Positions 1-64,000 of a DNA stretch of 64,000 nucleotides are shown one piece after another. This stretch comes from an uncultured Chloroflexia bacterium (GTDB lineage Bacteria > Chloroflexota > Limnocylindria > Limnocylindrales > CSP1-4): positions 864,001 to 928,000 of the forward strand of contig CAVXPZ010000001.1 in NCBI GenBank assembly GCA_963763775.1, given 5' to 3'. Made by a program: the position numbers and the translations under genes. The notes below the pieces were generated by a model. That model had not been told where the DNA came from. It ran no database searches and worked only from the letters and a program-made list of their open reading frames with translations. Each line of letters starts with the position of its first letter. The first letter of the stretch is position 1.

Positions 1-393
1 CTCGCGGTCCTCGGCCATGCGGATGGCCTCGAGGGGCGTGCCCAGGATCCGGATCGGGTAGCGGTCGAAGACGCCGGCCTCGGCCAGGGCGGCGGTCAGG
101 TTCAGCGCGGTCTGCCCGCCGAGGCCCGCGAGCAGGCCCTCGGGCTGCTCCTTGGCGATGACCGCCTCCACCGCCTCCACGGTCAGCGGCTCGAGGTAGA
201 TCGCGTCCGCGACCTGGGGGTCGGTCATGATCGTGGCCGGGTTCGAGTTGACCAGGATCGTGCGGACGCCCTCGGCGCGGAGGGCGCGGCAGGCCTGTGT
301 GCCGGCGTAGTCGAACTCGGCCGCCTGGCCGATGACGACCGGGCCGGAGCCGAGGATGAGGACGGATGCCGGCCGGCCGGGCGGCACCGTCAC
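1..393 (-). CDS. carB: Carbamoyl-phosphate synthase large subunit, N-terminal part (runs off window)
   Basis: Manual translation from GTG at 393, which overlaps the carA stop: ...[48 protein letters not shown]..., the CarB N-terminal signature. Confidence 0.97.
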
Positions 394-1550
394 CGCGACC
401 CGCCCGCGGCCGCCACGAACCGGTCGAAGACCGCGAGCGCGTCGAGGGGACCCGGCGCCCCCTCCGGGTGGTACTGGACCGTCTCGATCGGCAGCTCGCG
501 GTGGCGCAGGCCCTCGACGGAGCCGTCGTTGAGGTTGACCTGGCTCACGCGGAACCCCGACCTGGGCGGCAGCGAGTCCCCGACGACCTGGACCTCGTGG
601 TTCTGCGCCGTGACCTGGACGAGCCCGAGCTCGAGGTCCTGGACCGGGTGGTTCGCCCCGTGGTGGCCGAACCGGAGGCGGCGGGTGTCGGCGCCGGCCG
701 CCCGCCCGACGATCTGGTGGCCAAGGCAGATGCCGAGCAGCGGTCGCCCGTCATCGATGACCGCGCGGGCGAGGGCCACCTGGGCCTCGAGGCGGGCCGG
801 ATCCCCGGGCCCGGGCGACAGGATGACGCCGTCGATATCGGCGGACAGGACATCGGCGACCGATGCGGTGTGCGGGAAGACGCGGACTCGGGCCCCGCGG
901 AAGCGCATCGCCCGGACGATGTTGTTCTTCAGGCCGAGGTCCACGATCCCGATCCGCGGCCCGGTGTCCCCGGGAGCCTCGACCTCGGTGATCGAGGGCG
1001 GCGAGACCTGGCCCACGAAGTCCTGGTCCTCCCAGCGCGGGACGGCGGCGGCGGCCGCGCGGGCCGCGTCGAGGTCCATCCGCCCGGGCGCCGTCACGAT
1101 CCCGCGGAGACAGCCGTTCGCGCGGAGGTGCCGCGCCAGCGCACGCGTGTCCACCCCGGCGATCGCGGGGATCGCGTGGTCGCGCAGGAGTGCGGCAAGC
1201 TGGCGGGCGTCGTCGAGGACCGCGGCCGTCGCGTTCGCGACGACGAGCGCCCGGAGCCACGGCTGGACCGACTGGTCGTCCGCGACGAGCCGGCCGTAAT
1301 TGCCGATCAGCGGGTAGGTCATGACGACGACCTGGCCGGCATACGAGGGGTCCGTGCAGACCTCCTGGTAGCCGGTCTGGCTGGTGTTGACGACGAGGTC
1401 GCCGCCAGCGGCGACGGGGGCGCCGAACGCGACGCCCGGGAAGACGGTGCCGTCCTCGAGGGCCAGCAACGCCGGCCCGAGGTCGCCGATCCTCGGGTCG
1501 ACGACGGCACTCGCCCGCGGGGGCGGCGGAAGGAGCAATGGGGCGGTCAC
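390..1550 (-). CDS. carA: Carbamoyl-phosphate synthase small (glutaminase) subunit
   Basis: [39 protein letters not shown] (catalytic Cys), VQYHPE motifs. Confidence 0.98.
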
Positions 1551-1560
1551 CAGGCCCCGG

Positions 1561-1596
1561 ATACGACGAACCCACCGGCCGCGGGGGCTCGGTGGG
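1561..1596 (-). terminator. Putative attenuator terminator in the carAB leader
   Basis: Minus-strand hairpin CCCACCG...CGGTGGG (1571-1596) followed by TTCGTCGTAT, between the PyrR site and the carA start. Confidence 0.6.
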
Positions 1597-1620
1597 CGAG
1601 GGCGTGCGCAGACATCCAGC

Positions 1621-1680
1621 CTCCTTCGCCGGCCTCACGGGACCGGTACGCCAGCCTCACAGGACCGGCCTTGAAAGGAC
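1621..1680 (-). promoter_or_regulatory. PyrR-binding RNA leader with two tandem binding loops
   Basis: Minus strand reads GTCCTTTCAAGG-CCGGTCCTGTGAGGCTGG-CGTA-CCGGTCCCGTGAGGCCGG-CGAAGGAG: two matches to the RUCCNGNGAGGY PyrR loop enclosed by a TCCTT/AAGGA stem, upstream of carA. Confidence 0.85.
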
Positions 1681-1686
1681 CCGCTC

Positions 1687-1695
1687 AGGGTAGCA
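1687..1695 (-). promoter_or_regulatory. Extended -10 promoter for the carAB leader
   Basis: TGCTACCCT (TGn + TAnnnT) 6 nt upstream of the first base of the PyrR element. Confidence 0.55.
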
Positions 1696-1760
1696 TCCCG
1701 GGGCCCGGCGCGCGGCGTCAGCGGGGCGCCGGAGCGACCGGACCGGGTCGCGATCGGGCG

Positions 1761-2132
1761 TCAGTCGGCCGGCGGGATCTCGCCGATGTCGTGGTAGATG
1801 GCCTTCCCGAGGGATCGGGCGACGGTCACCATCCGGTCGGCCCCGGCGGACGCGCCGCCGATCCGCAGGCAGCCGTCGCAGTGGGACAGGAGCCGCTCGG
1901 CGACCGGGTGGAAGATCTCCTCGAAGATCGCGTCGCCGACCTGCTCGGAGCCGGCCGCCTCGATGAGCGGCAGGGCGAACCACTCCCCCATGACGGGCAG
2001 GTGCCCTCGGCGGAACAGCTCGAGCGACGCGGCGGTCATCGCGTCGACGTTCGCCTGGATCAGATCCGGGTCGTCACCCGTCCCGGAACGGTACGGACCG
2101 GCGACGAGGATCGCGAGAGATCGGCTCACCAT
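1761..2132 (-). CDS. DUF4406-like protein (nucleoside deoxyribosyltransferase-like fold)
   Basis: ILVAGPYRSGT...LLSHCDGCLRIGGASAGADRMV...; start at 2132 or 2153. Confidence 0.7.
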   Translation of the reverse strand: MVSRSLAILVAGPYRSGTGDDPDLIQANVDAMTAASLELFRRGHLPVMGEWFALPLIEAAGSEQVGDAIFEEIFHPVAERLLSHCDGCLRIGGASAGADRMVTVARSLGKAIYHDIGEIPPAD

Positions 2133-2216
2133 GCCGATGGTAGCCGCCGTCATGATGACCGTGCGAATGACCCGTCGCGGCAGAGTCGCCGTCCCGGGCG
2201 GGTGTAGGGTGCACGC

Positions 2217-3032
2217 GTGAAGCGATTGCTGGCGATCGCCCTCCTCGTCGCCGCGTGCCAGGGTGCCACGACGAGCCTCGCACCCTCGACGCCGAGCACG
2301 ACCCCCGGCGACGCGGCGTCAGCTTCAGTGTCGGACCAAGGCGGCCCGGAGTTCGTGTCTGTCGGGTTCGGCACAGGCGGAACTGGCTGCACCCTCGAAG
2401 GCACCGCGTCCTCCTTCCCAGTGGGGGTTCCAGTCCGTACGATGCTGACGCTCTCTCCGGCCCTGCCGACCGGCGGCACCATCACGGTCACCGTGGAGAA
2501 GGACGGCGCCGAACTCGAGGCCCCACAGACGATCACGGTGAAGGAACCGGCGCCGTGCCTGTTCGGGACGCTGCCGGACCTTGATGTGGGGCACTACCGC
2601 GTGACGTATGCGATCAGCCCGAGCCAGATGCCGCCGGCGAGTGACGGATTTGACGTCACGTCCGATGGGTCGGCATCAGACGCGCCGCCTCCGGCAGGAG
2701 GTGCCTCACTTGCCACGCACATCATCGGTCGCCTTGATGGATTGGCAACGCTCGCCGTCACGGATGACGACCTTCAGACGGCGCAATGGGCCATCGACGA
2801 GTCTGCCTGGGTCACCGAGAACATGTCGTCCCTCCTCGACCAAGGTGGAACGCTCGAGTCGTACGTCGATGAGCTCACGAAGATGTTGGACACGGTGGCC
2901 GCAGGAGGAGATCAGTCGACGGCGATCGGCAGACTCCTCGCGTTGCGAGATGCGATCGCGACCGAGTTCGCTTTGCCTACGCTTGCGCCGACGCCGAGCT
3001 CGTCGACTTCGTCTCGGATCGTCTGGTGGTGA
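2217..3032 (+). CDS. Hypothetical lipoprotein
   Basis: Signal peptide with lipobox LLVAAC and a Ser/Thr/Pro linker; stop codon lies inside the 3' end of the convergent tRNA. Confidence 0.75.
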   Translation: MKRLLAIALLVAACQGATTSLAPSTPSTTPGDAASASVSDQGGPEFVSVGFGTGGTGCTLEGTASSFPVGVPVRTMLTLSPALPTGGTITVTVEKDGAELEAPQTITVKEPAPCLFGTLPDLDVGHYRVTYAISPSQMPPASDGFDVTSDGSASDAPPPAGGASLATHIIGRLDGLATLAVTDDDLQTAQWAIDESAWVTENMSSLLDQGGTLESYVDELTKMLDTVAAGGDQSTAIGRLLALRDAIATEFALPTLAPTPSSSTSSRIVWW

Positions 3033-3101
3033 GCCCGGAAGGACTTGAACCTTCAACCCAGTGATTAAGAGTCACTTGCTCTGCCATTGAGCTACGGGCC
3101 C
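3027..3101 (-). tRNA. tRNA-Lys (anticodon CTT)
   Basis: GGGCCCGTAGCTCAATGGCAGAGCAAGTGACTCTTAATCACTGGGTTGAAGGTTCAAGTCCTTCCGGGCTCACCA: cloverleaf, anticodon stem AGTGA/TCACT, GTTCAAGT T-loop, encoded CCA. Confidence 0.98.
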
Positions 3102-3322
3102 ACGGTTTCGCGCTCCGAGGAGCGAGAGAGCTGGCGCGGTGCCGAGCGACGCCGCTCGAACAGCCGATGATCAGTTCCTGTCACAGAGCCGAATGAAGGA
3201 GCCAAGTGACGGCGACGGCACCGACCAGCGGCCCGCATTCTAGCGCGCCGGTCGCCATCGAGCCACCGGCGCCATGTCCTGGCGCGGCGGCCGACGCCCA
3301 TCCGGGCCCGTAGACTTCGGCG

Positions 3323-5377
3323 ATGCTTACGTCCGGCCACGCCATCGTCTGCGGGCTCGACCACCTCGGGCTGCGAACGGTCGACGAGCTGCGTCTCCGC
3401 GACGAGACCGTGGTGGCCATCGGCGAGACGGACGAGGCTGCCGAGCACCTCGGCGAGCTCGGCGTCCGGCTCGTCGTAGGGGACCACCGACTGCCGCGCG
3501 TGCTGCGCGAGGCCGGGGCCGCGAGCGCGTCCGTGCTGGTCCTCACCGGCGACGACGACCTCGGCAACCTGAACACGGCGCTCGCCGCCGCCGAGATCAA
3601 CCCGGGGATCCGCGTGGTCATCCGGATGTTCGACCAGGAGCTCGGCGCCCATATCCCAGAGCTGTTCCCCGACGCCGTGGCGCTTTCGTCTTCCGCGGTC
3701 GCGGCCCCGGGGTTCGTCTCGGCCGCCATCGACGGCGAGACCGGATCCCGCTTCCGGCTGGCCGGCCGCGTCCTCACGTCGCGGCGCTCGGGCGACACCG
3801 CGGCCGGGCCGGTCAGCATCCCGATCGCTCGACTGCGCGCCGACCGCTCGGTGGAGTTGTTCCCCGATGCCGACCCCGGTGCGCCCGACCTGATCCTGAT
3901 CGATGTCGCCGGTGCCGACGCGCCGGACCTCGAGGCACCGGCCGATGCCATGCACCGGGACCCCGGCGTGATCGCCCGGCTGCGCGGCCGTGTGGCGGAC
4001 GTCCGGGCTCGGCTGTCGAGCCCGGAGCGGCGCTTCGTGCGCTTCGCGGCGATCCTCCTGGGCCTCGCCCTCGCGTCGGCGATCTTCTTCTACGTGGTCG
4101 CGGGACTCGGTCCGCTCGATGCCGTTTCCTACGCGATCACACTCCTGACGGGCGCCTCCCTGCCGACTGACATCGCCTCGGCCGCGACCAACGTCCCCTT
4201 GCGGATCTACGCGATCCTGCTCAGCCTGGTCGGGGCCGCGATCGTCGCGGTCGTCTACGCGTTCATCACCGACGCCCTCATCCGGTCCCGGCTGCTCCAG
4301 ACGCTCGGCCGTCGCACGGTCCCGGGCAACATCCGGGACCACGTCATCGTGGCGGGCCTCGGTTCGATCGGGTATCGGGTGGCGCTCGGCCTGCGTGCCC
4401 GCGGGGTCCCGGTCGTCATCGTCGAGGTGAGCGACGACAGCCGGTTCGTCTCGCCGGCACGGGCAGCGGGCATCCCGGTCTTCGTCGGCGACGCCCGACA
4501 CCGCGAGGTGCTCGACGAGCTGCGACTTGGGTCCGCTCGGGCGCTCGTCGCCGCGACGAGCGACGACCTCGTGAACCTATCCGTCGCCCTCAACGCGCGT
4601 GCCGTCCGTCCGGACCTGCGCGTGGTCGTCCGCGTCTACGACCCGGACTTCGCGATCCGAGTGCAGCACGGCTTCCACATCCGCTTCACGCGGAGCGTGT
4701 CGCACCTTGCGGCGCCGGCGTTCGCGGCAGCGGCGGTCGGCTCCGAGGTGGTCGCGACGGTGCCGGTGGGCGACCGGCGGGTCGTGCTGTTCGCGCGCCT
4801 GCGCGTTCCGGCAGGATCGATGCTCGAGGGCCGTCTGGCCTCGACCCTCGACACGCCCGGCGCCCTGAAGCTGCTCGCTGTCGCCGATCCGGGCTCCGAG
4901 GAGGCTCGTTGGGACTACCCGATCGACGAGGTCCTCGACGCCGGCGAGGAGGTGGTCGTCGCCGCGACCCGAGCCGGCCTCGGCGAGCTGCTCCACCACG
5001 CCTCGATGGTCGCCGGGAGCGTGACGGTGACCCCGGACGAGAACGCCGGGACCGACCCTGCGGTCGATCACGGGCTGACCGCGATCGGCAGCGCGGTGGC
5101 CGGCGCCGCGGTCGGCGCCGCCACGCGGACCGTGGGCAGCGTCGCCAGCATGGCGGCCGGAGGCGCGTCGGGCGCGATGGCGGTCACGACGAAGGCCGCC
5201 TCCGGTGCCCTGGGTGCTGCCGGGGCCGTGGCCAGTGGCGCGGCGACCGCGGCTGGAGCCGTCGGTGGGGCGATCGCCGGAGCGGTCGGCGGAGGCTCCG
5301 GCCCGATGCCCACCGCGGCCGAGACCAGAAGGATCACCGGAGCCGGCGATCCTCGAGGACGCCGACATGTCCGCTGA
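3323..5377 (+). CDS. TrkA/RCK-domain potassium-channel-like protein (TrkA_N - 2TM - TrkA_N - TrkA_C) with Ala/Gly-rich tail
   Basis: Two Rossmann motifs (HAIVCGLDHLG; DHVIVAGLGSIG) flanking two hydrophobic helices. Confidence 0.85.
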   Translation: MLTSGHAIVCGLDHLGLRTVDELRLRDETVVAIGETDEAAEHLGELGVRLVVGDHRLPRVLREAGAASASVLVLTGDDDLGNLNTALAAAEINPGIRVVIRMFDQELGAHIPELFPDAVALSSSAVAAPGFVSAAIDGETGSRFRLAGRVLTSRRSGDTAAGPVSIPIARLRADRSVELFPDADPGAPDLILIDVAGADAPDLEAPADAMHRDPGVIARLRGRVADVRARLSSPERRFVRFAAILLGLALASAIFFYVVAGLGPLDAVSYAITLLTGASLPTDIASAATNVPLRIYAILLSLVGAAIVAVVYAFITDALIRSRLLQTLGRRTVPGNIRDHVIVAGLGSIGYRVALGLRARGVPVVIVEVSDDSRFVSPARAAGIPVFVGDARHREVLDELRLGSARALVAATSDDLVNLSVALNARAVRPDLRVVVRVYDPDFAIRVQHGFHIRFTRSVSHLAAPAFAAAAVGSEVVATVPVGDRRVVLFARLRVPAGSMLEGRLASTLDTPGALKLLAVADPGSEEARWDYPIDEVLDAGEEVVVAATRAGLGELLHHASMVAGSVTVTPDENAGTDPAVDHGLTAIGSAVAGAAVGAATRTVGSVASMAAGGASGAMAVTTKAASGALGAAGAVASGAATAAGAVGGAIAGAVGGGSGPMPTAAETRRITGAGDPRGRRHVR

Positions 5378-5403
5378 GGCGGTCCCCCGGACGCCGGCCC
5401 TCG

Positions 5404-7284
5404 ATGTCGAAACGGCCGGCTCCGACCGCTAGCGTGAGCGGCATGCGTGCGGCTGGTGGATCCGGCGAGCAGCCGTCGACAGCCCCGGTGACCGGGACGC
5501 GTCGCAAGCGGGTGGGCCAGGTCGCGCTGGTCATCGCGGTCACACTGTTCGTGGTGACGCGCCTCGCGTTCCTTGATCGCGATGTCCCGCCCTGGAACCT
5601 GGCGGAGTACCAGCCGATCGACGAGTTCGGCTACACGATCCCGGCGCTCAACCTCCATCACTACGGGACCTGGACGCACCAGGAGGTCCCGTACGTGCCG
5701 CGTGAAGGCTCGCCGATGAACATCCTCGAAAGCCTCGTCACGGGCGCGACCCTGGACCTTGACTGGACGTACTGGGGTTTCCGCGCATCCTCGGTCCTCT
5801 TCGCGCTCGTCGCGTTCGCCGCGATGCTTGCGACCGTCCGCCAGCTGGTTCGGAGGGCACGCCGGGACCAGGTCGATCTGCCATTCGACCCGGATTGGAT
5901 CCTGGTCGGGGCTGGCCTCCTGCTGTTGGTCGACTTCTCCTTCCTCATCGCCGGTCGGATCGTCGAGGCGACGATCGCTCGCCTTGCGGTCGTCACGGTG
6001 CTGATCTGGTTGGTCGCCAGGGGCACCTTCCTGGGCCGCGAGCGTTCCTCCGCCAGGACGGTGGTCTTCGGATCCCTCGTCGGTGCCGCGGTCTGGTTCG
6101 TCTACGTCTACAACGCGTTCCTGATCCCAGGCGCAGTCCTCGCGGTGGCCCTGTGGGCGGCCCGGGGTGGCACCGGTCGTGACGTCCTTCGCCACGTGGC
6201 CCTGTCCCTTGCGGGGATCGCCGCGTCGACGCTCGCCTACTTCGCGGTCGTCTACCTCGTCTACGGCCACGGGCCCACCGAGTGGTATCAGACGTGGCTG
6301 GCCTTGTATCGGGAGAGCGGGCGGGCGGATTCGTTCGACCTGCCGGGGATCTGGACGGTCCTGGCCGGCAATATCTTCCGACTCGATCGACCGCTCATGG
6401 TCGTGACGTTGCTGGCCTTGCCGTCGTTCGTGTCATGGACACGTCGAACAGCGGACTCGATCGGGATCATCACCCTGTCCCTTGCGGCGACATTCCTGGC
6501 GCAGTGCGCCATCCAGTCGGACTATCCCGAGCGGAAGATGCTCCTCGTGATGGCCTTCGCCATGCCGATCGCGGCCGGCGGGATCCTCCGGCTCGGCGCG
6601 TGGACCGATCGGGTGGCCGCGCGTCGATGGCGAGCGATCTTCGCGGTCATCTGGACGGCAGGCATCGTGATCGGAACGCTGTTGCTGATCCTGCCCCCGA
6701 GCTTGACCCACTGGTCCGCCCTCGTTCGGCTCCTGCGCCTGCCGATCGCGAGCACGATCTCCTACCGGGAGGGACTTGGCGGCACCCTGATCGCGCTTGG
6801 CGCGATCGTGGGCACCGCCGCCGCCGTGACCCTGGTCGTTGCGTGGCGACGACGAGTCGCGGCTCGCGTCGCGGGCGTCGTCCTTCTGACGTCGATGCTG
6901 CTGCCCCTGATCTATCTCGACACGGTGCACGTCTTCACCAACGTCTCGACCACCTATCGAGACGCGATGGTCAAGGCGGGAGACACGGTCGATGGGCAAG
7001 TCACCGCCGGCGGCCTCTCGTTCGCGATGCAGCTCTACAACACCGGCCGACCCGTGCTCGAGGGATACCCGTACGGGATGTCGATGTCCGAATACCAAGC
7101 GGCGGTCGTGCGGTTCTTCCAGGAAGGCCGGGCGACGTCCCTCTTCTCCTACGCGGATGGCAGCGCGGCGGACCGATGGGCGACGCTTGGATTCCGCCTC
7201 GTCGAGAGGTACCCGATCGAGCTGCCGAAGGGTCAGACGATGGGACGGTACGTCTATGACCCACCGGCGGCCGGCGCCCCGTGA
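5404..7284 (+). CDS. Polytopic membrane protein, probable GT-C fold glycosyltransferase (ArnT/PMT-like)
   Basis: Many TM helices; acidic DE motif after the first TM helix (YQPIDEFGY); start uncertain (5404-5443). Confidence 0.65.
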   Translation: MSKRPAPTASVSGMRAAGGSGEQPSTAPVTGTRRKRVGQVALVIAVTLFVVTRLAFLDRDVPPWNLAEYQPIDEFGYTIPALNLHHYGTWTHQEVPYVPREGSPMNILESLVTGATLDLDWTYWGFRASSVLFALVAFAAMLATVRQLVRRARRDQVDLPFDPDWILVGAGLLLLVDFSFLIAGRIVEATIARLAVVTVLIWLVARGTFLGRERSSARTVVFGSLVGAAVWFVYVYNAFLIPGAVLAVALWAARGGTGRDVLRHVALSLAGIAASTLAYFAVVYLVYGHGPTEWYQTWLALYRESGRADSFDLPGIWTVLAGNIFRLDRPLMVVTLLALPSFVSWTRRTADSIGIITLSLAATFLAQCAIQSDYPERKMLLVMAFAMPIAAGGILRLGAWTDRVAARRWRAIFAVIWTAGIVIGTLLLILPPSLTHWSALVRLLRLPIASTISYREGLGGTLIALGAIVGTAAAVTLVVAWRRRVAARVAGVVLLTSMLLPLIYLDTVHVFTNVSTTYRDAMVKAGDTVDGQVTAGGLSFAMQLYNTGRPVLEGYPYGMSMSEYQAAVVRFFQEGRATSLFSYADGSAADRWATLGFRLVERYPIELPKGQTMGRYVYDPPAAGAP

Positions 7285-7648
7285 CGATGCGCGACACGTG
7301 GGAGGCTCCGGCCTCACTCGCCCGGCGGGCCAGCCTGCAGTCGATGGGCAAGCCAGGCGCCGAGGCGGCTCAGGACGCTCGGCGGCTCGGACTCCGGCAC
7401 GTGATCGTCCTCCGGCTCAGCTGGGACGTCGCGGTACTCGTCGCTCAGCGTCCGGGTGGGCGCCGCGATGAGGATATCCGGGCCAAGGAACGCCCCGGCA
7501 TTCCGCTCTTGGCGTCGGCGCCGCCGTCGATCCATCGTCTGCCTCGTTCCCCCGGGTCGGTCGGCTCGATGCTGCGCCGACATGCACGTGGAGGCAAGGG
7601 CCGAATGGCGTCAGGTTCGGCTCCCATCGCGCACGCGCGACACGTGGG

Positions 7649-8428
7649 TCAGCCGCGCTTGCGCGCCTTCCAGACCTCTTCGCTGGGCCAGCGGTTCGCC
7701 CACGCCGCCGTCACGAACGGGTAGTCGGTCGTCGCCTCGGGCGGTGCCTGGAGCTCGATCAGGTCCTCCACCTCGAACCCGTTCTCGTGGAGCAGTCGGA
7801 TCCACGACCCGTAGCTGAGGAAGAAGTTCGTGCTCCCGTCGGACCAGTCCTTGCGGTGGATGCCGAAGGACGGCCGCAGAAGCTCGTGCGTGGCCGGGAC
7901 GTCGTCCTCCTCCTTCATGCACAGCGCCAGGATCAGCCCGTTGACGAGGAAGACCAGCTCGCCGCCCGGACGGAGGAGGCGCGACGCCTCGGGGATCCAG
8001 CGGTACGGGTCGGCCCAGATGCTGGCGCCGTACTCGCTGATCGCGAGGTCGAAGCTCGAGTCCGGGTACGGCACAGCCTCGGCGTTGCCGAACAGGATCG
8101 GGAAGTCGATGCCGTGCTCGACCTGCAAGCGGCGAGCGGTCGCGATCTGCGCCTCCGAGTTGTCGATGCCCACCGGCCGCGCGCCGCGTCGCGCGAGCCA
8201 CGCGGACACATACCCGGTGCCGCAGCCGAGCTCGATGGTGTCGCGGCCGTCGAGATCGTCCGGCAGCAGCCGCAACGACACTTCGGGGATGTTCCAGATG
8301 CCCCAGGTCTCCTCGCCGGGCGCGAGCCGCCACGCTCGCTCACCCGGGCCGACGAACTCGGCCGCCCATTCGTCCCACGAGGTCCGGTTCCGCTGGACGT
8401 GGTCAGGCAGATCGGCCCCGTCGGTCAC
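7649..8428 (-). CDS. Class I SAM-dependent methyltransferase
   Basis: IELGCGTGY motif I; SFDLAISEYGA; LLRPGG; GTG start overlaps the upstream stop. Confidence 0.92.
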   Translation of the reverse strand: MTDGADLPDHVQRNRTSWDEWAAEFVGPGERAWRLAPGEETWGIWNIPEVSLRLLPDDLDGRDTIELGCGTGYVSAWLARRGARPVGIDNSEAQIATARRLQVEHGIDFPILFGNAEAVPYPDSSFDLAISEYGASIWADPYRWIPEASRLLRPGGELVFLVNGLILALCMKEEDDVPATHELLRPSFGIHRKDWSDGSTNFFLSYGSWIRLLHENGFEVEDLIELQAPPEATTDYPFVTAAWANRWPSEEVWKARKRG

Positions 8429-9933
8429 GTCGGCTGGTTGTCGATCTGGGCGCGCTGCAACCGGCCGCTGAAGTCGACGTAGATCGACTTCCACTCGGTG
8501 AACGTGTCGAGGGCCGCGTGCCCGGCCTCGCGGTGCCCGTTGCCGGTCTGCTTCCACCCGCCGAACGGCAGGTGGGTCTCGGCGCCGGTCGTGCCGGCGT
8601 TCACGTAGACGATGCCGGTCTCGAAGTCGCGCATCGCGCGGAACGCCTGGTTCACGTCACGTGTGAAGATGCTCGACGAGAGCCCGTAGGCGGTCTGGTT
8701 CAGGGCGAGCATGGCCTCGCCGTAGTCGGCGACCGGGATGACCGAGAGGACCGGCCCGAAGATCTCCTCCTGCCCGATGCGGTCCATCGGACCCACGCCG
8801 GCGAAGATCGTCGGCTCGAAGAAGTGGCCGTTGGCCAGGTCGCCGGACGTCGCCCGGCCGCCGCCGACCACGAGCTCGCCCTCGCCCCGGCCGATCCCGA
8901 CGTACGACTCGACCTTGTCCACGGCGCCGCCATTGATGAGCGGGCCGACGTCGGTGGCGTCGTCCAGGCCCGACCCGAGGCGCAACGTCCGTGCCCGCGT
9001 CTCGAGCCGCTGCACCAGCGCATCCGCGACGGACCGCTCGACGATGACGCGCGAACACGCCGTGCAGCGTTGTCCGGTCGTCCCGAACGCCGACCAGAGG
9101 ATCCCGTCGGTGGCGAGGTCCAGGTCGGCGTCGGCCAGGACGACGACCCCGTTCTTGCCGCCGAGCTCCATCGCGAGGCGCTTGAGGCGCGCGCCGGCCT
9201 TGACCGCGATCGCCTTGCCGGTGGCGGAGCTGCCGGTGAACGAGATCACGTGGACGTCCGGGCTCTCGACGATCGCGTCGCCCACCTCGCCGCCGGTCCC
9301 GGTCACGAGGTTGACGACGCCCGCGGGCACGCCGGCCTCGGCCATGAGCTCGACGAGCAGCGTCGCGCAGTGCGGCGTGTCGCTCGCGGGCTTGAACACC
9401 ACGGTGTTCCCCGTCACGAGCGCCGGCATGATCTTCCAGCACGGGATCGCCATCGGAAAGTTCCAGGGCGTGATGATCCCGGCGATGCCGATCGGCTGGC
9501 GGATGCTCATCGCCCACTTGTCGGGCAGCTCCGACGGCGTCGTGTCGCCGAACATCCGACGGCCCTCCCCCGCCATCAGGAAGGCGATGTCGATGCCCTC
9601 CTGCACGTCGCCGCGCGCCTCGGATAGCACCTTGCCCATCTCACGGGTCATCGCCCGGGCGAGGCGCTCCTTGTGCTGCGCCATCAGCGCGCCGAAGGCG
9701 TAGAGGATCTCGCCACGCTTCGGGGCCGGCGTCCGGCGCCACATCGGGAGGGCGGTCTCGGCCGCCTTGATCGCCATCGCGACGTCGGCCTTCGTCCCCT
9801 GCTGGAACTGCCCGACGATGTCGCGCGTGTCCGCCGGGTTGCGGCTCTCGAAGGTCTGCCCGCTGGTGGAGTCGCACCACTGCCCGGCGATGAAGTGGCG
9901 GTAGGTCGGGGTCTCGGCGGTCGTCTCGGTCAT
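8425..9933 (-). CDS. Aldehyde dehydrogenase family protein
   Basis: ITPWNFP, FTGS, MELGGKN, GQRCTA (catalytic Cys), EEIFGPV. Confidence 0.96.
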   Translation of the reverse strand: MTETTAETPTYRHFIAGQWCDSTSGQTFESRNPADTRDIVGQFQQGTKADVAMAIKAAETALPMWRRTPAPKRGEILYAFGALMAQHKERLARAMTREMGKVLSEARGDVQEGIDIAFLMAGEGRRMFGDTTPSELPDKWAMSIRQPIGIAGIITPWNFPMAIPCWKIMPALVTGNTVVFKPASDTPHCATLLVELMAEAGVPAGVVNLVTGTGGEVGDAIVESPDVHVISFTGSSATGKAIAVKAGARLKRLAMELGGKNGVVVLADADLDLATDGILWSAFGTTGQRCTACSRVIVERSVADALVQRLETRARTLRLGSGLDDATDVGPLINGGAVDKVESYVGIGRGEGELVVGGGRATSGDLANGHFFEPTIFAGVGPMDRIGQEEIFGPVLSVIPVADYGEAMLALNQTAYGLSSSIFTRDVNQAFRAMRDFETGIVYVNAGTTGAETHLPFGGWKQTGNGHREAGHAALDTFTEWKSIYVDFSGRLQRAQIDNQPT

Positions 9934-12278
9934 GCCGGGGAGTGTACGGCGCCGCCCTCGGCCTCGGTCCCGGTCGGGGCCGGATCGGCATCCTCGACCG
10001 TCGCGTCGGTCGCGCCGTCCGGGGCGTCGTCGACGTCGCCCTCGATCGTGACGCGCGGCAGCCACTCGAGCCATGACGGCAGCCACCAGTTCCGGTCGCC
10101 GAGGAGGCGCATCGTGGCCGGGAGCAGGATGCTGCGCACGATGGTGGCGTCGAGGAACACCGCGACCGCCAGCCCGAACCCGAGCTGCTTGATGATGACG
10201 AGCTCGAGGGTCACGAAGACGCTGAAGACCACGACCATGATCGCGGCCGCGCTCGTGATGGTCCCCGAGGTGATGGAGATGCCCCGGGCGACCGCCTCGT
10301 TCGACGACAGGCCGTGGTCGCGGGCCTCCTTGATGCGGGTGAGGATGAACACGTGGTAGTCCATCGAGAGGCCGAACAGGATCGTGAAGATGAAGACCGG
10401 GACGAACGCCTCGATCGGACCCGGCTTGAACCCGAGCAGCTCGGCGCCGTGCCCGTCCTGGAAGACGAGGACCAGCAGACCGAACGCCGCGCCGGTCGAG
10501 AGCAGGTTCAGGAGGATCGCCTTGATCGGGATGACCAGTGACCGGAAGGCGACGAGCAGCAGCAGGAACGAGAGGCCGAGCACGAAGGCCATCACCATCG
10601 GCATGCCGTTCGCGTAGAAGTCGACCGTGTCGAGGGTGAACGCGACGTCGCCCGTGACGTAGCCGGCGACGCCGGGGACCGCCCCGACGGTCGCGGGGAT
10701 CACGTCCCGGCGGACCTCGCGCACGATCGCGCGGTTCGACTCGTCGTTCTGGCCGCCGGCCATGACGTACGAGACCAGCGCGACCGTGCCGTCCTTGGAC
10801 ATCGTGGTCTCGGCCGGCGGGTGGACGCCGTCGATGGCGAGGATCCGCTTCGACATCTCCTCGATCGCGGCCTTGGTCGGCGCTTCGTCGGCCTTGGTGA
10901 CGACGACCTGCAGGGCGAGGGTCGAGCCCTGCGGCCATTTCTCGTTGAGCAGGTTCACGCCCTGGACGGCGTCGATCCGGTCGGGGAACGAGGCGAAGTC
11001 CGACTGGCCCATGTGCAGGCGCAAGGCCGGGACGGCCATCACGAGCAGCAGGCCGGCCGCGGCGACGAACGCGATGACCGGGCGGCGCATGACGGCTCGC
11101 ACGACGACGGCCCACAGGCCGCTGCCCTCGGGTCGCGGCCGGCCGATGTACGGCACGCGGAGGCGGTTCACGCCGTCGCCGAGGATCGCCAGCGTGGCCG
11201 GGAGGAACGTCAGCGACCCGATGACCGCGATGAGCACGACCGCGATGGTCCCGACGGCCATCGAGCGGAAGAGCACGTCATCGAGCAGGAACAGGCCGCC
11301 GATCGAGAACATCACCGCGAGCCCGGAGAAGAACACGGCCCGCCCGGCGGTGGCCGAGGCGACCCGGATCGCGTCGGGCTTCGCGCGGCCGTGGCGCCGT
11401 TCGGTGCGGAACCGCGTGATCATGAACAGGGAGTAGTCGACCGCCACGGCCAGCCCGATGAGCACGACCAGCTGGGTGGCGTAGGCGCTGACCGGCGCCA
11501 CGACCTGGCTGTAGAGGCCCAGGATCCCGAATGCCGCCAGCAGGGCCGTGATCGCCAGGACGAGCGGCACCACCGCAGCGACGACGGCCCCGAACGCGAT
11601 CAGCAGGATCAGGAACGTCAGCGGGATCGTGAGGCGCAGCGACGCGTCGAGACCGCCGTTGACGAGCTCCTGGATGTCCTGGTTGGCCAGGACGCCGTCG
11701 AGGGAGTGGATCGCCAGCTCGGGGTGGGCGGCCCGCAGCGCGACGAGGAGGGCCGGCACGGGTCCCAGGTGCTGCTTGACGACGTCGCCCTCGCCGCGGA
11801 TCTCGGCGGGGATGCGGACCGTCGTCCGGTCCGGAGAGATCAGGCCGGCCTCGGCCGGGGCGAGGCGCGGGTCGACGACCTGGTCGAAGGTGGCGACCGT
11901 CGCGCCGTCGACGGTGGAGGTCTGTGCTTTCAGCTTCGCGAGGATGTCATCCAGGGCGGCGCCGAACGCGGGGTCGTCGAGCGTGCCGGTGCTGCTGTTG
12001 ACGAGGAACAGCGTCTGATGGGCCGTCTCGGCCGTCCCCGAGGCGTTGAACACGTCGTAGGCCTTGGACGACTCGAACGCGGTCTCCTGCCGGCCATTGG
12101 AGGCCACCGCATCAGCGGTCTTCGACCCGCCGAGGGCGAGGTTGGTCGCGAACAGCCCGATCGTGAGGACGAACCAGAGCGCGGCGACGGGCCAGCGGTG
12201 TCGGGCGCTCCACGAGGCCACCCGGACGGTCCACGGTTCGCCCCGGGTCTTCGACTGGGCCTTCGACGACTCGGCCAT
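9930..12278 (-). CDS. MMPL/RND family membrane transporter
   Basis: Two repeats with GLAVAVDYSLF and FGLSMDYHVF motifs; ~12 TM helices. Confidence 0.95.
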   Translation of the reverse strand: MAESSKAQSKTRGEPWTVRVASWSARHRWPVAALWFVLTIGLFATNLALGGSKTADAVASNGRQETAFESSKAYDVFNASGTAETAHQTLFLVNSSTGTLDDPAFGAALDDILAKLKAQTSTVDGATVATFDQVVDPRLAPAEAGLISPDRTTVRIPAEIRGEGDVVKQHLGPVPALLVALRAAHPELAIHSLDGVLANQDIQELVNGGLDASLRLTIPLTFLILLIAFGAVVAAVVPLVLAITALLAAFGILGLYSQVVAPVSAYATQLVVLIGLAVAVDYSLFMITRFRTERRHGRAKPDAIRVASATAGRAVFFSGLAVMFSIGGLFLLDDVLFRSMAVGTIAVVLIAVIGSLTFLPATLAILGDGVNRLRVPYIGRPRPEGSGLWAVVVRAVMRRPVIAFVAAAGLLLVMAVPALRLHMGQSDFASFPDRIDAVQGVNLLNEKWPQGSTLALQVVVTKADEAPTKAAIEEMSKRILAIDGVHPPAETTMSKDGTVALVSYVMAGGQNDESNRAIVREVRRDVIPATVGAVPGVAGYVTGDVAFTLDTVDFYANGMPMVMAFVLGLSFLLLLVAFRSLVIPIKAILLNLLSTGAAFGLLVLVFQDGHGAELLGFKPGPIEAFVPVFIFTILFGLSMDYHVFILTRIKEARDHGLSSNEAVARGISITSGTITSAAAIMVVVFSVFVTLELVIIKQLGFGLAVAVFLDATIVRSILLPATMRLLGDRNWWLPSWLEWLPRVTIEGDVDDAPDGATDATVEDADPAPTGTEAEGGAVHSPA

Positions 12279-12279
12279 G

Positions 12280-13521
12280 TCAGACGCGTTCCACGGCCAT
12301 GGCGACCGATCCGCCCCCGCCGAGGCACAACGTCGCGAGGCCGTAGCGGCCGTCGCGGCGGGCCAGCTCGTGGAGCAGCGTGGCGACGATCCGGGCGCCG
12401 CTCGCCCCGATCGGATGCCCGAGCGCGATCGCCCCGCCGTTCACGTTGACCTTGTCCCAGTCGAACCCGAGCGCCCGCCCGTCGGCAAGCGTCTGGGCGG
12501 CAAATGCCTCGTTGATCTCGATGAGGTCGAAGGCCTCGATCGGGAGTTCGATGCGGTCGAGCAGGCGGCGGACGCCCTCGATCGGGGCGAGGAACAGCCA
12601 CTTGGGCGCCACCTCGGCCTGGGCGTAGCCGACGATCCGCGCCAGCGGCCGAAGGCCGAGCCGCTCGACCGCCCGTTCGCTCGCCACCACGGTCGCCGCG
12701 GCGCCGTCCGTGATCCCCGGCGCGTTCCCGGCGGTCACCGTCCCGATCGTGGCCGAGCCGCGGTCCTCGCCGTCGGGCAGCGCGAATGCGGGCTTGAGCC
12801 GCGCGAGCGCCTCGAGGGTCGAGTCGCGGCGGGGTCCCTCGTCGACCGAGACCACGGTCTCGCGGCCCTTCGCGTCCCGGACGGTCACCGGCGCCATCTC
12901 GGCATCGAAGCGTCCGGCATCGATGGCCGCGATCGCCCGCTCGTGGCTGGCGAGCGCGAAGGCATCCTGGTCCTCGCGGCTCACGGCCTCCTTGATCGCC
13001 ACCCGCTCGGCGTGCGTGCCCATGTGGCAGTCCTCGATGGCGCACCAGAGGCCGTCGTGCACGGTGGCGTCGATCAGCTCGCCGTTGCCGAGGCGCAGCC
13101 CGAACCTCGCCCCCGGCAGGAGGTACGGCGCCTGGTTCATCGATTCCATGCCGCCCGCGACGACCATCTCGGCGTCACCGGCCCGGATCTCCGCCGCCGC
13201 GAGCATGATCGCCTTGAGGCCCGAGCCGCAGACGCGGTTGATGGTCGTGGCGCTGGTGCCGTCCGGGAGGCCGGCGCGGAGCAGGGCCTGTCGGGCGGGC
13301 GCCTGTCCGACGCCGGCCTGGAGCACCTGGCCCATCAGGACCTCGTCGAACGCGGCGGTCGACGGGTCGAGACCGGCGCGATCGACGGCCGCGCGGATCG
13401 CGACGCCGCCCAGCTCGGTGGCCGGGACCGTGCTCAGCGCCCCGCCGAACCGGCCGATCGGCGTCCGGGCGGCGCTGACGAGGTAGACGTGGCCGTTCGG
13501 GCCGCTGGGAGCGTCGGTCAT
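12280..13521 (-). CDS. Acetyl-CoA C-acetyltransferase (thiolase)
   Basis: ARTPIG, NRVCGSG, INEAFAAQ, GGAIALGHPIGASG, CLGGG. Confidence 0.96.
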   Translation of the reverse strand: MTDAPSGPNGHVYLVSAARTPIGRFGGALSTVPATELGGVAIRAAVDRAGLDPSTAAFDEVLMGQVLQAGVGQAPARQALLRAGLPDGTSATTINRVCGSGLKAIMLAAAEIRAGDAEMVVAGGMESMNQAPYLLPGARFGLRLGNGELIDATVHDGLWCAIEDCHMGTHAERVAIKEAVSREDQDAFALASHERAIAAIDAGRFDAEMAPVTVRDAKGRETVVSVDEGPRRDSTLEALARLKPAFALPDGEDRGSATIGTVTAGNAPGITDGAAATVVASERAVERLGLRPLARIVGYAQAEVAPKWLFLAPIEGVRRLLDRIELPIEAFDLIEINEAFAAQTLADGRALGFDWDKVNVNGGAIALGHPIGASGARIVATLLHELARRDGRYGLATLCLGGGGSVAMAVERV

Positions 13522-13579
13522 CGGCCGAATCTACACGGCCTCGGCCGTCGGCGGCCGCGGACCGGTCGCCGCGAGGTCC

Positions 13580-14449
13580 TCAGCGAGGCGGCCGCGGGTA
13601 CGTGTAGAAGCCCTGGCCGGTCTTCTGGCCGAGGTGGCCGGCCTTCACCAGCTCCTGCAGCACGCGCGGCGGATGGACGTGCTCGAGGGCCAGGCCGTCC
13701 TCGAGGACGCGCATGATCTGGAGGCACACGTCGAGGCCGATGAAGTCCGCGAGCTCGAGCGGCCCCATCGGATGGTTGAGCCCGACCCGGGCGCCGGCAT
13801 CGATGTCCTCGGCGGTCCCGACGCCCTGCTCGAAGGTCCGCATCGACTCGGCGAGGTAGGGCATCAGGATCCGGTTGACGATGAACCCGGGGCGATCCTC
13901 GGACACGATGACCTGCTTGCCGAGCTCCGCGGACAGGTCGCGGATCGCGGCGACCGTCTCCTCGGTCGTCACGGGCGTCCGGATCAGCTCCACGAGCGGC
14001 ATCACGGGCACCGGGCTGAAGAAGTGCATGCCAACGAACCGGCTGCGGCGATCCGCGCTGACCGCCTCCGCGAGGCGGTGGATCGCGATCGAGCTCGTGT
14101 TCGAGGCGAAGATGGCGCTCGCTGGGGCGTGCCGATCCAGCTCGCGCCAGAGGTCGCGCTTGACGTCGAGGTCCTCGAAGACCGCCTCGATCGCGAGGTC
14201 GGCGGTCCCGACGGCGGCCAGGTCCGCGGTCGCGGTCACCCGCGCGAGGGTCGCCTCGCGGTCGTCGGCCGCCAGCTTGCCCTTCGTCACCGCCCGGTCG
14301 AGGTTGCCGGCGATGCGGTCGCGCCCGGCCTCGGCCCGGGCGATGTCCGGCTCGTACAGCACCACGGTCTTGCCGATCGCGGCATGGACCTGCGCGATGC
14401 CGTGGCCCATGAGGCCCGCGCCCGCGACGAAGACCCGCTCGATGGTCAT
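13580..14449 (-). CDS. hbd: 3-hydroxybutyryl-CoA dehydrogenase
   Basis: GAGLMGHGIAQV, ASNTSS, GMHFFSPVPVM, PGFIVNR, HPMGPLELADFIGLD. Confidence 0.92.
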   Translation of the reverse strand: MTIERVFVAGAGLMGHGIAQVHAAIGKTVVLYEPDIARAEAGRDRIAGNLDRAVTKGKLAADDREATLARVTATADLAAVGTADLAIEAVFEDLDVKRDLWRELDRHAPASAIFASNTSSIAIHRLAEAVSADRRSRFVGMHFFSPVPVMPLVELIRTPVTTEETVAAIRDLSAELGKQVIVSEDRPGFIVNRILMPYLAESMRTFEQGVGTAEDIDAGARVGLNHPMGPLELADFIGLDVCLQIMRVLEDGLALEHVHPPRVLQELVKAGHLGQKTGQGFYTYPRPPR

Positions 14450-15648
14450 GTCGGCAGCCTACCGCCTGAGGCCAGCGACGGCCGGGCGACGGCGTCGCGG
14501 CGGACGAACAGCAGCACGGCCCCGAGGAGCGCCACCCCCGCCGAGAGGCCGAAGGCGACGGCGAAGCCGCTCACACCGACGACCAGGCCGAGCAGGGCCG
14601 GCGACAGGCCGAACGACAGGTCGAGGAACGCACTGGCCGTGCCCACCACCGAACCGCGCTCGGTCTCGTCCACCCTCGAGACGGCGAGCGACATCAGTCC
14701 GGGGAACATGAACGCGACCCCACAGGCGAACACGGCGGTGCCCGCGAGCAGGCCGGCGGGCTCGCCGGCCACCGCGATGACGGCAAGCCCGATCGCGGTC
14801 ACGACCAGCGCGGCCCCGGACAACCGCGCCGCGCCCATCTGGTCGGGAAGCTTCGCGAACACGATCCGCAGGACGACCACGATGAGCGCGTACAGGGCCA
14901 GCGCGGAGCTCGCGCCGTCCATCCCGATATCGGTGGCGTGGAGCGGGATGAAGGCGAAGAACCCAGCCATGCCCCAGGCGCCGGTCAGGATCAGGAACCC
15001 CGGGAAGACGCCGGCCGGATGGATGAGCCGCGCCCTGGGTCGCGGGCCGCCGGGGGCGTGCGGCGCCACCACGGTCGGCGCGGTCTCCGGCACGAACCAG
15101 GTCAGGATCGTGGCGACGGTGGCAAGACCGGCCGCGGCGACCCAGACCGCTGCGTAACCCCAGGACGACAGGATCGACTCGCCGACGATCGGTCCGATCC
15201 CGAGGCCGAGGTAGACCGACAGCGACCCGAGGTTGATCGCCTCGCCCCGACGCTCCTCGGGCGCCAGGTCGCTGATCGCCGCGAGCGCCGCGACGAAGAA
15301 GAACGCCTCCGCGATCCCGAAGATCGACCGGACGATGACGAACATGGGCAGCGACGTCACGACCAGGTGCAACGCCAGCGCCGCGATCGTCAGAAGGCCG
15401 CCGCCGAGGAGGAGTGGCCGGCGACCGAACCGGTCCGACGCCCAGCCGACCACCGGCCGCATCACGAGCGCCGCGATGGAGAACGCTCCGATGGCCACGC
15501 CGACCCCGATCGCGTCGGCGCCGAGCGGACCCGCCGCGAACCGCGACGCGACAGGGAGCACCGTGCTGCCCGCCGTGAAGAACGCGAGCGCGGCCACGAA
15601 GAGGGCGACGAACGCCGGGGTCAGCAGCCGGGTCGGCGCAGCGCTCAA
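14446..15648 (-). CDS. MFS transporter
   Basis: MFS motif A GWASDRFGRR; ~12 TM helices. Confidence 0.93.
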   Translation of the reverse strand: MSAAPTRLLTPAFVALFVAALAFFTAGSTVLPVASRFAAGPLGADAIGVGVAIGAFSIAALVMRPVVGWASDRFGRRPLLLGGGLLTIAALALHLVVTSLPMFVIVRSIFGIAEAFFFVAALAAISDLAPEERRGEAINLGSLSVYLGLGIGPIVGESILSSWGYAAVWVAAAGLATVATILTWFVPETAPTVVAPHAPGGPRPRARLIHPAGVFPGFLILTGAWGMAGFFAFIPLHATDIGMDGASSALALYALIVVVLRIVFAKLPDQMGAARLSGAALVVTAIGLAVIAVAGEPAGLLAGTAVFACGVAFMFPGLMSLAVSRVDETERGSVVGTASAFLDLSFGLSPALLGLVVGVSGFAVAFGLSAGVALLGAVLLFVRRDAVARPSLASGGRLPT

Positions 15649-16658
15649 CGCGGCGGGCGAAGGTCCGCCAGCAGCCGGTCGGCCGCGGCGTACGGGTCGA
15701 GCCGGTGGTCGGCGACCTCGGCGAGGATCTCCCGGGTCTCGGCCGCATGCGACGCGCCGAGCAGGGACGCGCGCAGCCGGTCGCCGAGGATCGCCCAGAC
15801 CTGCGCTTCCGCGCGAGCGAGGCGCGCGGCCGGCGCGACGGATGCCTCGCGGCCGGCCGCTCGATGGCGGTCCAGGGCGGCGAGGAGCTCCGGCACGCCC
15901 TCGCCGGTCGCGGCGGTGGTGACCAGGACCACGGGGCGCTTCGGAGCGGCCCGCGGCGGCGCCTCACCGTCCCCCGTCGGACCGCCGCCCCTCCGCCCCG
16001 TCGTGGGCACGAGCATCGCGCGGAGTTGCGCGGCCGTCCGCATCGCGCCGGGCTTGTCGCCCTTGTTGACGACCACGAGATCGGCGACTTCGAGGAGACC
16101 CGCCTTGATCGCCTGGACCTCGTCGCCCATCTCGGGCGCCTCGAGCACGACGGTCGTGTCCGCGGCGGCGGCCACCTCGACCTCGCTCTGGCCGGTGCCG
16201 ACCGTCTCGATGAGGAGCAGGTCGAACCCGCAGGCATCGAGGACCGCTGCGGCCGCGCTCGACGTCGAGGCGAGGCCGCCGGCGTGCCCGCGCGACGCCA
16301 TCGAGCGGATGAACACGTCGCGGTCTCCCGCGTAGGCCTGCATGCGAACGCGGTCGCCGAGGAGCGCGCCCCCGGTGATCGGGCTCGATGGGTCGACCGC
16401 GATGACCCCCACCGTCCGCCCGGCTCGCCGGACCTCGGCGATCAGGGCGGCGACGAGCGTGGACTTGCCCGCACCGGGCGGCCCCGTGATCCCGACGAGA
16501 TGCGCGCCGCCCGCCAATGGATAGAGCCGCCGCATCGCGGCCTCGGCGGTCGGCGTCCGGTTCTCGACCGCGGTCAGGAGCCGCGCGGTCGCGAGGCGGT
16601 CCCCGGCGACGGCGGCCTCGACGAGGCGCTCGGCCCGGGAGTCCGGGGCGTCCCCCAC
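15645..16658 (-). CDS. meaB: Acyl-CoA mutase-associated GTPase MeaB
   Basis: GITGPPGAGKST, AVDPSSPITGGALLGDRVRM, ETVGTGQSE, VNKGD. Confidence 0.95.
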   Translation of the reverse strand: MGDAPDSRAERLVEAAVAGDRLATARLLTAVENRTPTAEAAMRRLYPLAGGAHLVGITGPPGAGKSTLVAALIAEVRRAGRTVGVIAVDPSSPITGGALLGDRVRMQAYAGDRDVFIRSMASRGHAGGLASTSSAAAAVLDACGFDLLLIETVGTGQSEVEVAAAADTTVVLEAPEMGDEVQAIKAGLLEVADLVVVNKGDKPGAMRTAAQLRAMLVPTTGRRGGGPTGDGEAPPRAAPKRPVVLVTTAATGEGVPELLAALDRHRAAGREASVAPAARLARAEAQVWAILGDRLRASLLGASHAAETREILAEVADHRLDPYAAADRLLADLRPPR

Positions 16659-16659
16659 C

Positions 16660-17064
16660 CTACTCGCGCGGTCGCGCGTTCGAGCGCAGGTAGTCCGCGA
16701 CCTGGGCGATGGTCGTGCCCGGCCCGAACACGGCGGAGACGCCGGCGGACTTGAGCGCGGCGACGTCGTCGTCCGGGATGATGCCGCCGACCGTGACGAG
16801 CACATCGCCCATGCCCTGCTCGTCGAGCAGCTTCGTGATCCGTGGCACCAGCGTCATGTGCGCGCCGGACAGGATCGACAGCCCGACGACGTCGACGTCC
16901 TCCTGGAGGGCCGCCGTGGCGACCATCTCGGGCGTCTGTCGCAGGCCGGTGTAGACGACCTCGAAGCCCTCGTCCCGGAGGCCCCGGGCGAGCACCTTGG
17001 CCCCCCGGTCGTGGCCGTCGAGCCCGGGCTTCGCGATCAGCACCTTGAGCGGGCGATCCGTCAT
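16660..17064 (-). CDS. Cobalamin-binding small subunit of an acyl-CoA mutase (IcmB/McmB-like)
   Basis: [12 protein letters not shown] (DxHxxG), [15 protein letters not shown]. Confidence 0.95.
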
Positions 17065-17137
17065 GCCGCCGATCGTACCGCGCTCGGGCGGAGCCGGTGG
17101 CCCCACCCGAGCGCAGGAAGGCTGGGAGCGTGGACGA

Positions 17138-18265
17138 TCAGTGGCGGATCCGCAGGACCTCCCCGCCACCGACCGTGGTGCTGTGGTTGGTCACGTAGAT
17201 CGTGCCGTCACGGGTGATCGCGAAACCGCCAGGCGTATCCAGGCGACCCGGGACGATCTCGGTCTTCACGCCGTGATGGACACGCCAGAGCGCTCCGGTC
17301 GTATCGCCACCGGGCGTGAACACGTTGAGCACTCCGGCCTTGGCGATCTCGAGCACGTAGAGGTCGCCGCGCGGCCCGAACTGCAGGTCGATGATCGAGG
17401 TGAACCCGTCGGCGTACAGGGTGCAGGCACCGTGCGTGGCGGCAGGGTCGCAGAGCGCTCCGTGGGCCCACGGAGCGACCCGCCAGATGCGAGACGTCCC
17501 CGGGGTGAACGGGAAGCCCTTCAGTTCGCCGACGTACCAGTAGCCGTCCGGGCCGACCGCCACCGTCGTGGGGACCGCCTCGGCGGGGATCTCCGAGGGC
17601 AGGCCTGAGTCCGGCCCGAGATGTGCCGTGGACACGATCTCGTTCGGGAAGCGCGCCACTTCGCGGACGCCGCCCCTGGCGTTGACGAGCAGGAGGTCGT
17701 TGCCGGCCGCGTCCGTCACGAGCTTCTTCCCGTGCTTGAGGGCCGCCAGACCATACGCGTTGGAGTCCGTCGGATTCGGCGGCTGGTCGAGATCGGTCGG
17801 GTCCGGGTTCGCGTTCCGGAACGCCTGGATGTTCGCGAGGACCTTGTCGCCGCCCTTCCACACCTTGAGAACGCTGTCGAAGCGCGGATCGACGACCTGC
17901 GGGCCGCCACCGACCACCGCGATCGCCTTGCCGTCCGAGCCCATGGCGACGTTGACCGGGCCCGTGACCTCGCCTTCGGGCGAGATCGCCGAGGGCAGGC
18001 CGCTCCTCAGCGTCCGGACCGTGTTGCCGGTGATCCGCAGGATCTTGCCGCTCGTGCCGTAGCCCTGCGCGGGTCCGCCGCGACCCGCCACGGCGACCAG
18101 GACGCGGCCCTTGCCGTCGACCGAGATGCCGCGTGGGTCGTCAAGCCCCGAGGCCAGGACCTTGACGTGGGGTTTCGAGCCGTGTGCGGCGGCTGGGACC
18201 GCGAACCCTGCCGCGAGCACGACCAGGGCGACCATTGCCAGAGCCCATCGTCGGGCACGATGCAT
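17138..18265 (-). CDS. Secreted ScyD/ScyE-family beta-propeller protein
   Basis: Signal peptide; [38 protein letters not shown]; SD GGAGGAGGT before ATG 18265. Confidence 0.85.
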
Positions 18266-18406
18266 CTGGACCTCCTCCCGATCCATCGATCGGACTATCC
18301 CGGCGGAAGCCCACCATACCCAACGTGTCGCCTGCGAGCACCGGAGACCCCTGCACGGCGGTGCACGCCGGCACCGCCTTTTCGGACGAAGGTCGACGGC
18401 GACGAC

Positions 18407-19228
18407 CTACGCGTTGGCGCGGCTGAACGTCCGCGCCGCAAGCCACACGGAGATCACCGCCAGGATCGCCGTCACGCCGACGCCGATCGGGATCTCCGGC
18501 GAACCCCACTGCCCGTTGAACAGCGCCCGGGCCGCATCCACGGTGTGGGTCAGCGGGTTGACGTTGCTCAGGAACTGGAGCCAGGCGGGAGCCAGCGCCA
18601 TCGGCAGGAGGATCCCCGACAGGAGGAGCAGCGGCATCGCGACGCTGTTGACCAGCGGGGCGAAGGCGTCCTCGCTCTTGAGCGTCAGCGCCGCGGCGTA
18701 CGACAACGGCGCCGAGACAAGGCCGATGAGCACGAGCAGCAGCATGACGACCGGGATGCCGGCGGGGTCGATCTTGAGCCCGAGCGGGACGGCCAGCACG
18801 ATCAGGATGAGCGCCTGGACCTGCAGGATCACGATGTCGCGCAGGGAGCGCCCGAGCAGCATCGCCGTCCGGCTCATCGGGGTCACACGCATCCGCTCGA
18901 TGACGCCGCTGCGCAGCTCGGCGATGAGCCCGAACCCACCGAAGGCCGTGCCGAAGATCGCGATCTGGATGATCAGCCCGGGGACGAACCAGTTGAACGC
19001 GTTCGTGCTCGTGCCGGCCGCCTGGGTGGCGCCCTCGAGGAGCGGGCCGAAGAGGAACAGGTACAGCAGCGGCAGCATCATGCCGAAGAGGATCCAGACC
19101 GGCTGCCGGATGGTCAGCCAGAGCGACCGGTGGAAGATCAGCCAGGTGTCGCGGGCGGTCTGCATGAACGGGTTCCTCACGTAGGTCGTCGGGGTGTCAT
19201 GGACGGTGGTGGAGGCCGAGGTGCTCAT
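18407..19228 (-). CDS. ABC-2 transporter permease (DrrB-like)
   Basis: GVIERMRVTPMSR, NPLTHTVDAAR; 6 TM helices. Confidence 0.93.
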   Translation of the reverse strand: MSTSASTTVHDTPTTYVRNPFMQTARDTWLIFHRSLWLTIRQPVWILFGMMLPLLYLFLFGPLLEGATQAAGTSTNAFNWFVPGLIIQIAIFGTAFGGFGLIAELRSGVIERMRVTPMSRTAMLLGRSLRDIVILQVQALILIVLAVPLGLKIDPAGIPVVMLLLVLIGLVSAPLSYAAALTLKSEDAFAPLVNSVAMPLLLLSGILLPMALAPAWLQFLSNVNPLTHTVDAARALFNGQWGSPEIPIGVGVTAILAVISVWLAARTFSRANA

Positions 19229-20181
19229 GCCGCCGGCTCCTCGCGCAGCGACCGGCCGGTCTGGCGCAGGAAGACGTCGTCGAGGCTCGGGCGCGCGAGC
19301 GTGATCGAGCGCGCCTGCAGGCCGGCGCCGTCGAGGATCCGCAGGAGCTGCGGGACCGCGGTCTCGCCCTGGTCCACGTACAGCCGGATCAGGTCGTCCT
19401 CGCTGCTGGCCTCCCGGACGAACGGCTGGTCGCGGACGGTGGCCAGGACCTGGTCGCGATCCCCGTCGACGCCGAGCGTGACGACGTCGCCGGCGACCTG
19501 GCGCTTGAGCTCGTCGGCCGTGCCCTCCGCGACGATCTGCCCGTGGTCGATGATCGCGAGGCGGTCCGCGAGTGCGTCGGCCTCCTCGAGGTAGTGCGTG
19601 GTGAGGAACACGGTGGTGCCCGCCTCGCGCAGCCCGCGGACCTCGTCCCACATCCGCGCGCGGGCCTGCGGGTCAAGACCGGTCGTCGGCTCGTCGAGGA
19701 ACAGGACGCGCGGCCGGTGCACGATCCCGAGGCCGACATCGAGCCGGCGGCGCATGCCGCCCGAGTACGTGCCGGTCGGCCGGTCGGCGGCCGCCTCGAG
19801 GTCGAGTGCGGCGAGGACTTCGCGGGCGCGGGCCTGGGCTCGCGGCTTGTCGAGGCCGTAGAGGCGCGCCTGGAGCACGAGCTCGCCGCGGCCGGTCTCG
19901 GCCGGGTCCGTCGAACCGCCCTGCGGCACGTACCCGATCCGGCGTCGGACCTCCTCCGGCTGGCTGGCCAGGTCCACGCCCGCGACCGTGGCGCGGCCAC
20001 CGGTCGGCTTGAGCAGCGTCGCGAGCATCCGCAGGGTCGTGGTCTTCCCGGCGCCGTTCGGCCCGAGGAACCCGAAGATCTCCCCGGCTTCGACCGTGAG
20101 GTCCACGCCTCGGACGGCCTCCACGGCGCCCCCACGGGACTTGAAGGTGCGACGCAGGTCGTGCGTCTCGATCATCGGCAT
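19225..20181 (-). CDS. ABC transporter ATP-binding protein (DrrA-like)
   Basis: GPNGAGKTT, YSGGMRRRL, LFLDEPTTGLDP, SLDDVFLRQTG. Confidence 0.96.
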   Translation of the reverse strand: MPMIETHDLRRTFKSRGGAVEAVRGVDLTVEAGEIFGFLGPNGAGKTTTLRMLATLLKPTGGRATVAGVDLASQPEEVRRRIGYVPQGGSTDPAETGRGELVLQARLYGLDKPRAQARAREVLAALDLEAAADRPTGTYSGGMRRRLDVGLGIVHRPRVLFLDEPTTGLDPQARARMWDEVRGLREAGTTVFLTTHYLEEADALADRLAIIDHGQIVAEGTADELKRQVAGDVVTLGVDGDRDQVLATVRDQPFVREASSEDDLIRLYVDQGETAVPQLLRILDGAGLQARSITLARPSLDDVFLRQTGRSLREEPAA

Positions 20182-20244
20182 CGGTGGTCTCCCGTCTGCC
20201 CTATGCTGGACGGGTCACTTGCGCCGTTCAGCAATCTGGGACAT

Positions 20245-20263
20245 TATCTGCACCGCGCAGATA
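20245..20263. promoter_or_regulatory. Putative MarR operator palindrome
   Basis: TATCTGC-ACCGC-GCAGATA between the divergent ABC and MarR genes; degenerate second copy TGCGCCGTTCAG at 20220-20231. Confidence 0.65.
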
Positions 20264-20290
20264 GTTACCCATACAGGAGCACCTGTCAAC

Positions 20291-21373
20291 ATGGAACGCC
20301 GACAAGGAGTCGAGAGCGTGGTTCGCGCGCTCCGGCGCGTGAACTTCCAGGGGTCGATCTTCGGGCAGTCCGTGGCCATCCGGCTCGGCCTGTCCGAGTC
20401 CGACGTGGACGCCCTCGAACTGCTGCTCGACACGGGCGCCGCCACGGCCGGCAAGCTCGCCGAGCTCATGGGCCTCACGACGGGCGCCGTGACCCGCGTG
20501 ATCGACCGCCTCGAGCAGGCCGGCTACGTGCGACGCGTCTCGGACCCGGCCGACCGCCGGCGCGTCGTGGTCGAGATCGTCCCGGAGAAGATGACGACGC
20601 TCGAATCGATGATGGCGTCACTCGAGCGGGCCGCCGCCGACGAGGCGGACCGCTACTCCCCCGAGCAGCTGGCCCTGATCAGCGAGTTCCTCGGCCGGAT
20701 GGCCGACCTGACGCAGAGCGAGGCCACGCGGCTCCGGACGACGACCGAGGACCCCACGGTGTCGAGCGGGCCGTCGGAGCACGCCGCCCCGCTCGGCGGC
20801 CTGACGAGCGCCCGGCTCACGTTCCGTTCAGGCGCGCAGGACCTGCGACTGCGCGCGGGCGCTCCTTCCGGTGACCTCTACCGCGGCCGCTTCGACGGGG
20901 CCACGCCGCAGGTGCGCGTCCGCGACGGCCGCGTCCTCGTCCAGTACCGGGGGATCCCGTTCGACTGGCGAAAGCGGACCGCAACGATGGCCCTCAACCC
21001 GACGATCCCGTGGGCCATCGAGGTCGTGGGCGGGATCTCCCGCATCGAGGCCGACCTGCGCGAGATCATGCTGCGCCGGCTCGAGATCACCGGTGGCTCG
21101 GATCGGACCCAGATCGAGCTCGGACCGCCGCGCGGCGACGTCCCGATCAAGCTGACCGGCGGCGCCAAGACGATCCGGCTCGAGCGACCAGCCGGCGTCC
21201 CCGTCCGCCTCCGGGTGTACGGCAGCGGCGGCGTCGTGATCGACGAGCACTCGTACGGCAACCGGGGCGGCGACACGGTCATCGAGCCGCCCGAGTGGGC
21301 GACAGCGCGCGAGCGCTACTCGCTCGAGGTCATCGGCGGCTCGAAGGCCATCACGATCGTCGAGCGGCACTGA
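20291..21373 (+). CDS. MarR-family regulator with ~200-aa C-terminal beta-rich domain
   Basis: GLTTGAVTRVIDRLEQAGYVRRVSDPADRRRVVV winged helix; SD CAGGAG. Confidence 0.9.
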   Translation: MERRQGVESVVRALRRVNFQGSIFGQSVAIRLGLSESDVDALELLLDTGAATAGKLAELMGLTTGAVTRVIDRLEQAGYVRRVSDPADRRRVVVEIVPEKMTTLESMMASLERAAADEADRYSPEQLALISEFLGRMADLTQSEATRLRTTTEDPTVSSGPSEHAAPLGGLTSARLTFRSGAQDLRLRAGAPSGDLYRGRFDGATPQVRVRDGRVLVQYRGIPFDWRKRTATMALNPTIPWAIEVVGGISRIEADLREIMLRRLEITGGSDRTQIELGPPRGDVPIKLTGGAKTIRLERPAGVPVRLRVYGSGGVVIDEHSYGNRGGDTVIEPPEWATARERYSLEVIGGSKAITIVERH

Positions 21374-21383
21374 CCGCGAACGG

Positions 21384-22073
21384 TCACGCCTCGGGCGGAC
21401 GCCGCGCGAGATGGTCCAGGAACTCGGCACGGGTGCGGTCGCGCGTCCGGAACAGCCCGAGGACCGACGAGGTCGTCATGATCGTGCCCGGCTTGCGGAC
21501 GCCGCGCATCACCGCGCACAGGTGCGTCGCCTCGATGACGACGCCGACGCCCTGCGGGGCGAGCCGGTCCTGGAGGAACTCCGCGACCTGCTGCGTCAGC
21601 CGTTCCTGGACCTGGAGTCGGCGCGCGTACATCTCGACGATCCGCGGGATCTTCGAGAGCCCGATCACGCGGCCGCGCGGGATGTACGCCACGGCGGCGG
21701 TCCCGAAGAACGGCAGCAGGTGGTGCTCGCAGAGCGAGTAGAACGGGATGTCCTTGACGATCACCATCTCGCTGTAGGCGACGTCGAAGACGGCGCCGTT
21801 GATGAGGCGCTCCGGGTCGACGTGGTAGCCCGCGGTCAGCTCGGTGTACATCCGGTGGACCCGCTCGGGCGTCCCGACGAGGCCCTGGCGGTCGGCGTCC
21901 TCGCCGATCTCGGTCAGGATCTCGCGGACGGCGGCCTCGACCCGCCCGTTCCCGGCATGGCGTCCGGCGCCTTCGATGCGCGTCCCGGCGGCGGTCGGGT
22001 CCTCGCCGATCTCGGTCTCGATCTCATCGACGATGGCCTGGACGTGGCTCGGCAGGGCGGGCGTGTCGGACAT
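21384..22073 (-). CDS. folE: GTP cyclohydrolase I
   Basis: [37 protein letters not shown]. Confidence 0.97.
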
Positions 22074-22136
22074 GGGCTCCGGGCTCCTGATGCAGGCGGC
22101 GATGGTACGTCGGACGCTGCTAGGCTGCGCCTCGAC

Positions 22137-22643
22137 ATGCCACACCCTCGCGTCGAGCAGCTCCGATTCGCGCGCGCCGAGTGGGTCCGCGGCCTGCGTG
22201 GGCTCGGCGAGGCCGATGCGCAGCGCCGCCTGGAGCCGATGAACTCCATCTCGTGGATGGTCGGGCACCTCGCCTGGCACGAACGGCTCATCTCGATGGA
22301 GCGCGGGCAGGGCCTCCGGGTCGAACCGGTGCTCGACACGGTCGCGAACGGGGCGCCGGCCTCGACGCCGACGCTGCGCTCGATGTGGGCGGCCTGGCGA
22401 CGGGTCACCGAGGCCGCGGACGTCTACCTCGACACGCTCACCACCGACGACCTGCTGGTGCCGCTGCCGCACGACGGCCGGTCGAACCCGCCGGCCGCGG
22501 GATCGCAACTCCAGCGCATCACGTACCACTACTGGAGCCACATCGGCGAAGCGTCCGCGGTGCGGCAGATCCTGGGCCACCGTCGGCTCGCCCAGTTCGT
22601 CGGCGACATCGAGGCGCACGCGCCCTACCGCCGGGAGCCCTGA
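22137..22643 (+). CDS. DinB-family protein
   Basis: [14 protein letters not shown]...HYWSHIGE His triad. Confidence 0.88.
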
Positions 22644-22670
22644 CCCGCGGCGCCGGCTCCGGCGATCGCG

Positions 22671-23303
22671 TCAACCCGGTCGGCCGCGCCGCCGAAGGTA
22701 GTCGTGCCAGAGCAATCGAGCCGCCACGGAACGCCAGGGCCGCCACGGCTCGCCGATGGCCTCCATCTCGACCGGCGTGGGCCGCCGGTCGTGGCCCTTG
22801 ACCTCCGCGACGGCCTGGGCGAGCGCGATGTCCCCGACGGGCCACACGTCGGGCCGCCCGAGCACCATCAGCAGATAGATGGTCGACGTCCACGGCCCGA
22901 TCCCGGGCACGGCCTCGAGGGCGGCCCGGACCTCGCCGTCGTCGAGCGACGGGAGCCCGTCGAGATCGAGCGCGCCGCTCGCGACCGAGCCGGCGAGAGC
23001 TCGACCGTAGCGCGCCTTCTGGCGGCTGAAACCGATCGCCAGCAGCTCGGGATCGGTGAGGGCCAGGAACCGGTCCGGGGTCAGCGGGTCGGCAGCGACT
23101 CGCAGGCGGTCGAAGGCCGCCTTGGCCGAGGCGAGCGAGACCTGCTGCTCGAGCACGATATGGAGCAGCGTCGGAAACCCCGGCGCACGATCCCAGAGCG
23201 GCGGCGGGCCGTAGCGGCCGACGATCGCCCCGAGGTCAGGGTCGCGGGCGCCGAGCTCCGCGACGGCGCGAGCGAGCGAGCGTCGGTCGAGCGCGGCCGG
23301 CAT
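22671..23303 (-). CDS. alkA: DNA-3-methyladenine glycosylase II (HhH-GPD)
   Basis: IVLEQQVSLASA, VPGIGPWTS, PDVWPVGD, WRPWRSVAARLLW. Confidence 0.9.
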   Translation of the reverse strand: MPAALDRRSLARAVAELGARDPDLGAIVGRYGPPPLWDRAPGFPTLLHIVLEQQVSLASAKAAFDRLRVAADPLTPDRFLALTDPELLAIGFSRQKARYGRALAGSVASGALDLDGLPSLDDGEVRAALEAVPGIGPWTSTIYLLMVLGRPDVWPVGDIALAQAVAEVKGHDRRPTPVEMEAIGEPWRPWRSVAARLLWHDYLRRRGRPG

Positions 23304-23308
23304 CCGCC

Positions 23309-24425
23309 TCAGACGACCGAGCCGCCGGCCGCGAAGCCACGTGCCGGGAGCGGGTCGAAGGGGCGGCCCTCGGCGCCGCGCAGCCAGGCCCGGGCGTTCT
23401 CGCCCAGCGACGGTCGGTGGTAGCCGCCCTCCTGGAGGATCACCAGCCGCCGTCCGAGCGCCCCGACCCGCCGGCCGACCTCGTGATAGACGTCGGTCGT
23501 GAGCGCGAAGTCGCCGATCGGATCGAGTCCGTAGGTGTCGAACCCGAGCGAGACGACGACCACCGAACCCGGCACCGCGCGCGATCGCCTCGACCGCGCG
23601 ATCGGTCGCCTCGAGGTAGTCCTCGTTCGTCGCACCGCCACGCAGCGGGAGATTGAGGTTCTCTCCGGCGCCCGGCCCCTCCCCCACCTCGTCGGCCCGG
23701 CCGAGGAAGTACGGGTAGGCACGTTCCGGGTCCGCGTGGATCGAGACGTACCGGACGTCCCCGCGGCGCCAGAAGATCTGCTGCGTGCCGTTCCCGTGGT
23801 GGTAGTCCACATCGAGGACGGCCACGCGCTCGCCCGTGGCCCGCGTGATGGCCTCCGCCGCGATCGCGGCGTTGTTGAAGAAGCAGTAGCCGCCGTACAT
23901 GGCGCGCGCCGCGTGATGGCCCGGCGGCCGGCACAGGCCGTACGCGGCCGTCGCACCGCCGAGCACGAGGTCCACGGTCGTCAGGGCGACGTCGACGGCG
24001 CCACGCGCGGCCACGTACGTGCCGGCGACCAGGGGCGCGGCGGAGTCCAGACCCCAGTAGCCGGCACGGCCGCCCGCATGCTCCGGCTCGCGGACGAGGT
24101 CCCTGACCGCGTCCGGGCTCATGCCCTCGAACATCGCGCGGTTCGGGTACGTGTCCGCCGACAGGAACGGGCGGTCGATCGCCTGGCGGCGGGTCTCGCT
24201 CCACGCGACCTCGAGGAACCGGAGCAGGCCCGGGTCGTGGACCGCCGTGATCGGGTCGTCGCCGTGCTCGGTCGGCGCGACGCGGGCGAACCCGCCGTCG
24301 GCGTCGAGGGTCTCGCGGATGATCTCGGCGCGCTCGGCGACCTCGTTCGCGGGGACGGCGACGCCCATGAAGGTCTCGACGGTGACGTCGTGGCCGAGAT
24401 GCGACGGCGTGTAGACGACCTGCAT
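23309..24425 (-). CDS. Histone deacetylase / acetylpolyamine amidohydrolase family protein (frameshift ~23580)
   Basis: RPPGHHA, GYCFFNNAA, LDVDYHHGNGTQ in one frame; SLGFDTY...QEGGY C-terminus in another frame. Confidence 0.9.
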
Positions 24426-24431
24426 CGTGTC

Positions 24432-25400
24432 CTAGGACTCCCCGATCGTGGCGGGCTCGCCGGCGACCGAGAGGATGGCCGCCGCGACCGCATCGGGACG
24501 GTAGCGCATCAGGTTGTGCCCGTCGTGCCCGAACGACACGTCGCGGATCGGTGTCCGGCCGGCCGCGAGCCGCGCGTCGCTGGCGGCCGCGAGGGCCCGA
24601 GCGCGCGCCCCTGGCGTGTCATCGCCGGACGGCGCAGCGGCGAGGGCCACCACCGGCGCGGTGACCGCTGCCAGGGTCGCCACCGGGTCGTAGTCGAACA
24701 TCGTGCGCACACTCGCCTCGAGCACATGCGGGCGGGCGACCGGCACGACCTTCCCGGCGTGGGTCTCGACGACCGTCGCCCGCGCGGCACGCTCCTGGTC
24801 CGCGTCCCAGCTCGACGGGTCGAACGCCCGCCGGTCGGCCAGATAGGCCGTCATCGAGCGGAGCACCTCGGGTGGCTCGTCGAGCGTCCGGAGGAAGTCC
24901 TCGACATCGAGGCCGGTCGACGTCTGGAGCCGCTCCCACCCGCCGTCGACGAGGACCAGCCCGGCGCACCGTGGGCCGAGGCGGGCCGCGGCGGCCGCGG
25001 CGACGATCGCCCCGAAGCCGTGCCCGGCCATGACCACGCGGTCGTCGAGGTCGTCCACGAGTCCCGACCCCTCCGCGACCGCGACGGCGTCCTCGGCGAG
25101 CACCGCGAGGTCGTAGGCGCCGGCCTCGGTCGGCGCATCGGACAGCCCGTGCCCGCGGAGGTCCATGGCGACGACACGTCGCACGGGCCGCAGTCGGCGC
25201 GCGACCGGTGTCCAGATCCAGCCCGTCCCCGCCAGCCCGTGGACGAGCAGCACACCCACATCGTCCGCGGCGCCGGGCGGTCCCGACCCGCCGCCCCAAT
25301 CGAGGAAGTGGATCCGGTCGCCGGGGTCGACGACCACGACGAACCCCTCGGGCTCGGCGGAACGGTCCGGGCTCGGCACGGCGTCCAGCGGTCGATCCAT
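24432..25400 (-). CDS. Alpha/beta hydrolase-fold protein (nucleophile elbow GHGFG)
   Basis: LLVHGLAG, MDLRGHGLSD, AGHGFGA, LVLVDGG, GHN. Confidence 0.88.
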   Translation of the reverse strand: MDRPLDAVPSPDRSAEPEGFVVVVDPGDRIHFLDWGGGSGPPGAADDVGVLLVHGLAGTGWIWTPVARRLRPVRRVVAMDLRGHGLSDAPTEAGAYDLAVLAEDAVAVAEGSGLVDDLDDRVVMAGHGFGAIVAAAAAARLGPRCAGLVLVDGGWERLQTSTGLDVEDFLRTLDEPPEVLRSMTAYLADRRAFDPSSWDADQERAARATVVETHAGKVVPVARPHVLEASVRTMFDYDPVATLAAVTAPVVALAAAPSGDDTPGARARALAAASDARLAAGRTPIRDVSFGHDGHNLMRYRPDAVAAAILSVAGEPATIGES

Positions 25401-25421
25401 CGCCCGTAGGATACGGGGGTC

Positions 25422-25829
25422 ATGGCCAAGCGCCGCCGCGGCTCCCGGTCCGCCATCCGCCGGTCGCAGCACCGGCCGTTCGAGGTCCTCGTCGACCGCG
25501 CGCTGGCGTCGATCCCGATGCCGTTCGCGACCGCGCTCGACGAAGTCGCGGTCGTCATCGCCGACGAGCCGACGCCGGACCAGCGCCGCGAGAACGGGCT
25601 CGAGGGGGATGACACGCTCTACGGGCTGTACGAGGGCGTCCCGCGGACCGACTGGGGAGCCGATGGCGTCGCCATCCCGGACCGGATCATCCTGTTCCGG
25701 CTGCCGTTGGAGGCGGACTTCCCGGACCCCGACGACCTCGCCGACGAGGTCTGGATCACCGTCGTCCATGAGTTGGCCCACCACTTGGGCATCGACGACG
25801 ACCGCCTGGCCGAACTCGGCGTCGACTGA
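25422..25829 (+). CDS. Zincin-like metallopeptidase (DUF1025-type)
   Basis: LYGLYEGVP, PDRIILFR, HELAHHLGIDD. Confidence 0.92.
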   Translation: MAKRRRGSRSAIRRSQHRPFEVLVDRALASIPMPFATALDEVAVVIADEPTPDQRRENGLEGDDTLYGLYEGVPRTDWGADGVAIPDRIILFRLPLEADFPDPDDLADEVWITVVHELAHHLGIDDDRLAELGVD

Positions 25830-25848
25830 CGGACGGTCGACCGCCCGG

Positions 25849-26910
25849 TCAGGCGCTCACGCCGGCGATGAGCGCCACGATGAGCAGCAGCACGAGCCAG
25901 GCCACGACGATGCCCAGCCACATCGATCGCGTGATGACCCGGAACCGCCGCCGTCCCGCCAGCACCACGCCGGGATCGTGGTCCCGGCCCACGCGCACAT
26001 GGTCCAGACCGAGCGTCGCGTGCGTCAGCCCCACGAACATCACGACCTGCGGGGCCAGCGACAGGGCGGTGACCGTGAACAGGAGCGTGCCGAACGCGAA
26101 CGTCGCGACGACGATCCCCGCGGTGATCAGCACGAGGCCCGCAGGACCCGAGTCGGGTCCGAGACCGAGGCCGTCGAAGACCCGCAGGGCGATGTCGAGC
26201 CCGGCGCTCAGCCCCAGGAGGATCAGCAGGAGCGCCGCGGTCTCGAAGAGCGCGACGACGACGGCCGCGACCTTGCGCGCGCGGTAGACGCGGAACGACC
26301 GCCGGGTCGCCTCGATGGCATCGACGTCGCCGAGCACGATCCCGCTCTGGACGTAGGTGAACGGCGCGCCGACGAGCGCGGTGGCGAGGATGATCGCGAG
26401 GAACGAGCCCTCGCCGCCGAGCGGCACCGCCCCGGCAAGCATCGCGGTGAAGACCCCTTGGACCACGGCGAGGGGGATCCCCGCCACGATCCCGCCCACG
26501 ATGGCTCGCCAGAACACCATGCGCGACCGCGCGATGGCCTGGTGGACGCTGATGGGGCGCCCGGCGAGACGGCCGCCGAGCAGCGCGATGGCGACGAGAC
26601 GGCTCTCGATGGCCGCGATCGCGAGGCCGAGGACCATCGGCCACGCGAGGACGTCGTCCCAGGCGCCGGCCGCGGACGTCGTGAGCGCCGTGGTCTGGGC
26701 GACCGTGAGATGGATCGTGCGCACCTGGATGACCCACGTCGCGAGCGCGAACGGCGCGACGAGTCCCAGCACGATCGCGCCGATGTAGAACGACGCCCGA
26801 CGGGTCTCCTCGGTCGCCTGGGCGAGCAGGTCGAAACTCGCCCCGATGAGGTGTCTCGTCGTCTCCAGGCGAGGCGTCGTCGACACAGGGGCGACGATCC
26901 CCTCGGTCAT
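25849..26910 (-). CDS. Hypothetical membrane protein
   Basis: 353-aa ORF with ~7 TM helices, coupled to the upstream gene by ATGA overlap. Confidence 0.8.
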   Translation of the reverse strand: MTEGIVAPVSTTPRLETTRHLIGASFDLLAQATEETRRASFYIGAIVLGLVAPFALATWVIQVRTIHLTVAQTTALTTSAAGAWDDVLAWPMVLGLAIAAIESRLVAIALLGGRLAGRPISVHQAIARSRMVFWRAIVGGIVAGIPLAVVQGVFTAMLAGAVPLGGEGSFLAIILATALVGAPFTYVQSGIVLGDVDAIEATRRSFRVYRARKVAAVVVALFETAALLLILLGLSAGLDIALRVFDGLGLGPDSGPAGLVLITAGIVVATFAFGTLLFTVTALSLAPQVVMFVGLTHATLGLDHVRVGRDHDPGVVLAGRRRFRVITRSMWLGIVVAWLVLLLIVALIAGVSA

Positions 26911-27938
26911 GTCGAGGCGCCCGGGAGGGTCGCAGCCTCCGCGAGGAGGGCACCGAGCCGGCTCACCTCCACGTTGCCGCCCGACAGGACGACCGCGACG
27001 CGGTCGCCGTCGCGGAGCGGGATCCGGCCCGCGAGGACCGCCGCGAGCGCGGCCGCCCCGGCAGGTTCCACGACCTGCTTGAGCCGTTCGAGCGCGAAGC
27101 GGAGCCCGGCCAGGATCGTGGCATCGTCGAGCAGGACGATCCCGTCGAGCCAGCGGTTCGCCATCGCGAGCGTCAGCTCCCCGGCGAACGGCGCGCCCAG
27201 CCCGTCCGCCACGCTCACGGGCTGGATCCGCACGACCTCGCCGCGGGCCATCGCGAGCGATACGGCGTTCGACCCCTCCGGCTCGACGCCAAAGACGCGC
27301 GCGGAGGGCCGACGGCCCTTCACGGCCGCGGCCACGCCGGAGATCAGTCCCCCGCCGCCGACGCCGACCACCACGACGTCCACATCCGGGACGTCCTCGA
27401 CGATCTCCAGCCCGACCGAGCCGTTCCCCGCGACGACCGCGGCATCGTCGAACGGGTGCACGAACGTGAGGCCCTCCTCGTCCCGGAGGCGCTCCAGCTC
27501 CGCGAGGGTCTCGCCGACGTGCTCGCCATAGAGGACGACCCGTGCGCCGTACCCGAGACAGGCGTCCACCTTGGACCGAACGGCACCCGCCGGCATCGTC
27601 ACCGTCACCGGGACGCCCGCGGCGCGACCGGCCCAGGCGTACGCCTGCCCGGCGTTGCCGGCGGACAGCGTGATCACGCCGCGCGCACGGGCCGCCTCGG
27701 TCAGGGTCGCGATCCGGTTCGACATGCCCCGGGCCTTGAACGAGCCGGTCTTCTGGAGTTGCTCGGCCTTGAGATGGAGGCGGCCGTCGCCGATCTCGAC
27801 GCCGGAGGCGGCCGCGATCCAGCGGGCAGCCGTCGTGGACGTCAGCAGCGGGGTCCGATGGACCAGCCCGGCGATCCGGGCACGCGCGGCCTCGATCTCG
27901 GCGAGGGTGACATCAGCGGCATCCACGGTCGGTGACAT
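26907..27938 (-). CDS. PLP-dependent serine/threonine dehydratase family enzyme
   Basis: KAEQLQKTGSFKARG, SAGNAG, VGGGGLISG, VEPAGAA, LSGGN. Confidence 0.93.
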   Translation of the reverse strand: MSPTVDAADVTLAEIEAARARIAGLVHRTPLLTSTTAARWIAAASGVEIGDGRLHLKAEQLQKTGSFKARGMSNRIATLTEAARARGVITLSAGNAGQAYAWAGRAAGVPVTVTMPAGAVRSKVDACLGYGARVVLYGEHVGETLAELERLRDEEGLTFVHPFDDAAVVAGNGSVGLEIVEDVPDVDVVVVGVGGGGLISGVAAAVKGRRPSARVFGVEPEGSNAVSLAMARGEVVRIQPVSVADGLGAPFAGELTLAMANRWLDGIVLLDDATILAGLRFALERLKQVVEPAGAAALAAVLAGRIPLRDGDRVAVVLSGGNVEVSRLGALLAEAATLPGAST

Positions 27939-27975
27939 GCGGCGGAGTATCGCACCCGATACGCGCCCAGCTGAC

Positions 27976-28004
27976 TTGCGTGTTTGCGCAAATAGTGATA
28001 GATT
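27976..28004 (+). promoter_or_regulatory. Sigma70 promoter with an operator palindrome in the spacer
   Basis: TTGCGT-N17-TAGATT; TTTGCGCAAA at 27983-27992; GTG start 7 nt after the -10. Confidence 0.75.
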
Positions 28005-28011
28005 TCGGGTT

Positions 28012-28311
28012 GTGTTGGACTACCTGCCAGTCTCCGCCGAGGTCGACCGGGAGCGGTACGCCGCCATCGGCCGGGCCCTCGCGGACCCCAAGCGCCTGTG
28101 CGTCCTCGAGTCGCTCGCCATCGGCGAGCTCTCGGTCAGCGACCTCAGCACGAGGGTCGGCTGCCAGGTGCCCAACATGAGCCAGCATCTGGCCGTGCTG
28201 CGCAACGCCGGGCTGGTCACCAGCCGGCGCGAGGGCAGCACCATCCTCTACCGCCTCGCGGACGCACGCGTCCTCGAGGCCTATCGACTCATCCAGGACA
28301 TCGCCCGCTAA
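28012..28311 (+). CDS. ArsR/SmtB-family regulator
   Basis: RALADPKRL, SQHLAVLRNAGLVTSRREG...YRL. Confidence 0.92.
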   Translation: MLDYLPVSAEVDRERYAAIGRALADPKRLCVLESLAIGELSVSDLSTRVGCQVPNMSQHLAVLRNAGLVTSRREGSTILYRLADARVLEAYRLIQDIAR

Positions 28312-28340
28312 GGGCGAGACGGGAGAAAGGATCCATCCGA

Positions 28341-28685
28341 ATGGCGGAGATCAAGGTCGCGACGGACGCGAATTTCGAGGAGCTCGTCCTCAAGGCTGAG
28401 CGGCCGGTCGTGGTCGACTTCTGGGCCGCCTGGTGCGGCCCCTGCAAGATGGTCGCCCCCGAGATGGAGAAGCTCGCCGAGAAGTACGACGGGGCGGTCG
28501 ATGTCGTCAAGGTCGACGTCGACGCGAACCCGCGGCTGTCCCAGGCCTTCAACATCCTGAGCATCCCGACCATCGCGTTCTTCAAGCCCGGCGCCCAGCC
28601 GCAGGGCGTGGTCGGCTTCCGACCGCTCGAGCAGCTCGAGCAGCAGTTCAACCTCAGCGAGTTCGCGGCCGTCAAGGCCGACTGA
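28341..28685 (+). CDS. trxA: Thioredoxin
   Basis: VDFWAAWCGPCK; SIPT cis-Pro motif. Confidence 0.96.
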   Translation: MAEIKVATDANFEELVLKAERPVVVDFWAAWCGPCKMVAPEMEKLAEKYDGAVDVVKVDVDANPRLSQAFNILSIPTIAFFKPGAQPQGVVGFRPLEQLEQQFNLSEFAAVKAD

Positions 28686-28705
28686 CCCGGTCCTCCTCCT
28701 CCCGC

Positions 28706-28737
28706 GACGGCCCCGGTCCGCAAGGATCGGGGCCGTT
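28706..28737. terminator. Hairpin after trxA between convergent genes
   Basis: GACGGCCCCGGTCC-GCAA-GGATCGGGGCCGTT (GNRA loop). Confidence 0.65.
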
Positions 28738-28771
28738 CGATTCCCGGCGCCCCTGCGCGGGAGATCGGCGG

Positions 28772-29077
28772 TCAGCGGGCGGCGGCGCGCCTCGCGGCCG
28801 AGCCCAGCCAGGCGACCGCCCGGTCCGCGGCGTGCTCGTCGAGCTCCTCGGGCGCGAACCGCACCCAGTCCGGGCCGCGGTCCGAAGGCGACGTGTCCGG
28901 CGTCCGGCGTGCGGCCGCGGCGACGGCCGGGTCCAGCCGGAATTCGGCGGCGCCCTCCGACGTGACGACGGCGATCACCGTGTCGCCGACCCGGAAGGTG
29001 GCACCGGCACCGTCCCGGACCGTCCTGACGCCGTCGAGCTCGTCGGCCGCGTCGTCGAGCAGGTCGCCCAGGGTCAC
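28772..29077 (-). CDS. Hypothetical protein (possible YjbR/TfoX-N-like fold)
   Basis: FRVGDTVIAVV...GPDWVRF...AWLGSA; GTG overlaps the upstream stop. Confidence 0.65.
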   Translation of the reverse strand: MTLGDLLDDAADELDGVRTVRDGAGATFRVGDTVIAVVTSEGAAEFRLDPAVAAAARRTPDTSPSDRGPDWVRFAPEELDEHAADRAVAWLGSAARRAAAR

Positions 29078-29556
29078 TCGCGGGCCGCCGCGAGGATGAC
29101 CCGCAGATCCGCGACGTGCTCGCGGTAGTGGTCCACGGTCTCGCCGTCGAACCAGGCCATGTAGGTCGGATGCTTGACCCAGCGCGCCTCGGGGACGACC
29201 GTGAGCGTGCCGCGCAGCTCGCCGGGCAAGGACCGGAACGTCGCCCGGAGCTCGTCGAGCGGCATCGCCGCCCATGTCGCCTGGATCTCCGCGTTCACGA
29301 CGTCGCCGCCGCGCGCTTCCCAATCGGCGTCGACCCGGGCGATCGTCGGGCTCGTCTCCCCCACGGCGAGTTCGCGCGCCGCATCGAGCGAGAGCGCCTG
29401 GCAGGCCGCCAGGTGCGCCATCAGATCCCGGCCGGTCCAGCCGTGGGCACCGTCCACCACCTGCTCGAGTGCGGCGTCGGAGAGGTCCGCGAGCGCCTGG
29501 AAGGGCACCCACCCCTCATGCTCCTCCTCGAGGAATTCCATCGCGTCTAGGTACAT
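29074..29556 (-). CDS. DinB-like four-helix-bundle protein
   Basis: GWTGRDLMAHL...HYREH. Confidence 0.85.
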   Translation of the reverse strand: MYLDAMEFLEEEHEGWVPFQALADLSDAALEQVVDGAHGWTGRDLMAHLAACQALSLDAARELAVGETSPTIARVDADWEARGGDVVNAEIQATWAAMPLDELRATFRSLPGELRGTLTVVPEARWVKHPTYMAWFDGETVDHYREHVADLRVILAAARE

Positions 29557-29599
29557 GACCGCATGGTAGTCGCGACGGCACCGGTCTAGAGTCGCGTTC

Positions 29600-31645
29600 G
29601 TGAAGCCGCCCGGCGACTACCAGTCGACCCCGATCTCGGACGACGCCCGACGGACGCCCGTCCAGGAGGCGGCCGCCGACGCGGTCGCCCCGGCCCAGCC
29701 GACCCCGGCGGTGGCGGCGGGCGCGGCTCCGGACGGCGAGCCGCCGCCGATCGCGGCCCGGACCGGCGTGGTGTTCGTGCACGGGATCGGGACGCAGGGC
29801 CCCGCCGAGACCTTCCTCGACTGGTCCGCGCCGATCGTCGAGCTGCTGACCGACTGGCGGACCGCGCGCGACGCGACGTCCGGCGCGCCACCGGCCGCCG
29901 GACTGTCCGACCCGGTGCGACGGGCCGAATTCAGCTTCAACGCAGCGTCACAGCCCTATCTGGAGCTCTCGATCCCGGCGGATGGGGACATCGCCGCATC
30001 GACGTGGGTCGTCACGGAGGCGTGGTGGGCCTCCGACATCCGCCCGCCCGACATCGGGCGGGTCATCGACTACCTGCGCCGACGCATGAACACGCTGGTG
30101 ACCGGGATCGTGACCGGGTACCGCGAGCGGGCGCCACGCCTCCTCGGGATGGCGAATGACGCCGCCCTGGTCGACGCCGCGCAGCTCCCTCGGTCGTGGC
30201 GGCTCATCGAGCGACTCGACCAGGCGCAGGCCATGGCCTTCGGCGCGCGCCCGATCGGCTGGGCGATCGCCGGCGCCGGCACGGCCGCGCTGATCGGGTA
30301 CGACCTGCTCCGGCGGATCCCGATCGGCGCCCTCCAGGACTTCGCCGTCCGCAAGATGGTCGACAACTTCCTCGTGGACTGGTTCGGCGACCTGCCCGTC
30401 CTCATCGACGATCCGGTCCAGAGCGCGAACGTCCGCGCCCGCCTCGCCGGCGCCATCCGGCGGCTTCGCGACGACGGGTGCGATGCCATCGTCCTCGTCG
30501 CCCACTCCGGTGGGGCCCTCGTCAGCTTCGAGACGCTGCTGGACCCCGCCTACGCGGACCTGCGGGTCGACAAGCTCGTGACCCTTGGCCAGGGCCTGGG
30601 GCTCGCGTGGCGGCTCGCCGCGGACCCCGAGGTCCACGAGATCCCGCCCGGGAGCCGGCTCGTCGGCGACCTGGCCGCGGTCCGGCCGGACCTGCGCTGG
30701 GTGGATGTGTGGGCTTCCTACGACCCGGCCCCGGCCGGTCCGCTCCCGACGCGGAGCGGCCTGTTCGAGTCGGCGGATGAGTCCGCCGCGATCGTGGACA
30801 CCGGGCAGCCCGGCGAGGAACCGTGGCTCATCCGCAAAGAGGCGCGGACTTCGGACGACACGGTCGCCGCCTTCGTCGAGGCGTCCGCGCTCGATCCGGG
30901 CGCGAAGCGGATCATCGTCGAGAGCCGACCGGTCACGAACGAGATGAACGTCCTCACCGACCATGGCGGGTACTGGGCGAACCCCGAGGGGTTCCTCGTC
31001 CCGCTCGTCCGGCACATCGACGCCGCGCGAGGCGACGCCGTGGCGTCGCGGTTCTACCGGGACCCGGCGCTCCGGACGCGGCGCATCGTCTGGCGACGGC
31101 AACGGGTCGCCGCCCTCGCGGCCTGGGGCTGGCTGTGCTCGCTGGCGGCGGCGGCCACCGTCGCGGCCCTGGTGATCCTCGGCATCCTCGGCGAGCCGCG
31201 GCTCGCGAACGCCGGCAACGCCCTGGCCGCGGCGTGGTCGCTCATCCCGGGCCACCAGATCATCTCCGGCCCGATCGACGGCATCGGCGCGCTCGTCCAG
31301 GGCCTCGCCGACGCCGTCGGCCTCGGCGACCAGGTCGCCTGGCTCGCATCGTTCGGCCCCTCGCTCGTCGCGGTCGCCTTCACCGTCGTGCTGTTCTACG
31401 TGCTGGCCAAGATCGGCACCGGCCGATGGCACGACTGGGACGTCCGCGAGCGACGCGCGATGCTTCCCGAGGTCCCGACGCTCCCCGACCGGTCCAAGGC
31501 CGCGGCACAGTCGATCGCGCTCGTCGGCGGACTCGCCGGGCTGGTCCTTGGCACGTTCGGCCTCGGGATCCCGATGGTGCTGGCGATCGCCGTCGCGGCC
31601 GTGGCCGGGACCCTGGTCTGGGCCGCACACCCGTTCCACGGCTGA
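29600..31645 (+). CDS. Membrane-anchored alpha/beta hydrolase-like protein
   Basis: VVFVHGIGTQ, LVAHSGG, LVTLG, DHGGYW; C-terminal TM helices. Confidence 0.75.
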   Translation: MKPPGDYQSTPISDDARRTPVQEAAADAVAPAQPTPAVAAGAAPDGEPPPIAARTGVVFVHGIGTQGPAETFLDWSAPIVELLTDWRTARDATSGAPPAAGLSDPVRRAEFSFNAASQPYLELSIPADGDIAASTWVVTEAWWASDIRPPDIGRVIDYLRRRMNTLVTGIVTGYRERAPRLLGMANDAALVDAAQLPRSWRLIERLDQAQAMAFGARPIGWAIAGAGTAALIGYDLLRRIPIGALQDFAVRKMVDNFLVDWFGDLPVLIDDPVQSANVRARLAGAIRRLRDDGCDAIVLVAHSGGALVSFETLLDPAYADLRVDKLVTLGQGLGLAWRLAADPEVHEIPPGSRLVGDLAAVRPDLRWVDVWASYDPAPAGPLPTRSGLFESADESAAIVDTGQPGEEPWLIRKEARTSDDTVAAFVEASALDPGAKRIIVESRPVTNEMNVLTDHGGYWANPEGFLVPLVRHIDAARGDAVASRFYRDPALRTRRIVWRRQRVAALAAWGWLCSLAAAATVAALVILGILGEPRLANAGNALAAAWSLIPGHQIISGPIDGIGALVQGLADAVGLGDQVAWLASFGPSLVAVAFTVVLFYVLAKIGTGRWHDWDVRERRAMLPEVPTLPDRSKAAAQSIALVGGLAGLVLGTFGLGIPMVLAIAVAAVAGTLVWAAHPFHG

Positions 31646-31660
31646 GCCGGGCGGCCGCCC

Positions 31661-33355
<1,695 letters not shown>

Positions 33356-33419
33356 GGCCGCGACTCTAGCACCCGGTCGGGCGCGATGGCGGGAGGTGCG
33401 CTGGGGCCGCGCCGGCCGC

Positions 33420-34016
33420 TCAGTCAGCCCCGAAGGCGTCGATCCCCTCGGTGATCCGCGGCTCGGGCATGTCGTGCGTGATGACGACGTTGACCCGGTC
33501 CGCCGTCGCCGACGGCCAGACGACCACGGTCTGCTCGCGATCGCCGGTCTTCGTGTCGAGGCGCCGGCCCTGCCGCCCGGCGATCGTGGGCGACGACTGG
33601 CCGACGATCTGCGTCCGCCCGTTCGCGCTGGCACTGTTGGCATAGAAGTCGGCAAGGAGGTCGGCCGTCAGGCCGGGCGCGGTGAAGACCGCCAGCACGA
33701 CGGCCGGGTCACCGAACGTCCAGGTGCCACCGGCGAAGTCGACTTCCGTGATCCCGGCCGCGGCCAGCGACCCGAGATTCTCCGGCGAGCAGTTCCGGCC
33801 GGAGTCGAGCCGCTCGGGCGCGGCGTCGTGGTACTTGGTCGGGATCAGCGCCTCGAGAGCCGGGTAGGCGCCAGGCGCCGAACCGTCGCCCTTGCACGGG
33901 CCGGTCGGGTCGAACGACGCGGCGGCGCCGCCCGCGCACGCGGCCAGGAGCCCGGACAGGACGAGCGCGAACGCCAGCAGCGGCGCGGCCGCACGCCGGG
34001 CGGATCGTGGGGTCAT
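33420..34016 (-). CDS. Hypothetical lipoprotein
   Basis: Signal peptide with LLAAC lipobox; two further Cys. Confidence 0.8.
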
Positions 34017-34152
34017 GTCGCACAGGGTAGCCAAGGTGGCGCGGTCGTGCGTGGACCGGGTCGGTGCGTCCGGGCACCTGGTACCACCGTCCGGGTCCGG
34101 TGCGCGCGTGCGCCCGACCGAAGGGCCCAGCGACTTCGGGACGAGGGTCACA

Positions 34153-34181
34153 TTGCCCGGCGGGCGGCCCGTCCCTAGTGT
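34153..34181 (+). promoter_or_regulatory. Sigma70 promoter with no credible downstream CDS
   Basis: TTGCCC-N17-TAGTGT; predicted +1 at A34189. Confidence 0.6.
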
Positions 34182-34188
34182 TCTGCCT

Positions 34189-34412
34189 ACGCCGACCCGC
34201 GATCGGATCAGGAGTCACCTGGGGCGTCGGTCACGGGGCAGGGAACGGACGTCGACACGGGGATGGTCCGAGTCGATGATCCCGGACCCAGCTCACGAGC
34301 CGAATAACTGGTGCTTCGGCCAACAGGCCTGATGGACCGTCGGGACGGCAGCGCTCATCCGCTTCATCGATCTTCGCGACATGGACGCCCTCCGGTATCG
34401 GGGGGCGTCTTC
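34189..34412 (+). ncRNA. Candidate structured non-coding RNA (~220 nt)
   Basis: Promoter upstream, terminator downstream, nested long-range pairings (34198-34214/34362-34378; 34220-27/34351-57; 34262-69/34334-41; 34299-304/34315-20). Confidence 0.5.
34383..34412 (+). terminator. Intrinsic terminator-like hairpin
   Basis: GGACGCCCTCCG-GTAT-CGGGGGGCGTCT 12-bp stem; weak T tail. Confidence 0.65.
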
Positions 34413-34449
34413 GCGTCCGGCGACGATCCGGGATCGCGGCGGCGGGGCC

Positions 34450-34571
34450 GCCGGCCCGCGGTACGGGCGCCGGGTCGCCGGCCGCGGTACGGGCGCCGGG
34501 TCGCCGGCCCGCGGTACGGGCGCCGGGTCGCCGGCCCGCGGTACGGGCGCCGGGTCGCCGGCCCGCGGTAC
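34450..34571. repeat. 27-bp tandem repeat (4 full units + 1 partial)
   Basis: Unit GCCGGCCCGCGGTACGGGCGCCGGGTC at 34450, 34477 (26 bp), 34503, 34530; partial at 34557. Confidence 0.95.
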
Positions 34572-34690
34572 TGCCAGTACCGCCCGGCGCATGAACGCCT
34601 CGTGGATGGACACCAGGACGACATCCGAGCGTCGATCCATCGCCTTGTCCACGCTCGGCTGTGGCCAGATCGCCACTGGCAGTACCAGTG
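34565..34690. repeat. Palindromic REP/MITE-like element
   Basis: GCGGTACTG-C-CAGTACCGC palindrome; 12-bp inverted repeats GGTACTGCCAGT (34567-78)/ACTGGCAGTACC (34675-86); internal CCGAGCGT/ACGCTCGG. Confidence 0.55.
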
Positions 34691-34743
34691 GGGCGGCGCA
34701 CGCCTGTGTCGGGCGACCGCGCCGCAATCGCGGCGCAGGGCCC

Positions 34744-35478
34744 TCAGGCCGAGCGGCCGGGCCGGACCTGGACCGGGCGGGCGCGGCGGAGGATCCCTCG
34801 TCGGTCGAGATCGGCCTGCACGACGCGTGCGGCCGCCACGAGGTCCGGGTCGCGGGTGACGGTCCCGGCGAGCCAGTCCACGTACGACGGCTCGAACGAG
34901 GCGATCTGTCCGAGCGTATGGCCGTGGAACTTGCCGAACTCGATCACGTGCGCCGACGCCTGGTCGAACGACGGCGGCGCCGGGCGTCGGAAGTGCCGCA
35001 GCCGGCCACGGACCGGAGCGCCGGTCGGCGTCGAGGCTCGCGGCGGCTCGCGATCCACGGTCTCGCCCCGGTACGGAGGCTGGCCGGGCAGGATCGGGGC
35101 ACGTCGGACGCGCCCGCCGGCGACCTCGTTGCGAGGCTGGTACGTCGAGCTCGTGTCCACGCGACCGGTGACCGGCCGGGTCGGTTTGGGTCTGGGCGGG
35201 CCGCCGCGTCGCTGGCTCGGCTCCCCGGTGTAGGCCGACCCCTCGCCGGCCGACTCGCCCGATGCCCGACCCCGCCCCTCGCCGTCGACGCGGGTCAGCG
35301 CGGCGTAGGCGTCGTTGATCTCGGCCATCTGGCGGGTCGCGACGCGCGATGCCGCCGGGTCGTCGCCGGTCAGGTCCGGGTGGTGCGACCGCGCCAGACG
35401 GCGCCATGCCGCCTTGATCTCGGTCGGGGTCGCCCCCGGCGGGACACCCAGGACGACGTGCGGGTCGCGTTTGGCCAC
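34744..35478 (-). CDS. J-domain protein with small C-terminal FGK...Y..W domain
   Basis: DPHVVLGV...IKAAWRRLARSHHPD...EINDAY; C-terminal IEFGKFHGHTLGQIASFEPSYVDWL. Confidence 0.88.
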   Translation of the reverse strand: MAKRDPHVVLGVPPGATPTEIKAAWRRLARSHHPDLTGDDPAASRVATRQMAEINDAYAALTRVDGEGRGRASGESAGEGSAYTGEPSQRRGGPPRPKPTRPVTGRVDTSSTYQPRNEVAGGRVRRAPILPGQPPYRGETVDREPPRASTPTGAPVRGRLRHFRRPAPPSFDQASAHVIEFGKFHGHTLGQIASFEPSYVDWLAGTVTRDPDLVAAARVVQADLDRRGILRRARPVQVRPGRSA

Positions 35479-35541
35479 GGTCGAAGTGTACTGTCGGCGG
35501 CACGCTTGACAGGTCGGCCGGTGCTGGCGTCCCCTTGTCGC

Positions 35542-36691
35542 ATGGGGAAGATCCGTCGCGCCGGGGTGCTCGCGGCGGCCGCGGCTGCCACCAGCGGGCT
35601 GGCCTACCGCTTCGCGCTCGCCTACCGCGTCCGCGCCGGCTACCCGCGGCGAAGCCCGCCGAGGATCACGCCGGACGCCCTCGGCCTGCCGTACGAGTCC
35701 ACGACCGTCCACTCGGACGACCTCGCGCTTCCCGGCCTGGTTCATCCCCGCCCGCGGCGGCGCGCCGGGACCCGGGATCGTCCTGGTCCACGGGTGGGAG
35801 TCCGGTCGGGACCGGACGCTGCCGATGGCCGTCTTCCTGCACGCCGCGGGCTTCCACTGCCTCACGTTCGACGTCCGCGGGCACGGCACCAACCCGCCGG
35901 AGACCGACCCGATCAGCGCCGGGGAGTTCGGCACGGACGCGCTCGCGGCGTTCCGGTCGCTGCTGGCCCGCCCGGAGGTCACGGTCGGCGGCATCAGCGG
36001 CCACTCGATGGGCGGCATCGGGGCCATCCTCGCGGCCGCGGCCGACCCCCGGGTCGGCGTCCTCATCGCCTCGTCATCGCCCGCCGACCCATACCGGCTG
36101 ACCCGCCAGACCTTCCGCCTGGCCCGGCTGCCGATCCCGGATCCCATCGCCTACCCCCTGGCGTGGCTGACGACCCGCGTGTACGTCCGGCCGCGCGGCC
36201 ATGTCGTCCGCGACATCGACGCGTCGCAGGCGATCGCCCGGTACGCCGGCCCGATCCTCCTCGCCCACGGGGCCGAGGACACCGTCGTGCCACCCAGCCA
36301 TCTGGACCGCCTCGCGGCGGCGGCCCGAGCCGGCCGAGGACCCGGGGATCCGCCGGTCGAAACGCTGCTCGTGCCGGAAGGCCAGCACTCCTGGCTGTAC
36401 GAGATCGCCGACTATCGCCGCGCCGTCGCGCACGCGGCCGCCTCGGCCCTGGGCGGGCCGCTCTCGCCCGAAGCCGCCGGGGACATCGCGGCCGCGACCG
36501 CCGCCGAGCGGATCCCCGACGGCGAGGTCCGGTTCGCGGCGGCCGAGGACGTGCACAGCGGTGCCCGGACGCTGCTCAAGGTGGTGCTGCCGGGAGCGAC
36601 GCGCCCGATCCGGCTCGATGGCGAACCGGCCGGCGAGGGTGCCGCCCCCGACGACGTCGACGTCGTCTCGGCCGGGACGATCGACGCGTGA
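35542..36691 (+). CDS. Alpha/beta hydrolase (frameshift ~35730)
   Basis: LVHGWES, FDVRGHG, GHSMGG, HGAEDTVVP, GQHS. Confidence 0.88.
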
Positions 36692-37221
36692 CGGCGGCGG
36701 AGCCCGTGTGGGACGCCATCCGAACGCGTCGGGCCATCCGCCGGTTCGCGGATCGTCCGATGGAAGCCGCCCACCTCGACCGCATCCTGCACGCCGGCCG
36801 GCGCAGCGGGAGCTCCAAGAACCTCCAGCGGTGGGCCTTCATCGTGTGCCGGGACCGCGAGCACCTCCGCGAGCTGTCGGTGGTCGGCCCGTGGGCCGCG
36901 CATCTCGCCGGCGCCGCCGTCGGGATCGCCCTCGTGACCCCGGATCCGGCCGCCGCCGACGCCCCGCTGTCGGTGATGTTCGACCTCGGGCAGGCCGCGC
37001 AGAACATGATGCTCGCGGCCTGGGAGCTCGGGATCGGCAGCGTGCCGGCCACCGTGTACGACCAGGATCTCGCCCGGCGGCTCCTCGGCCATCCCGACGA
37101 CCAGCACGTCGAGTACCTGCTGTCGTTCGGCTACCCGGCGGATCCCGCCGACCTCACCCGTCCGCCGAAGTCGGGCGGTCGGGAGCCCCTGGCCGCGCTC
37201 GTCCACGAGGAGCGCTGGTAG
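36688..37221 (+). CDS. Nitroreductase family protein
   Basis: AIRTRRAIRRF, SSKNLQRWAFIV, DLGQAAQNMMLAAWELGIGS, FGYP. Confidence 0.93.
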   Translation: MTAAEPVWDAIRTRRAIRRFADRPMEAAHLDRILHAGRRSGSSKNLQRWAFIVCRDREHLRELSVVGPWAAHLAGAAVGIALVTPDPAAADAPLSVMFDLGQAAQNMMLAAWELGIGSVPATVYDQDLARRLLGHPDDQHVEYLLSFGYPADPADLTRPPKSGGREPLAALVHEERW

Positions 37222-37267
37222 CCTCACCCGGGCGGACGACCACCCGGTCGCGACGTTCGACCGGTCC

Positions 37268-38362
37268 CTACTGCCAGCTGAACTTCCGCGACGCGATCGC
37301 GAAGCACACGACCAGCCAGACGGCGAGGACCCCGGCACACACCGTCAGCGGCGCGAAGGCCGAGCCGCCGACCATCACCTGGCGCAGGGCGTCGGCGAGG
37401 TACGTGAGCGGGATCAGGCGCGCGATCGACTGCAGGAACGGCGGCATCGCGGCGATCGGGAAGAACACGCCCGACAGGAACATCATCGGGAACTGGACGA
37501 CCTGGGTCACGCCGTTCGCCGCGTCCTCGGTCTTGGTGAACGAGGCGAGCACGTAGCCGAGGGACAGGAACGTGACGGCCCCGAGCACGATGAAGGCCGC
37601 GGCGAGGAGCAGCGAGCCCGTGATCTCGACGCCGAACACCGCCACGCCGACGCCGACGATGATCACCGACTGCACGAGCGCGATGAGCAGGCGCATCAGC
37701 GTGTTCGACCCGACGAGCTGCGAACGGCGGAGCGGGGTCGCCGCCAGGCGCTTCAGGATCCCCTTCTCGCGGTCCGCCACGAGCGGCACGGCCGCGAAGA
37801 TCCCGAGCTGCATGATCGACATCCCGAGGATGCTCGGGACGAAGTAGCTGATGAACGAGAGATTCGCGGTCTGGATCGTCTCGGCCTTCGGCAGCACGAG
37901 CGGCGCCCGACCGCCCAGGTTCACGACGCCGAGGATGCTCCCGACCGCCTGGTCCACCGAGGCGATGAGCGCCGACCGGGAGGGGTCGACGACGAGCGTG
38001 ACGGTGGCCGGGGCACCCGAGCCGGTCGAGGCCGCCGTGAGTGCCGCGCCATACCCGGCCGGGACCACGACGATGGCGTCGACGTCGCCGGTCTTCATCG
38101 AGGTCTCGGCCGAGGCACGCGCGCCGCCGTCAGTGAGCTTGACGCCGTCGGCGGCCGCGAAGGCCGCGTGCAGTTGCCCGGACGCCGCCGAGCCGTCCTC
38201 GTCGACCCAGGCGAGGGTCACCGCGGAGGTGCCGCCGCCCTGGAAGATGAACCCGAACATGAAGATGAAGATCAACGGGAACGCCAGCGTCCAGAAGACC
38301 GCCGCCCGGTCGCGGACGTAGCTCCGGATGTTCGCGACGGTGAGCCGGGAGAGGGCGTTCAT
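37268..38362 (-). CDS. ABC-2 transporter permease
   Basis: FWTLAFP, DREKGILKRLAATP, FLSGVFFP, PLTYLADALR. Confidence 0.94.
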   Translation of the reverse strand: MNALSRLTVANIRSYVRDRAAVFWTLAFPLIFIFMFGFIFQGGGTSAVTLAWVDEDGSAASGQLHAAFAAADGVKLTDGGARASAETSMKTGDVDAIVVVPAGYGAALTAASTGSGAPATVTLVVDPSRSALIASVDQAVGSILGVVNLGGRAPLVLPKAETIQTANLSFISYFVPSILGMSIMQLGIFAAVPLVADREKGILKRLAATPLRRSQLVGSNTLMRLLIALVQSVIIVGVGVAVFGVEITGSLLLAAAFIVLGAVTFLSLGYVLASFTKTEDAANGVTQVVQFPMMFLSGVFFPIAAMPPFLQSIARLIPLTYLADALRQVMVGGSAFAPLTVCAGVLAVWLVVCFAIASRKFSWQ

Positions 38363-38377
38363 CGTGCGGCGCTCCCG

Positions 38378-39338
38378 TCAGTCACGCAGCGCCCGGCCGG
38401 TCAGGTCGAGGAAGACATCCTCGAGCGTGGGGCGCCGGACCAGGAGGTCCTGGAGCTCGACGCTCCGCGTGTCCGCCAGGACGAGCAGCGCGCCGATGGT
38501 CGCCCCGACGTCGCTCGAGTACAGGAGGATCTCGTCAGGATCGCGCTTGACCGAGACCACCGCGGGCAGCGCGCCCAGGTCGGTGTCCGTGAGCGCGTCC
38601 ACCGCGTCGAACCGCACGGCGCGCTCGTGGAACCGCTTCGAGATGAGCCCGTCGACGGTGTCCATCTCGAGGATGTGCCCGTGGTCCATGATCGCCAGGC
38701 GGTCGCACAGGACCTCCGCCTCCTCCATGTAGTGCGTGGTGAGGAGGACCGTCTTCCCCTGCGTCCTCAGCCCGCCGACCAGGTCCCAGAGCGCCCGCCG
38801 GGCGGCCGGGTCGAGGCCGGTCGTGGGTTCGTCGAGGAAGACCAGCTCCGGGTCGTTGACCAGGGCGAGCGCGATGGAGAGCCGTTGGCGTTGCCCGCCC
38901 GATAGCTCCTGCGTCCGGGCCTTCCGCGCGCTCGCCCAGCTCGAGCAGGTCGATGAGCTCGTTCGTCGGGCGAGCCTTCGGATAGAAGCTGCCGAACAGG
39001 TCGATGAGCTCGGTGACCGTCAGCTTGGGGTAGAGCGCGGCGGTCTGGAGGCTCACGCCGATCCGGGGCTTCAGCCGATCCGCCCCGGTCGCGACGTCGA
39101 CCCCGAGCACCGTCGCCCGCCCGGCGTCGGGTGCCCGCAGGCCCTCGAGGATCTCGACCGTGGTGGTCTTGCCAGCGCCGTTCGGCCCGAGCAGCCCGAA
39201 GACCTCCCCGGCGCCGACCTCGAAGTCGATGCCGTCGACGGCGACCAGGTCGCCGTAGCGCTTCACGAGGCCGCGAACCTCGATCACGGGCTGGGCCGCC
39301 GAGGGGACGACAGGCGTCGAGGCGATGTCGGACTGCAC
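38378..39338 (-). CDS. ABC transporter ATP-binding protein (frameshift ~38925)
   Basis: GPNGAGKTT in one frame; LSGGQRQRL, FLDEPTTGLDP, HYMEEAE, TLEDVFL in another. Confidence 0.92.
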
Positions 39339-39428
39339 GCGTCGATGGTGCCAGAAACATCCGCCCGGCACGTCCTCCCGAAGAGAGATCGTCCCCCAGC
39401 CCCGCAGCATCGACACGGAGGTATCGCG

Positions 39429-40170
39429 ATGCGACGACGTTCTCGACTGGCCATGACCGGGCTCCTCGCCCTGTTGGTGATGGCCATCGCCCTGCCGGCC
39501 GCCACATCGGCAGCGGCCCCGACCGGCACGATCCGCGCCTTCCACGACAGCCCGGACACGCCGGCGGTCGACATCTGGGTCAACGGCGCCCCGGCACTGA
39601 CCGCCGTCACGTACGGCACGGTCAGCAAGTACCTGCGCGTCCCTCGCGGCGACTACCTCGTCGAGGTCAAGGTCGCCCCGTCCACCGCCGGCGACCCGGC
39701 GGCGCTCTCGGCCACGGTCCGCGTCGGCGTCAAGCCGGTCACCGTCGCCGCCATCGGCTCGCTCGCCGGCGACGGCGCCCCGCTCCAGCTCAAGGTCCTC
39801 CGCGACCGCAAGGGCATCGATGGGAACTGGTCCCTGGTCCGCGTGGCACACACGAGCCCGGACGCTCCGGCGGTGGACGTCCAGGTGCGCTTCGGCCATC
39901 GCTGGATCCCGGTGGTCCAGGACCTCGCCTTCGGTGAGACCTCGCCGTACCTGCCGCTCCCGGCACGGAACCCGTTCACGCACCAGGCGATCAAGTGGGA
40001 CATCCGGATCGTCGCGGCCGGGACGGACACTGTCGTCCTCAAGCTGAACGACGTCAAGCTGCCGAAGGGCCGTGCGCTCACGGTCTGGGCCGTCGGCTTC
40101 CTCAGCCCGGTCGGGTCCAGCGCCCGGCTTCGGGGTGAAGGTCACCCCGGACGGACGCAACGCCTTCTAG
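39429..40170 (+). CDS. Secreted DUF4397-domain protein (probable frameshift ~40120)
   Basis: Signal peptide; two H(D/T)SPD.PAVD repeats. Confidence 0.85.
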
Positions 40171-40186
40171 GCTCCCTCCCCTCGGC

Positions 40187-41620
40187 TCACCCGGGCCCGG
40201 CCGATCCCATCGGTCGGGCCCGTTCCATGTCCGCGGGCTTCGTGGCCTTCAGGCCCGCACGGTCGTCCTCGTCGTCGTCCACGCCGTCGGCGGCATCCGC
40301 CTCGGCCTCGGCATCGGCATCGGGGACGTCGAGGCCGCCGGACCAGTCGATGTCGAGGATCGTCCCCGACTCGGCCGCGGTCCGGTCGTCCTCGGGCGCC
40401 GGAGCCCCGAGGCCAAGGTAGGCGTCAAGCGCCGCCTCGAGGCCGACGTCCTTGCCGACCATCTCGGAGAGGATCCACTTCTCCTCGAGCACGTCGCAGT
40501 ACGCCTGGACCAGGTCGCGCCCCTCGCCGACGGCCGGCGCCAGGACCGCAAGCGTGGGCTCGAACACCTCCCTGAGCCAGCGTTCGGCGGCCTCCCCCTC
40601 CTCGACGGGTCGCTTGTCGTAGAACTCGAGCCACGCGCGGTACTCGCGGATGTCGTTCAGCAACAGGCGCGCTTGCCCTTCGAGCGCGACGAGGCCCGTC
40701 AGGCGTTCGAGACGGCGGCCGTGGAAGCGGCGGTTCGCCACGGCCACGTCGAGCCGGACGCCACCGGCGCCCTGGCCGATCCCCCGCGACGGCTCCAGCC
40801 GGATCTCGTCCACGGCGAACCCGAGGTCGTTCAGCCGACGGATCCGGGCCCGGATGGCGTGGCGGTCGTAGTCCGCGAACTCCGGCTCGTGGTGGAGCTC
40901 CGCCCACACCGAGGTGTAGGTCGTCCGGACCATCTCCGCGGCCGCGACGGCATCGTCGAAGTCCTCGAGCCGACCCTGCAGCGCGGCGACGTCGGCGAGG
41001 CCGTAGGCGACGTTCTCGACGAGGATGTCGAGGTCGTACGCGCGCTGGCCGTCGCTCAGGGTCGGGTGGATCTCGCTGGTCTCGGCGTCGACCAGGAACG
41101 CCTGGATCTTGTCGCCGTCGCGCCGGAACAGCGTGTTCGCGAGCGAGCAATCACCCCAGAAGACGCCCGGCTCGGTGCAGGTCCACGAGCAGCCAGGCCA
41201 TGGCGTCGAGCAGCCGCTCCCGGTACGGACCGGGGCCGAGCGGGAACCGCATCAGGAGGCGGCGGTACTGGATCGAGAACGCGAGGTACTCGGTCATGAG
41301 GATGGCGGCATCGCGGTCCGGGCTCGCTGCCAGCGCCACCGCCGTCACCGCGGGAAGGTCCGCTTCCTCCAGGTGCCGCAGCACCTCGAACTCCGCCTGG
41401 GCGACGCGGCGCGGCTCCTCCTTCAACGCGTAGGTCCGCCCCTCGTGGACGAGGAACCGCACGAGGTGCCGCGACGGCCCGACCGCGAGCTCGCGGAACT
41501 GCAGGTCGTCCGTCGACCAGTCGGCGAGCGGCCGCTCCCATGGCAGGTCGAGCAGCGCTCCGGCGCTGTCCCGGAGTCGGAGCCGGGGGAACCCGCCCGC
41601 GATGTCGGCGGCGTCCAGCG
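40187..41620 (-). CDS. DUF4032 / LPS-kinase-like protein (frameshift ~41165; start approximate)
   Basis: LLDLPWERPL..W, SRHLVRF, LLVDLH, FWGDCSLANTLFRRD, LVDAETSEIH, YCDVLEEKWILSE. Confidence 0.85.
40192..40222. terminator. Hairpin between convergent genes
   Basis: CGGGCCCGGCCGAT-CCC-ATCGGTCGGGCCCG. Confidence 0.6.
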
Positions 41621-41624
41621 TGGA

Positions 41625-42078
41625 TCAGAGCTTCTTGCGCAGGTACGCGGTCACCGAGGCGTCGTACCCGAGCAATTCGTACAGGTGGCGCGCCTCCGGG
41701 CGGTGATGACCCGCGGTGATCTCGACGAACGCCGCGCCGAGCTCGGCGCCGACGCGCTCGGCCTCGGCCATCAGCGCCCGGCCGACGCCGCGCTCGCGGG
41801 CGCCCGGCGTCCACGACCAGCGCGAGGATCCGCAGGATCCGGTCGTCGTGCTCGAACCTGGGCAGGGCGTGCACCGCGATGAACCCGAGCATGGCCCCGT
41901 CGTGCTCCGCGACGATCACCCGCGAGTGCGGGGAGGCGAACCGCTCGAGCCGCTCGACGATGTCGCTGGTGCCGGCGGGGTAGCCCTCGTCGGTGAAGAG
42001 CTGGGCGATCTGGTCGGCGTCGGCCGCGATGGCGGCGCGGAGGACGATGGGCGGGCGGTCCGTGGCGGGGTCGGTCAT
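41625..42078 (-). CDS. GNAT acetyltransferase (frameshift ~41800)
   Basis: LALVVD then RERGVGRALM (motif A) across the shift; ARHLYELLGY. Confidence 0.88.
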
Positions 42079-42510
42079 GCGGTGATGGTAGCGGGCCGCC
42101 GGACACGCAGGAACCGCCATGGCCCCTGGGGAGCCCCGCCACGATCGCAGACGGAACGGCCCGAGCGGACCGGGGGTCGCCGGGAGCGCCGGGATCGCGT
42201 CGAGGGCGGCGACCTCCCACCATGTCACCTGCGGGCCCTCCCCGTGACGGGCCAGTGTGGCCGTCAGACGGCCCTCCGTGGACGGCTCGAGCAACACGAA
42301 CCGGACCCCGTCCGGGAGCACCGCCATCCGGCACCGGGCGCCGAGCGCGACGTCGTCGTCCGCATCCGCGAGGTCCAGGCCGATCTCCGCTTCGGCGCGC
42401 TCGAGGTCGACGGTGACCCAGCCCACGCCGATGAGCCGCGCCCCGGCTGGCAGCGTCGCCCGCGCCGCCGCGACCGCGGTGTCCACGGCGGCCCCGATGG
42501 ACGGGGTCAC
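42075..42510 (-). CDS. Hypothetical VOC/glyoxalase-like protein (probable 3' frameshift)
   Basis: TVDLERA...VLLEPSTEGRLTATLARHGEG resembles the epimerase/VOC motif ELLEP...L...GEG. Confidence 0.55.
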
Positions 42511-43367
42511 CCGACGAGCAGCAGGTCCGGGGCCGGCTCGCCCACCATCTCGAAGCCCGCGTTGCGGTACAGGCGGATCGCCGGCTCGTTGTCGGCGAAC
42601 ACGCCGAGGTAGGTCCAGTCGCTTCCGGCGGCGATGGCATCCGCCGTCGCTGCCAGGGTGACGAGCTCGCCGAGCCCGCGACCGCGCGCCCACGCCGCCG
42701 TCCCGATCGACGAGAGGTAGCTGGCCCCCTCGAAGGTGGCGCGACGCGCGACGGCCGCGGGCCGGCCATCGACGCGGACCAGGTAGTGCATGAAGGCGGG
42801 GTTCGCGAGCGAGGCGGCCGTCTCGGCCTCGACGCCGGACCGCCGCTCGTCCTCGACGTCGAAGGCGTCGCACAGGACCGGCGTGACCGCGGCGAGTGCG
42901 GCCGTGGCCTGATCGCCGGACGTGCCGCTGAGGCGCTCGAGGCTGACCGACGGACCCAGCGGGTGGCGCGGGCCGCGGCGCGACGGCTCCGCGTCGACCA
43001 GCGCCATCACGCAGCCCATGCCCATGTCGCGGAACCCGTTGGCCTCGAGGCGCGCCACGAGGTCCGCGGGGGCATCGTGCGCCGGCGACGGCCAGATGTG
43101 GGGTTGGCGGCGCAGCGACGTGAACAGCACGAGGATCTCCGCCAGCCGCGTGTCGAACGCCTCCGGGTCGGCGGGCCAGTGGATCGCCTCGAGACGGTTC
43201 CAGAACGGCTCCGGGTCCCTGGGGTCGTGCAGCAGGATGGCGTCGCCGAGGTCGCGCAGCTCGCGATCGGGCATGGCGTGGACGCGCGCCTCGTGCACGA
43301 GGAGGCGACGCATCGTCTTCGCGTCGATGACGCGGCGCAGCCGGTCGTTCGGTCGGGCCTCCTGCAT
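42507..43367 (-). CDS. GNAT acetyltransferase
   Basis: SIGTAAWARGRGLG, NEPAIRLYRNAGF. Confidence 0.9.
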   Translation of the reverse strand: MQEARPNDRLRRVIDAKTMRRLLVHEARVHAMPDRELRDLGDAILLHDPRDPEPFWNRLEAIHWPADPEAFDTRLAEILVLFTSLRRQPHIWPSPAHDAPADLVARLEANGFRDMGMGCVMALVDAEPSRRGPRHPLGPSVSLERLSGTSGDQATAALAAVTPVLCDAFDVEDERRSGVEAETAASLANPAFMHYLVRVDGRPAAVARRATFEGASYLSSIGTAAWARGRGLGELVTLAATADAIAAGSDWTYLGVFADNEPAIRLYRNAGFEMVGEPAPDLLLVG

Positions 43368-43411
43368 GCTCGAACGATACCCGGCGCGGGTCAGGCCGGC
43401 CCGGGCGCGGT

Positions 43412-44436
43412 TCAGCCGGCGGTCGGTCGCTCCAGGACGAGGATCGTGGCGCCCGAGGGCAGGTCGACGAGCGTCGGCTCGGGCAGGCCGGCCGCCGCGA
43501 ACCACGACCGGAACCCGTCGCGGGTGGCGAGCGCGGTCCCCTGGTAGAGCTCGTCGAGCTGGACGCCGGCGATGAGCTCCCCGTGGCGGGTCCGGAACTC
43601 GTCCGAGCCCGACGGCAGCGGCCAGTCGAGCACGACGATCCGGCCGCCGGGTCGGAGCGCCGACCAGGCGGCGCGGAGGGCGCCGGCCGGGTCGGCCAGC
43701 TGGTGGAGCGCGTACTGGAAATACGCGAGGGTGTAGGCGGCCTCCGGGCCCGGCCTGCCGACGTCCGCCTGCCGGATCGAGATCCGGTCGCTCAGCCCGG
43801 CCGCCTCGACGTTGGCCCGCGCGCGGGCCACGGAGTCCGGCTCGGACTCGACGCCGACGAGCCGGAGCTCGGGGAAGCGGCGCGCCATCGCGATGAGCCA
43901 ACGGCCGCCGCCGCAGTGGATATCGACCACGTCCCCGCCACGCGCCAGGTCGGCGACGAGCTGCGGAAGCGCGGCGAGGGCCTCCTGGAAGAAGACCGCG
44001 ACGTCCTGCACGGTCAGCCGCTCGATGGACTCGCGGTACCGGTCCGGGCGGGCGGCGACCGTCGTCCCGGTGCGGAAGAAGTCGAGCATCCCGCCCCAGT
44101 CGAGCGAGGCGACGACGGTGTGGGCGAACTGTCCGCCGAGGAACTCGGGCCGCTGGTCGTCCAGCAGGACGACGGCCGTCGCGTCGTCGATCGAGAGCCG
44201 GGCGTCGTCATCGAGGTCCGCGAGCCCGTGCGCGTCGGCGGCCCAGGCCCAGGTCGCGATCGCGTCCGCCTGGCAGCCCGTGGCGGTCGCGAGCTCGAGC
44301 GTCGTGAGGCCGGCCGGGCCCCGCAGCACCGCAGGGCCTCGAAGAGACCGAGCTCCACGCCGAGATAGACCAGCCACGTGCGGTGGAAACCGGCGAGGCT
44401 GGTCACGAGGTCGTCGAACCGGTCGTCGAGGTGCAT
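43412..44436 (-). CDS. SAM methyltransferase with N-terminal winged helix (frameshift ~44320)
   Basis: GVELGLFEALR, VVDIHCGGG, ALHQLADP, ALRPGGRIVVLD. Confidence 0.87.
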
Positions 44437-44466
44437 CTGGGCACCGATTGTCGCATGGCCCGGACA

Positions 44467-44503
44467 GCAGGACACCGTCCGGAGGAGTCGGACGGTGTCC
44501 TGC
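44467..44503 (-). terminator. Strong hairpin downstream of the 44541-45356 gene
   Basis: GCAGGACACCGTCCGG / TCGGACGGTGTCCTGC 16-bp stem. Confidence 0.7.
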
Positions 44504-44540
44504 GTCGGTGGCGATCCGGTGCCGTCGCGGCACCATCGGG

Positions 44541-45356
44541 TCAGCGGTCGTTGAGCCGAACGCCGCCCGTGGCGTAGGCGATCGGGGCGTGGACGGTCCG
44601 CGAGAGCAGACCCTGCGAGTACGGGTTGGCCGCGAGGACGGTCCAGCGGTCGGCGGTGCCAGCCGCGAGGGCCACGTCGTCCGCCGTCTTGCCGGCGTAC
44701 GGGTCGCTGATGACGACCGCGTCGTCCACGGCCTTGCCGGGGAACGGGCGCGTGAGCGTCTCGAGGGGCATGCTCGGATCGAAGACCTTGCCGGAGTACG
44801 TGGTGGCCGGCGCGAACGGGACGAGACCCTTCTGCGCGGCCGTCTTGGGGCCGGCGCCCGAGATCGGGAACGTGCCGCTCGGGGTGATCTGGTTGCGATG
44901 CAGCTGGAGGACGCGCCCGTTCGGGGCGACCCACGTGGTCACGGGGGCGGTCGCGTCGCGGCTGTCGATGATGCGGCCGTCGGACGTCATGTCCGAACCG
45001 CGAGCTGCCACGGCGGCGGCGGCCATCCGGTCGCGGAGCTCGCCCTGGTGCTGGATGAGGATCCCGTCGGTGGTCGCGGCCGCGGCGGCGGCGTCGGCGA
45101 GCTCACCCTGGTGCTGGATCAGGCGGTCGTCCCGAGCCGGGAACAACGGGGCCTTCTCGCCCATCCGCTGGACGAGGAGCGCGTGCTGGACGTCGGCCGG
45201 AACGGCGCCGGCGGCGGGTGCCGCCTTGATGCCCTGGCCGAACGCGATCCCGATGGCGCCGAGCGCGAGGGCGCCGGCGACGAGGGCCACCGCACCGAAC
45301 GGGGCGGCGGACTTGGTGGACTGCCCGGCGGCGGGCTGGCTGATGGTGGCGGACAT
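44541..45356 (-). CDS. Hypothetical exported protein with internal repeat
   Basis: N-terminal hydrophobic helix; LIQHQGEL twice; SD-like AAGGAGAAGGA; own terminator. Confidence 0.75.
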   Translation of the reverse strand: MSATISQPAAGQSTKSAAPFGAVALVAGALALGAIGIAFGQGIKAAPAAGAVPADVQHALLVQRMGEKAPLFPARDDRLIQHQGELADAAAAAATTDGILIQHQGELRDRMAAAAVAARGSDMTSDGRIIDSRDATAPVTTWVAPNGRVLQLHRNQITPSGTFPISGAGPKTAAQKGLVPFAPATTYSGKVFDPSMPLETLTRPFPGKAVDDAVVISDPYAGKTADDVALAAGTADRWTVLAANPYSQGLLSRTVHAPIAYATGGVRLNDR

Positions 45357-45570
45357 TCGTCCTTCTCCTTGGTTCGTTCCGGAACGTCGGTCGGGACATC
45401 CGATCGAGCGTCCGTGGCGATGCCGCCATGCTCGGCTCGGGCCTTGATGCCGCCATCGGGCCCGGTCCCTACCCGTCCACCGGGTGCCGCCTCAATCTCC
45501 GGGGCACGCCGGGGCCGGGTACCTTATGGCCGATGCAACGGTCCCGAGGGCGCGACGGTTCTACGAGGTG

Positions 45571-46173
45571 ATGGACACCGACAACCAGCTCGTCGACGCC
45601 CTCGCGAGCGACCTGGATGGCACGTTCGAGGCCCTCGTGCTCGCGCATCAGGACCGCTGCTACTCGATCGCCCTGCGGATGCTCGGCGACCCCGGTGCGG
45701 CGGAGGAGGCGGCGCAGGACGCACTCGTCCGCGCGTACCGAGCGCTCGGCACGTACGAGCCGGCACGGATCCGCGAGCTTCGCCTGCGGCCCTGGCTGGC
45801 CACGATCGTCCTCAACCTCTGCCGCACGCGGCTGGCCCGGCGGCGGACGGCGGGCCGCGAGCCGCTCTCGCTCGACCTCGAGGGCTCGACGCTCCCGGAG
45901 CCGGTCGCGACCGATGCGTCGGCATCGCCGACGGCCGTCCTCGACCGCCGCGCCGAACGGGACGAGTGGGCCGCCCTCCTGGCCGGATTGCCGCCGGCGT
46001 ACCGGGCCGCCGTCGTCCTGCGTCACGTGGACGGCCTGTCCTATCCCGACCTCGCCCGAGCCCTCGACCGACCCGAAGGCACTGTCAAGGCCCAGGTCCA
46101 CCGGGGCCTGGCGATGTTGCGCACGGCCTACGAGGCGGCGGACCGCGTCGCCTGCCAGGAGATGACCGCATGA
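45571..46173 (+). CDS. ECF (sigma-70 group 4) RNA polymerase sigma factor
   Basis: AEEAAQDALVRAY, PWLATIVLNLCR (region 2); LPPAYRAAVVLRHVDGLSY...EGTVKAQVHRG (region 4); start 45526-45571. Confidence 0.94.
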   Translation: MDTDNQLVDALASDLDGTFEALVLAHQDRCYSIALRMLGDPGAAEEAAQDALVRAYRALGTYEPARIRELRLRPWLATIVLNLCRTRLARRRTAGREPLSLDLEGSTLPEPVATDASASPTAVLDRRAERDEWAALLAGLPPAYRAAVVLRHVDGLSYPDLARALDRPEGTVKAQVHRGLAMLRTAYEAADRVACQEMTA

Positions 46174-46963
46174 CCCTCGACGACCGCACGCTGGAGGCCG
46201 CCATGGCCGACCTGGCGACCACCGCGCCGCCGACGCTCGCCTCGAACACGCTCGTCGCCGTGGGCCTGGCCGACCACATGGCCCGCATGGACTCGGTGAT
46301 CGGGCCGCTGTACGTCGCCTGGAACGGGCTCGGCGTGAGCGCGGTGGAGTCCGAGGAGTTCGCGGCCACCCACGCCGCGCGGACCGGGCGTCGCGTGTAC
46401 CCCGGTGGACGCGCTGCCGCCGGACCTCGCGGCCGCGATCCACCGCCGCCTCGCCGGCGAGCGCGCACGTGCGGATCGACCTCGACCTGCGCGGCCACAG
46501 CGACTTCGAGCGCGACGTCTGGCGCAAGGCCCTCGACATCCCGCGCGGCGAGGTCCGGCCGTACGGCTGGATCGCGGGCGAGATCGGCCGGCCGAAGGCC
46601 GTCCGTGCGGTCGGGACGGCCCTGGGGCACAACCCCGTGCCGCTCATCGTGCCGTGCCACCGGGTGGTCCGCACCGACGGCACGATCGGGCAGTACTCCC
46701 TCGGCGGCCCCGAGAACAAGCGGACGATCCTCGCGTCCGAAGGCCTCGACCCCGACGCGATGGAGGCCGCCGCGCGGCGCGGAGAGCGGCTCATCGGCTG
46801 CGCGTCGACGGGCATCGTGTGCTGGCCCACGTGTCGGACCGGCCGGCACATGCTGCCGAAGAACCGACGGCCGTTCCGGTCTCTCGCGGCCGCCGCGGAC
46901 GCCGGCTACCGGCCGTGCAAGGTCTGCCGGCCCGCGTCCGGCGCGGGATCCGTCGCCGCCTAG
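46170..46963 (+). CDS. ogt: O6-methylguanine-DNA methyltransferase with C-terminal Ada Zn-binding domain (frameshifts ~46405, ~46465)
   Basis: IPRGEVRPYG, RAVGTALGHNPVPLIVPCHRV; C-terminal STGIVCWPTC...GYRPCKVCRP. Confidence 0.9.
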
Positions 46964-47047
46964 GGCAGCCGACCCGGTCACCCTGTTGTCCTACTGGACT
47001 AGGCCAACCGGCCCGCGTACACTGCCCTGATCTTGGACCAACCACCT

Positions 47048-48057
47048 ATGCCAACGGCGCCGCCTGCCCGCCCGAACCAGGGGCCGGGGATCTGGCTCGG
47101 GATGCTCGTGCTCTACCTCGTGTGGGGCTCGACCTATCTCGGGATCGCGGTCGCGGTGGACACGATCCCGCCGTTCGTGATGGCGGCCGCGAGGTTCGCG
47201 CTCGCGGGCCTGGTCCTGCTGCTCTGGTCGCTCGCCCGCGACCGCGGGACGCTTCGCCTGGCCGTCGCGGCGCGAGTGGCGGGACTCGGCGATCGTCGGC
47301 GCGCTCCTGCTCGGCGGCGGCATGGGCATGGTGGCGTTCGGCGAGCAGACGATCCCGTCCGGCATCACCGCCCTCCTCATCGCCCTGATGCCCGTCTGGG
47401 TCGCGGTGTTCGGGGCCGTCCTGCTCGGCGAGCGGCTCCCGCGGCTGGCGGTGATCGGCATCGCGATCGGGTTCGTCGGTGTCGCCGTCCTGGCCGGCCC
47501 GTCGGCGTTCGGCGGGACCGGCGCGCTGGAGCCCACTCGGGCTCGTGGCCGTGCTGCTCTCGCCGATCTGCTGGTCGCTCGGGTCGCTCTTCGCCTCGCA
47601 CCGCGCGACGCTGCCCCGCCAGCCGCTGATGGCGACGAGCGCGCAGATGCTGACAGGCGGCGCGGTGCTGGCGATCATGGGCCTCGCGGCGGGCGAGTTC
47701 GGGCGGTTCGATCCCGCCCAGGTGTCGAGCGAGTCGATCACCGCGTTCCTGTACCTGACGATCATCGGCAGCCTGCTCGCCTTCACGACGTACGGCTGGC
47801 TCCTTCGCAAGGCGCCGCTGCCGCTCATCGCGACCTACGCGTATGTGAACCCGATCGTCGCCGTCGCGCTCGGGGCGCTCGTGCTGCACGAGCCCATCGA
47901 GCCGAGGACCCTCGTCGCGGGCGCGATCATCATCGCCGGGGTGGCGCTCATCGTGACCGCGCGCGGTCGGATGGCGCGGCCGCGGACCATCGCGGAGCCC
48001 GCGGACGTCGGCATCGAGGCCGCGCCCGCGGCCGTCCGGCCCGCCACCAGCGCGTAG
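47048..48057 (+). CDS. EamA/DMT transporter (frameshifts ~47260, ~47535)
   Basis: YLVWGSTYLGI, IPSGITALLIA, TYAYVNPIVAVALG. Confidence 0.9.
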
Positions 48058-48063
48058 TCCCGG

Positions 48064-50066
48064 TCACCCCTCCGCGAGGATCGTCCGCGAGACGCGTCGC
48101 GCGAGCGCCATGACCGTGACCATCGGGTTGACGCCGATCCCGGTCGGGAAGAGCGAGCCGTCACCGACGTACAGGCCCCGAACGACCCGGTCCGCCGAGC
48201 CGGCACCGCCCGTCCCGACCCGCACACGGCCCCACGGATCGCAGGCGTGGGTCCGCGCGTCCGCGCCCATCCGTACCGACCCCATCTGGTGGGCCGAGAA
48301 CACCGTGCCGCGGTTCGGCGCGAAGTCGAAGGCCTCCAGGGCCGCCTCGAACGCGGCGAACGCCGCCGTCTCGGCGCCCGGTTCGAGGCCCGCGCGTCGG
48401 TGCCAGCGCGGCGGCGTCCCGAGGGCGACGATGTCGTTCGCGCCCGCCGCGCGGACGAGGCGTGCCATCCGGACCAGGCCGTGCCGGAGGGTCGCGACCC
48501 CGGTCGCATCGAGGCGGTAGTCGATGCGCACGCGCCCGGCCTTCGTCAGGGTCAGGCGGCCCTCGCCGCCGTCGCGCGTCACCGCGATCAACGGCGCGAT
48601 GCGGGACGCGCCGGCCATCACCTCGGCATGGGCGGCCCGACCCTCCCACGGGAGGGCCAGCGCCATCAGTCCCGGGTGCCCGGGCGCCGACTCGATCACG
48701 TACCCGTTGCGCCCGGGTGCGCCCGCACCGAACTCCAGGGAGCGGGCCCCCTGCATCGTGCCGCGCCACATCTCGATCGGTTCGCTGAAACGGCCCGCGA
48801 TGACCGACACGGGGTGCAGCCGGAGGTTCCTCCCGGTCGCCGGGTGGTCGATACCGGTCCGCTGGAGGATCGCCGGGGTCCGCAGGGCCCCCGCGGCCAG
48901 CACGACGGTCGCCGCACGCACCTCGAGCGGCCGGCCGTTCGCGACGGTCGCCTCGACGCCGACCGCACGGCCGCCCTCGACGATGACCCGCTGGACGTCC
49001 GCGCCCGCGACGATCCGGGCACCGGCCATCGCCGCCCGAGCCAGGTGGACGCGGATCCCGGACTGCTTCGCCCCACGACGGCAGCCGAAGGGGCAGCTCC
49101 CGCAGTCGCCGCACGCGGTCGCGTTCCGGCGCATCGGGGCGGCCTCCCAGCCGAGTGCGCGGGCGCCGCGCAGGATGACGGCGTCCTTGGGCGGGATGTG
49201 GGTCGCCTCGGCGACGCCGAGGTCGGCCTCGACGGCGGCGACATCGTCGGTCCAGGCGGATCCGTCCTCGACGCCCTCCAGCCCGTGGTCGGATGCCCAG
49301 TCGGCCCGGACGTCGGCCGGGGCCTCGATGCAGGTCATCCAGTTCACGAGCGTGCCGCCGCCGACGCCGCGCCCCGACAGCATCGTCACCGAGCCGTCCC
49401 ACGTGGTCAGCAGCCCGTGGTCGAGGTAGAGCCGGTCGAAGGCGGCGAGCTCGTCGGTCGGCATCGTCGACTCGTCCGACGAACTCCCCGGCCTCGAGGA
49501 CGACGACGGACCGGCCGGCCTCGGCCAGCGCGGCCGCGATGACCCCGCCGCCGGCCCCGGACCCGACGACCACGACGTCCGCGTCGAGCACGATCGGCGA
49601 CGCAGGCGTCGGCGCCATCCCCGCCACCCACGGGCACGAACGGCGTGATGGGCGCCCGGTCGGACGTCACCGGCGGCGAGTCCGGCCGGTAGTCGATGAG
49701 GGCATGGAGCGGGTTCGGGCCGCCGTTGCCGGGATCGGCATACGCCAGGAACGTGAGGAGCTTGCGGAGCGCCTGGAACGCGGAGCGGCGCATCGGCAGG
49801 CGCGAGGTGCCCCAGCCCAGGAGATAGCGTTCGCGGGCGTCGAGCGGCATCGCGCTGAAGCCGGACGCCCGGCCGCACAGGGCAAGGTTCGCGGCCCGGG
49901 ACTCCATCAGCCGGAGCACCAGCGACAACTGCGCCCGCTGTGCGGGATCGGCCGCGACCGCGAGGCCGTCGGCGGCGAGCCGCGCTCGGCGGGCCGGGTC
50001 GTGGGCGACGAAGGTCTCGGCCAGCGCCGTCAGCGTCGCCAGCTCTCGATCGGCGGTCTCGGTCAA
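48064..50066 (-). CDS. GMC oxidoreductase, long-chain alcohol oxidase-like (frameshifts ~49475, ~49610)
   Basis: VVVGSGAGGG, GGGTLVNW, CGDCGSCPFGC, GRNLRLHP, SAHQMGSVRMG, FPTGIGVNPMVT. Confidence 0.9.
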
Positions 50067-50261
50067 CGGGTCCTCCGGGCTCGGCCGGAGTATGACCGCG
50101 CGGGCGGACGCATCGCTGGGTTACGGGACGGGGTCGCGCGGACCACGTTCGATACGGACCAAGGTCGCGGCGGTGGCGTCCGCGGGTCGCTCGCGGTCCG
50201 CTTCGGCCGCACGCGGCCCCGACCCCTTGTCGGGAGGCTGCCGGGCTGGCTAGCCTCGGGC

Positions 50262-52205
50262 ATGGACGCCGTCGCGCCGGGACGATCAGGTCGGGCGATG
50301 CCCGCCGCGGCCCTCGCGCCGTTGACACCGGCGGCACCCCCGGCACCGACCGCGACCGGCCACGGATCGGCCTCCCCGGTCGCGACCTTCCTCGAGCGGG
50401 TCCACGAGCGGCACCGCGACCGCACCGACGGCACGGTCGCGACGTATATCCCCGCCCTCGCGGCCGCCGACTCGTCGTGGTTCGGCGTCGCGCTGATGAC
50501 GGTCGACGGGACCGGCTACGACGTCGGCGACAGCCGTCAGCCGTTCACGATCCAGTCGATCTCGAAGCCGTTCACCTATGGCCTCGTCCTCGACGCCCTC
50601 GGCGAGCCGGAGGTCCGCCGACGGATCGGCGTCGAACCGACCGGGGACGCCTTCAACTCGATCACGCTTGCGCCCGGGAGCGGGATCCCGCTCAACCCGA
50701 TGGTGAACGCCGGCGCGATCACCGCGGCGGCCATGGTCGCGATGATCCCGGGCGTCGACCCCCTCTCGCACGTCGTCGAGCGCTTCTCGGCCGCCGCGGG
50801 ACGCCGCCTCGGGATCGACGACGCCGTCCATCGGTCGGAACGCGACACGGGGCACCGCAACCGCGCCATCGGCCATCTGTTGCGAGCGTCACGCGCGCTC
50901 GACGATGACCCCGAGGCGGCGCTCGACCGCTACTTCGCCCAGTGCTCGATCACCGTGGACGCGGTCGCGCTCGCCACGATGGCCGCGACCCTCGCGAACG
51001 GCGGCGTGAACCCGGTCAGCGGGGAGCGCGTGCTCGCGGCCGGCACGGTCCGCTCGGTCCTGAGCGTCATGGCGACCTGCGGCATGTACGACGCCGCCGG
51101 GGAGTGGCTCTACACGGTCGGGCTCCCGGCGAAGAGCGGCGTCGCCGGGGGCGTCCTCGCGGTGGTGCCCGGCGAGCTCGGGATCGCGATCTTCTCGCCA
51201 CCGCTCGATGCGCAGGGCAACAGCGTGCGCGGCGTCGAGGTGTGCCGCGACCTCGTGCGCGAGCTCGACCTGCACCTGCTCGGACGCGGGCCGGCGTCGG
51301 TGCCGCCGCTGCGCGCCAGGCACACGGTCGGACGCCTCGGTTCCAAGCGCGGCCGGACGCCGTCGGAGCGGACCGTCATCGCCCGCGGCGCCTGGCAGGC
51401 CGAGGTGCGCCAGCTCCAGGGCGACCTGACGTTCCTCGCCGCCGAACGGGCGATCCGAGGCCTGGAGGACCCGACCGGAGGTCCACGCTGGGTGGCCCTC
51501 GACCTCGGCCGCACGACGGACATCGAGCCCGGCGCGATCGGGCTCCTCGCGGACCTCGTCGTCGCGATGCGGGCGGACGGCCGCGACCTCGCCGTCGCCA
51601 GCGGGTCCGCCCATCTCGAGGCGCTGGACGCGCTGGACGCCCGTCTCGCCGCGACCGGGCAGCCGGTCGTCCGACGGTTCCCCGACGGCGACCGCGCCCG
51701 GGAGTGGGGCGAGGAGTCGATCCTCGACGACGCGGCCGCCTCGAGCCCCGGGCTTCCCGACCACGACCCGCTGTCGGACGACGAGGCGTTGTTCGGCGGG
51801 CTCTCGGCGGCCGAGCGAACGGCGCTCCAGCACCGCTTCGAACGCCGGCTCTACGCCCCGGGCTCGGTCGTCGTCCGGCGCGGCGACGAGGCGACCGAGC
51901 TGTTCCTCGTGGTCTCGGGGCGGCTGAGCGTCACCGTCGACCGGCCGGACGGCATCAGCCGCCGCCTCACGACGCTCTCGGGCGGCATGGTGTTCGGGGA
52001 GCTGGCGTTCGTCGCGCGCGACCGGCGCACCGCGGACGTGCACGCGGACACCATGGTCGAGTGCCTGGTCCTCGAGGCCGGGGCGTTCGAGGCGCTCCTG
52101 GCCGACGAGCCGCACATCGCCGCGGTCATCCTCTCGAACCTGCTGCGGATCGTGGGCGGCACCGCCCGGCGGCTGACCGACGAGCTCGCGGTGGCGGTCG
52201 ACTGA
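50262..52205 (+). CDS. glsA: Glutaminase A with STAS-like and cNMP-binding domains
   Basis: QSISKPF, EPTGDAFN, NPMVNAGAI, CGMYD, PAKSGVAGG; C-terminal FGELAF...RTADV. Confidence 0.94.
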   Translation: MDAVAPGRSGRAMPAAALAPLTPAAPPAPTATGHGSASPVATFLERVHERHRDRTDGTVATYIPALAAADSSWFGVALMTVDGTGYDVGDSRQPFTIQSISKPFTYGLVLDALGEPEVRRRIGVEPTGDAFNSITLAPGSGIPLNPMVNAGAITAAAMVAMIPGVDPLSHVVERFSAAAGRRLGIDDAVHRSERDTGHRNRAIGHLLRASRALDDDPEAALDRYFAQCSITVDAVALATMAATLANGGVNPVSGERVLAAGTVRSVLSVMATCGMYDAAGEWLYTVGLPAKSGVAGGVLAVVPGELGIAIFSPPLDAQGNSVRGVEVCRDLVRELDLHLLGRGPASVPPLRARHTVGRLGSKRGRTPSERTVIARGAWQAEVRQLQGDLTFLAAERAIRGLEDPTGGPRWVALDLGRTTDIEPGAIGLLADLVVAMRADGRDLAVASGSAHLEALDALDARLAATGQPVVRRFPDGDRAREWGEESILDDAAASSPGLPDHDPLSDDEALFGGLSAAERTALQHRFERRLYAPGSVVVRRGDEATELFLVVSGRLSVTVDRPDGISRRLTTLSGGMVFGELAFVARDRRTADVHADTMVECLVLEAGAFEALLADEPHIAAVILSNLLRIVGGTARRLTDELAVAVD

Positions 52206-52223
52206 TCCGGCGCGGGCCGATCC

Positions 52224-53432
52224 TCAGGCGCCCGGTCGCTCCCAGCCCTGCGCGGGCCACGGCTCGCAGCGCAACGGGCGGTCCTCGCGATAGCCGAGCG
52301 CGTAGTCGGCCTGGATGAGCGTGTGGAGCTGGCTCGTGCCCTCGTAGATGACCGCCGCCTTCGAGTTGCGCAGATAGCGCTCCACCGGGAACTCGTTCGA
52401 GTAGCCGTTCGCGCCGTGGACCTGGATGGCGTCGAGCGCGCTCTGGACCGCGTGCTCGGTCGCGTGCCACTTGGCGAGGCTGGTCTCGCGCGTGTTGCGG
52501 ACGCCCTGGTTCTTCAGCCAGCCGGCGCGCCAGACGAGGAGCCGGCCGATCTCGATGCCCTTCGCCATGTTGGCGATCATCTGCTTCACGAGCTGGTGCT
52601 CGCCGATCTCCTGCCCGAACGTGTGCCGCTCGTGGGCGTATCGGACGGAGGCGTCGAGGCACGCCTGGGCGAGCCCCACGGCGCCGGCGGCGACGGTGTA
52701 CCGGCCCTGGTCGATCGCGCTCATCGCGACGAGGAACCCCTCGCCCTCCTCGCCGATCCGGTTCTCGAGCGGCACCGCGACGTCGTCCAGGTTGATCATC
52801 CCGGTATTGCCGGCGCGGATCCCGAGCTTGCCGTGCAGCGTGCCGGTCGTCAGGCCGGGCATCCCGCGCTCGAGCATGAACGCGGTCACGCCCTTGTGCT
52901 TCTTCGCGCGGTCGACCGAGGCGAAGACGAGGAAGTGGTCGGCGATGTCCGCGAGGCTGATCCACATCTTCTGGCCGTTCAGCCGGTAGGTGTCGCCCTG
53001 CCGGCGGGCCGTGGTCGCGAGGTTCCCGGCATCGGTGCCGACACCGGGCTCCGTGAGCCCGAACGTCGCGAGCTTCTCGCCGCGAGCCTGCGGGACCAGC
53101 CAGCGCTGCCGCTGCGCCTCGGTCCCCCACTGGAGGAGGGCGAGCGAGTTGAGCCCGACGTGGACGCTCTGGACCACGCGGAAGGCGGTGTCGGCCCGCT
53201 CGAGCTCCTCGCACAGGAGCGCGAAGCTGATGTAGTCCATCCCCGCGCCGCCGTAGGCCTCGGGGATCGGGGCGCCGAGGAATCCCAGCTCGCCCATCGC
53301 CGCGAACACCTCGCGGTGGACCTCGCCGGTCTCGTCCCATGCCCGGATGTTCGGCAGGATCTCGGCTTCGGCGAAGGCGCGAACGCTGTCGCGGACCAGC
53401 TTGTGCTCGTCGGTGAGGGCGAAGTCGACCAA
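52224..53432 (-). CDS. Acyl-CoA dehydrogenase
   Basis: FGLTEPGVGTD, LNGQKMWIS, KLGIRAG, QVHGANGY, IYEGTSQ; SD AGGAGG and TTG start. Confidence 0.95.
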   Translation of the reverse strand: MVDFALTDEHKLVRDSVRAFAEAEILPNIRAWDETGEVHREVFAAMGELGFLGAPIPEAYGGAGMDYISFALLCEELERADTAFRVVQSVHVGLNSLALLQWGTEAQRQRWLVPQARGEKLATFGLTEPGVGTDAGNLATTARRQGDTYRLNGQKMWISLADIADHFLVFASVDRAKKHKGVTAFMLERGMPGLTTGTLHGKLGIRAGNTGMINLDDVAVPLENRIGEEGEGFLVAMSAIDQGRYTVAAGAVGLAQACLDASVRYAHERHTFGQEIGEHQLVKQMIANMAKGIEIGRLLVWRAGWLKNQGVRNTRETSLAKWHATEHAVQSALDAIQVHGANGYSNEFPVERYLRNSKAAVIYEGTSQLHTLIQADYALGYREDRPLRCEPWPAQGWERPGA

Positions 53433-53452
53433 GGGGCCTCCTGCTCGGGCGG

Positions 53453-54098
53453 CTAGGCGAGCGATGCTAGCAGGGCGCGATCGACCCGGGCCGGCCCGGG
53501 CGTCCAGACCGTCGCCACGTGCCCCGCGCCGACGTCGAGCGACTGGCAGGACCCCGGTCCTCGGCCGACCGGCCAAGGCGTCCAGCGAGACCCCGCGGCC
53601 CTTCGCCTCGGCCTCGAGTCCCGTCCACGCCGTGGCGAACGCCGATGGCCAGGCAGGCGACGACGGGCCGATCCGACCCGGCAGCCCGGCCGGGCAGAGG
53701 TAGCGGTCGGCGACGGCCGGGTCGGATCGTCGGCGGTCCACCGGCTCCACGTCGACGCCGACATCGATCGCGTCCGCGACGGCCGCGATCGCGACCGTCC
53801 CGGCATGCGAGAGGCTGGCGCGCCAGCGGCCACCATCCGGGGTGAGGATCCACGGGCGCCCGTGGGCATCCGGCTCCACGCCGATCTCCACCGGGCGACA
53901 CCCGACAAGATGGGCGACCATCGATCGAAGCGTGGCGTGCGCGACGACGAAGCGTCGCGCGTCCTCGGGTCGACGGAACGACCTGGCGCGCCGCTGTTCG
54001 GCCGCATCGAGCGTCGACCATCCGGCTCCCATCGGATCCGTCCCACGGTCGACGCGCCCGACGCCGACGACGACCAGCGGGATGGCGGCCGCGCTCAC
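53453..54098 (-). CDS. Sfp-type 4'-phosphopantetheinyl transferase (frameshift ~53548)
   Basis: HGRPW, ASLSHAG, VGVDVE, WTGLEAEAKGRG; GTG overlaps the NRPS-like stop. Confidence 0.82.
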
Positions 54099-56695
54099 GG
54101 CGGGCCTTCGGCCGCCCGGAGGGTCCGGCTGAGCGAGGCCGCGAAGATCGCCCCGTGGTCGCCCTGGAAGATCGTCTCGTGGTCGACCGGCAGCGGCTCC
54201 CACGTCACATGCTCGGCGAGGCCCTCCCAGAACGTCCGCGGAACGTCGTAATCGCGCGACGTGAACACGACGAAGTCGCCGTCATACGGCATCAGGGCGT
54301 GGCCGCGCCGAGCGCGAGCGAGTTCGTCGAGGTAGCGGTCATGGTCGAGGGGGAGGCCCTCCGGGGGTGGCGTCAAGCGTTGCACGACGAGTCGGCCGAG
54401 GCCGCGGGCCGCGGTCCGAAACCCGCGACGCCGCAGGTGGAAGACGGCTCGTCGCCCGAAGTACGCCGGTCGGCCGGCGTACCAGCGCCAGTCGCGCGGC
54501 CGGTCGACGCGCGGGTCGACGAGCCCGAGCAGGCCGACCGCCTCGCCATCGGAACCGAGACGACGGGCCATCTCGATCGCAACGCGTCCACCCGAGCAGT
54601 AGCCGCCGATGTAGTAGGGGCCTTCCGGCTGGACCGTCCGAACTTCCGCCAGAAAGGCATCGGCGAGCCCGTCGATCGACGGCGGCAGGTTGCCGCCGTC
54701 GACGTTCATCGCGCGCAACCCGTAGAGCGGCTGCTCCGGGTCGAGCGTCCGTCGCAAGGCCGCGGGCCCGATGATCCCGTCGTCGATGTGCACGAAGAAG
54801 AACGGCGGGCGGGCACCCTCGGGCTGGATCGGGAGCAGGGCGGACGTGGGCGCCTGCCACGAGCCGGTGTCGAGGCCGCGCGCATAGCGCTCGATCGTCG
54901 GCGCCCAGAGGAAGGTCGCCAGCGGGAGGTCCTTGGTGCCGAGCCGTTCCCCGATCCGGACGACGATCATCGCGGCGAGCATCGAGTCGCCGCCGACCTC
55001 GAAGAAGTCGTCAAGGACCCCGACGGCGTCGAGGCCGAGCACATCCGACCAGATACTCGCGAGCTCGACCTCTGTCGCGGTGCGCGGCGCGACCCTGGGG
55101 GCCGCGGCTCGGGGCGGTCCCGCAGCACCGGCGCCCGTCGCCGTGCCGTCGTCCTTCGCGAGGCCGAGGCGTGCCGCCAGGCCGATGCGCTGGACCTTGC
55201 CCGTCGGTCCCTTCGGGATCTCGTGCACGATCCGGATCGCCCGCGGGACCTTGAAGTCGGCGAGCCGCTCCGCGAGATCCGCCTGCAGCGCCTGCTCGGT
55301 CAGGGTGGTCCCGTCTCGCGGGACCACGGCCGCGGCGACCTCCTCGCCCAGACGCGCATCCGGCATGGCGAAGACCACCGCTTGCGCCACACCGGGGATC
55401 GCGAGCAGCGCCTCCTCGACCTCGACCGGCGCGACCTTCTCGCCGCCGCGGTTGATGAGCTCCTTGAGCCGGCCGCGCAGGAAGAGATACCCCTCGTCGT
55501 CGAGCGTGCCCTGGTCGCCGGTGCGGAACCACCCGTTCACGAACGCGGTCGCGTTCGCCTCGGGGTTGGCGTCGTAGCCGTCGAAGACCGTCGCGCCGCG
55601 GATGCCCACCTCGCCGAGCGCCCCCGGCTCCAGGACGGCGCCCGTCGGGTCGAGGATCGCGAGATCGATGCCACTCGCCCGGCCGACGGAGCCGGGCTTG
55701 CGAACGCCCGGGGGGATCGGGTTCGTCGCCATCTGGTGGCTGGCCTCGGTCATCCCGTAGGCCTCGACGACGGGCGTCGCGAAGGTCGCCTCGAGCGCCT
55801 CCAGGGTCGCGATCGGCAGCGACGCCGACGACGACCGGATGAACCGGAGCGGCCGACGGTCGATGACCTCGCGATGGGCTGGCGCCCGAGCCAGCACGCC
55901 CTGGTGGATCGTGGGGACGGCCGTGTACCAGGTGGGTCGTTCGTGGTCGAGCCACTCGAAGAACTCGGTGGCGACGAAGCCGGGCGCCGCGACCAGGCTG
56001 CCCCCCGACGCGATCGTCGCGAGCCACGCGGCGACCAGGCCGTGGATGTGGAAGAGCGGCATCACGTTGAGGCAGCGGTCCGCCGGGGTCAGGCCCAGGC
56101 CGTCCGCGACGCTGCTCGCGGAGGCCGCCAGCCGCCCATGGGTGAGCGGCACGAGCTTGGGTCGGGCGGTCGTCCCCGAGGTATGGAGCAGCAGCGCGAC
56201 GTCGTTCGGCGAGGGTGGCGTCGACGGCTGTGCCGGTGCCGCCGGCATCGTGACCGCGGTCATCGGGCGGATGGAGACGGCGCCTGCCGTGCCGCCAGGT
56301 TCGCGGGCCATGGCCAGCACGGGGATGCCGAGACCCGCGGCGACCTCCGGTGCCGCGCTCTCGAGCCCATCCTGGACGATGACCATCGACGCGTGGAGAT
56401 CGTCGAGATAGAACGCGAGCTCGTCGCGACGGTAGGCGGGGTTCAACGGCGCCGCGACGGCCGCGGCGGTGATCCCGAGGAAGGCCACGGCGGCCTCCGG
56501 GCCATTGCCCGTGACGAGGGCCACGCGATCCGTGCGGCCCGCCCCGGCGGCCGCAAGACTCGCCGCCACGTCGCCGACGATATCGGCGAGTCGGGTGAAC
56601 GAGGTGGGCGGCAGGCCGGGCGCCAGGAGGGCGGCTCCGCCCGGATCGCGCTCGGCCGACGCCGCCACGAGGTCCGGGATCGTCGTCATGGGCAT
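54095..56695 (-). CDS. NRPS-like adenylation-thiolation-thioesterase enzyme
   Basis: A: LHTSGTTARPK, PLFHIHGL, YGMTEASHQM, FRTGD, PKGPTGK; T: DDFFEVGGDSM; TE: GPYYIGGYCSGG...D...H. Confidence 0.92.
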   Translation of the reverse strand: MPMTTIPDLVAASAERDPGGAALLAPGLPPTSFTRLADIVGDVAASLAAAGAGRTDRVALVTGNGPEAAVAFLGITAAAVAAPLNPAYRRDELAFYLDDLHASMVIVQDGLESAAPEVAAGLGIPVLAMAREPGGTAGAVSIRPMTAVTMPAAPAQPSTPPSPNDVALLLHTSGTTARPKLVPLTHGRLAASASSVADGLGLTPADRCLNVMPLFHIHGLVAAWLATIASGGSLVAAPGFVATEFFEWLDHERPTWYTAVPTIHQGVLARAPAHREVIDRRPLRFIRSSSASLPIATLEALEATFATPVVEAYGMTEASHQMATNPIPPGVRKPGSVGRASGIDLAILDPTGAVLEPGALGEVGIRGATVFDGYDANPEANATAFVNGWFRTGDQGTLDDEGYLFLRGRLKELINRGGEKVAPVEVEEALLAIPGVAQAVVFAMPDARLGEEVAAAVVPRDGTTLTEQALQADLAERLADFKVPRAIRIVHEIPKGPTGKVQRIGLAARLGLAKDDGTATGAGAAGPPRAAAPRVAPRTATEVELASIWSDVLGLDAVGVLDDFFEVGGDSMLAAMIVVRIGERLGTKDLPLATFLWAPTIERYARGLDTGSWQAPTSALLPIQPEGARPPFFFVHIDDGIIGPAALRRTLDPEQPLYGLRAMNVDGGNLPPSIDGLADAFLAEVRTVQPEGPYYIGGYCSGGRVAIEMARRLGSDGEAVGLLGLVDPRVDRPRDWRWYAGRPAYFGRRAVFHLRRRGFRTAARGLGRLVVQRLTPPPEGLPLDHDRYLDELARARRGHALMPYDGDFVVFTSRDYDVPRTFWEGLAEHVTWEPLPVDHETIFQGDHGAIFAASLSRTLRAAEGPP

Positions 56696-56768
56696 GCCCC
56701 GAGGATAGGCGGCCGGGCTCGAACCGTATACTCGGTCCCCCGCCCAGCCATCTCGGAGTCACGCACCG

Positions 56769-58053
56769 ATGTCGACCCCCGGCACCGCATCGTCCTCGAA
56801 CCTGACGCCCGTCCTGGGGCGCTACTACCAACGCGACTGGAGCCACGGGTCCGGACATCGCCTGTATGACACGGACGGGCGCGCGTACCTCGACTTCGCC
56901 AACGGGATCGCCGTCTCGGCGCTGGGGCACGTCCACCCGAAGGTGACGGCCGCGATCCATGCACAGGTCGACCGGCTCATCGGCCCGATCAACGCCCTGG
57001 GCTTCGCGGAGCCGGTCTCGCGCCTCGCGACCGAGCTCGCGGCGACGTTCCCGGAGCCACTGGATTCCGTGATGTTCCTCAACTCCGGGTCCGAGGCCAT
57101 CGACGGGGCGCTCAAGCTGGCGCGGCGGGTGACCGGCCGGCCCGGGATCATCGCGTTCCGTGGCGGGTTCCACGGCCGGACCTTCGGGGCCACGAGCGTC
57201 ACCACGTCGAACCTGAACTACCGGACCGGCTACGAGCCGCTGCTCCCTGGCGTCTACTTCGCCCCGTTCCCGAACGCGTACGACGACTTCGCGGGCGACG
57301 ACGCCCAGGCCAGCGAGACGTGCCTCTCGATCCTTCGATCGCTGCTGGAGACGATCATCGCGCCGTCGAAGGTGGCGGCGATCCTCATCGAGCCCATCCA
57401 GGGCGAGGGCGGCTTCATCCCGGCGCCGGCGGCCTTCCTCCAGGGCCTGCGAGCGCTCTGCGACGAGCACGGGATCCTGCTGATCGCCGACGAGATCCAG
57501 TCGGGCTACGGGCGGACCGGGCGGATGTGGGCCTTCGAGCACGCCGCGATCGTCCCGGACATCGTGACGGTGGCCAAGGCCATCGCGAACGGCCTGCCGT
57601 TGTCGGCCATCGTGTCGTCACGCGAGCTCCAGGAGCGATGGGGCCGAGGCGCGCACGGCTCCACGTATGGCGGCAACCCGGTCGCCTGTGCCGCCGGCCT
57701 CGCCGTCCTCGAGACCATCCAGGGCGAAGGGCTCATCGCGAACGCCGCGATCCGCGGCGCCGAGCTGAGCGCGGGACTCGCCGCGATCGCGGCCGAGGAC
57801 GAGCGGATCGGCGACATCCGCGGACCAGGTCTGATGGTCGGCGTGGAATTCGTCCGCGACCGGGCGACCCGGGAGCGCGATGGCGACCTGCCGGACCGTC
57901 TGATGGCCGCCTGCGCCGATGCCGGCCTGCTCGTGCTCACGTGCGGGTCCCAGCACGAGACGATCCGCTGGATCCCGCCGCTCGATGTCAGCGCGGCCGA
58001 AGATCGCCGAGGCGGTCGAGATCTTCGGGGACACCCTCTCGCGGTTGCGCTAA
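56769..58053 (+). CDS. Class III PLP aminotransferase (4-aminobutyrate aminotransferase-like; frameshift ~58000)
   Basis: NSGSEA, FHGRT, EPIQGEGG, ADEIQSGYGRTG, VAKAIANG, STYGGNP. Confidence 0.93.
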
Positions 58054-58182
58054 GGGTCTTCGGCCGCCGCGCGCCGGCGTCACGGCTCGGGACGCGAACG
58101 AGCGCCCGTACCCACGCGGGTCGGGCGCTCGGCGTGCGCGGAACGTCGACGACGGATCGGACCAGGGTCCGACCCGAAACGG

Positions 58183-58377
58183 TCAGCGGTTCTGCGACAG
58201 GAACTTCATCACGTCATCGAGCCGGAACCGGCGGTCCCCGCGCTTGCAGACGCGATAGAACGGCAGCTCGCCACGATCGCCTAGACGCTTCACGGTATTG
58301 ACGTGGAGGTGGAGCATCTCGGCGACTTCGGTCGCAGTGAGCATCGGTCCAAGTTCGTTGACGGCCATCGATGCCAT
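58183..58377 (-). CDS. Small excisionase/BldC-like helix-turn-helix protein
   Basis: MLTATEVAEMLHLHVNTVKRLGDRGELP...GDRRFR..DV. Confidence 0.88.
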   Translation of the reverse strand: MASMAVNELGPMLTATEVAEMLHLHVNTVKRLGDRGELPFYRVCKRGDRRFRLDDVMKFLSQNR

Positions 58378-58464
58378 ACGGTCGTTGCCTCAGTTCTGCG
58401 CACTTCTCGGCGGTTCCGGACCCCTGGGGTGGCCAGGGGTAGGGTTCGGCCCGCTGCGAGGCAG

Positions 58465-58521
58465 AGCGTAGGAGTGCGGTGGGTGCACCGCCAAGCCGTA
58501 CTTTGGAGTACCCGCGAGTAC
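58465..58521 (-). promoter_or_regulatory. Promoter of the small HTH gene with phased GTAC repeats
   Basis: TTGGCG-N18-TACGCT on the minus strand; GTAC at 58498, 58508, 58518 directly upstream of the -35. Confidence 0.55.
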
Positions 58522-58569
58522 CACGGTCGGGTCCGGTGTGGTCTCCCGCCCGCCGACCGTGGGTCCCGC

Positions 58570-59778
58570 TCAGCCGCCGTCGCCTCTCCCTACCGGGTAC
58601 GCATCCGTGGTATCCGGCGCGTCCGCGACGATCGTGATCTCGATCGTCGGGAGCCGCTCCAGGATCCGGTCGGCCAGCGACGAGCGCCGCATCCGGTCCA
58701 GCGCGCTCGACGTCCGATGCGGCATGACCAGCCGCGTGACGCGTCGGCTGCGGGCCACCATGACGATCCCGTCGGCGACATCGGCCGACTCGACCGTGAC
58801 GATCTCGGCCCCGAGGTCCGTCGCGTCGTCGCGAAACTCGCGCAACCGCCGGGTCCGCTCGGATGGCGCGCCGGCGTCGGCCGGCGTCTCCACGAGGACC
58901 GCGAGGAGGGGCGCCCGAAGGATGGCCGCGGTCGCGGCGGCCCGGCGAAGCGCCCGCGGTGTCGCGGGCGACGAGTCCACGAGGACCAGGACACGCTCGC
59001 TGACCGTCTGGAGCAGCCGCTCGCTGCCGATGTCCTCGAGCTGGGCGTCGACCCGGCCCGCAACGAACCGCAGGGCCAGCTCCCGCAGGGCCGTCAGATT
59101 GCCTTCGGTGAAGAACCGGTCGAGGGCGATCCTGGCCCGGTCCTCGGGATACACGTTCCCGTGGCGCATCCGCTGGCGAAGGGCGAACGGGCTCATGTCG
59201 ACGAGCTCGACCTCGTCCGCTGCCGCGAGCACCTCGTCCGGGATGCGCTCGTTGACCGGCGCGCCGGTGATCGTCGCCACCGCGTCGGCGACCGACTCGA
59301 GATGCTGGATGTTGCAGGTGCTCACGACGTCGATCCCGGCGTCGAGGAGCACGCCGACATCCTCCCAGCGCTTGTCGCGCGCCGAGCCAGGCGCGTTCGT
59401 GTGGGCGAGCTCGTCCACCAGGGCCACGGTCGGACGTCGCACGATCACGGCGTCGGTGTCCATCTCCTCGACGACGACGCCGCGGTACTCCACGCGGCGG
59501 CGCGGGACGATCTCGAGTCCGTCCAGCAGTCTCGCGGTCTCGGGCCGACCGTGGGACTCCACGAAGCCGACGACCAGGTCCGTCCCGCGCGCCGTCCTCC
59601 GGTGGCCCTCCTCGAGCATCCGGTACGTCTTGCCGACGCCGGGGGCCATCCCGAGGTAGACGCGCAGTCGACCGCGACCGTCGGCCTGTCGTTCCGCGCC
59701 CCTCGTTCGGGCGAGCATCTCGTCGGCGGTCGGACGTCGGTCGCCGTCGGACCGGTCCGAGCGGTCGCGCTCGGTCAT
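58570..59778 (-). CDS. kdpD: KdpD N-terminal sensor (KdpD domain + USP) lacking TM and histidine kinase regions
   Basis: YLGMAPGVGKTY, LVDELAHTN, KRWEDV, NIQHLES, GNLTALRELAL; ends after the USP domain. Confidence 0.9.
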   Translation of the reverse strand: MTERDRSDRSDGDRRPTADEMLARTRGAERQADGRGRLRVYLGMAPGVGKTYRMLEEGHRRTARGTDLVVGFVESHGRPETARLLDGLEIVPRRRVEYRGVVVEEMDTDAVIVRRPTVALVDELAHTNAPGSARDKRWEDVGVLLDAGIDVVSTCNIQHLESVADAVATITGAPVNERIPDEVLAAADEVELVDMSPFALRQRMRHGNVYPEDRARIALDRFFTEGNLTALRELALRFVAGRVDAQLEDIGSERLLQTVSERVLVLVDSSPATPRALRRAAATAAILRAPLLAVLVETPADAGAPSERTRRLREFRDDATDLGAEIVTVESADVADGIVMVARSRRVTRLVMPHRTSSALDRMRRSSLADRILERLPTIEITIVADAPDTTDAYPVGRGDGG

Positions 59779-60356
59779 CGCAGGAGCCCGTCCAGGTCGA
59801 GATTCAGCTCCAGGACGTTGACCCGGGGCTGCCCCAGGAACCCCAGGAGCGGCTGGGTCGTGTGTCGCGCCACGGCGGCGCGAACGTCGTCCTCGCTGAT
59901 CCCTCGCGTCTTCGCGACGCGGGCCACCTGGTACTCGGCGCCGGCCGGGCTGATGTCCGCGTCGAGCCCGGAGGCGGACGTCGTCACGAGGTCGACCGGG
60001 ATCGGGGCGTCGCCGTTCGCGGCCCGGAAGTCGTCGATGGACGTCTGGATCCGGTCGATCAGGTCCTGGTTGGTCGGACCGAGGTTCGAGCCGGCTGACG
60101 CGTTCGCGTCGTAGCCGTCGCTCCCGGCCGCGGACAGGCGCCCGGAGAAGTACTTCGGGTCGTCGAAGGCCTGACCGATCAGGGTGGACCCGATCGCCGT
60201 TCCGTCGACCACGATCAACGAGCCGTTGGCCTGGTGCGGGAACGCGACCTGGGCCAGCCCCGTGATGACGACGGGGTAGACGATCCCGACGAGGAGGGTG
60301 ATGAGCAGCAGCAGGGCCGCGGCCGGGTAGAGCTGGTGGCGGAGGAAGGTGGTCAT
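59775..60356 (-). CDS. kdpC: K+-transporting ATPase subunit C
   Basis: QANGSLI, SAGSNLGP, DLVTTSASGLD..IS, VNVLELNLDLD. Confidence 0.96.
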   Translation of the reverse strand: MTTFLRHQLYPAAALLLLITLLVGIVYPVVITGLAQVAFPHQANGSLIVVDGTAIGSTLIGQAFDDPKYFSGRLSAAGSDGYDANASAGSNLGPTNQDLIDRIQTSIDDFRAANGDAPIPVDLVTTSASGLDADISPAGAEYQVARVAKTRGISEDDVRAAVARHTTQPLLGFLGQPRVNVLELNLDLDGLLR

Positions 60357-60368
60357 TCGTCGGTCGTC

Positions 60369-62516
60369 CTAGGCGATGTTCAAGGCGGTGAGGAGCATGT
60401 CGATCAGCTTGATCCCCACGAACGGAGCGAGGATGCCGCCGAGCCCGTAGATCAGCAGGTTGCGCTGGAGCAGCGCGCTCGCGGGCGCGGCCCGGAAGGC
60501 GACGCCGCGAAGGGCCAATGGGATGAGTGCCACGATGATCAGGGCGTTGAAGATCACGGCGGCCAGGATCGCGCTCTGGGGTGTCGAGAGCCCCATGACG
60601 TTGAGCGCGTTCAGCTCCGGGTAGACCGTGACGAAGATCGCCGGGATGATCGCGAAGTACTTCGCGAGATCGTTCGCGATCGAGAACGTGGTGATCGCCC
60701 CGCGCGTGATCAGGAGCTGCTTCCCGATCGCGATGACCTCGATGAGCTTGGTGGGGTCCGAGTCGAGGTCGACCATGTTGGCCGCTTCCTTCGAGGCCGA
60801 GGTGCCGCTGTTCATCGCGAGCCCCACGTCGGCCTGCGCGAGCGCCGGCGCGTCGTTCGTGCCGTCACCGGTCATCGCGACGAGGTGCCCGTCCGCCTGC
60901 TCGCGGCGGATGATGGCGATCTTGTCCTCGGGCTTGGCCTCGGCCACGAAGTCGTCGACGCCGGCCTCGGCGGCGATCGTCTTCGCGGTCAGCGGGTTGT
61001 CGCCGGTGATCATGATCGTGCGGATGCCCATCCGGCGGAGCTCCGCGAAACGCTCCGCGAGCCCCGGCTTCACGGTGTCCTTGAGCTCGATGACGCCGAG
61101 CGCTCGACCGTGGCGGCTGATCGCGAGCGGTGTCGCCCCGAGACCGGCGACCTCGTCGCTGACGGCGCCCAGCTCGGGCGGGGGCGCGACCGTCAGGCCG
61201 GCGACGATCGCGTCGACCGCGCCCTTGAGGATCGTGCTGCCGTCGTCGAGCCGGACGCCGCTGGCGCGCGCCTCCGCGGTGAACGGGATCGACTCGACGA
61301 TGGCGTTCTTGAGCGCCGCGTCGTCGACGGAGCCGCCGAGCTCGGCGAGCCGCGCATGGGCGAGGGTCACGATCGACCGGCCCTCGGGGGTCTCGTCGTC
61401 CAGCGAGGCCTGCAAGGCGGCCGTCACGACCTCGGCCTCGTCCGCGCCGGGCATCGGGACGATGCGCGACGCGAGCCGATTGCCGAACGTGATCGTGCCG
61501 GTCTTGTCGAGGAGGATCACGTCGACGTCGCCCGATGCCTCGACGGCCCGCCCGCTCATGGCCAGGACGTTGAAGCGCGCGACGCGGTCCATCCCGGCGA
61601 TCCCGATCGCCGAGAGCAGCCCGCCGATCGTGGTCGGGATGAGGCAGACGAGGAGGGCGATGAGAGCGACCGTGTCCACGGTGGCGCCGGCGTACAGCCC
61701 GAACGGCCGCAACGTCACCGTGGCCATCAGGAAGACGATCGTGAGGCCCGACAACAGGATGGCCAGGGCGATCTCGTTGGGCGTCCGCTGACGCTTCGCG
61801 CCCTCGACGAGGGCGATCATCCGGTCGAGGAAGGTCTCGCCCGGATCGGCGGTGATCCGGATGACCAGCGAGTCACTCGTGAGCTGGGTGCCGCCCGTCA
61901 CCGAGCTGCGGATATCCGTGCCCGGCTCCTTGAGGACGGGGGCGGATTCGCCGGTGATCGCGGACTCGTTGACGTAGGCGACGCCCTCGATGACGTCCCC
62001 GTCGCCGGGGATCGTCTCGGGCTCGCGCACGACGACGATGTCGCCCTTGCGCAGCTCCGAGGAGCCGATGTCCTCGATCGTGCCGTCGGCGCGCGGCGGT
62101 GGGCTGTCGTCTCGGACCGAGTCCGACGAAGCGTCGCGGCCTGCGCCCGGCCGCGCGCCTCGGCGACGGCCTCGGCATACGTGGCGAACAGGACCGTGAA
62201 CCACAGCCACGCGGCGATCTGGACCTGGAAGCCGAGGCCATCGGGCCCGCGTCACCGGCTGGAGACCGGTCACGTTCGCGATCGCGATGATCGTCACCAG
62301 CGCGGCCGTGAGCTCGACGACGAACATGACCGGGTTCCGGATGAGCTGCCGCGGATCGAGCTTGCGGATCGACTGGGGCAGGGCGGCCCGGAGCAGGTCC
62401 GGATCGAAGACGCCACGCGGCTTCGGCGGTTCGCCACTGGGTTTCGCGCCCCCGAGGGAGATGGATCGCTGGAAGCGGCGTGTGCCGCGTCCGAGGTCGA
62501 CGGAGAAGAGCGTCAT
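60369..62516 (-). CDS. kdpB: K+-transporting ATPase subunit B (compensating frameshifts ~62095-62250)
   Basis: [38 protein letters not shown]; out-of-frame stretch restores to [16 protein letters not shown]. Confidence 0.96.
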
Positions 62517-62518
62517 GG

Positions 62519-64000
62519 TCAGGAGGGCCCTCCGGCGTTCTGCATGAGCTGCTCCACGATCGGACCCAGCGCGAGGGCCGGGAAGAACGTCAACGCGCCG
62601 ACGATGAGGATCACGCCGATGAGGAGCACGACGAAGAGCGGGCCGGTCGTCGGGAATGTCCCGAGCGATGGGGCGACGCGTCGCTTGGCCGCCATGGATC
62701 CCGCGAGGGCCAGGACCGGGATGATCATCCCGTAGCGGCCGAGCAGCATCGCGAAAGCGCCCGTGAGGTTGTAGAAGGGGGTGTTGCCGGTCAGGCCGGC
62801 AAACGCGGATCCGTTGTTGCCGGTCTGGCTGCTGAACGCGTACAGGATCTCGCTGAACCCATGCGGGCCGGGGTTGAGCGGACCGGCCAGGCCCTCGGGG
62901 GTCACCGAGGCGAGCGCGGTGAAGCCGAGGATGCTCGCCCCGAGGACCAGGACGACGAGCATCGTCATCTTCATCTCGAAGGCTTCGACCTTCTTGCCGA
63001 GGTACTCCGGGGTCCGCCCGACCATCAGGCCAGCGATGAACACGGCCAGGATGGCGCCGATCACGAGCATGCCGTACAGCCCGGCGCCGATGCCGCCCGG
63101 CGTGATCTCGCCCAGTTCGATGTTGAACAGGGGAACGAGCCCGCCGATCGGCTGGAAGCTGTCGTGCCAGGCGTTGATCGCGCCCGTGCTCGTGCTCGTC
63201 GTGATCGCCGCGAACAGGGCGCCGACGCCGGCACCGAACTTGAGCTCCTTCCCCTCCATGTTGCCGAGGGACTGGTCGAGGCCCGTCGGGTAGAGCGGGT
63301 TCGGGGTGGTCTCCGCGTGGATCGCGACGACCGCGCCGACCAGGAAGACGAGGGCCATCGCGCCGAAGATGACCCAGCCCTGACGCTGGTCCTTCGCGTA
63401 CCGGCCGAACGTGAACGTCAGGGAGAAGGGCACCGCGAACATCAGGATCATCTCGAAGAGGTTCGTCAGTGGGGTCGGGTTTTCGAACGGGTGAGACGAG
63501 TTGGCGTTGAGGAAGCCGCCACCGTTGTTGCCGAGTTCCTTGATGACTTCCTGGGTCGCGATCGGGCCTCGGGCGATGATCTGCTCGATGCCCTGCAGGG
63601 TCGTGACGTTGGCGGGTCCTTCGAAGGTCTGCGGGACGCCCTGCCAGACGAAGATCAGGGCCACCACGACCGAGATCGGCAGGAGGATGTAGAGGATGCC
63701 GCGCGTCAGGTCGACCCAGTAGTTGCCGATCGTCGACGAGGTGCGGCGCGTGAGGCCGCGGACGAGGGCGATCGCGACGGCCAGACCGGTCGCCGCGGAT
63801 GTGAAGTTGCGGACCGCGAGCATCGCCATCTGGGTGAGATAGCTGGCGCCCGTCTCGCCGCTGTAGTTCTGCCAGTTGGTGTTCGTCTCGAAGCTGATCG
63901 AGGTGTTGAAGGCCAGGTCGGGCGATTGCGCGGCGGCCGCCCCGGGGTTCAGCGGGAGGACGTCCTGCAGCCGCAGCATCACGTAGCCGACGACGATCGC
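62519..64000 (-). CDS. kdpA: K+-transporting ATPase subunit A (5' end outside window)
   Basis: TNTNWQNYSGE, KELGNNGGGF, NMEGKE, GRTPEYLGKK, NNGSAFAG, GALTFFPALALGP. Confidence 0.97.
   Translation of the reverse strand, partial: AIVVGYVMLRLQDVLPLNPGAAAAQSPDLAFNTSISFETNTNWQNYSGETGASYLTQMAMLAVRNFTSAATGLAVAIALVRGLTRRTSSTIGNYWVDLTRGILYILLPISVVVALIFVWQGVPQTFEGPANVTTLQGIEQIIARGPIATQEVIKELGNNGGGFLNANSSHPFENPTPLTNLFEMILMFAVPFSLTFTFGRYAKDQRQGWVIFGAMALVFLVGAVVAIHAETTPNPLYPTGLDQSLGNMEGKELKFGAGVGALFAAITTSTSTGAINAWHDSFQPIGGLVPLFNIELGEITPGGIGAGLYGMLVIGAILAVFIAGLMVGRTPEYLGKKVEAFEMKMTMLVVLVLGASILGFTALASVTPEGLAGPLNPGPHGFSEILYAFSSQTGNNGSAFAGLTGNTPFYNLTGAFAMLLGRYGMIIPVLALAGSMAAKRRVAPSLGTFPTTGPLFVVLLIGVILIVGALTFFPALALGPIVEQLMQNAGGPS

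What the first reader, a model, noticed from the sequence alone, without database searches (positions are those of the whole stretch)
45534..46963. ECF sigma coupled to an anti-sigma-like Ogt-AdaZn protein: candidate alkylation-sensing sigma switch
Seen: the ECF stop overlaps the next start (ATGA, 46170-73), the slot usually held by the anti-sigma, and no other anti-sigma gene is adjacent. The partner has (i) an extra N-terminal segment LEAAMADLATTAPPTLASNTL, resembling the L..L....PP..L...(V)L helix pair of class I anti-sigma domains, (ii) an intact PCHR methyltransferase domain and (iii) a C-terminal four-Cys Ada domain (CWPTC...PCKVC) with no AraC HTH, the reverse of E. coli Ada order. An ECF-type promoter (TGCAAC-N17-GGTTC, 45534-61) precedes the sigma start. 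Established: Ada becomes a transcriptional signal upon Cys self-methylation. Inference: here suicide methylation could release the sigma factor, giving an adaptive response by sigma sequestration instead of AraC activation.
Basis: partly seen in the sequence, partly recalled or inferred. Interest (0 to 1): 0.8.

Follow-up and report, generated by a model that had tools for sequence, protein, structure and literature searches.

The report
Sigma factor held by DNA-repair enzyme
A stress sigma factor gene overlaps a single-use DNA-alkylation repair enzyme whose short N-terminal tail is a cut-down anti-sigma domain, so using up the enzyme probably switches on its own replacement, though no experiment has tested this.

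Summary
An ECF sigma gene (45571-46173) overlaps by ATGA an Ogt + Ada-zinc gene (46170-46963). That gene carries two one-base insertions in this assembly; relatives 90-94% identical over its last 164 residues are intact, mostly 261-272 aa (120 listed).

The pairing is not chance. A sigma homolog lies directly upstream in 29 of 29 Chloroflexota loci, in 77 of 77 assessable loci from several phyla, and in 28 of 28 Actinomycetota loci.

The ~39-aa N-terminal extension aligns with the second half of a true zinc anti-sigma domain (zf-HC2, HxxxCxxC) found in longer homologs, which are also sigma-linked (21 of 22 assessable). A complex model places only residues 4-33 between sigma regions 2 and 4 (ipSAE 0.85; best control 0.00).

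It also precedes a second ogt paralog in 6 of 6 genomes that hold one.

Release of sigma by self-alkylation is inference only. The sigma-Ogt neighbourhood is in print as ECF122, "mechanism unknown". This scan has met the module before in other genomes.

The parts
45534..45561 (+). ECF-type promoter, TGCAAC-N17-GGTTC (family consensus TGCAAC(C)-N16-xKGTT). It ends 9 nt before the sigma ATG, so the transcript is leaderless or nearly so.
   Evidence: sequence; the motif is present in 19 of 28 foreign loci and in the window, at -37 from the ATG in 10 loci and in the window; shuffles give a mean of 0.014; same position in congeners.
45571..46173 (+). ECF sigma factor, 200 aa (sigma2 at residues 22-92, sigma4 at 132-184).
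   Evidence: PF04542, PF08281, TIGR02937. (start codon by comparison). (alignment A1, 29 rows).
46170..46963 (+). Anti-sigma-like Ogt / Ada-zinc gene. Read through its two one-base insertions it encodes 263 aa. Its start overlaps the sigma stop (ATGA).
46170..46286 (+). N-terminal extension (residues 1-39), two short helices. It is the remnant of a class I anti-sigma domain and the predicted sigma-binding module.
   Evidence: helices 5-14 and 23-30. (interface residues 4-33 only). (aligns after the HxxxCxxC of zf-HC2-bearing homologs).
46399..46400 (+). First one-base insertion (frameshift) relative to intact relatives.
   Evidence: Not covered by laid contigs.
46465..46465 (+). Second one-base insertion (frameshift).
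   Evidence: One base is 'left out' here in one contig each of runs X1, X2 and X4.
46502..46744 (+). O6-alkylguanine-DNA alkyltransferase core (PF01035). PCHR at 46652-46663, with the acceptor Cys codon at 46655-46657.
   Evidence: (PCHR invariant in 32 of 32 rows). (M. tuberculosis OGT 4wx9, E 4.4e-12, 38% identity).
46781..46933 (+). Ada-type Zn(Cys)4 domain (PF02805), CX3C...CX2C, with Cys codons at 46820, 46832, 46916 and 46925. No HTH follows.
   Evidence: (four Cys invariant in 32 of 32 rows). (N-Ada 1u8b, 1adn).

Best explanation
The locus is a self-activating two-gene switch.

1. Promoter. The ECF sigma factor transcribes its own operon from the TGCAAC-N16-xKGTT promoter.
2. Partner. 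The second gene, made by translational coupling, is a soluble anti-sigma factor whose body is a single-turnover DNA-alkylation repair protein. It has an Ogt domain with acceptor Cys162 and an Ada-type Zn(Cys)4 domain.
3. Binding. Its first ~35 residues are what is left of a class I zinc anti-sigma domain. Helix I and the HxxxCxxC motif have been lost. These residues lie between sigma2 and sigma4 and so keep the sigma off RNA polymerase.
4. Signal. When alkylated DNA consumes the protein, the sigma is freed, either because the alkylated protein changes shape or because it is degraded.
5. Reset. The freed sigma makes more sigma and more alkyltransferase (in some relatives a second ogt gene too), and the fresh protein recaptures it.

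Shown here: the domains, the linkage, the homology of the tail to anti-sigma domains, and the promoter with its second target. Predicted: the binding. Inferred only: release by alkylation.

My odds: about 0.8 that the protein is the sigma's inhibitor, and about 0.5 that alkylation is the releasing signal.
For: (1) Linkage.
- A sigma homolog lies directly upstream on the same strand in 29 of 29 foreign Chloroflexota loci.
- The same holds in 77 of 80 genome-contig loci. The other 3 begin at a contig end.
- It holds in 28 of 28 Actinomycetota loci of the N-ext type, 26 of them with the full-length architecture.
- Of 26 junctions, 23 overlap (-4 ten times, -8 seven times, -20 five times, -1 once) and 3... 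precisely, the remaining gaps are +3, +5, +5 and +16 nt as printed, so every junction is an overlap or a gap of at most 16 nt.

(2) The tail tracks the sigma.
- In hand-picked Chloroflexota regions, 9 of 9 Ogts just downstream of a sigma carry an extension. None of 12 Ogts without an extension has a sigma upstream.
- Five of the sigma-linked ones lack the Ada domain.

(3) Homology to true anti-sigma domains.
- Of the 10 longest-N-terminus homologs tested, 7 hit zf-HC2 (PF13490), 6 of them at or above the cut-off.
- In alignment A5 the window family's extension lines up with the segment after their HxxxCxxC.
- In 25 metagenome loci of that long form, HxxxCxxC is present in 25, and a sigma of the same clade (57-153 bits on the A1 profile) lies upstream in 21. 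Three others have under 220 nt of upstream sequence. One (L277) has none within 1500 nt.

(4) Complex model.
- ipSAE 0.85, 0.85 and 0.85, against 0.00 for the best of 3 controls. The mark was reached by 58 of 80 solved complexes and 2 of 110 mismatched pairs.
- The runs agree in at least 95% of contacts, and the partner's pLDDT is at least 87.
- The interface is partner residues 4-33 only, touching sigma residues 16-57 (sigma2) and 129-155 and 180-187 (sigma4).
- My own alignments were used, and solved sigma/anti-sigma complexes exist, so the pass may partly reflect likeness to them.

(5) Monomer model: helix 5-14 has low confidence (pLDDT 55-69), as expected of a segment that orders on a partner.

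(6) Regulon.
- The promoter motif is present in 19 of 28 loci, against a shuffle mean of 0.014.
- The same motif sits 7-10 nt before the ATG of a stand-alone Ogt paralog in 6 of 6 genomes that hold it.
- It is absent upstream of a third paralog in 4 of 4.

(7) Both acceptor sites are kept: PCHR and the four Zn Cys are invariant in 32 of 32 rows.
Against: - No step from alkylation to release is shown. The predicted interface does not touch the Ogt or Ada domains, so no structural route for the signal is visible.
- The extension has lost the zinc motif and helix I of the ancestral domain. On its own it matches no Pfam family and no solved anti-sigma chain (best E 0.51).
- In this assembly the gene is broken by two frameshifts.
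- In the window's own genome the strict motif finds only the operon's own promoter and one other site, about what chance gives. No wider regulon is seen here, and the second ogt target was not found in this genome (completeness 87%).
- Exceptions exist. L277 has a ZAS form with no sigma found. L138, L139, L183 and L185 have extension-like N-termini with no sigma found.
- No RNA data were available.
Confidence: 0.6

Rival explanations
1. The protein is the sigma's inhibitor, but alkylation is not the signal. Either the pair is a plain stoichiometric negative feedback that sets the Ogt level, or release answers to something else, for example thiol-reactive or oxidising agents acting on the Zn(Cys)4 site as in zinc anti-sigma factors.
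For: The predicted interface involves only the tail. The ancestral form carries a redox-type HxxxCxxC zinc motif. The Ada domain is itself a Zn(Cys)4 site.
Against: The window's family has lost the ZAS zinc motif but keeps PCHR and the Ada Cys invariant. Sigma-linked forms without the Ada domain exist. The only second target found is another alkyltransferase gene, which points to alkylation repair as the output.
Confidence: 0.2
2. There is co-transcription only. The sigma simply drives an ogt gene placed in its operon, is itself controlled elsewhere (for example at transcription), and the N-terminal tail serves the enzyme through folding, dimerisation or DNA binding.
For: The published view of ECF122 is 'no cognate anti-sigma, mechanism unknown' (PMC8999054, passages read). 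The tail alone hits no anti-sigma family. Helix 23-30 packs confidently on the enzyme body in the monomer model.
Against: The tail is homologous to the second half of zf-HC2 anti-sigma domains in sigma-linked orthologs. The complex model scores 0.85 against 0.00 with a sigma2/sigma4 sandwich. The tail is present in sigma-linked Ogts and mostly absent from unlinked ones.
Confidence: 0.08
3. In this particular organism the partner gene is a pseudogene. The two frameshifts are real, and the sigma is unregulated or the module is decaying.
For: Two one-base insertions lie within 66 nt of each other. No run holding this exact stretch was found that could check them (best share 0.14).
Against: - The neighbouring EamA transporter gene is also split across two frames.
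- The genome is 4 contigs at 87% completeness, which I read, from my own knowledge, as typical of unpolished long-read assemblies.
- Apart from the two insertions the reading frame is fully conserved (92-94% identity to intact relatives over residues 97-263).
- Contigs in three runs, one of them a 92-nt piece with only 3 other differences, lack the extra base at 46465.
Confidence: 0.12

Closest known systems
ECF122 group of the ECF sigma classification (Casas-Pastor et al. 2021, as summarised in the 2022 review PMC8999054; I read passages of the review; the 2021 main text, PMC7826278, has none of the five terms I searched, ECF122 and methylguanine among them; its supplements were closed)
   Same: An ECF sigma whose conserved neighbour is a 6-O-methylguanine DNA methyltransferase, with no separate anti-sigma gene. 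The review's example is from an actinobacterium (Cellulomonas), and I found the same pairing in 29 of 36 hand-picked Actinomycetota loci without an Ada domain.
   Different: - The review lists ECF122 among groups 'without cognate anti-sigma factors' with 'unknown mechanism'. Here the methyltransferase itself carries the anti-sigma remnant.
- In my tree the window's sigma falls in a clade (95 of 97 Ada-linked sigmas; support 0.49) separate from the clade of mostly actinobacterial sigmas linked to Ogts without an Ada domain (32 of 38; support 0.87).
- It may therefore not be ECF122 proper. No ECF-group profile was available to test this.
Class I zinc anti-sigma (ZAS) / ECF sigma pairs such as RsrA-SigR, ChrR-RpoE and RslA-SigL (names recalled, not from a call)
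   Same: The gene sits in the anti-sigma position with translational coupling. Longer orthologs carry zf-HC2 with HxxxCxxC. The predicted binding lies between sigma2 and sigma4.
   Different: The window's protein keeps only the last part of the domain (two short helices, about 35 aa) and has no zinc motif. The output domain is a suicide DNA-repair enzyme rather than a membrane anchor, a cupin or nothing.
E. coli Ada adaptive response (Ada_Zn_binding - AraC HTH - Ogt; PDB 1adn, 1u8b, 1sfe)
   Same: The same two self-alkylating modules sit in one protein, with an intact CX3C...CX2C zinc site and PCHR. The likely logic is also shared: irreversible self-methylation as the signal that induces alkylation repair.
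   Different: The domain order is reversed and there is no AraC HTH. The output would be release of a sigma factor, not promoter binding by the methylated protein.
Mycobacterium tuberculosis OGT (PDB 4wx9, 4bhb)
   Same: It is the best structural match to the enzyme body (E 4.4e-12, 38% identity, 157 aligned columns).
   Different: The solved enzyme is 165 aa. It has neither the N-terminal extension nor the C-terminal Ada domain.

Membership tests
ECF (group 4) sigma-70 factors | Sigma2 and sigma4 domains only, about 200 aa, matching the ECF superfamily model. | tested here: met
   PF04542 53.7 bits, PF08281 57.4 bits, TIGR02937 77 bits (cut-off 42.9). No NCBIfam equivalog reaches its cut-off.
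ECF122 | Conserved 6-O-methylguanine DNA methyltransferase gene next to the sigma, with no separate anti-sigma gene. | tested here: met
ECF122 | Match to the group's own sequence profile (ECF Hub). | not testable with these tools
   No ECF-group profiles or reference sequences were on hand. In my tree the window's sigma lies apart from the mostly actinobacterial sigmas linked to Ogts without an Ada domain.
Class I anti-sigma domain (ZAS subclass) | HxxxCxxC zinc motif / zf-HC2 (PF13490) match. | tested here: not met
   Residues 1-77 hit no Pfam or NCBIfam family at E <= 0.1. There is no Cys in residues 1-39. Longer homologs do meet it: 6 of 10 at or above the cut-off and 25 of 25 metagenome loci by motif.
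Class I anti-sigma domain (ZAS subclass) | Homology of the segment to the anti-sigma domain of recognised members. | tested here: met
   In alignment A5 the extension aligns with the L..L...aP..L...V segment that follows HxxxCxxC in the zf-HC2-bearing homologs. This covers only about the last half of the domain.
Class I anti-sigma domain (ZAS subclass) | Binds its sigma between sigma2 and sigma4. | tested here: inconclusive
   Model only: ipSAE 0.85 against 0.00 for the best of 3 controls, interface residues 4-33. There is no measurement.
O6-alkylguanine-DNA alkyltransferase (Ogt/MGMT) | PF01035 fold with the PCHR acceptor motif. | tested here: met
   PF01035 104.9 bits, TIGR00589 95.6 bits (cut-off 46.4). 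PCHR invariant in 32 of 32 rows. Fold match to solved OGTs.
Ada N-terminal methylphosphotriester-repair domain | PF02805 with four zinc-binding Cys (CX3C...CX2C). | tested here: met
   PF02805 41.4 bits (cut-off 23). Four Cys invariant in 32 of 32 rows. Weak fold matches to 1u8b and 1adn.
Ada / AdaA transcriptional regulators | AraC-type HTH after the zinc domain. | tested here: not met
   No HTH family in the window fragments or in the intact homolog P0004.

The most novel reading that the evidence does not exclude
A self-consuming anti-sigma factor. The irreversible transfer of one alkyl group from damaged DNA to Cys162 (and/or from a phosphotriester to the Ada zinc site) is itself the signal that frees one sigma molecule. 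The cell would then count consumed repair protein one for one and replace it. This would be an Ada-independent adaptive response to alkylation, spread across Chloroflexota, Actinomycetota, Acidobacteriota and other soil phyla. The window would show that a 35-residue remnant of the anti-sigma domain is enough.
Probability: 0.45. Interest if true: 0.85.

Novelty: new variant of a known kind. Interest (0 to 1): 0.7.

Why it matters
How bacteria without Ada induce alkylation repair is largely unknown. This module offers a concrete, testable answer. A suicide repair enzyme would double as the sensor and inhibitor of a dedicated sigma factor, so that damage is measured by consumption of the protein that repairs it.

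It would give a mechanism to an ECF group that the literature lists as having none. It would also add a new kind of cytoplasmic input to anti-sigma signalling.

The window's version suggests that a two-helix remnant, without zinc, suffices to hold an ECF sigma. That is of interest for minimal orthogonal sigma/anti-sigma switches.

Cultured carriers are available for experiments: several named Nonomuraea strains appear.

Tried and rejected
- **Tail against solved structures.** A profile of the tail (A4) searched against all solved chains gave a best E of 0.51, to unrelated proteins and no anti-sigma.
- **Protein atlas on residues 1-42.** The best score was 0.86, to short Methyltransf_1N-type clusters. 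This is below the level that counts, so it is only a lead.
- **Sequencing runs.** No RNA holder is listed, and the best DNA share is 0.14.
- **Laid contigs.** They did not cover the first frameshift.
- **Regulon scan in the window's own genome.** The strict motif gives 2 hits: the operon's own promoter and one 106 nt before a 275-aa ORF that I did not annotate. The loose motif gives 10 hits, about the chance level I estimated by hand, including one 18 nt before an ORF that reads Vsr-like by eye. I draw no regulon from this.
- **Pattern hits in the small-genome sister family (g9).** They equal the reversed-pattern control and are rejected as chance.
- **L235 motif.** It lies inside a coding region and is rejected.
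- **One clade for all Ogt-linked sigmas.** This was not recovered. There are two clades, the support for the first is weak (0.49), rooting is by midpoint only, and the outgroup is only this genome's other 38 ECF-like ORFs.
- **Second ogt target.** It was not found in G000 with this query at E <= 1e-30.
- **Literature.** Searches for an Ogt-type anti-sigma factor found only the review's one-line mention of ECF122. The 2021 classification paper's supplements, where the group is presumably described, were closed and may say more.
Full report
**What is there.** The window is part of a 3.30-Mb, 4-contig genome at 87% completeness. Sources name its closest protein relatives Candidatus Limnocylindrales / Chloroflexota.

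On the + strand an ECF sigma gene runs 45571-46173, and its TGA shares ATGA with the ATG of the next gene at 46170. The sigma starts at ATG 45571 (MDTDNQL...). Congeners start at the same MDTD, and one (L004) has a stop codon immediately before it.

The sigma has sigma2 and sigma4 only (PF04542, PF08281; TIGR02937 77 bits against a cut-off of 42.9). No NCBIfam equivalog passes its cut-off.

The partner gene (46170-46963) reads in three frames. Compared with three intact relatives it has one extra base at about 46399-46400 and one at about 46465. Its 794 nt equal 264 codons plus 2.

Of the 120 best homologs listed, those closest to the fragment (90-94% identical over its last 164 residues) are intact; most listed are 261-272 aa and all carry PF01035 followed by PF02805. 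There is no AraC HTH.

**Are the frameshifts real?** I could not settle this. No public run holds this stretch well (best share 0.14).

Among the laid contigs of four runs, one contig each in X1, X2 and X4 lacks the base at 46465. One of them is a 92-nt piece with only 3 other differences. The first site was not covered.

The next gene downstream, an EamA transporter, is also split over two frames. Together with the assembly statistics this makes assembly error the likelier reading, about 0.85 against 0.15.

**The pairing is conserved far beyond chance.** I searched 300 genomes of the phylum with the intact homolog P0004 and kept the 30 best loci.
- All 29 foreign loci have a homolog of the window's sigma (42-64% identity) directly upstream on the same strand.
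- For 26 loci I could assign both starts. The genes overlap by 4 nt (10 loci), 8 nt (7), 20 nt (5) or 1 nt (1), or are 3-16 nt apart (the rest).

A scan of one genome per species kept the 80 best loci. By record title these come from Chloroflexota, Acidobacteriota/Thermoanaerobaculia, Acidimicrobiia, eight or more named Nonomuraea records, Dormibacterota and others. Of these 80, 77 have the sigma directly upstream, and the other three begin at a contig end.

In a sample of Actinomycetota centred on a Nonomuraea genome, 28 of 28 assessable loci of the N-ext type, 26 of them with the full-length architecture, have the sigma.

No claim here rests on the genomes flagged unpublished. I fetched nothing from them and do not use the whole-sample tallies that include them.

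**The N-terminal extension goes with the sigma; the Ada domain does not.** I hand-picked 20 Chloroflexota regions from the list.
- Nine Ogt genes lie just downstream of a sigma, and all nine have an extension of roughly 25-50 residues before the first strand of the Ogt fold. Five of them (L117-L120, L122) lack the Ada domain.
- Twelve Ogt genes without an extension have no sigma directly upstream. These are L001, which is the window genome's own second copy, and L113-L116, L121, L125-L128, L131 and L132. Four of them do carry the Ada domain.

In Actinomycetota I hand-picked 36 further loci of Ogts without an Ada domain. They came from the published genomes in the list: 16 with a profile start of 27 or below and 20 with a start of 33 or above.
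- A sigma lies directly upstream in 12 of 16 and in 17 of 20.
- These carry a ~45-aa extension of another flavour (L.RL...A-rich...GLLDVAY). This is probably the published ECF122 type.
- Unlinked ones mostly start 7-16 residues before the fold.
- Four exceptions (L138, L139, L183, L185) look extended, but no sigma was found.

**What the extension is.** On its own it matches nothing. There is no Pfam or NCBIfam family and no solved chain (best E 0.51).

I tested that claim as follows.
- A profile search of 1.84 billion representatives with alignment A2 gave 987 proteins at E <= 1e-30.
- Among the 150 best I picked the 10 with the longest unmatched N-termini. Seven hit zf-HC2 (PF13490), six of them at or above the cut-off.
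- In alignment A5 these proteins read helix I, then HxxxCxxC, then L..L...aP..L...V. The window family's extension lines up with that last segment.
- A metagenome scan with one of them (P0148) kept 80 loci. I examined the 25 whose match starts at residue 1-2. All 25 have HxxxCxxC.
- In 21 of the 25 a sigma scoring 57-153 bits on the window family's profile lies directly upstream. Three have under 220 nt of upstream sequence. One (L277) has no sigma within 1500 nt.

The window's extension is therefore a remnant of a class I anti-sigma domain that has lost helix I and the zinc motif.

**Predicted binding.** The monomer model is confident (pLDDT 88.4, pTM 0.82) except for helix 5-14 (pLDDT 55-69).

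The complex test was run with the window's sigma and P0004, each with my own alignment.
- It scored ipSAE 0.85 in all three runs, against 0.00 for the best of three controls.
- That mark was reached by 58 of 80 solved complexes and 2 of 110 mismatched pairs.
- The runs agree in at least 95% of contacts, and the partner's pLDDT is at least 87.
- Only partner residues 4-33 touch the sigma. They contact sigma residues 16-57 (sigma2.1-2.2) and 129-155 and 180-187 (sigma4).
- From general knowledge of ECF sigma/anti-sigma complexes, these are the surfaces the sigma needs for core polymerase.
- Solved sigma/anti-sigma complexes exist, so the pass may partly reflect likeness. It supports binding but does not show it.

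**Promoter and output.**
- The pattern [TC]G[CT]AAC-N16-17-[GT]GTT occurs within 100 nt upstream of the sigma start in 19 of 28 foreign loci and in the window.
- It occurs in 0 loci in the reversed and reverse-complement controls, and in a mean of 0.014 loci over 500 shuffles.
- In 10 loci and in the window it starts at -37, which leaves 9-10 nt to the ATG and implies a leaderless or near-leaderless transcript.
- Eight loci of one family lack it (L021, L023-L025, L028-L031), as does L032, whose -10 part differs.

In 16 genomes of the window's genus the strict pattern occurs 29 times, against 11 for the reversed control. In ten loci it sits 3-4 codons before the sigma start.

One extra hit led to a stand-alone, PCHR-bearing Ogt paralog (L212).
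- That paralog was found in 5 of 81 family genomes searched.
- In all 6 genomes that hold it, the same motif lies 7-10 nt before its ATG. One of the six is a CGTAAC variant.
- A third Ogt paralog type has no motif in 4 of 4.
- All five further genomes also hold the sigma operon.

The output of this sigma, as far as it can be seen, is alkyltransferase genes. In the window's own genome I found no credible second target.

**How it most likely works.**
- Shown: the parts, their conservation, the ancestry of the tail, and the promoter with its second target.
- Predicted: one-to-one sequestration of the sigma by the tail.
- Inferred: that self-alkylation of Cys162, and possibly of the Ada zinc site, frees the sigma.

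This last step is the weak link, because the modelled interface does not involve either acceptor domain. From general knowledge, alkylated human MGMT is destabilised and degraded. Degradation of the consumed protein, tail included, is the simplest route, but I have no evidence for it here.

**Known or new.** The neighbourhood is in print. [quoted passage not shown]

The 2021 classification paper's main text has none of the five terms I searched for, ECF122 and methylguanine among them. Its supplements were closed and may say more. Six searches for an alkyltransferase-type anti-sigma factor found nothing else.

In my FastTree of 173 sigma sequences, the sigmas linked to the Ada-bearing form (95 of 97) and the mostly actinobacterial ones linked to the plain form (32 of 38) fall in two separate clades, with support 0.49 and 0.87. 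Rooting is by midpoint, and the outgroup is only this genome's other ECF-like ORFs. Whether the window's sigma is ECF122 proper is therefore open.

This scan has reported the same module repeatedly in other genomes. The present window adds the second ogt target and the promoter statistics. For a zinc-less remnant form it adds the complex model, with the interface confined to the tail.

**Verdict.** It is a new variant of a known kind, with interest 0.7.

Noticed in passing
window 47049-48057 (+): The EamA-family transporter gene just downstream is split over two reading frames. The N-terminal EamA repeat lies in ORF 47033-47629 and the C-terminal repeat in ORF 47479-48057. This is another frameshift in the assembly.
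   Followed up: partly
L212:161-722 (G560) and L239-L243: A stand-alone 176-aa Ogt paralog carries the sigma's promoter motif 7-10 nt before its ATG in 6 of 6 genomes that hold it. It was not found in the window's genome.
   Followed up: yes
L123, L124 (G122, G275): A different gene order: an Ogt-Ada-zinc gene without the extension, then an ECF sigma, then a second Ogt with a short extension. In L129 and L130 a second Ogt-Ada-zinc gene follows the sigma-linked one.
   Followed up: partly
L017, L019, L020, L022 and L080, L084, L086, L094, L095, L098, L106: A second, more distant ECF sigma homolog lies divergently just upstream of the sigma-Ogt operon.
   Followed up: no
G000:C1:1404534 (-), outside the window: A loose match to the promoter motif (CGCAAC-N16-GGGTT) lies 18 nt before a 165-aa ORF whose start reads like a Vsr mismatch endonuclease, by eye only. 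The number of loose hits (10) is about what chance gives.
   Followed up: no
L116 (G109:C282): A classical arrangement for contrast. An Ada-zinc domain sits at the start of a 493-aa ORF upstream of a plain Ogt, with no sigma nearby.
   Followed up: no
window 44541-45356 (-): A divergent 271-aa ORF with a hydrophobic N-terminal stretch and no Pfam family lies about 215 nt upstream of the sigma start.
   Followed up: partly
L021, L023-L025, L028-L031: In one Chloroflexota family the sigma-Ogt operon lacks the TGCAAC-N16-GTGTT motif within 100 nt of the assigned sigma start. Its upstream regions share another conserved sequence instead.
   Followed up: no

What the first reader, a model, noticed from the sequence alone, without database searches (positions are those of the whole stretch)
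53453..58053. Minimal A-T-TE assembly line with an oxalate-CoA-ligase-type A domain, Cys thioesterase and dedicated PPTase
Seen: the A domain carries PLFHIHGL, WYTAVPTIHQ, FIRSSSASL and YGMTEASHQM, which match the oxalate-CoA ligase family (yeast Pcs60, plant AAE3) rather than amino-acid A domains. It is fused to a carrier domain (GGDS) and a TE whose nucleophile is Cys (G-Y-C-S-G). A PPTase is translationally coupled downstream and a class III aminotransferase is divergent 73 bp away. Established: Cys-nucleophile TEs such as ObiF and SulM perform cyclising rather than hydrolytic release. Inference: a CoA-independent oxalyl (or small-acid) transfer system that makes an oxalyl amide or ester or acylates a cellular acceptor. 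I recognise no described product. The link to the aminotransferase and acyl-CoA dehydrogenase is positional only.
Basis: partly seen in the sequence, partly recalled or inferred. Interest (0 to 1): 0.75.

Follow-up and report, generated by a model that had tools for sequence, protein, structure and literature searches.

The report
Oxalate-loading enzyme with cysteine thioesterase
A two-gene island encodes a one-module enzyme that probably attaches oxalate to its own carrier arm and passes it on through a cysteine thioesterase; the enzyme type is widespread in environmental bacteria, and I found no description of its product.

Summary
Window 54095-56695 (-) encodes an intact 866-aa A-T-TE protein. 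Its A domain is of the oxalate-CoA-ligase type: the best solved relatives are AAE3, LsOCS and Pcs60, and the oxalate-binding Ser and His are kept. The carrier serine is present, and the TE triad is Cys700/Asp727/His839.

An Sfp-type PPTase starts in a GTGA overlap with the A-T-TE stop. As assembled, its frame breaks in a G4 run. This MAG shows such frame switches about every 3-4 kb, so an assembly error is likely.

The aminotransferase and acyl-CoA dehydrogenase are unrelated. They are direct divergent neighbours in 8 of 8 other genomes of the genus. A-T-TE plus PPTase is a 3.3-kb insertion between them, shared only with one relative, whose copy has decayed.

The protein belongs to a large uncharacterised family with Cys in 102 of 121 aligned rows. 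The same A-T unit also starts multimodular NRPSs. In other loci it sits beside PglD-like sugar N-acyltransferases or an oxalyl-CoA-decarboxylase-family enzyme.

The comparison with ObiF and SulM fails, because the catalytic Asp is at the ordinary position.

Likely function: carrier-bound oxalyl transfer to an unknown acceptor.

The scan had already noted this family on other DNA.

The parts
54095..56695 (-). A-T-TE gene, 866 aa (P0001), intact
   Evidence: ORF and translation. Four Pfam domains in the order A, A_C, PP-binding, Thioesterase. 44-71% identical full-length relatives.
55160..56695 (-). Adenylation domain of oxalate-CoA-ligase type (residues 1-512). Pocket residues are H216, I217, H218, S289, S290, G314, M315, H320 and K500.
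   Evidence: PDB phmmer scores: AAE3 393 bits, LsOCS 383, Pcs60 342, against FadD13 226 and MatB 219. Pocket residues taken from PMC8905533 and mapped through the alignment. They are conserved in the family.
54878..55063 (-). Carrier (thiolation) domain. Ser571, in GGDS, is at 54983-54985.
   Evidence: Pfam PP-binding E 5.4e-10. Ser571 is present in 121 of 121 aligned rows.
54098..54838 (-). Thioesterase domain (residues 620-866). Triad: Cys700 (54596-54598), Asp727 (54515-54517), His839 (54179-54181).
   Evidence: Pfam Thioesterase E 6.8e-14. PDB relatives are Skyxy-TE, EntF TE, AB3403 and NocB TE. The model has pLDDT 82.4 and places the three residues after strands 5, 6 and 8. Foldseek best hits are EntF T-TE and AB3403. 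Family counts: Cys 102/121, Asp 117/121, His 115/121.
53453..54098 (-). Sfp-type PPTase. GTG start overlaps the A-T-TE stop. The frame is broken in the assembly at a G4 run (53552-53555). It would be 214 aa if that run is one base too long.
   Evidence: The relative G017 reads through the same spot in one frame.
56696..56768 (.). 73-bp divergent intergenic region. It keeps the CGAGTATAC element that the congeners have upstream of the aminotransferase, and it marks the left edge of the insertion.
   Evidence: Junction sequences compared by eye.
56769..58053 (+). Class-III aminotransferase. A flank, not part of the system. One extra A at 58000-58001 shifts the last 17 codons.
   Evidence: Adjacent to the dehydrogenase in 8 of 8 congeners.
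52224..53432 (-). Acyl-CoA dehydrogenase. A flank, not part of the system.
   Evidence: Pfam Acyl-CoA_dh_N/M/1. 84-92% identical orthologues in 33 of 40 congeners.

Best explanation
A-T-TE plus PPTase is a self-contained two-gene island of about 3.3 kb. It was inserted into the intergenic region of an unrelated, conserved aminotransferase/acyl-CoA-dehydrogenase pair.

Inferred steps:
1. The PPTase converts Ser571 of the carrier domain to the holo form.
2. The A domain, a close relative of oxalate-CoA ligases with the same acid pocket, adenylates oxalate and loads it as a thioester on the carrier arm instead of on CoA.
3. Cys700 of the TE takes over the oxalyl group by transthioesterification.
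4. The TE releases it to a nucleophile that the island does not encode. This is most likely an amine or hydroxyl of a common metabolite or an envelope glycan, which would give an oxalyl amide or ester.

Shown here: the architecture, the family placement, the conserved catalytic residues, the insertion and the family-wide Cys. Inferred only: the substrate, loading, transfer and acceptor.
For: Substrate class:
- AAE3, LsOCS and Pcs60 are the top solved relatives by a wide margin.
- The AAE3 oxalate pocket is V215-H216, C288-S289, A313-M314, H319 and K500, with S289 and H319 specific to oxalate ligases (PMC8905533, passages read). It maps here to I-H, S-S, G-M, H and K.
- S290, M315 and H320 are present in 127, 127 and 126 of 127 A-T-TE rows, and in all 57 stand-alone rows.
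- All rows with at least 44% identity form one clade with 100% support, apart from other ANL enzymes (FastTree).
- Stand-alone relatives (50-58% identical) have a gene cluster downstream in 46 of 52 loci. The one member I annotated is PanE/ApbA family. PanE2 is an oxalyl-CoA reductase (PMC8411744 and PMC9485241, passages read).
- In one locus (L058) an OXC/HACL-family TPP enzyme lies 4 nt downstream of an A-T protein of this type. Its best solved relative is oxalyl-CoA decarboxylase at 287 bits.

Carrier use:
- Ser571 is invariant.
- The same A-T unit starts multimodular NRPSs in 10 of the 80 genome loci, and in L169.
- One relative has the order A-T-C-T-TE.

Dedicated PPTase: G000 yields only 2 ACPS and 2 PP-binding matches, namely AcpS and the FAS ACP plus this pair.

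Island:
- The aminotransferase and dehydrogenase are adjacent in 8 of 8 congeners without the insert.
- The insert was found only in G000 and G017 among 41 relatives and 401 genomes of the class.

Transfer rather than cyclisation:
- The TE is of the ordinary NRPS type, with Asp at position I.
- Sugar or glycan genes flank 5 of 14 A-T-TE loci other than this one.
- PglD-like acyltransferases lie directly upstream of A-T didomains in 3 loci.
Against: - There are no biochemical data for any carrier-linked member. I found none in 3 literature searches.
- No acceptor-related gene is conserved next to A-T-TE genes. Among 11 loci only the gene itself and its antisense shadows recur, plus a PPTase in 3 loci.
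- The own locus has no sugar genes.
- As assembled the PPTase frame is broken, and the only close relative's copy (G017) is decayed. The island may therefore be dispensable or already failing.
- In distant members the TE Asp and His do not align.
- The pocket differs from AAE3 at 3 of 8 positions (V to I, C to S, A to G).
- No PEP-mutase/ICL-family (oxaloacetate-hydrolase-type) gene was found in G000, which is 87% complete. No endogenous oxalate source was identified.
- No eukaryotic reference sequence could be placed in the tree.
Confidence: 0.6

Rival explanations
1. The architecture and mechanism are the same, but the acid loaded is another very small acid, such as glyoxylate, glycolate, malonate or formate, and not oxalate.
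For: The pocket differs from AAE3 at 3 of 8 positions. The NCBIfam best hit, FadD7 family, scores 444 bits against a cut-off of 650, so no curated equivalog applies. Malonyl-CoA synthetases are the next family but one.
Against: The two residues reported as oxalate-specific (S289 and H319 of AAE3) are invariant or nearly so. The pocket is the same as in the stand-alone ligases that are linked to PanE-family reductase genes in 46 of 52 loci. An OXC-family gene lies next to one A-T locus.
Confidence: 0.15
2. In this genome the island is a decaying relic. The PPTase frameshift is real, the carrier domain stays in the apo form, and the A-T-TE no longer has a function.
For: The PPTase frame is broken. 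The only congener with the island has a copy with many frame changes and 73% DNA identity, while its flanking dehydrogenase is 92% identical at protein level. The island is missing from 8 of 8 other congeners examined at the locus.
Against: The break lies in a G4 homopolymer. A core gene 4.4 kb away has an extra A against 9 of 9 congeners. Conserved genes around the locus show at least 7 frame switches within about 25 kb. All this fits assembly indel errors. The 2.6-kb A-T-TE ORF itself is intact, with every catalytic residue.
Confidence: 0.2
3. The TE merely hydrolyses, so that the enzyme edits or turns over oxalyl or mis-acyl groups. Alternatively the A domain still makes oxalyl-CoA and the T-TE part is regulatory.
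For: No acceptor gene is linked. 16 of 121 family rows have Ser and 3 have Gly at the nucleophile position. Stand-alone relatives are CoA ligases by inference.
Against: Hydrolysis alone would be a futile cycle that burns ATP. The carrier serine is invariant. The island carries its own PPTase. The same A-T unit feeds condensation domains elsewhere.
Confidence: 0.1
4. The Cys TE performs a strained-ring cyclisation like ObiF (beta-lactone) or SulM (beta-lactam).
For: It shares a Cys nucleophile with them.
Against: ObiF and SulM have their Asp after beta7, and SulM has a Gln-Cys-Asn motif (PMC11298585). Here the Asp follows beta6 and the motif is Tyr-Cys-Ser. In Foldseek ObiF ranks 11 and SulM 19, behind EntF and AB3403. 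There is no second module, and an oxalyl unit offers no beta-hydroxyl or beta-amine.
Confidence: 0.02

Closest known systems
Oxalate-CoA ligases / oxalyl-CoA synthetases (Arabidopsis AAE3, PDB 5IE0-5IE3; Lathyrus LsOCS, 6QJZ; yeast Pcs60, 8AFF; bacterial stand-alone ligases next to PanE2-type reductase genes)
   Same: They share the ANL fold and give the best sequence matches (393, 383 and 342 bits). The oxalate-contacting Ser, His and Lys are the same, and the pocket is identical to that of the bacterial stand-alone ligases. All fall in one well-supported clade.
   Different: This protein is fused to a carrier domain and a thioesterase, so the thiol acceptor should be its own phosphopantetheine arm and not CoA. 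There is no PanE-type reductase gene beside it. Three pocket positions differ from AAE3 (V to I, C to S, A to G).
AB3403 of Acinetobacter baumannii (PDB 4ZXH/4ZXI), a stand-alone C-A-T-TE NRPS module with a Cys thioesterase
   Same: It is a single module that ends in T-TE. According to PMC11298585 it is the only other structurally known NRPS TE that combines a Cys nucleophile with Asp at the usual post-beta6 position. It ranks 3rd in Foldseek for the T-TE model and is a sequence hit for the TE (E 3.4e-11).
   Different: AB3403 has a condensation domain and an amino-acid-type A domain. Here there is no C domain, and the A domain is an acyl-CoA-ligase relative.
ObiF1 and SulM thioesterase domains (beta-lactone- and beta-lactam-forming)
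   Same: Cys nucleophile in an NRPS terminal TE.
   Different: Their catalytic Asp sits after beta7, and they act on a beta-hydroxy- or beta-sulfamoyl-amino acyl peptide. Here the Asp is after beta6, the motif is Y-C-S, and the acyl group is predicted to be oxalyl.
Non-reducing NRPS-like A-T-TE enzymes of fungi and bacteria (quinone and furanone synthetases; PMC9047271, abstract seen in the listing)
   Same: The same three-domain order, with one protein forming a whole assembly line.
   Different: Those enzymes activate aromatic alpha-keto acids with NRPS-type A domains, and their TE condenses two units. An oxalyl unit has no alpha-carbon to condense, and the A domain here is of a different ANL branch.
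Fum10/Fum14 of fumonisin biosynthesis
   Same: An acyl-CoA-synthetase-like enzyme of the same broad subgroup is thought to hand a small polycarboxylic acid to a carrier domain for ester formation.
   Different: It comprises separate proteins, release is by a C domain, and the acid is a tricarboxylate. It is fungal.

Membership tests
Oxalate-CoA ligase family (EC 6.2.1.8; AAE3/Pcs60/LsOCS) | ANL adenylate-forming fold with its core motifs | tested here: met
   Pfam AMP-binding E 1.2e-67 and AMP-binding_C E 1.3e-17. TSGTTARPK, TGDQG and the A10 Lys500 are present.
Oxalate-CoA ligase family (EC 6.2.1.8; AAE3/Pcs60/LsOCS) | Closer to characterised oxalate ligases than to any other ANL family | tested here: met
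   AAE3 393 bits, LsOCS 383 and Pcs60 342, against the next family at 226. One 100%-supported clade with the bacterial ligases. No eukaryotic sequence could be put in the tree.
Oxalate-CoA ligase family (EC 6.2.1.8; AAE3/Pcs60/LsOCS) | Oxalate-contacting Ser289 and His319 (AAE3 numbering), reported as conserved only in oxalate ligases | tested here: met
   They correspond to S290 and H320 here. S290 is present in 127 of 127 A-T-TE rows and H320 in 126 of 127.
Oxalate-CoA ligase family (EC 6.2.1.8; AAE3/Pcs60/LsOCS) | Free-standing enzyme of about 510-545 aa that releases oxalyl-CoA | tested here: not met
   The protein is 866 aa, with fused PP-binding and Thioesterase domains. It is therefore not filed as a CoA ligase, although it probably works like one in the first half-reaction.
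Oxalate-CoA ligase family (EC 6.2.1.8; AAE3/Pcs60/LsOCS) | Oxalate-dependent adenylation activity | not testable with these tools
   This needs an enzyme assay.
NRPS-like A-T-TE single-module enzymes | Domain order A, T, TE in one polypeptide, with the carrier serine | tested here: met
NRPS-like A-T-TE single-module enzymes | NRPS-type A domain (amino-acid or aryl-keto-acid class) | tested here: not met
   NRPS A domains score about 150 bits or less (gramicidin synthetase), against 393 for AAE3.
Beta-lactone/beta-lactam-forming Cys thioesterases (ObiF, SulM) | Cys nucleophile | tested here: met
   Cys700 in GYCSG.
Beta-lactone/beta-lactam-forming Cys thioesterases (ObiF, SulM) | Catalytic Asp relocated to the loop after strand beta7 (position II) | tested here: not met
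   Asp727 lies 27 residues after Cys700 and directly after the predicted sixth strand (model residues 185-191). It is conserved in 117 of 121 rows. The criterion comes from PMC11298585.
Beta-lactone/beta-lactam-forming Cys thioesterases (ObiF, SulM) | Gln-Cys-Asn motif (SulM type) | tested here: not met
   The motif here is Tyr-Cys-Ser. The family shows mostly F or Y before the Cys, and L, S or M after it.
Sfp-type 4'-phosphopantetheinyl transferases | Two-lobed PPTase domains and the metal and CoA motifs | tested here: inconclusive
   AASDHPPT_N scores 26.8 bits (cut-off 27), ACPS 20.9 bits (cut-off 25) and HetI E 4.2e-10. PF01648 scores 23.9 bits in the genome search. GVDVE and W..LEAEAK are seen directly. 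The frame is broken in the assembly. It did not join the blastp cluster of PPTases from other A-T-TE loci.

The most novel reading that the evidence does not exclude
Carrier-bound oxalate may be a widespread and so far undescribed acyl donor in bacteria. Enzymes of this family would oxalylate amines or hydroxyls of metabolites or envelope glycans. In A-T-TE proteins like this one, the Cys thioesterase would be the built-in transferase. In the TE-less A-T form, a neighbouring PglD-like acyltransferase would put the oxalyl group on a DegT-made amino sugar. In NRPS-linked forms the unit would cap peptides with an N-oxalyl group. The evidence excludes none of these.
Probability: 0.25. Interest if true: 0.75.

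Novelty: new variant of a known kind. Interest (0 to 1): 0.55.

Why it matters
Oxalate is known in bacteria as a carbon source, a chelator and a waste product that is handled as oxalyl-CoA. A large family that instead tethers it to a carrier domain, as single A-T-TE proteins, as NRPS starter modules and inside glycan operons, would mean that oxalyl groups are built into products such as amides, esters, capped peptides or modified sugars. My literature searches turned up no such products.

The predicted substrate is cheap and the enzyme is a single polypeptide with its own PPTase, so the idea can be tested directly in vitro. It would also give a functional context for the less common Cys-type thioesterases that keep an ordinary catalytic triad.

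Tried and rejected
- Public sequencing runs for 53400-58100, to settle the two homopolymer sites: none was listed. No reads were laid.
The repeat with the single T-TE protein returned 80 loci that were mostly generic NRPS termini. Only L141 and L186 (A-T-TE) and L169 (NRPS starter) had the oxalate-type A domain, so it added little on neighbourhoods.
Their neighbourhoods remain unseen.
- The IQ-TREE run did not finish within the time limit. The tree cited is FastTree only, and its backbone among the A, A-T and A-T-TE groups is weakly supported.
- The protein atlas search with the TE part gave only generic thioesterase clusters.
- Search for a PEP-mutase/ICL-family gene (a possible oxalate source) in G000: none found at 87% completeness.
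Among the 10 flanking ORFs I scanned from L016, L022, L047, L054, L058 and L169, none was of that family. This does not test the locus of that note.
- Literature. 'oxalyl' + 'adenylation domain' + 'carrier protein' + 'thioesterase' gave 0 papers. 'oxalate' + 'nonribosomal peptide synthetase' + 'oxalyl' + 'biosynthetic gene cluster' gave 2 papers, both irrelevant by title and abstract. For 'N-oxalyl' with polysaccharide or amino sugar, none of the 12 listed papers held the term. Subscription journals and supplementary files were not searchable.
- Rejected idea: that the aminotransferase and acyl-CoA dehydrogenase supply or tailor the substrate.
- Rejected idea: that the in-frame PPTase-dehydrogenase reading is a real fusion. 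The C-terminal PPTase motif lies in the other frame, and G017 has separate genes.
- Correction of my own label: I labelled 13 stand-alone ligases 'actino'. That was a wrong guess. They belong to family f15 of the window's own phylum.

Full report
**What is there.** The window is 68-76% G+C. It lies in a 3.3-Mb, 4-contig genome bin that is 87% complete. On the minus strand, 54095-56695 is an intact 866-aa ORF. Pfam finds AMP-binding (13-374), AMP-binding_C (425-500), PP-binding (545-606) and Thioesterase (667-728).

A PPTase-like ORF starts at GTG 54098, overlapping the stop codon (GTGA). It matches HetI at E 4.2e-10. Its two Pfam PPTase hits fall just under the cut-offs. A class-III aminotransferase starts 73 bp upstream on the other strand.

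**State of the assembly.** The PPTase is not one frame.
- The frame that starts at 54098 carries GVDVE and W..LEAEAK and then runs without a stop into the acyl-CoA dehydrogenase.
- The C-terminal PPTase motif (LDVGAGHVATVW) and the stop at 53453 are in another frame.
- The switch is in a G4 run at 53552-53555. The relative G017 reads GRPRTG-YVHDIDVGPDHVA through the same place in one frame.

The aminotransferase has one extra A at 58000-58001 against 9 of 9 congeners. With it, the conserved ending EIAEAVEIFGDTLSRLR (stop at 58053) falls in another frame. Conserved genes of congeners align to G000 with at least 7 frame switches within about 25 kb around the locus. I therefore read both breaks as probable assembly indels. 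No public reads could be listed to settle this.

**The A domain.**
- phmmer against PDB sequences ranks Arabidopsis AAE3 first (393 bits), then Lathyrus OCS (383) and yeast Pcs60 (342). The next families are FadD13 (226) and malonyl-CoA synthetase (219). NRPS A domains score about 150.
- The NCBIfam best hit is the FadD7 family, below its cut-off.
- PMC8905533 (passages read) lists the AAE3 oxalate pocket as V215-H216, C288-S289, A313-M314, H319 and K500, with S289 and H319 conserved only in oxalate ligases. Through the alignment these are I217-H218, S289-S290, G314-M315, H320 and K500 here.
- The same residues occur in 127 A-T-TE rows, 22 A-T rows and 70 stand-alone ligases, with few exceptions. 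18 other ANL enzymes differ.
- In a FastTree of 152 A domains, all rows with at least 44% identity form one clade with 100% support. The window's protein sits in an A-T-TE-only subclade of 28 rows (98%). The backbone between the stand-alone and carrier-linked groups is weak, and no eukaryotic reference could be included.
- Stand-alone relatives have a gene cluster directly downstream in 46 of 52 loci. The member I annotated is PanE/ApbA. TctA and TctB clusters occur in 10 loci each. PanE2 of Methylobacterium is an oxalyl-CoA reductase (PMC8411744 and PMC9485241, passages read).

The bacterial branch is therefore tied to oxalate by context as well as by residues.

**The carrier and TE.**
- Ser571 is present in 121 of 121 aligned rows.
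- The TE part matches ordinary NRPS thioesterases: Skyxy-TE, EntF, AB3403 and NocB.
- A T-TE model (pLDDT 82.4) puts Cys700 after strand 5, Asp727 directly after strand 6 and His839 after strand 8. Foldseek ranks EntF T-TE and AB3403 first, ObiF 11th and SulM 19th.
- Across 121 rows, two of which are the window's own protein, the nucleophile is Cys in 102, Ser in 16 and Gly in 3. Asp727 is kept in 117 and His839 in 115. In more distant members the Asp and His often fail to align.
- PMC11298585 (passages read) states that ObiF and SulM combine Cys with an Asp relocated after beta7, and that AB3403 has Cys with the usual Asp. This TE is therefore of the AB3403 kind, and the cyclising analogy does not carry over.

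**The family.** The word-index search returned 8000 scored candidates. Of the 120 best (44-100% identity, 544-1481 aa), 119 carry the Thioesterase family and all carry the A and carrier families. Sources call them acyl-CoA synthetase/thioesterase proteins or oxalate-CoA ligase.

The A-T unit also opens multimodular NRPSs in 10 of the 80 genome loci, and in L169. One cyanobacterial relative has the order A-T-C-T-TE.

Distribution is patchy:
- 1 other genome (G017) among 40 relatives.
- 2 further matches among 400 genomes of the class, one of them A-only.
- 4 of 201 genomes in the order of a Gaiellaceae carrier.

**Context in this genus.** The dehydrogenase is a core gene, 84-92% identical in 33 of 40 congeners. 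In 8 of 8 congeners examined, the aminotransferase and the dehydrogenase are direct divergent neighbours, roughly 80-200 bp apart. Only G000 and G017 carry A-T-TE plus PPTase between them.

Both conserved intergenic elements are kept on either side of the insert: CGAGTATAC near the aminotransferase and CTGCTAGCATCG before the dehydrogenase.

The G017 copy has many frame changes and 73% DNA identity with 105 gap openings, while its flanks are intact.

G000 holds only two PPTase-family and two carrier-domain matches. One pair is AcpS and the FAS ACP. The other is this pair.

The rest of the neighbourhood is unrelated: a glutaminase with a cNMP-binding domain, a GMC oxidoreductase, an EamA transporter, Ogt/Ada, a sigma factor and Kdp genes.

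**Context elsewhere.**
- Among 11 A-T-TE loci, nothing but the gene itself recurs in four or more.
- A PPTase lies directly downstream in L012, L013, L221 and L223, and 2.8 kb away in L021.
- Sugar or glycan genes flank L012 (RmlC-type), L013 (GT2), L018 (GT1), L028 (GlcNAc 2-epimerase) and L223 (TagF-like). This is a weak lead.
- A stronger lead comes from the TE-less A-T didomain. It is preceded by a PglD-like hexapeptide acyltransferase in L025, L026 and L049, with DegT sugar aminotransferases in two of these loci and glycosyltransferases in all three.
- In L058 an OXC/HACL-family TPP enzyme follows the A-T gene after 4 nt.

**Reading.** The best-supported mechanism has three steps:
1. Oxalate is adenylated.
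2. It is loaded on the enzyme's own carrier arm.
3. It is transferred through Cys700 to an acceptor not encoded in the island.

The substrate class is well supported. Loading and transfer are inferred, and the acceptor is unknown. The main rivals are another small acid, a decaying relic in this genome, and mere hydrolysis.

**Earlier notes of this scan.** After I had reached this reading, look-ups showed that the scan had already met the same family on other DNA. The notes cover an A-T-TE with a Cys TE, an archaeal A-T-TE, an NRPS starter cassette and two oxs-panE2 operons. They agree with what I found here independently.

**Limits.**
- No supplementary files were read. Pocket figures and alignments of the AAE3, LsOCS and SulM papers may refine the residue mapping.
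- The phylum is inferred as Chloroflexota, because two same-phylum genomes gave rows identical to titled Chloroflexota records.

Noticed in passing
window 46170-46960, 47012-48054, 58000-58001 and 53552-53555 (G000:C1:910170-912054 and beyond the window to about 932 kb): Conserved genes align to congeners in two or three different frames. There are at least 7 switches in about 25 kb, at homopolymers where I checked. The assembly seems to carry an indel roughly every 3-4 kb, so gene calls and the completeness figure for this bin are unreliable.
   Followed up: partly
window 52224-54098 (-): As assembled, the PPTase frame runs without a stop into the acyl-CoA dehydrogenase, giving a 624-aa apparent fusion. 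The PPTase C-terminal motif lies in another frame, so this is probably an artefact.
   Followed up: yes
L092 (G017:C1:633000-652900), about 9776-13000: The only congener with the same insertion has an A-T-TE copy broken by many frame changes (73% DNA identity, 105 gap openings) and a partial PPTase. Its flanking dehydrogenase is 92% identical and its aminotransferase 82% identical at protein level, and both are intact. It looks like a decaying pseudogene.
   Followed up: partly
L049 3302-17316; L025 7057-11668; L026 9296-13072: A TE-less oxalate-type A-T didomain of about 600 aa sits directly behind a PglD-like hexapeptide acyltransferase inside glycan operons. DegT sugar aminotransferases occur in L049 and L025, and glycosyltransferases in all three. 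The loci come from two phyla. This suggests N-acylation of an amino sugar from a carrier-bound small acid.
   Followed up: partly
L058 9977-13600: In a cyanobacterial bin, an oxalyl-CoA-decarboxylase/2-hydroxyacyl-CoA-lyase-family TPP enzyme (best PDB hit 287 bits) starts 4 nt after an oxalate-type A-T gene that lies in an NRPS region. It may act on the carrier-bound oxalyl group.
   Followed up: partly
P0022 (1481 aa, named by its source as from Kamptonema formosum): Its architecture is A(oxalate-type)-T-C-T-TE with no second A domain. The second carrier would need loading in trans.
   Followed up: no
L221 8171-11712; L222 8050-12714; P0064: In two Gaiellales-order genomes the A-T-TE gene lies directly downstream of a peptide-chain release-factor gene, in a housekeeping stretch with Sua5/YrdC or SHMT nearby. 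One database protein (P0064) even carries an RF-1 domain in front of the A domain, probably through a fused gene call.
   Followed up: no
window 56700-56768 and 53440-53480; L105-L112 intergenic regions: Two short elements, CGAGT(A/G)TA(C/T) near the aminotransferase start and (C)TGCTAGCATCG or GCGTAGCATGC before the dehydrogenase start, are conserved across the genus in the divergent intergenic region. They may be promoter or operator sites. The last PPTase codons and its stop overlap the second element.
   Followed up: no
window 49179-52205 (+): This long ORF combines a glutaminase domain (E 2e-110) with a C-terminal cyclic-nucleotide-binding domain. The true start is probably well inside the ORF.
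   Followed up: no
window 58570-64000 (-): A Kdp potassium-uptake cluster: KdpA, KdpB and KdpC, followed by an ORF with only the KdpD sensor and Usp domains and no kinase part. The kinase part may have been cut off by a frame error.
   Followed up: no
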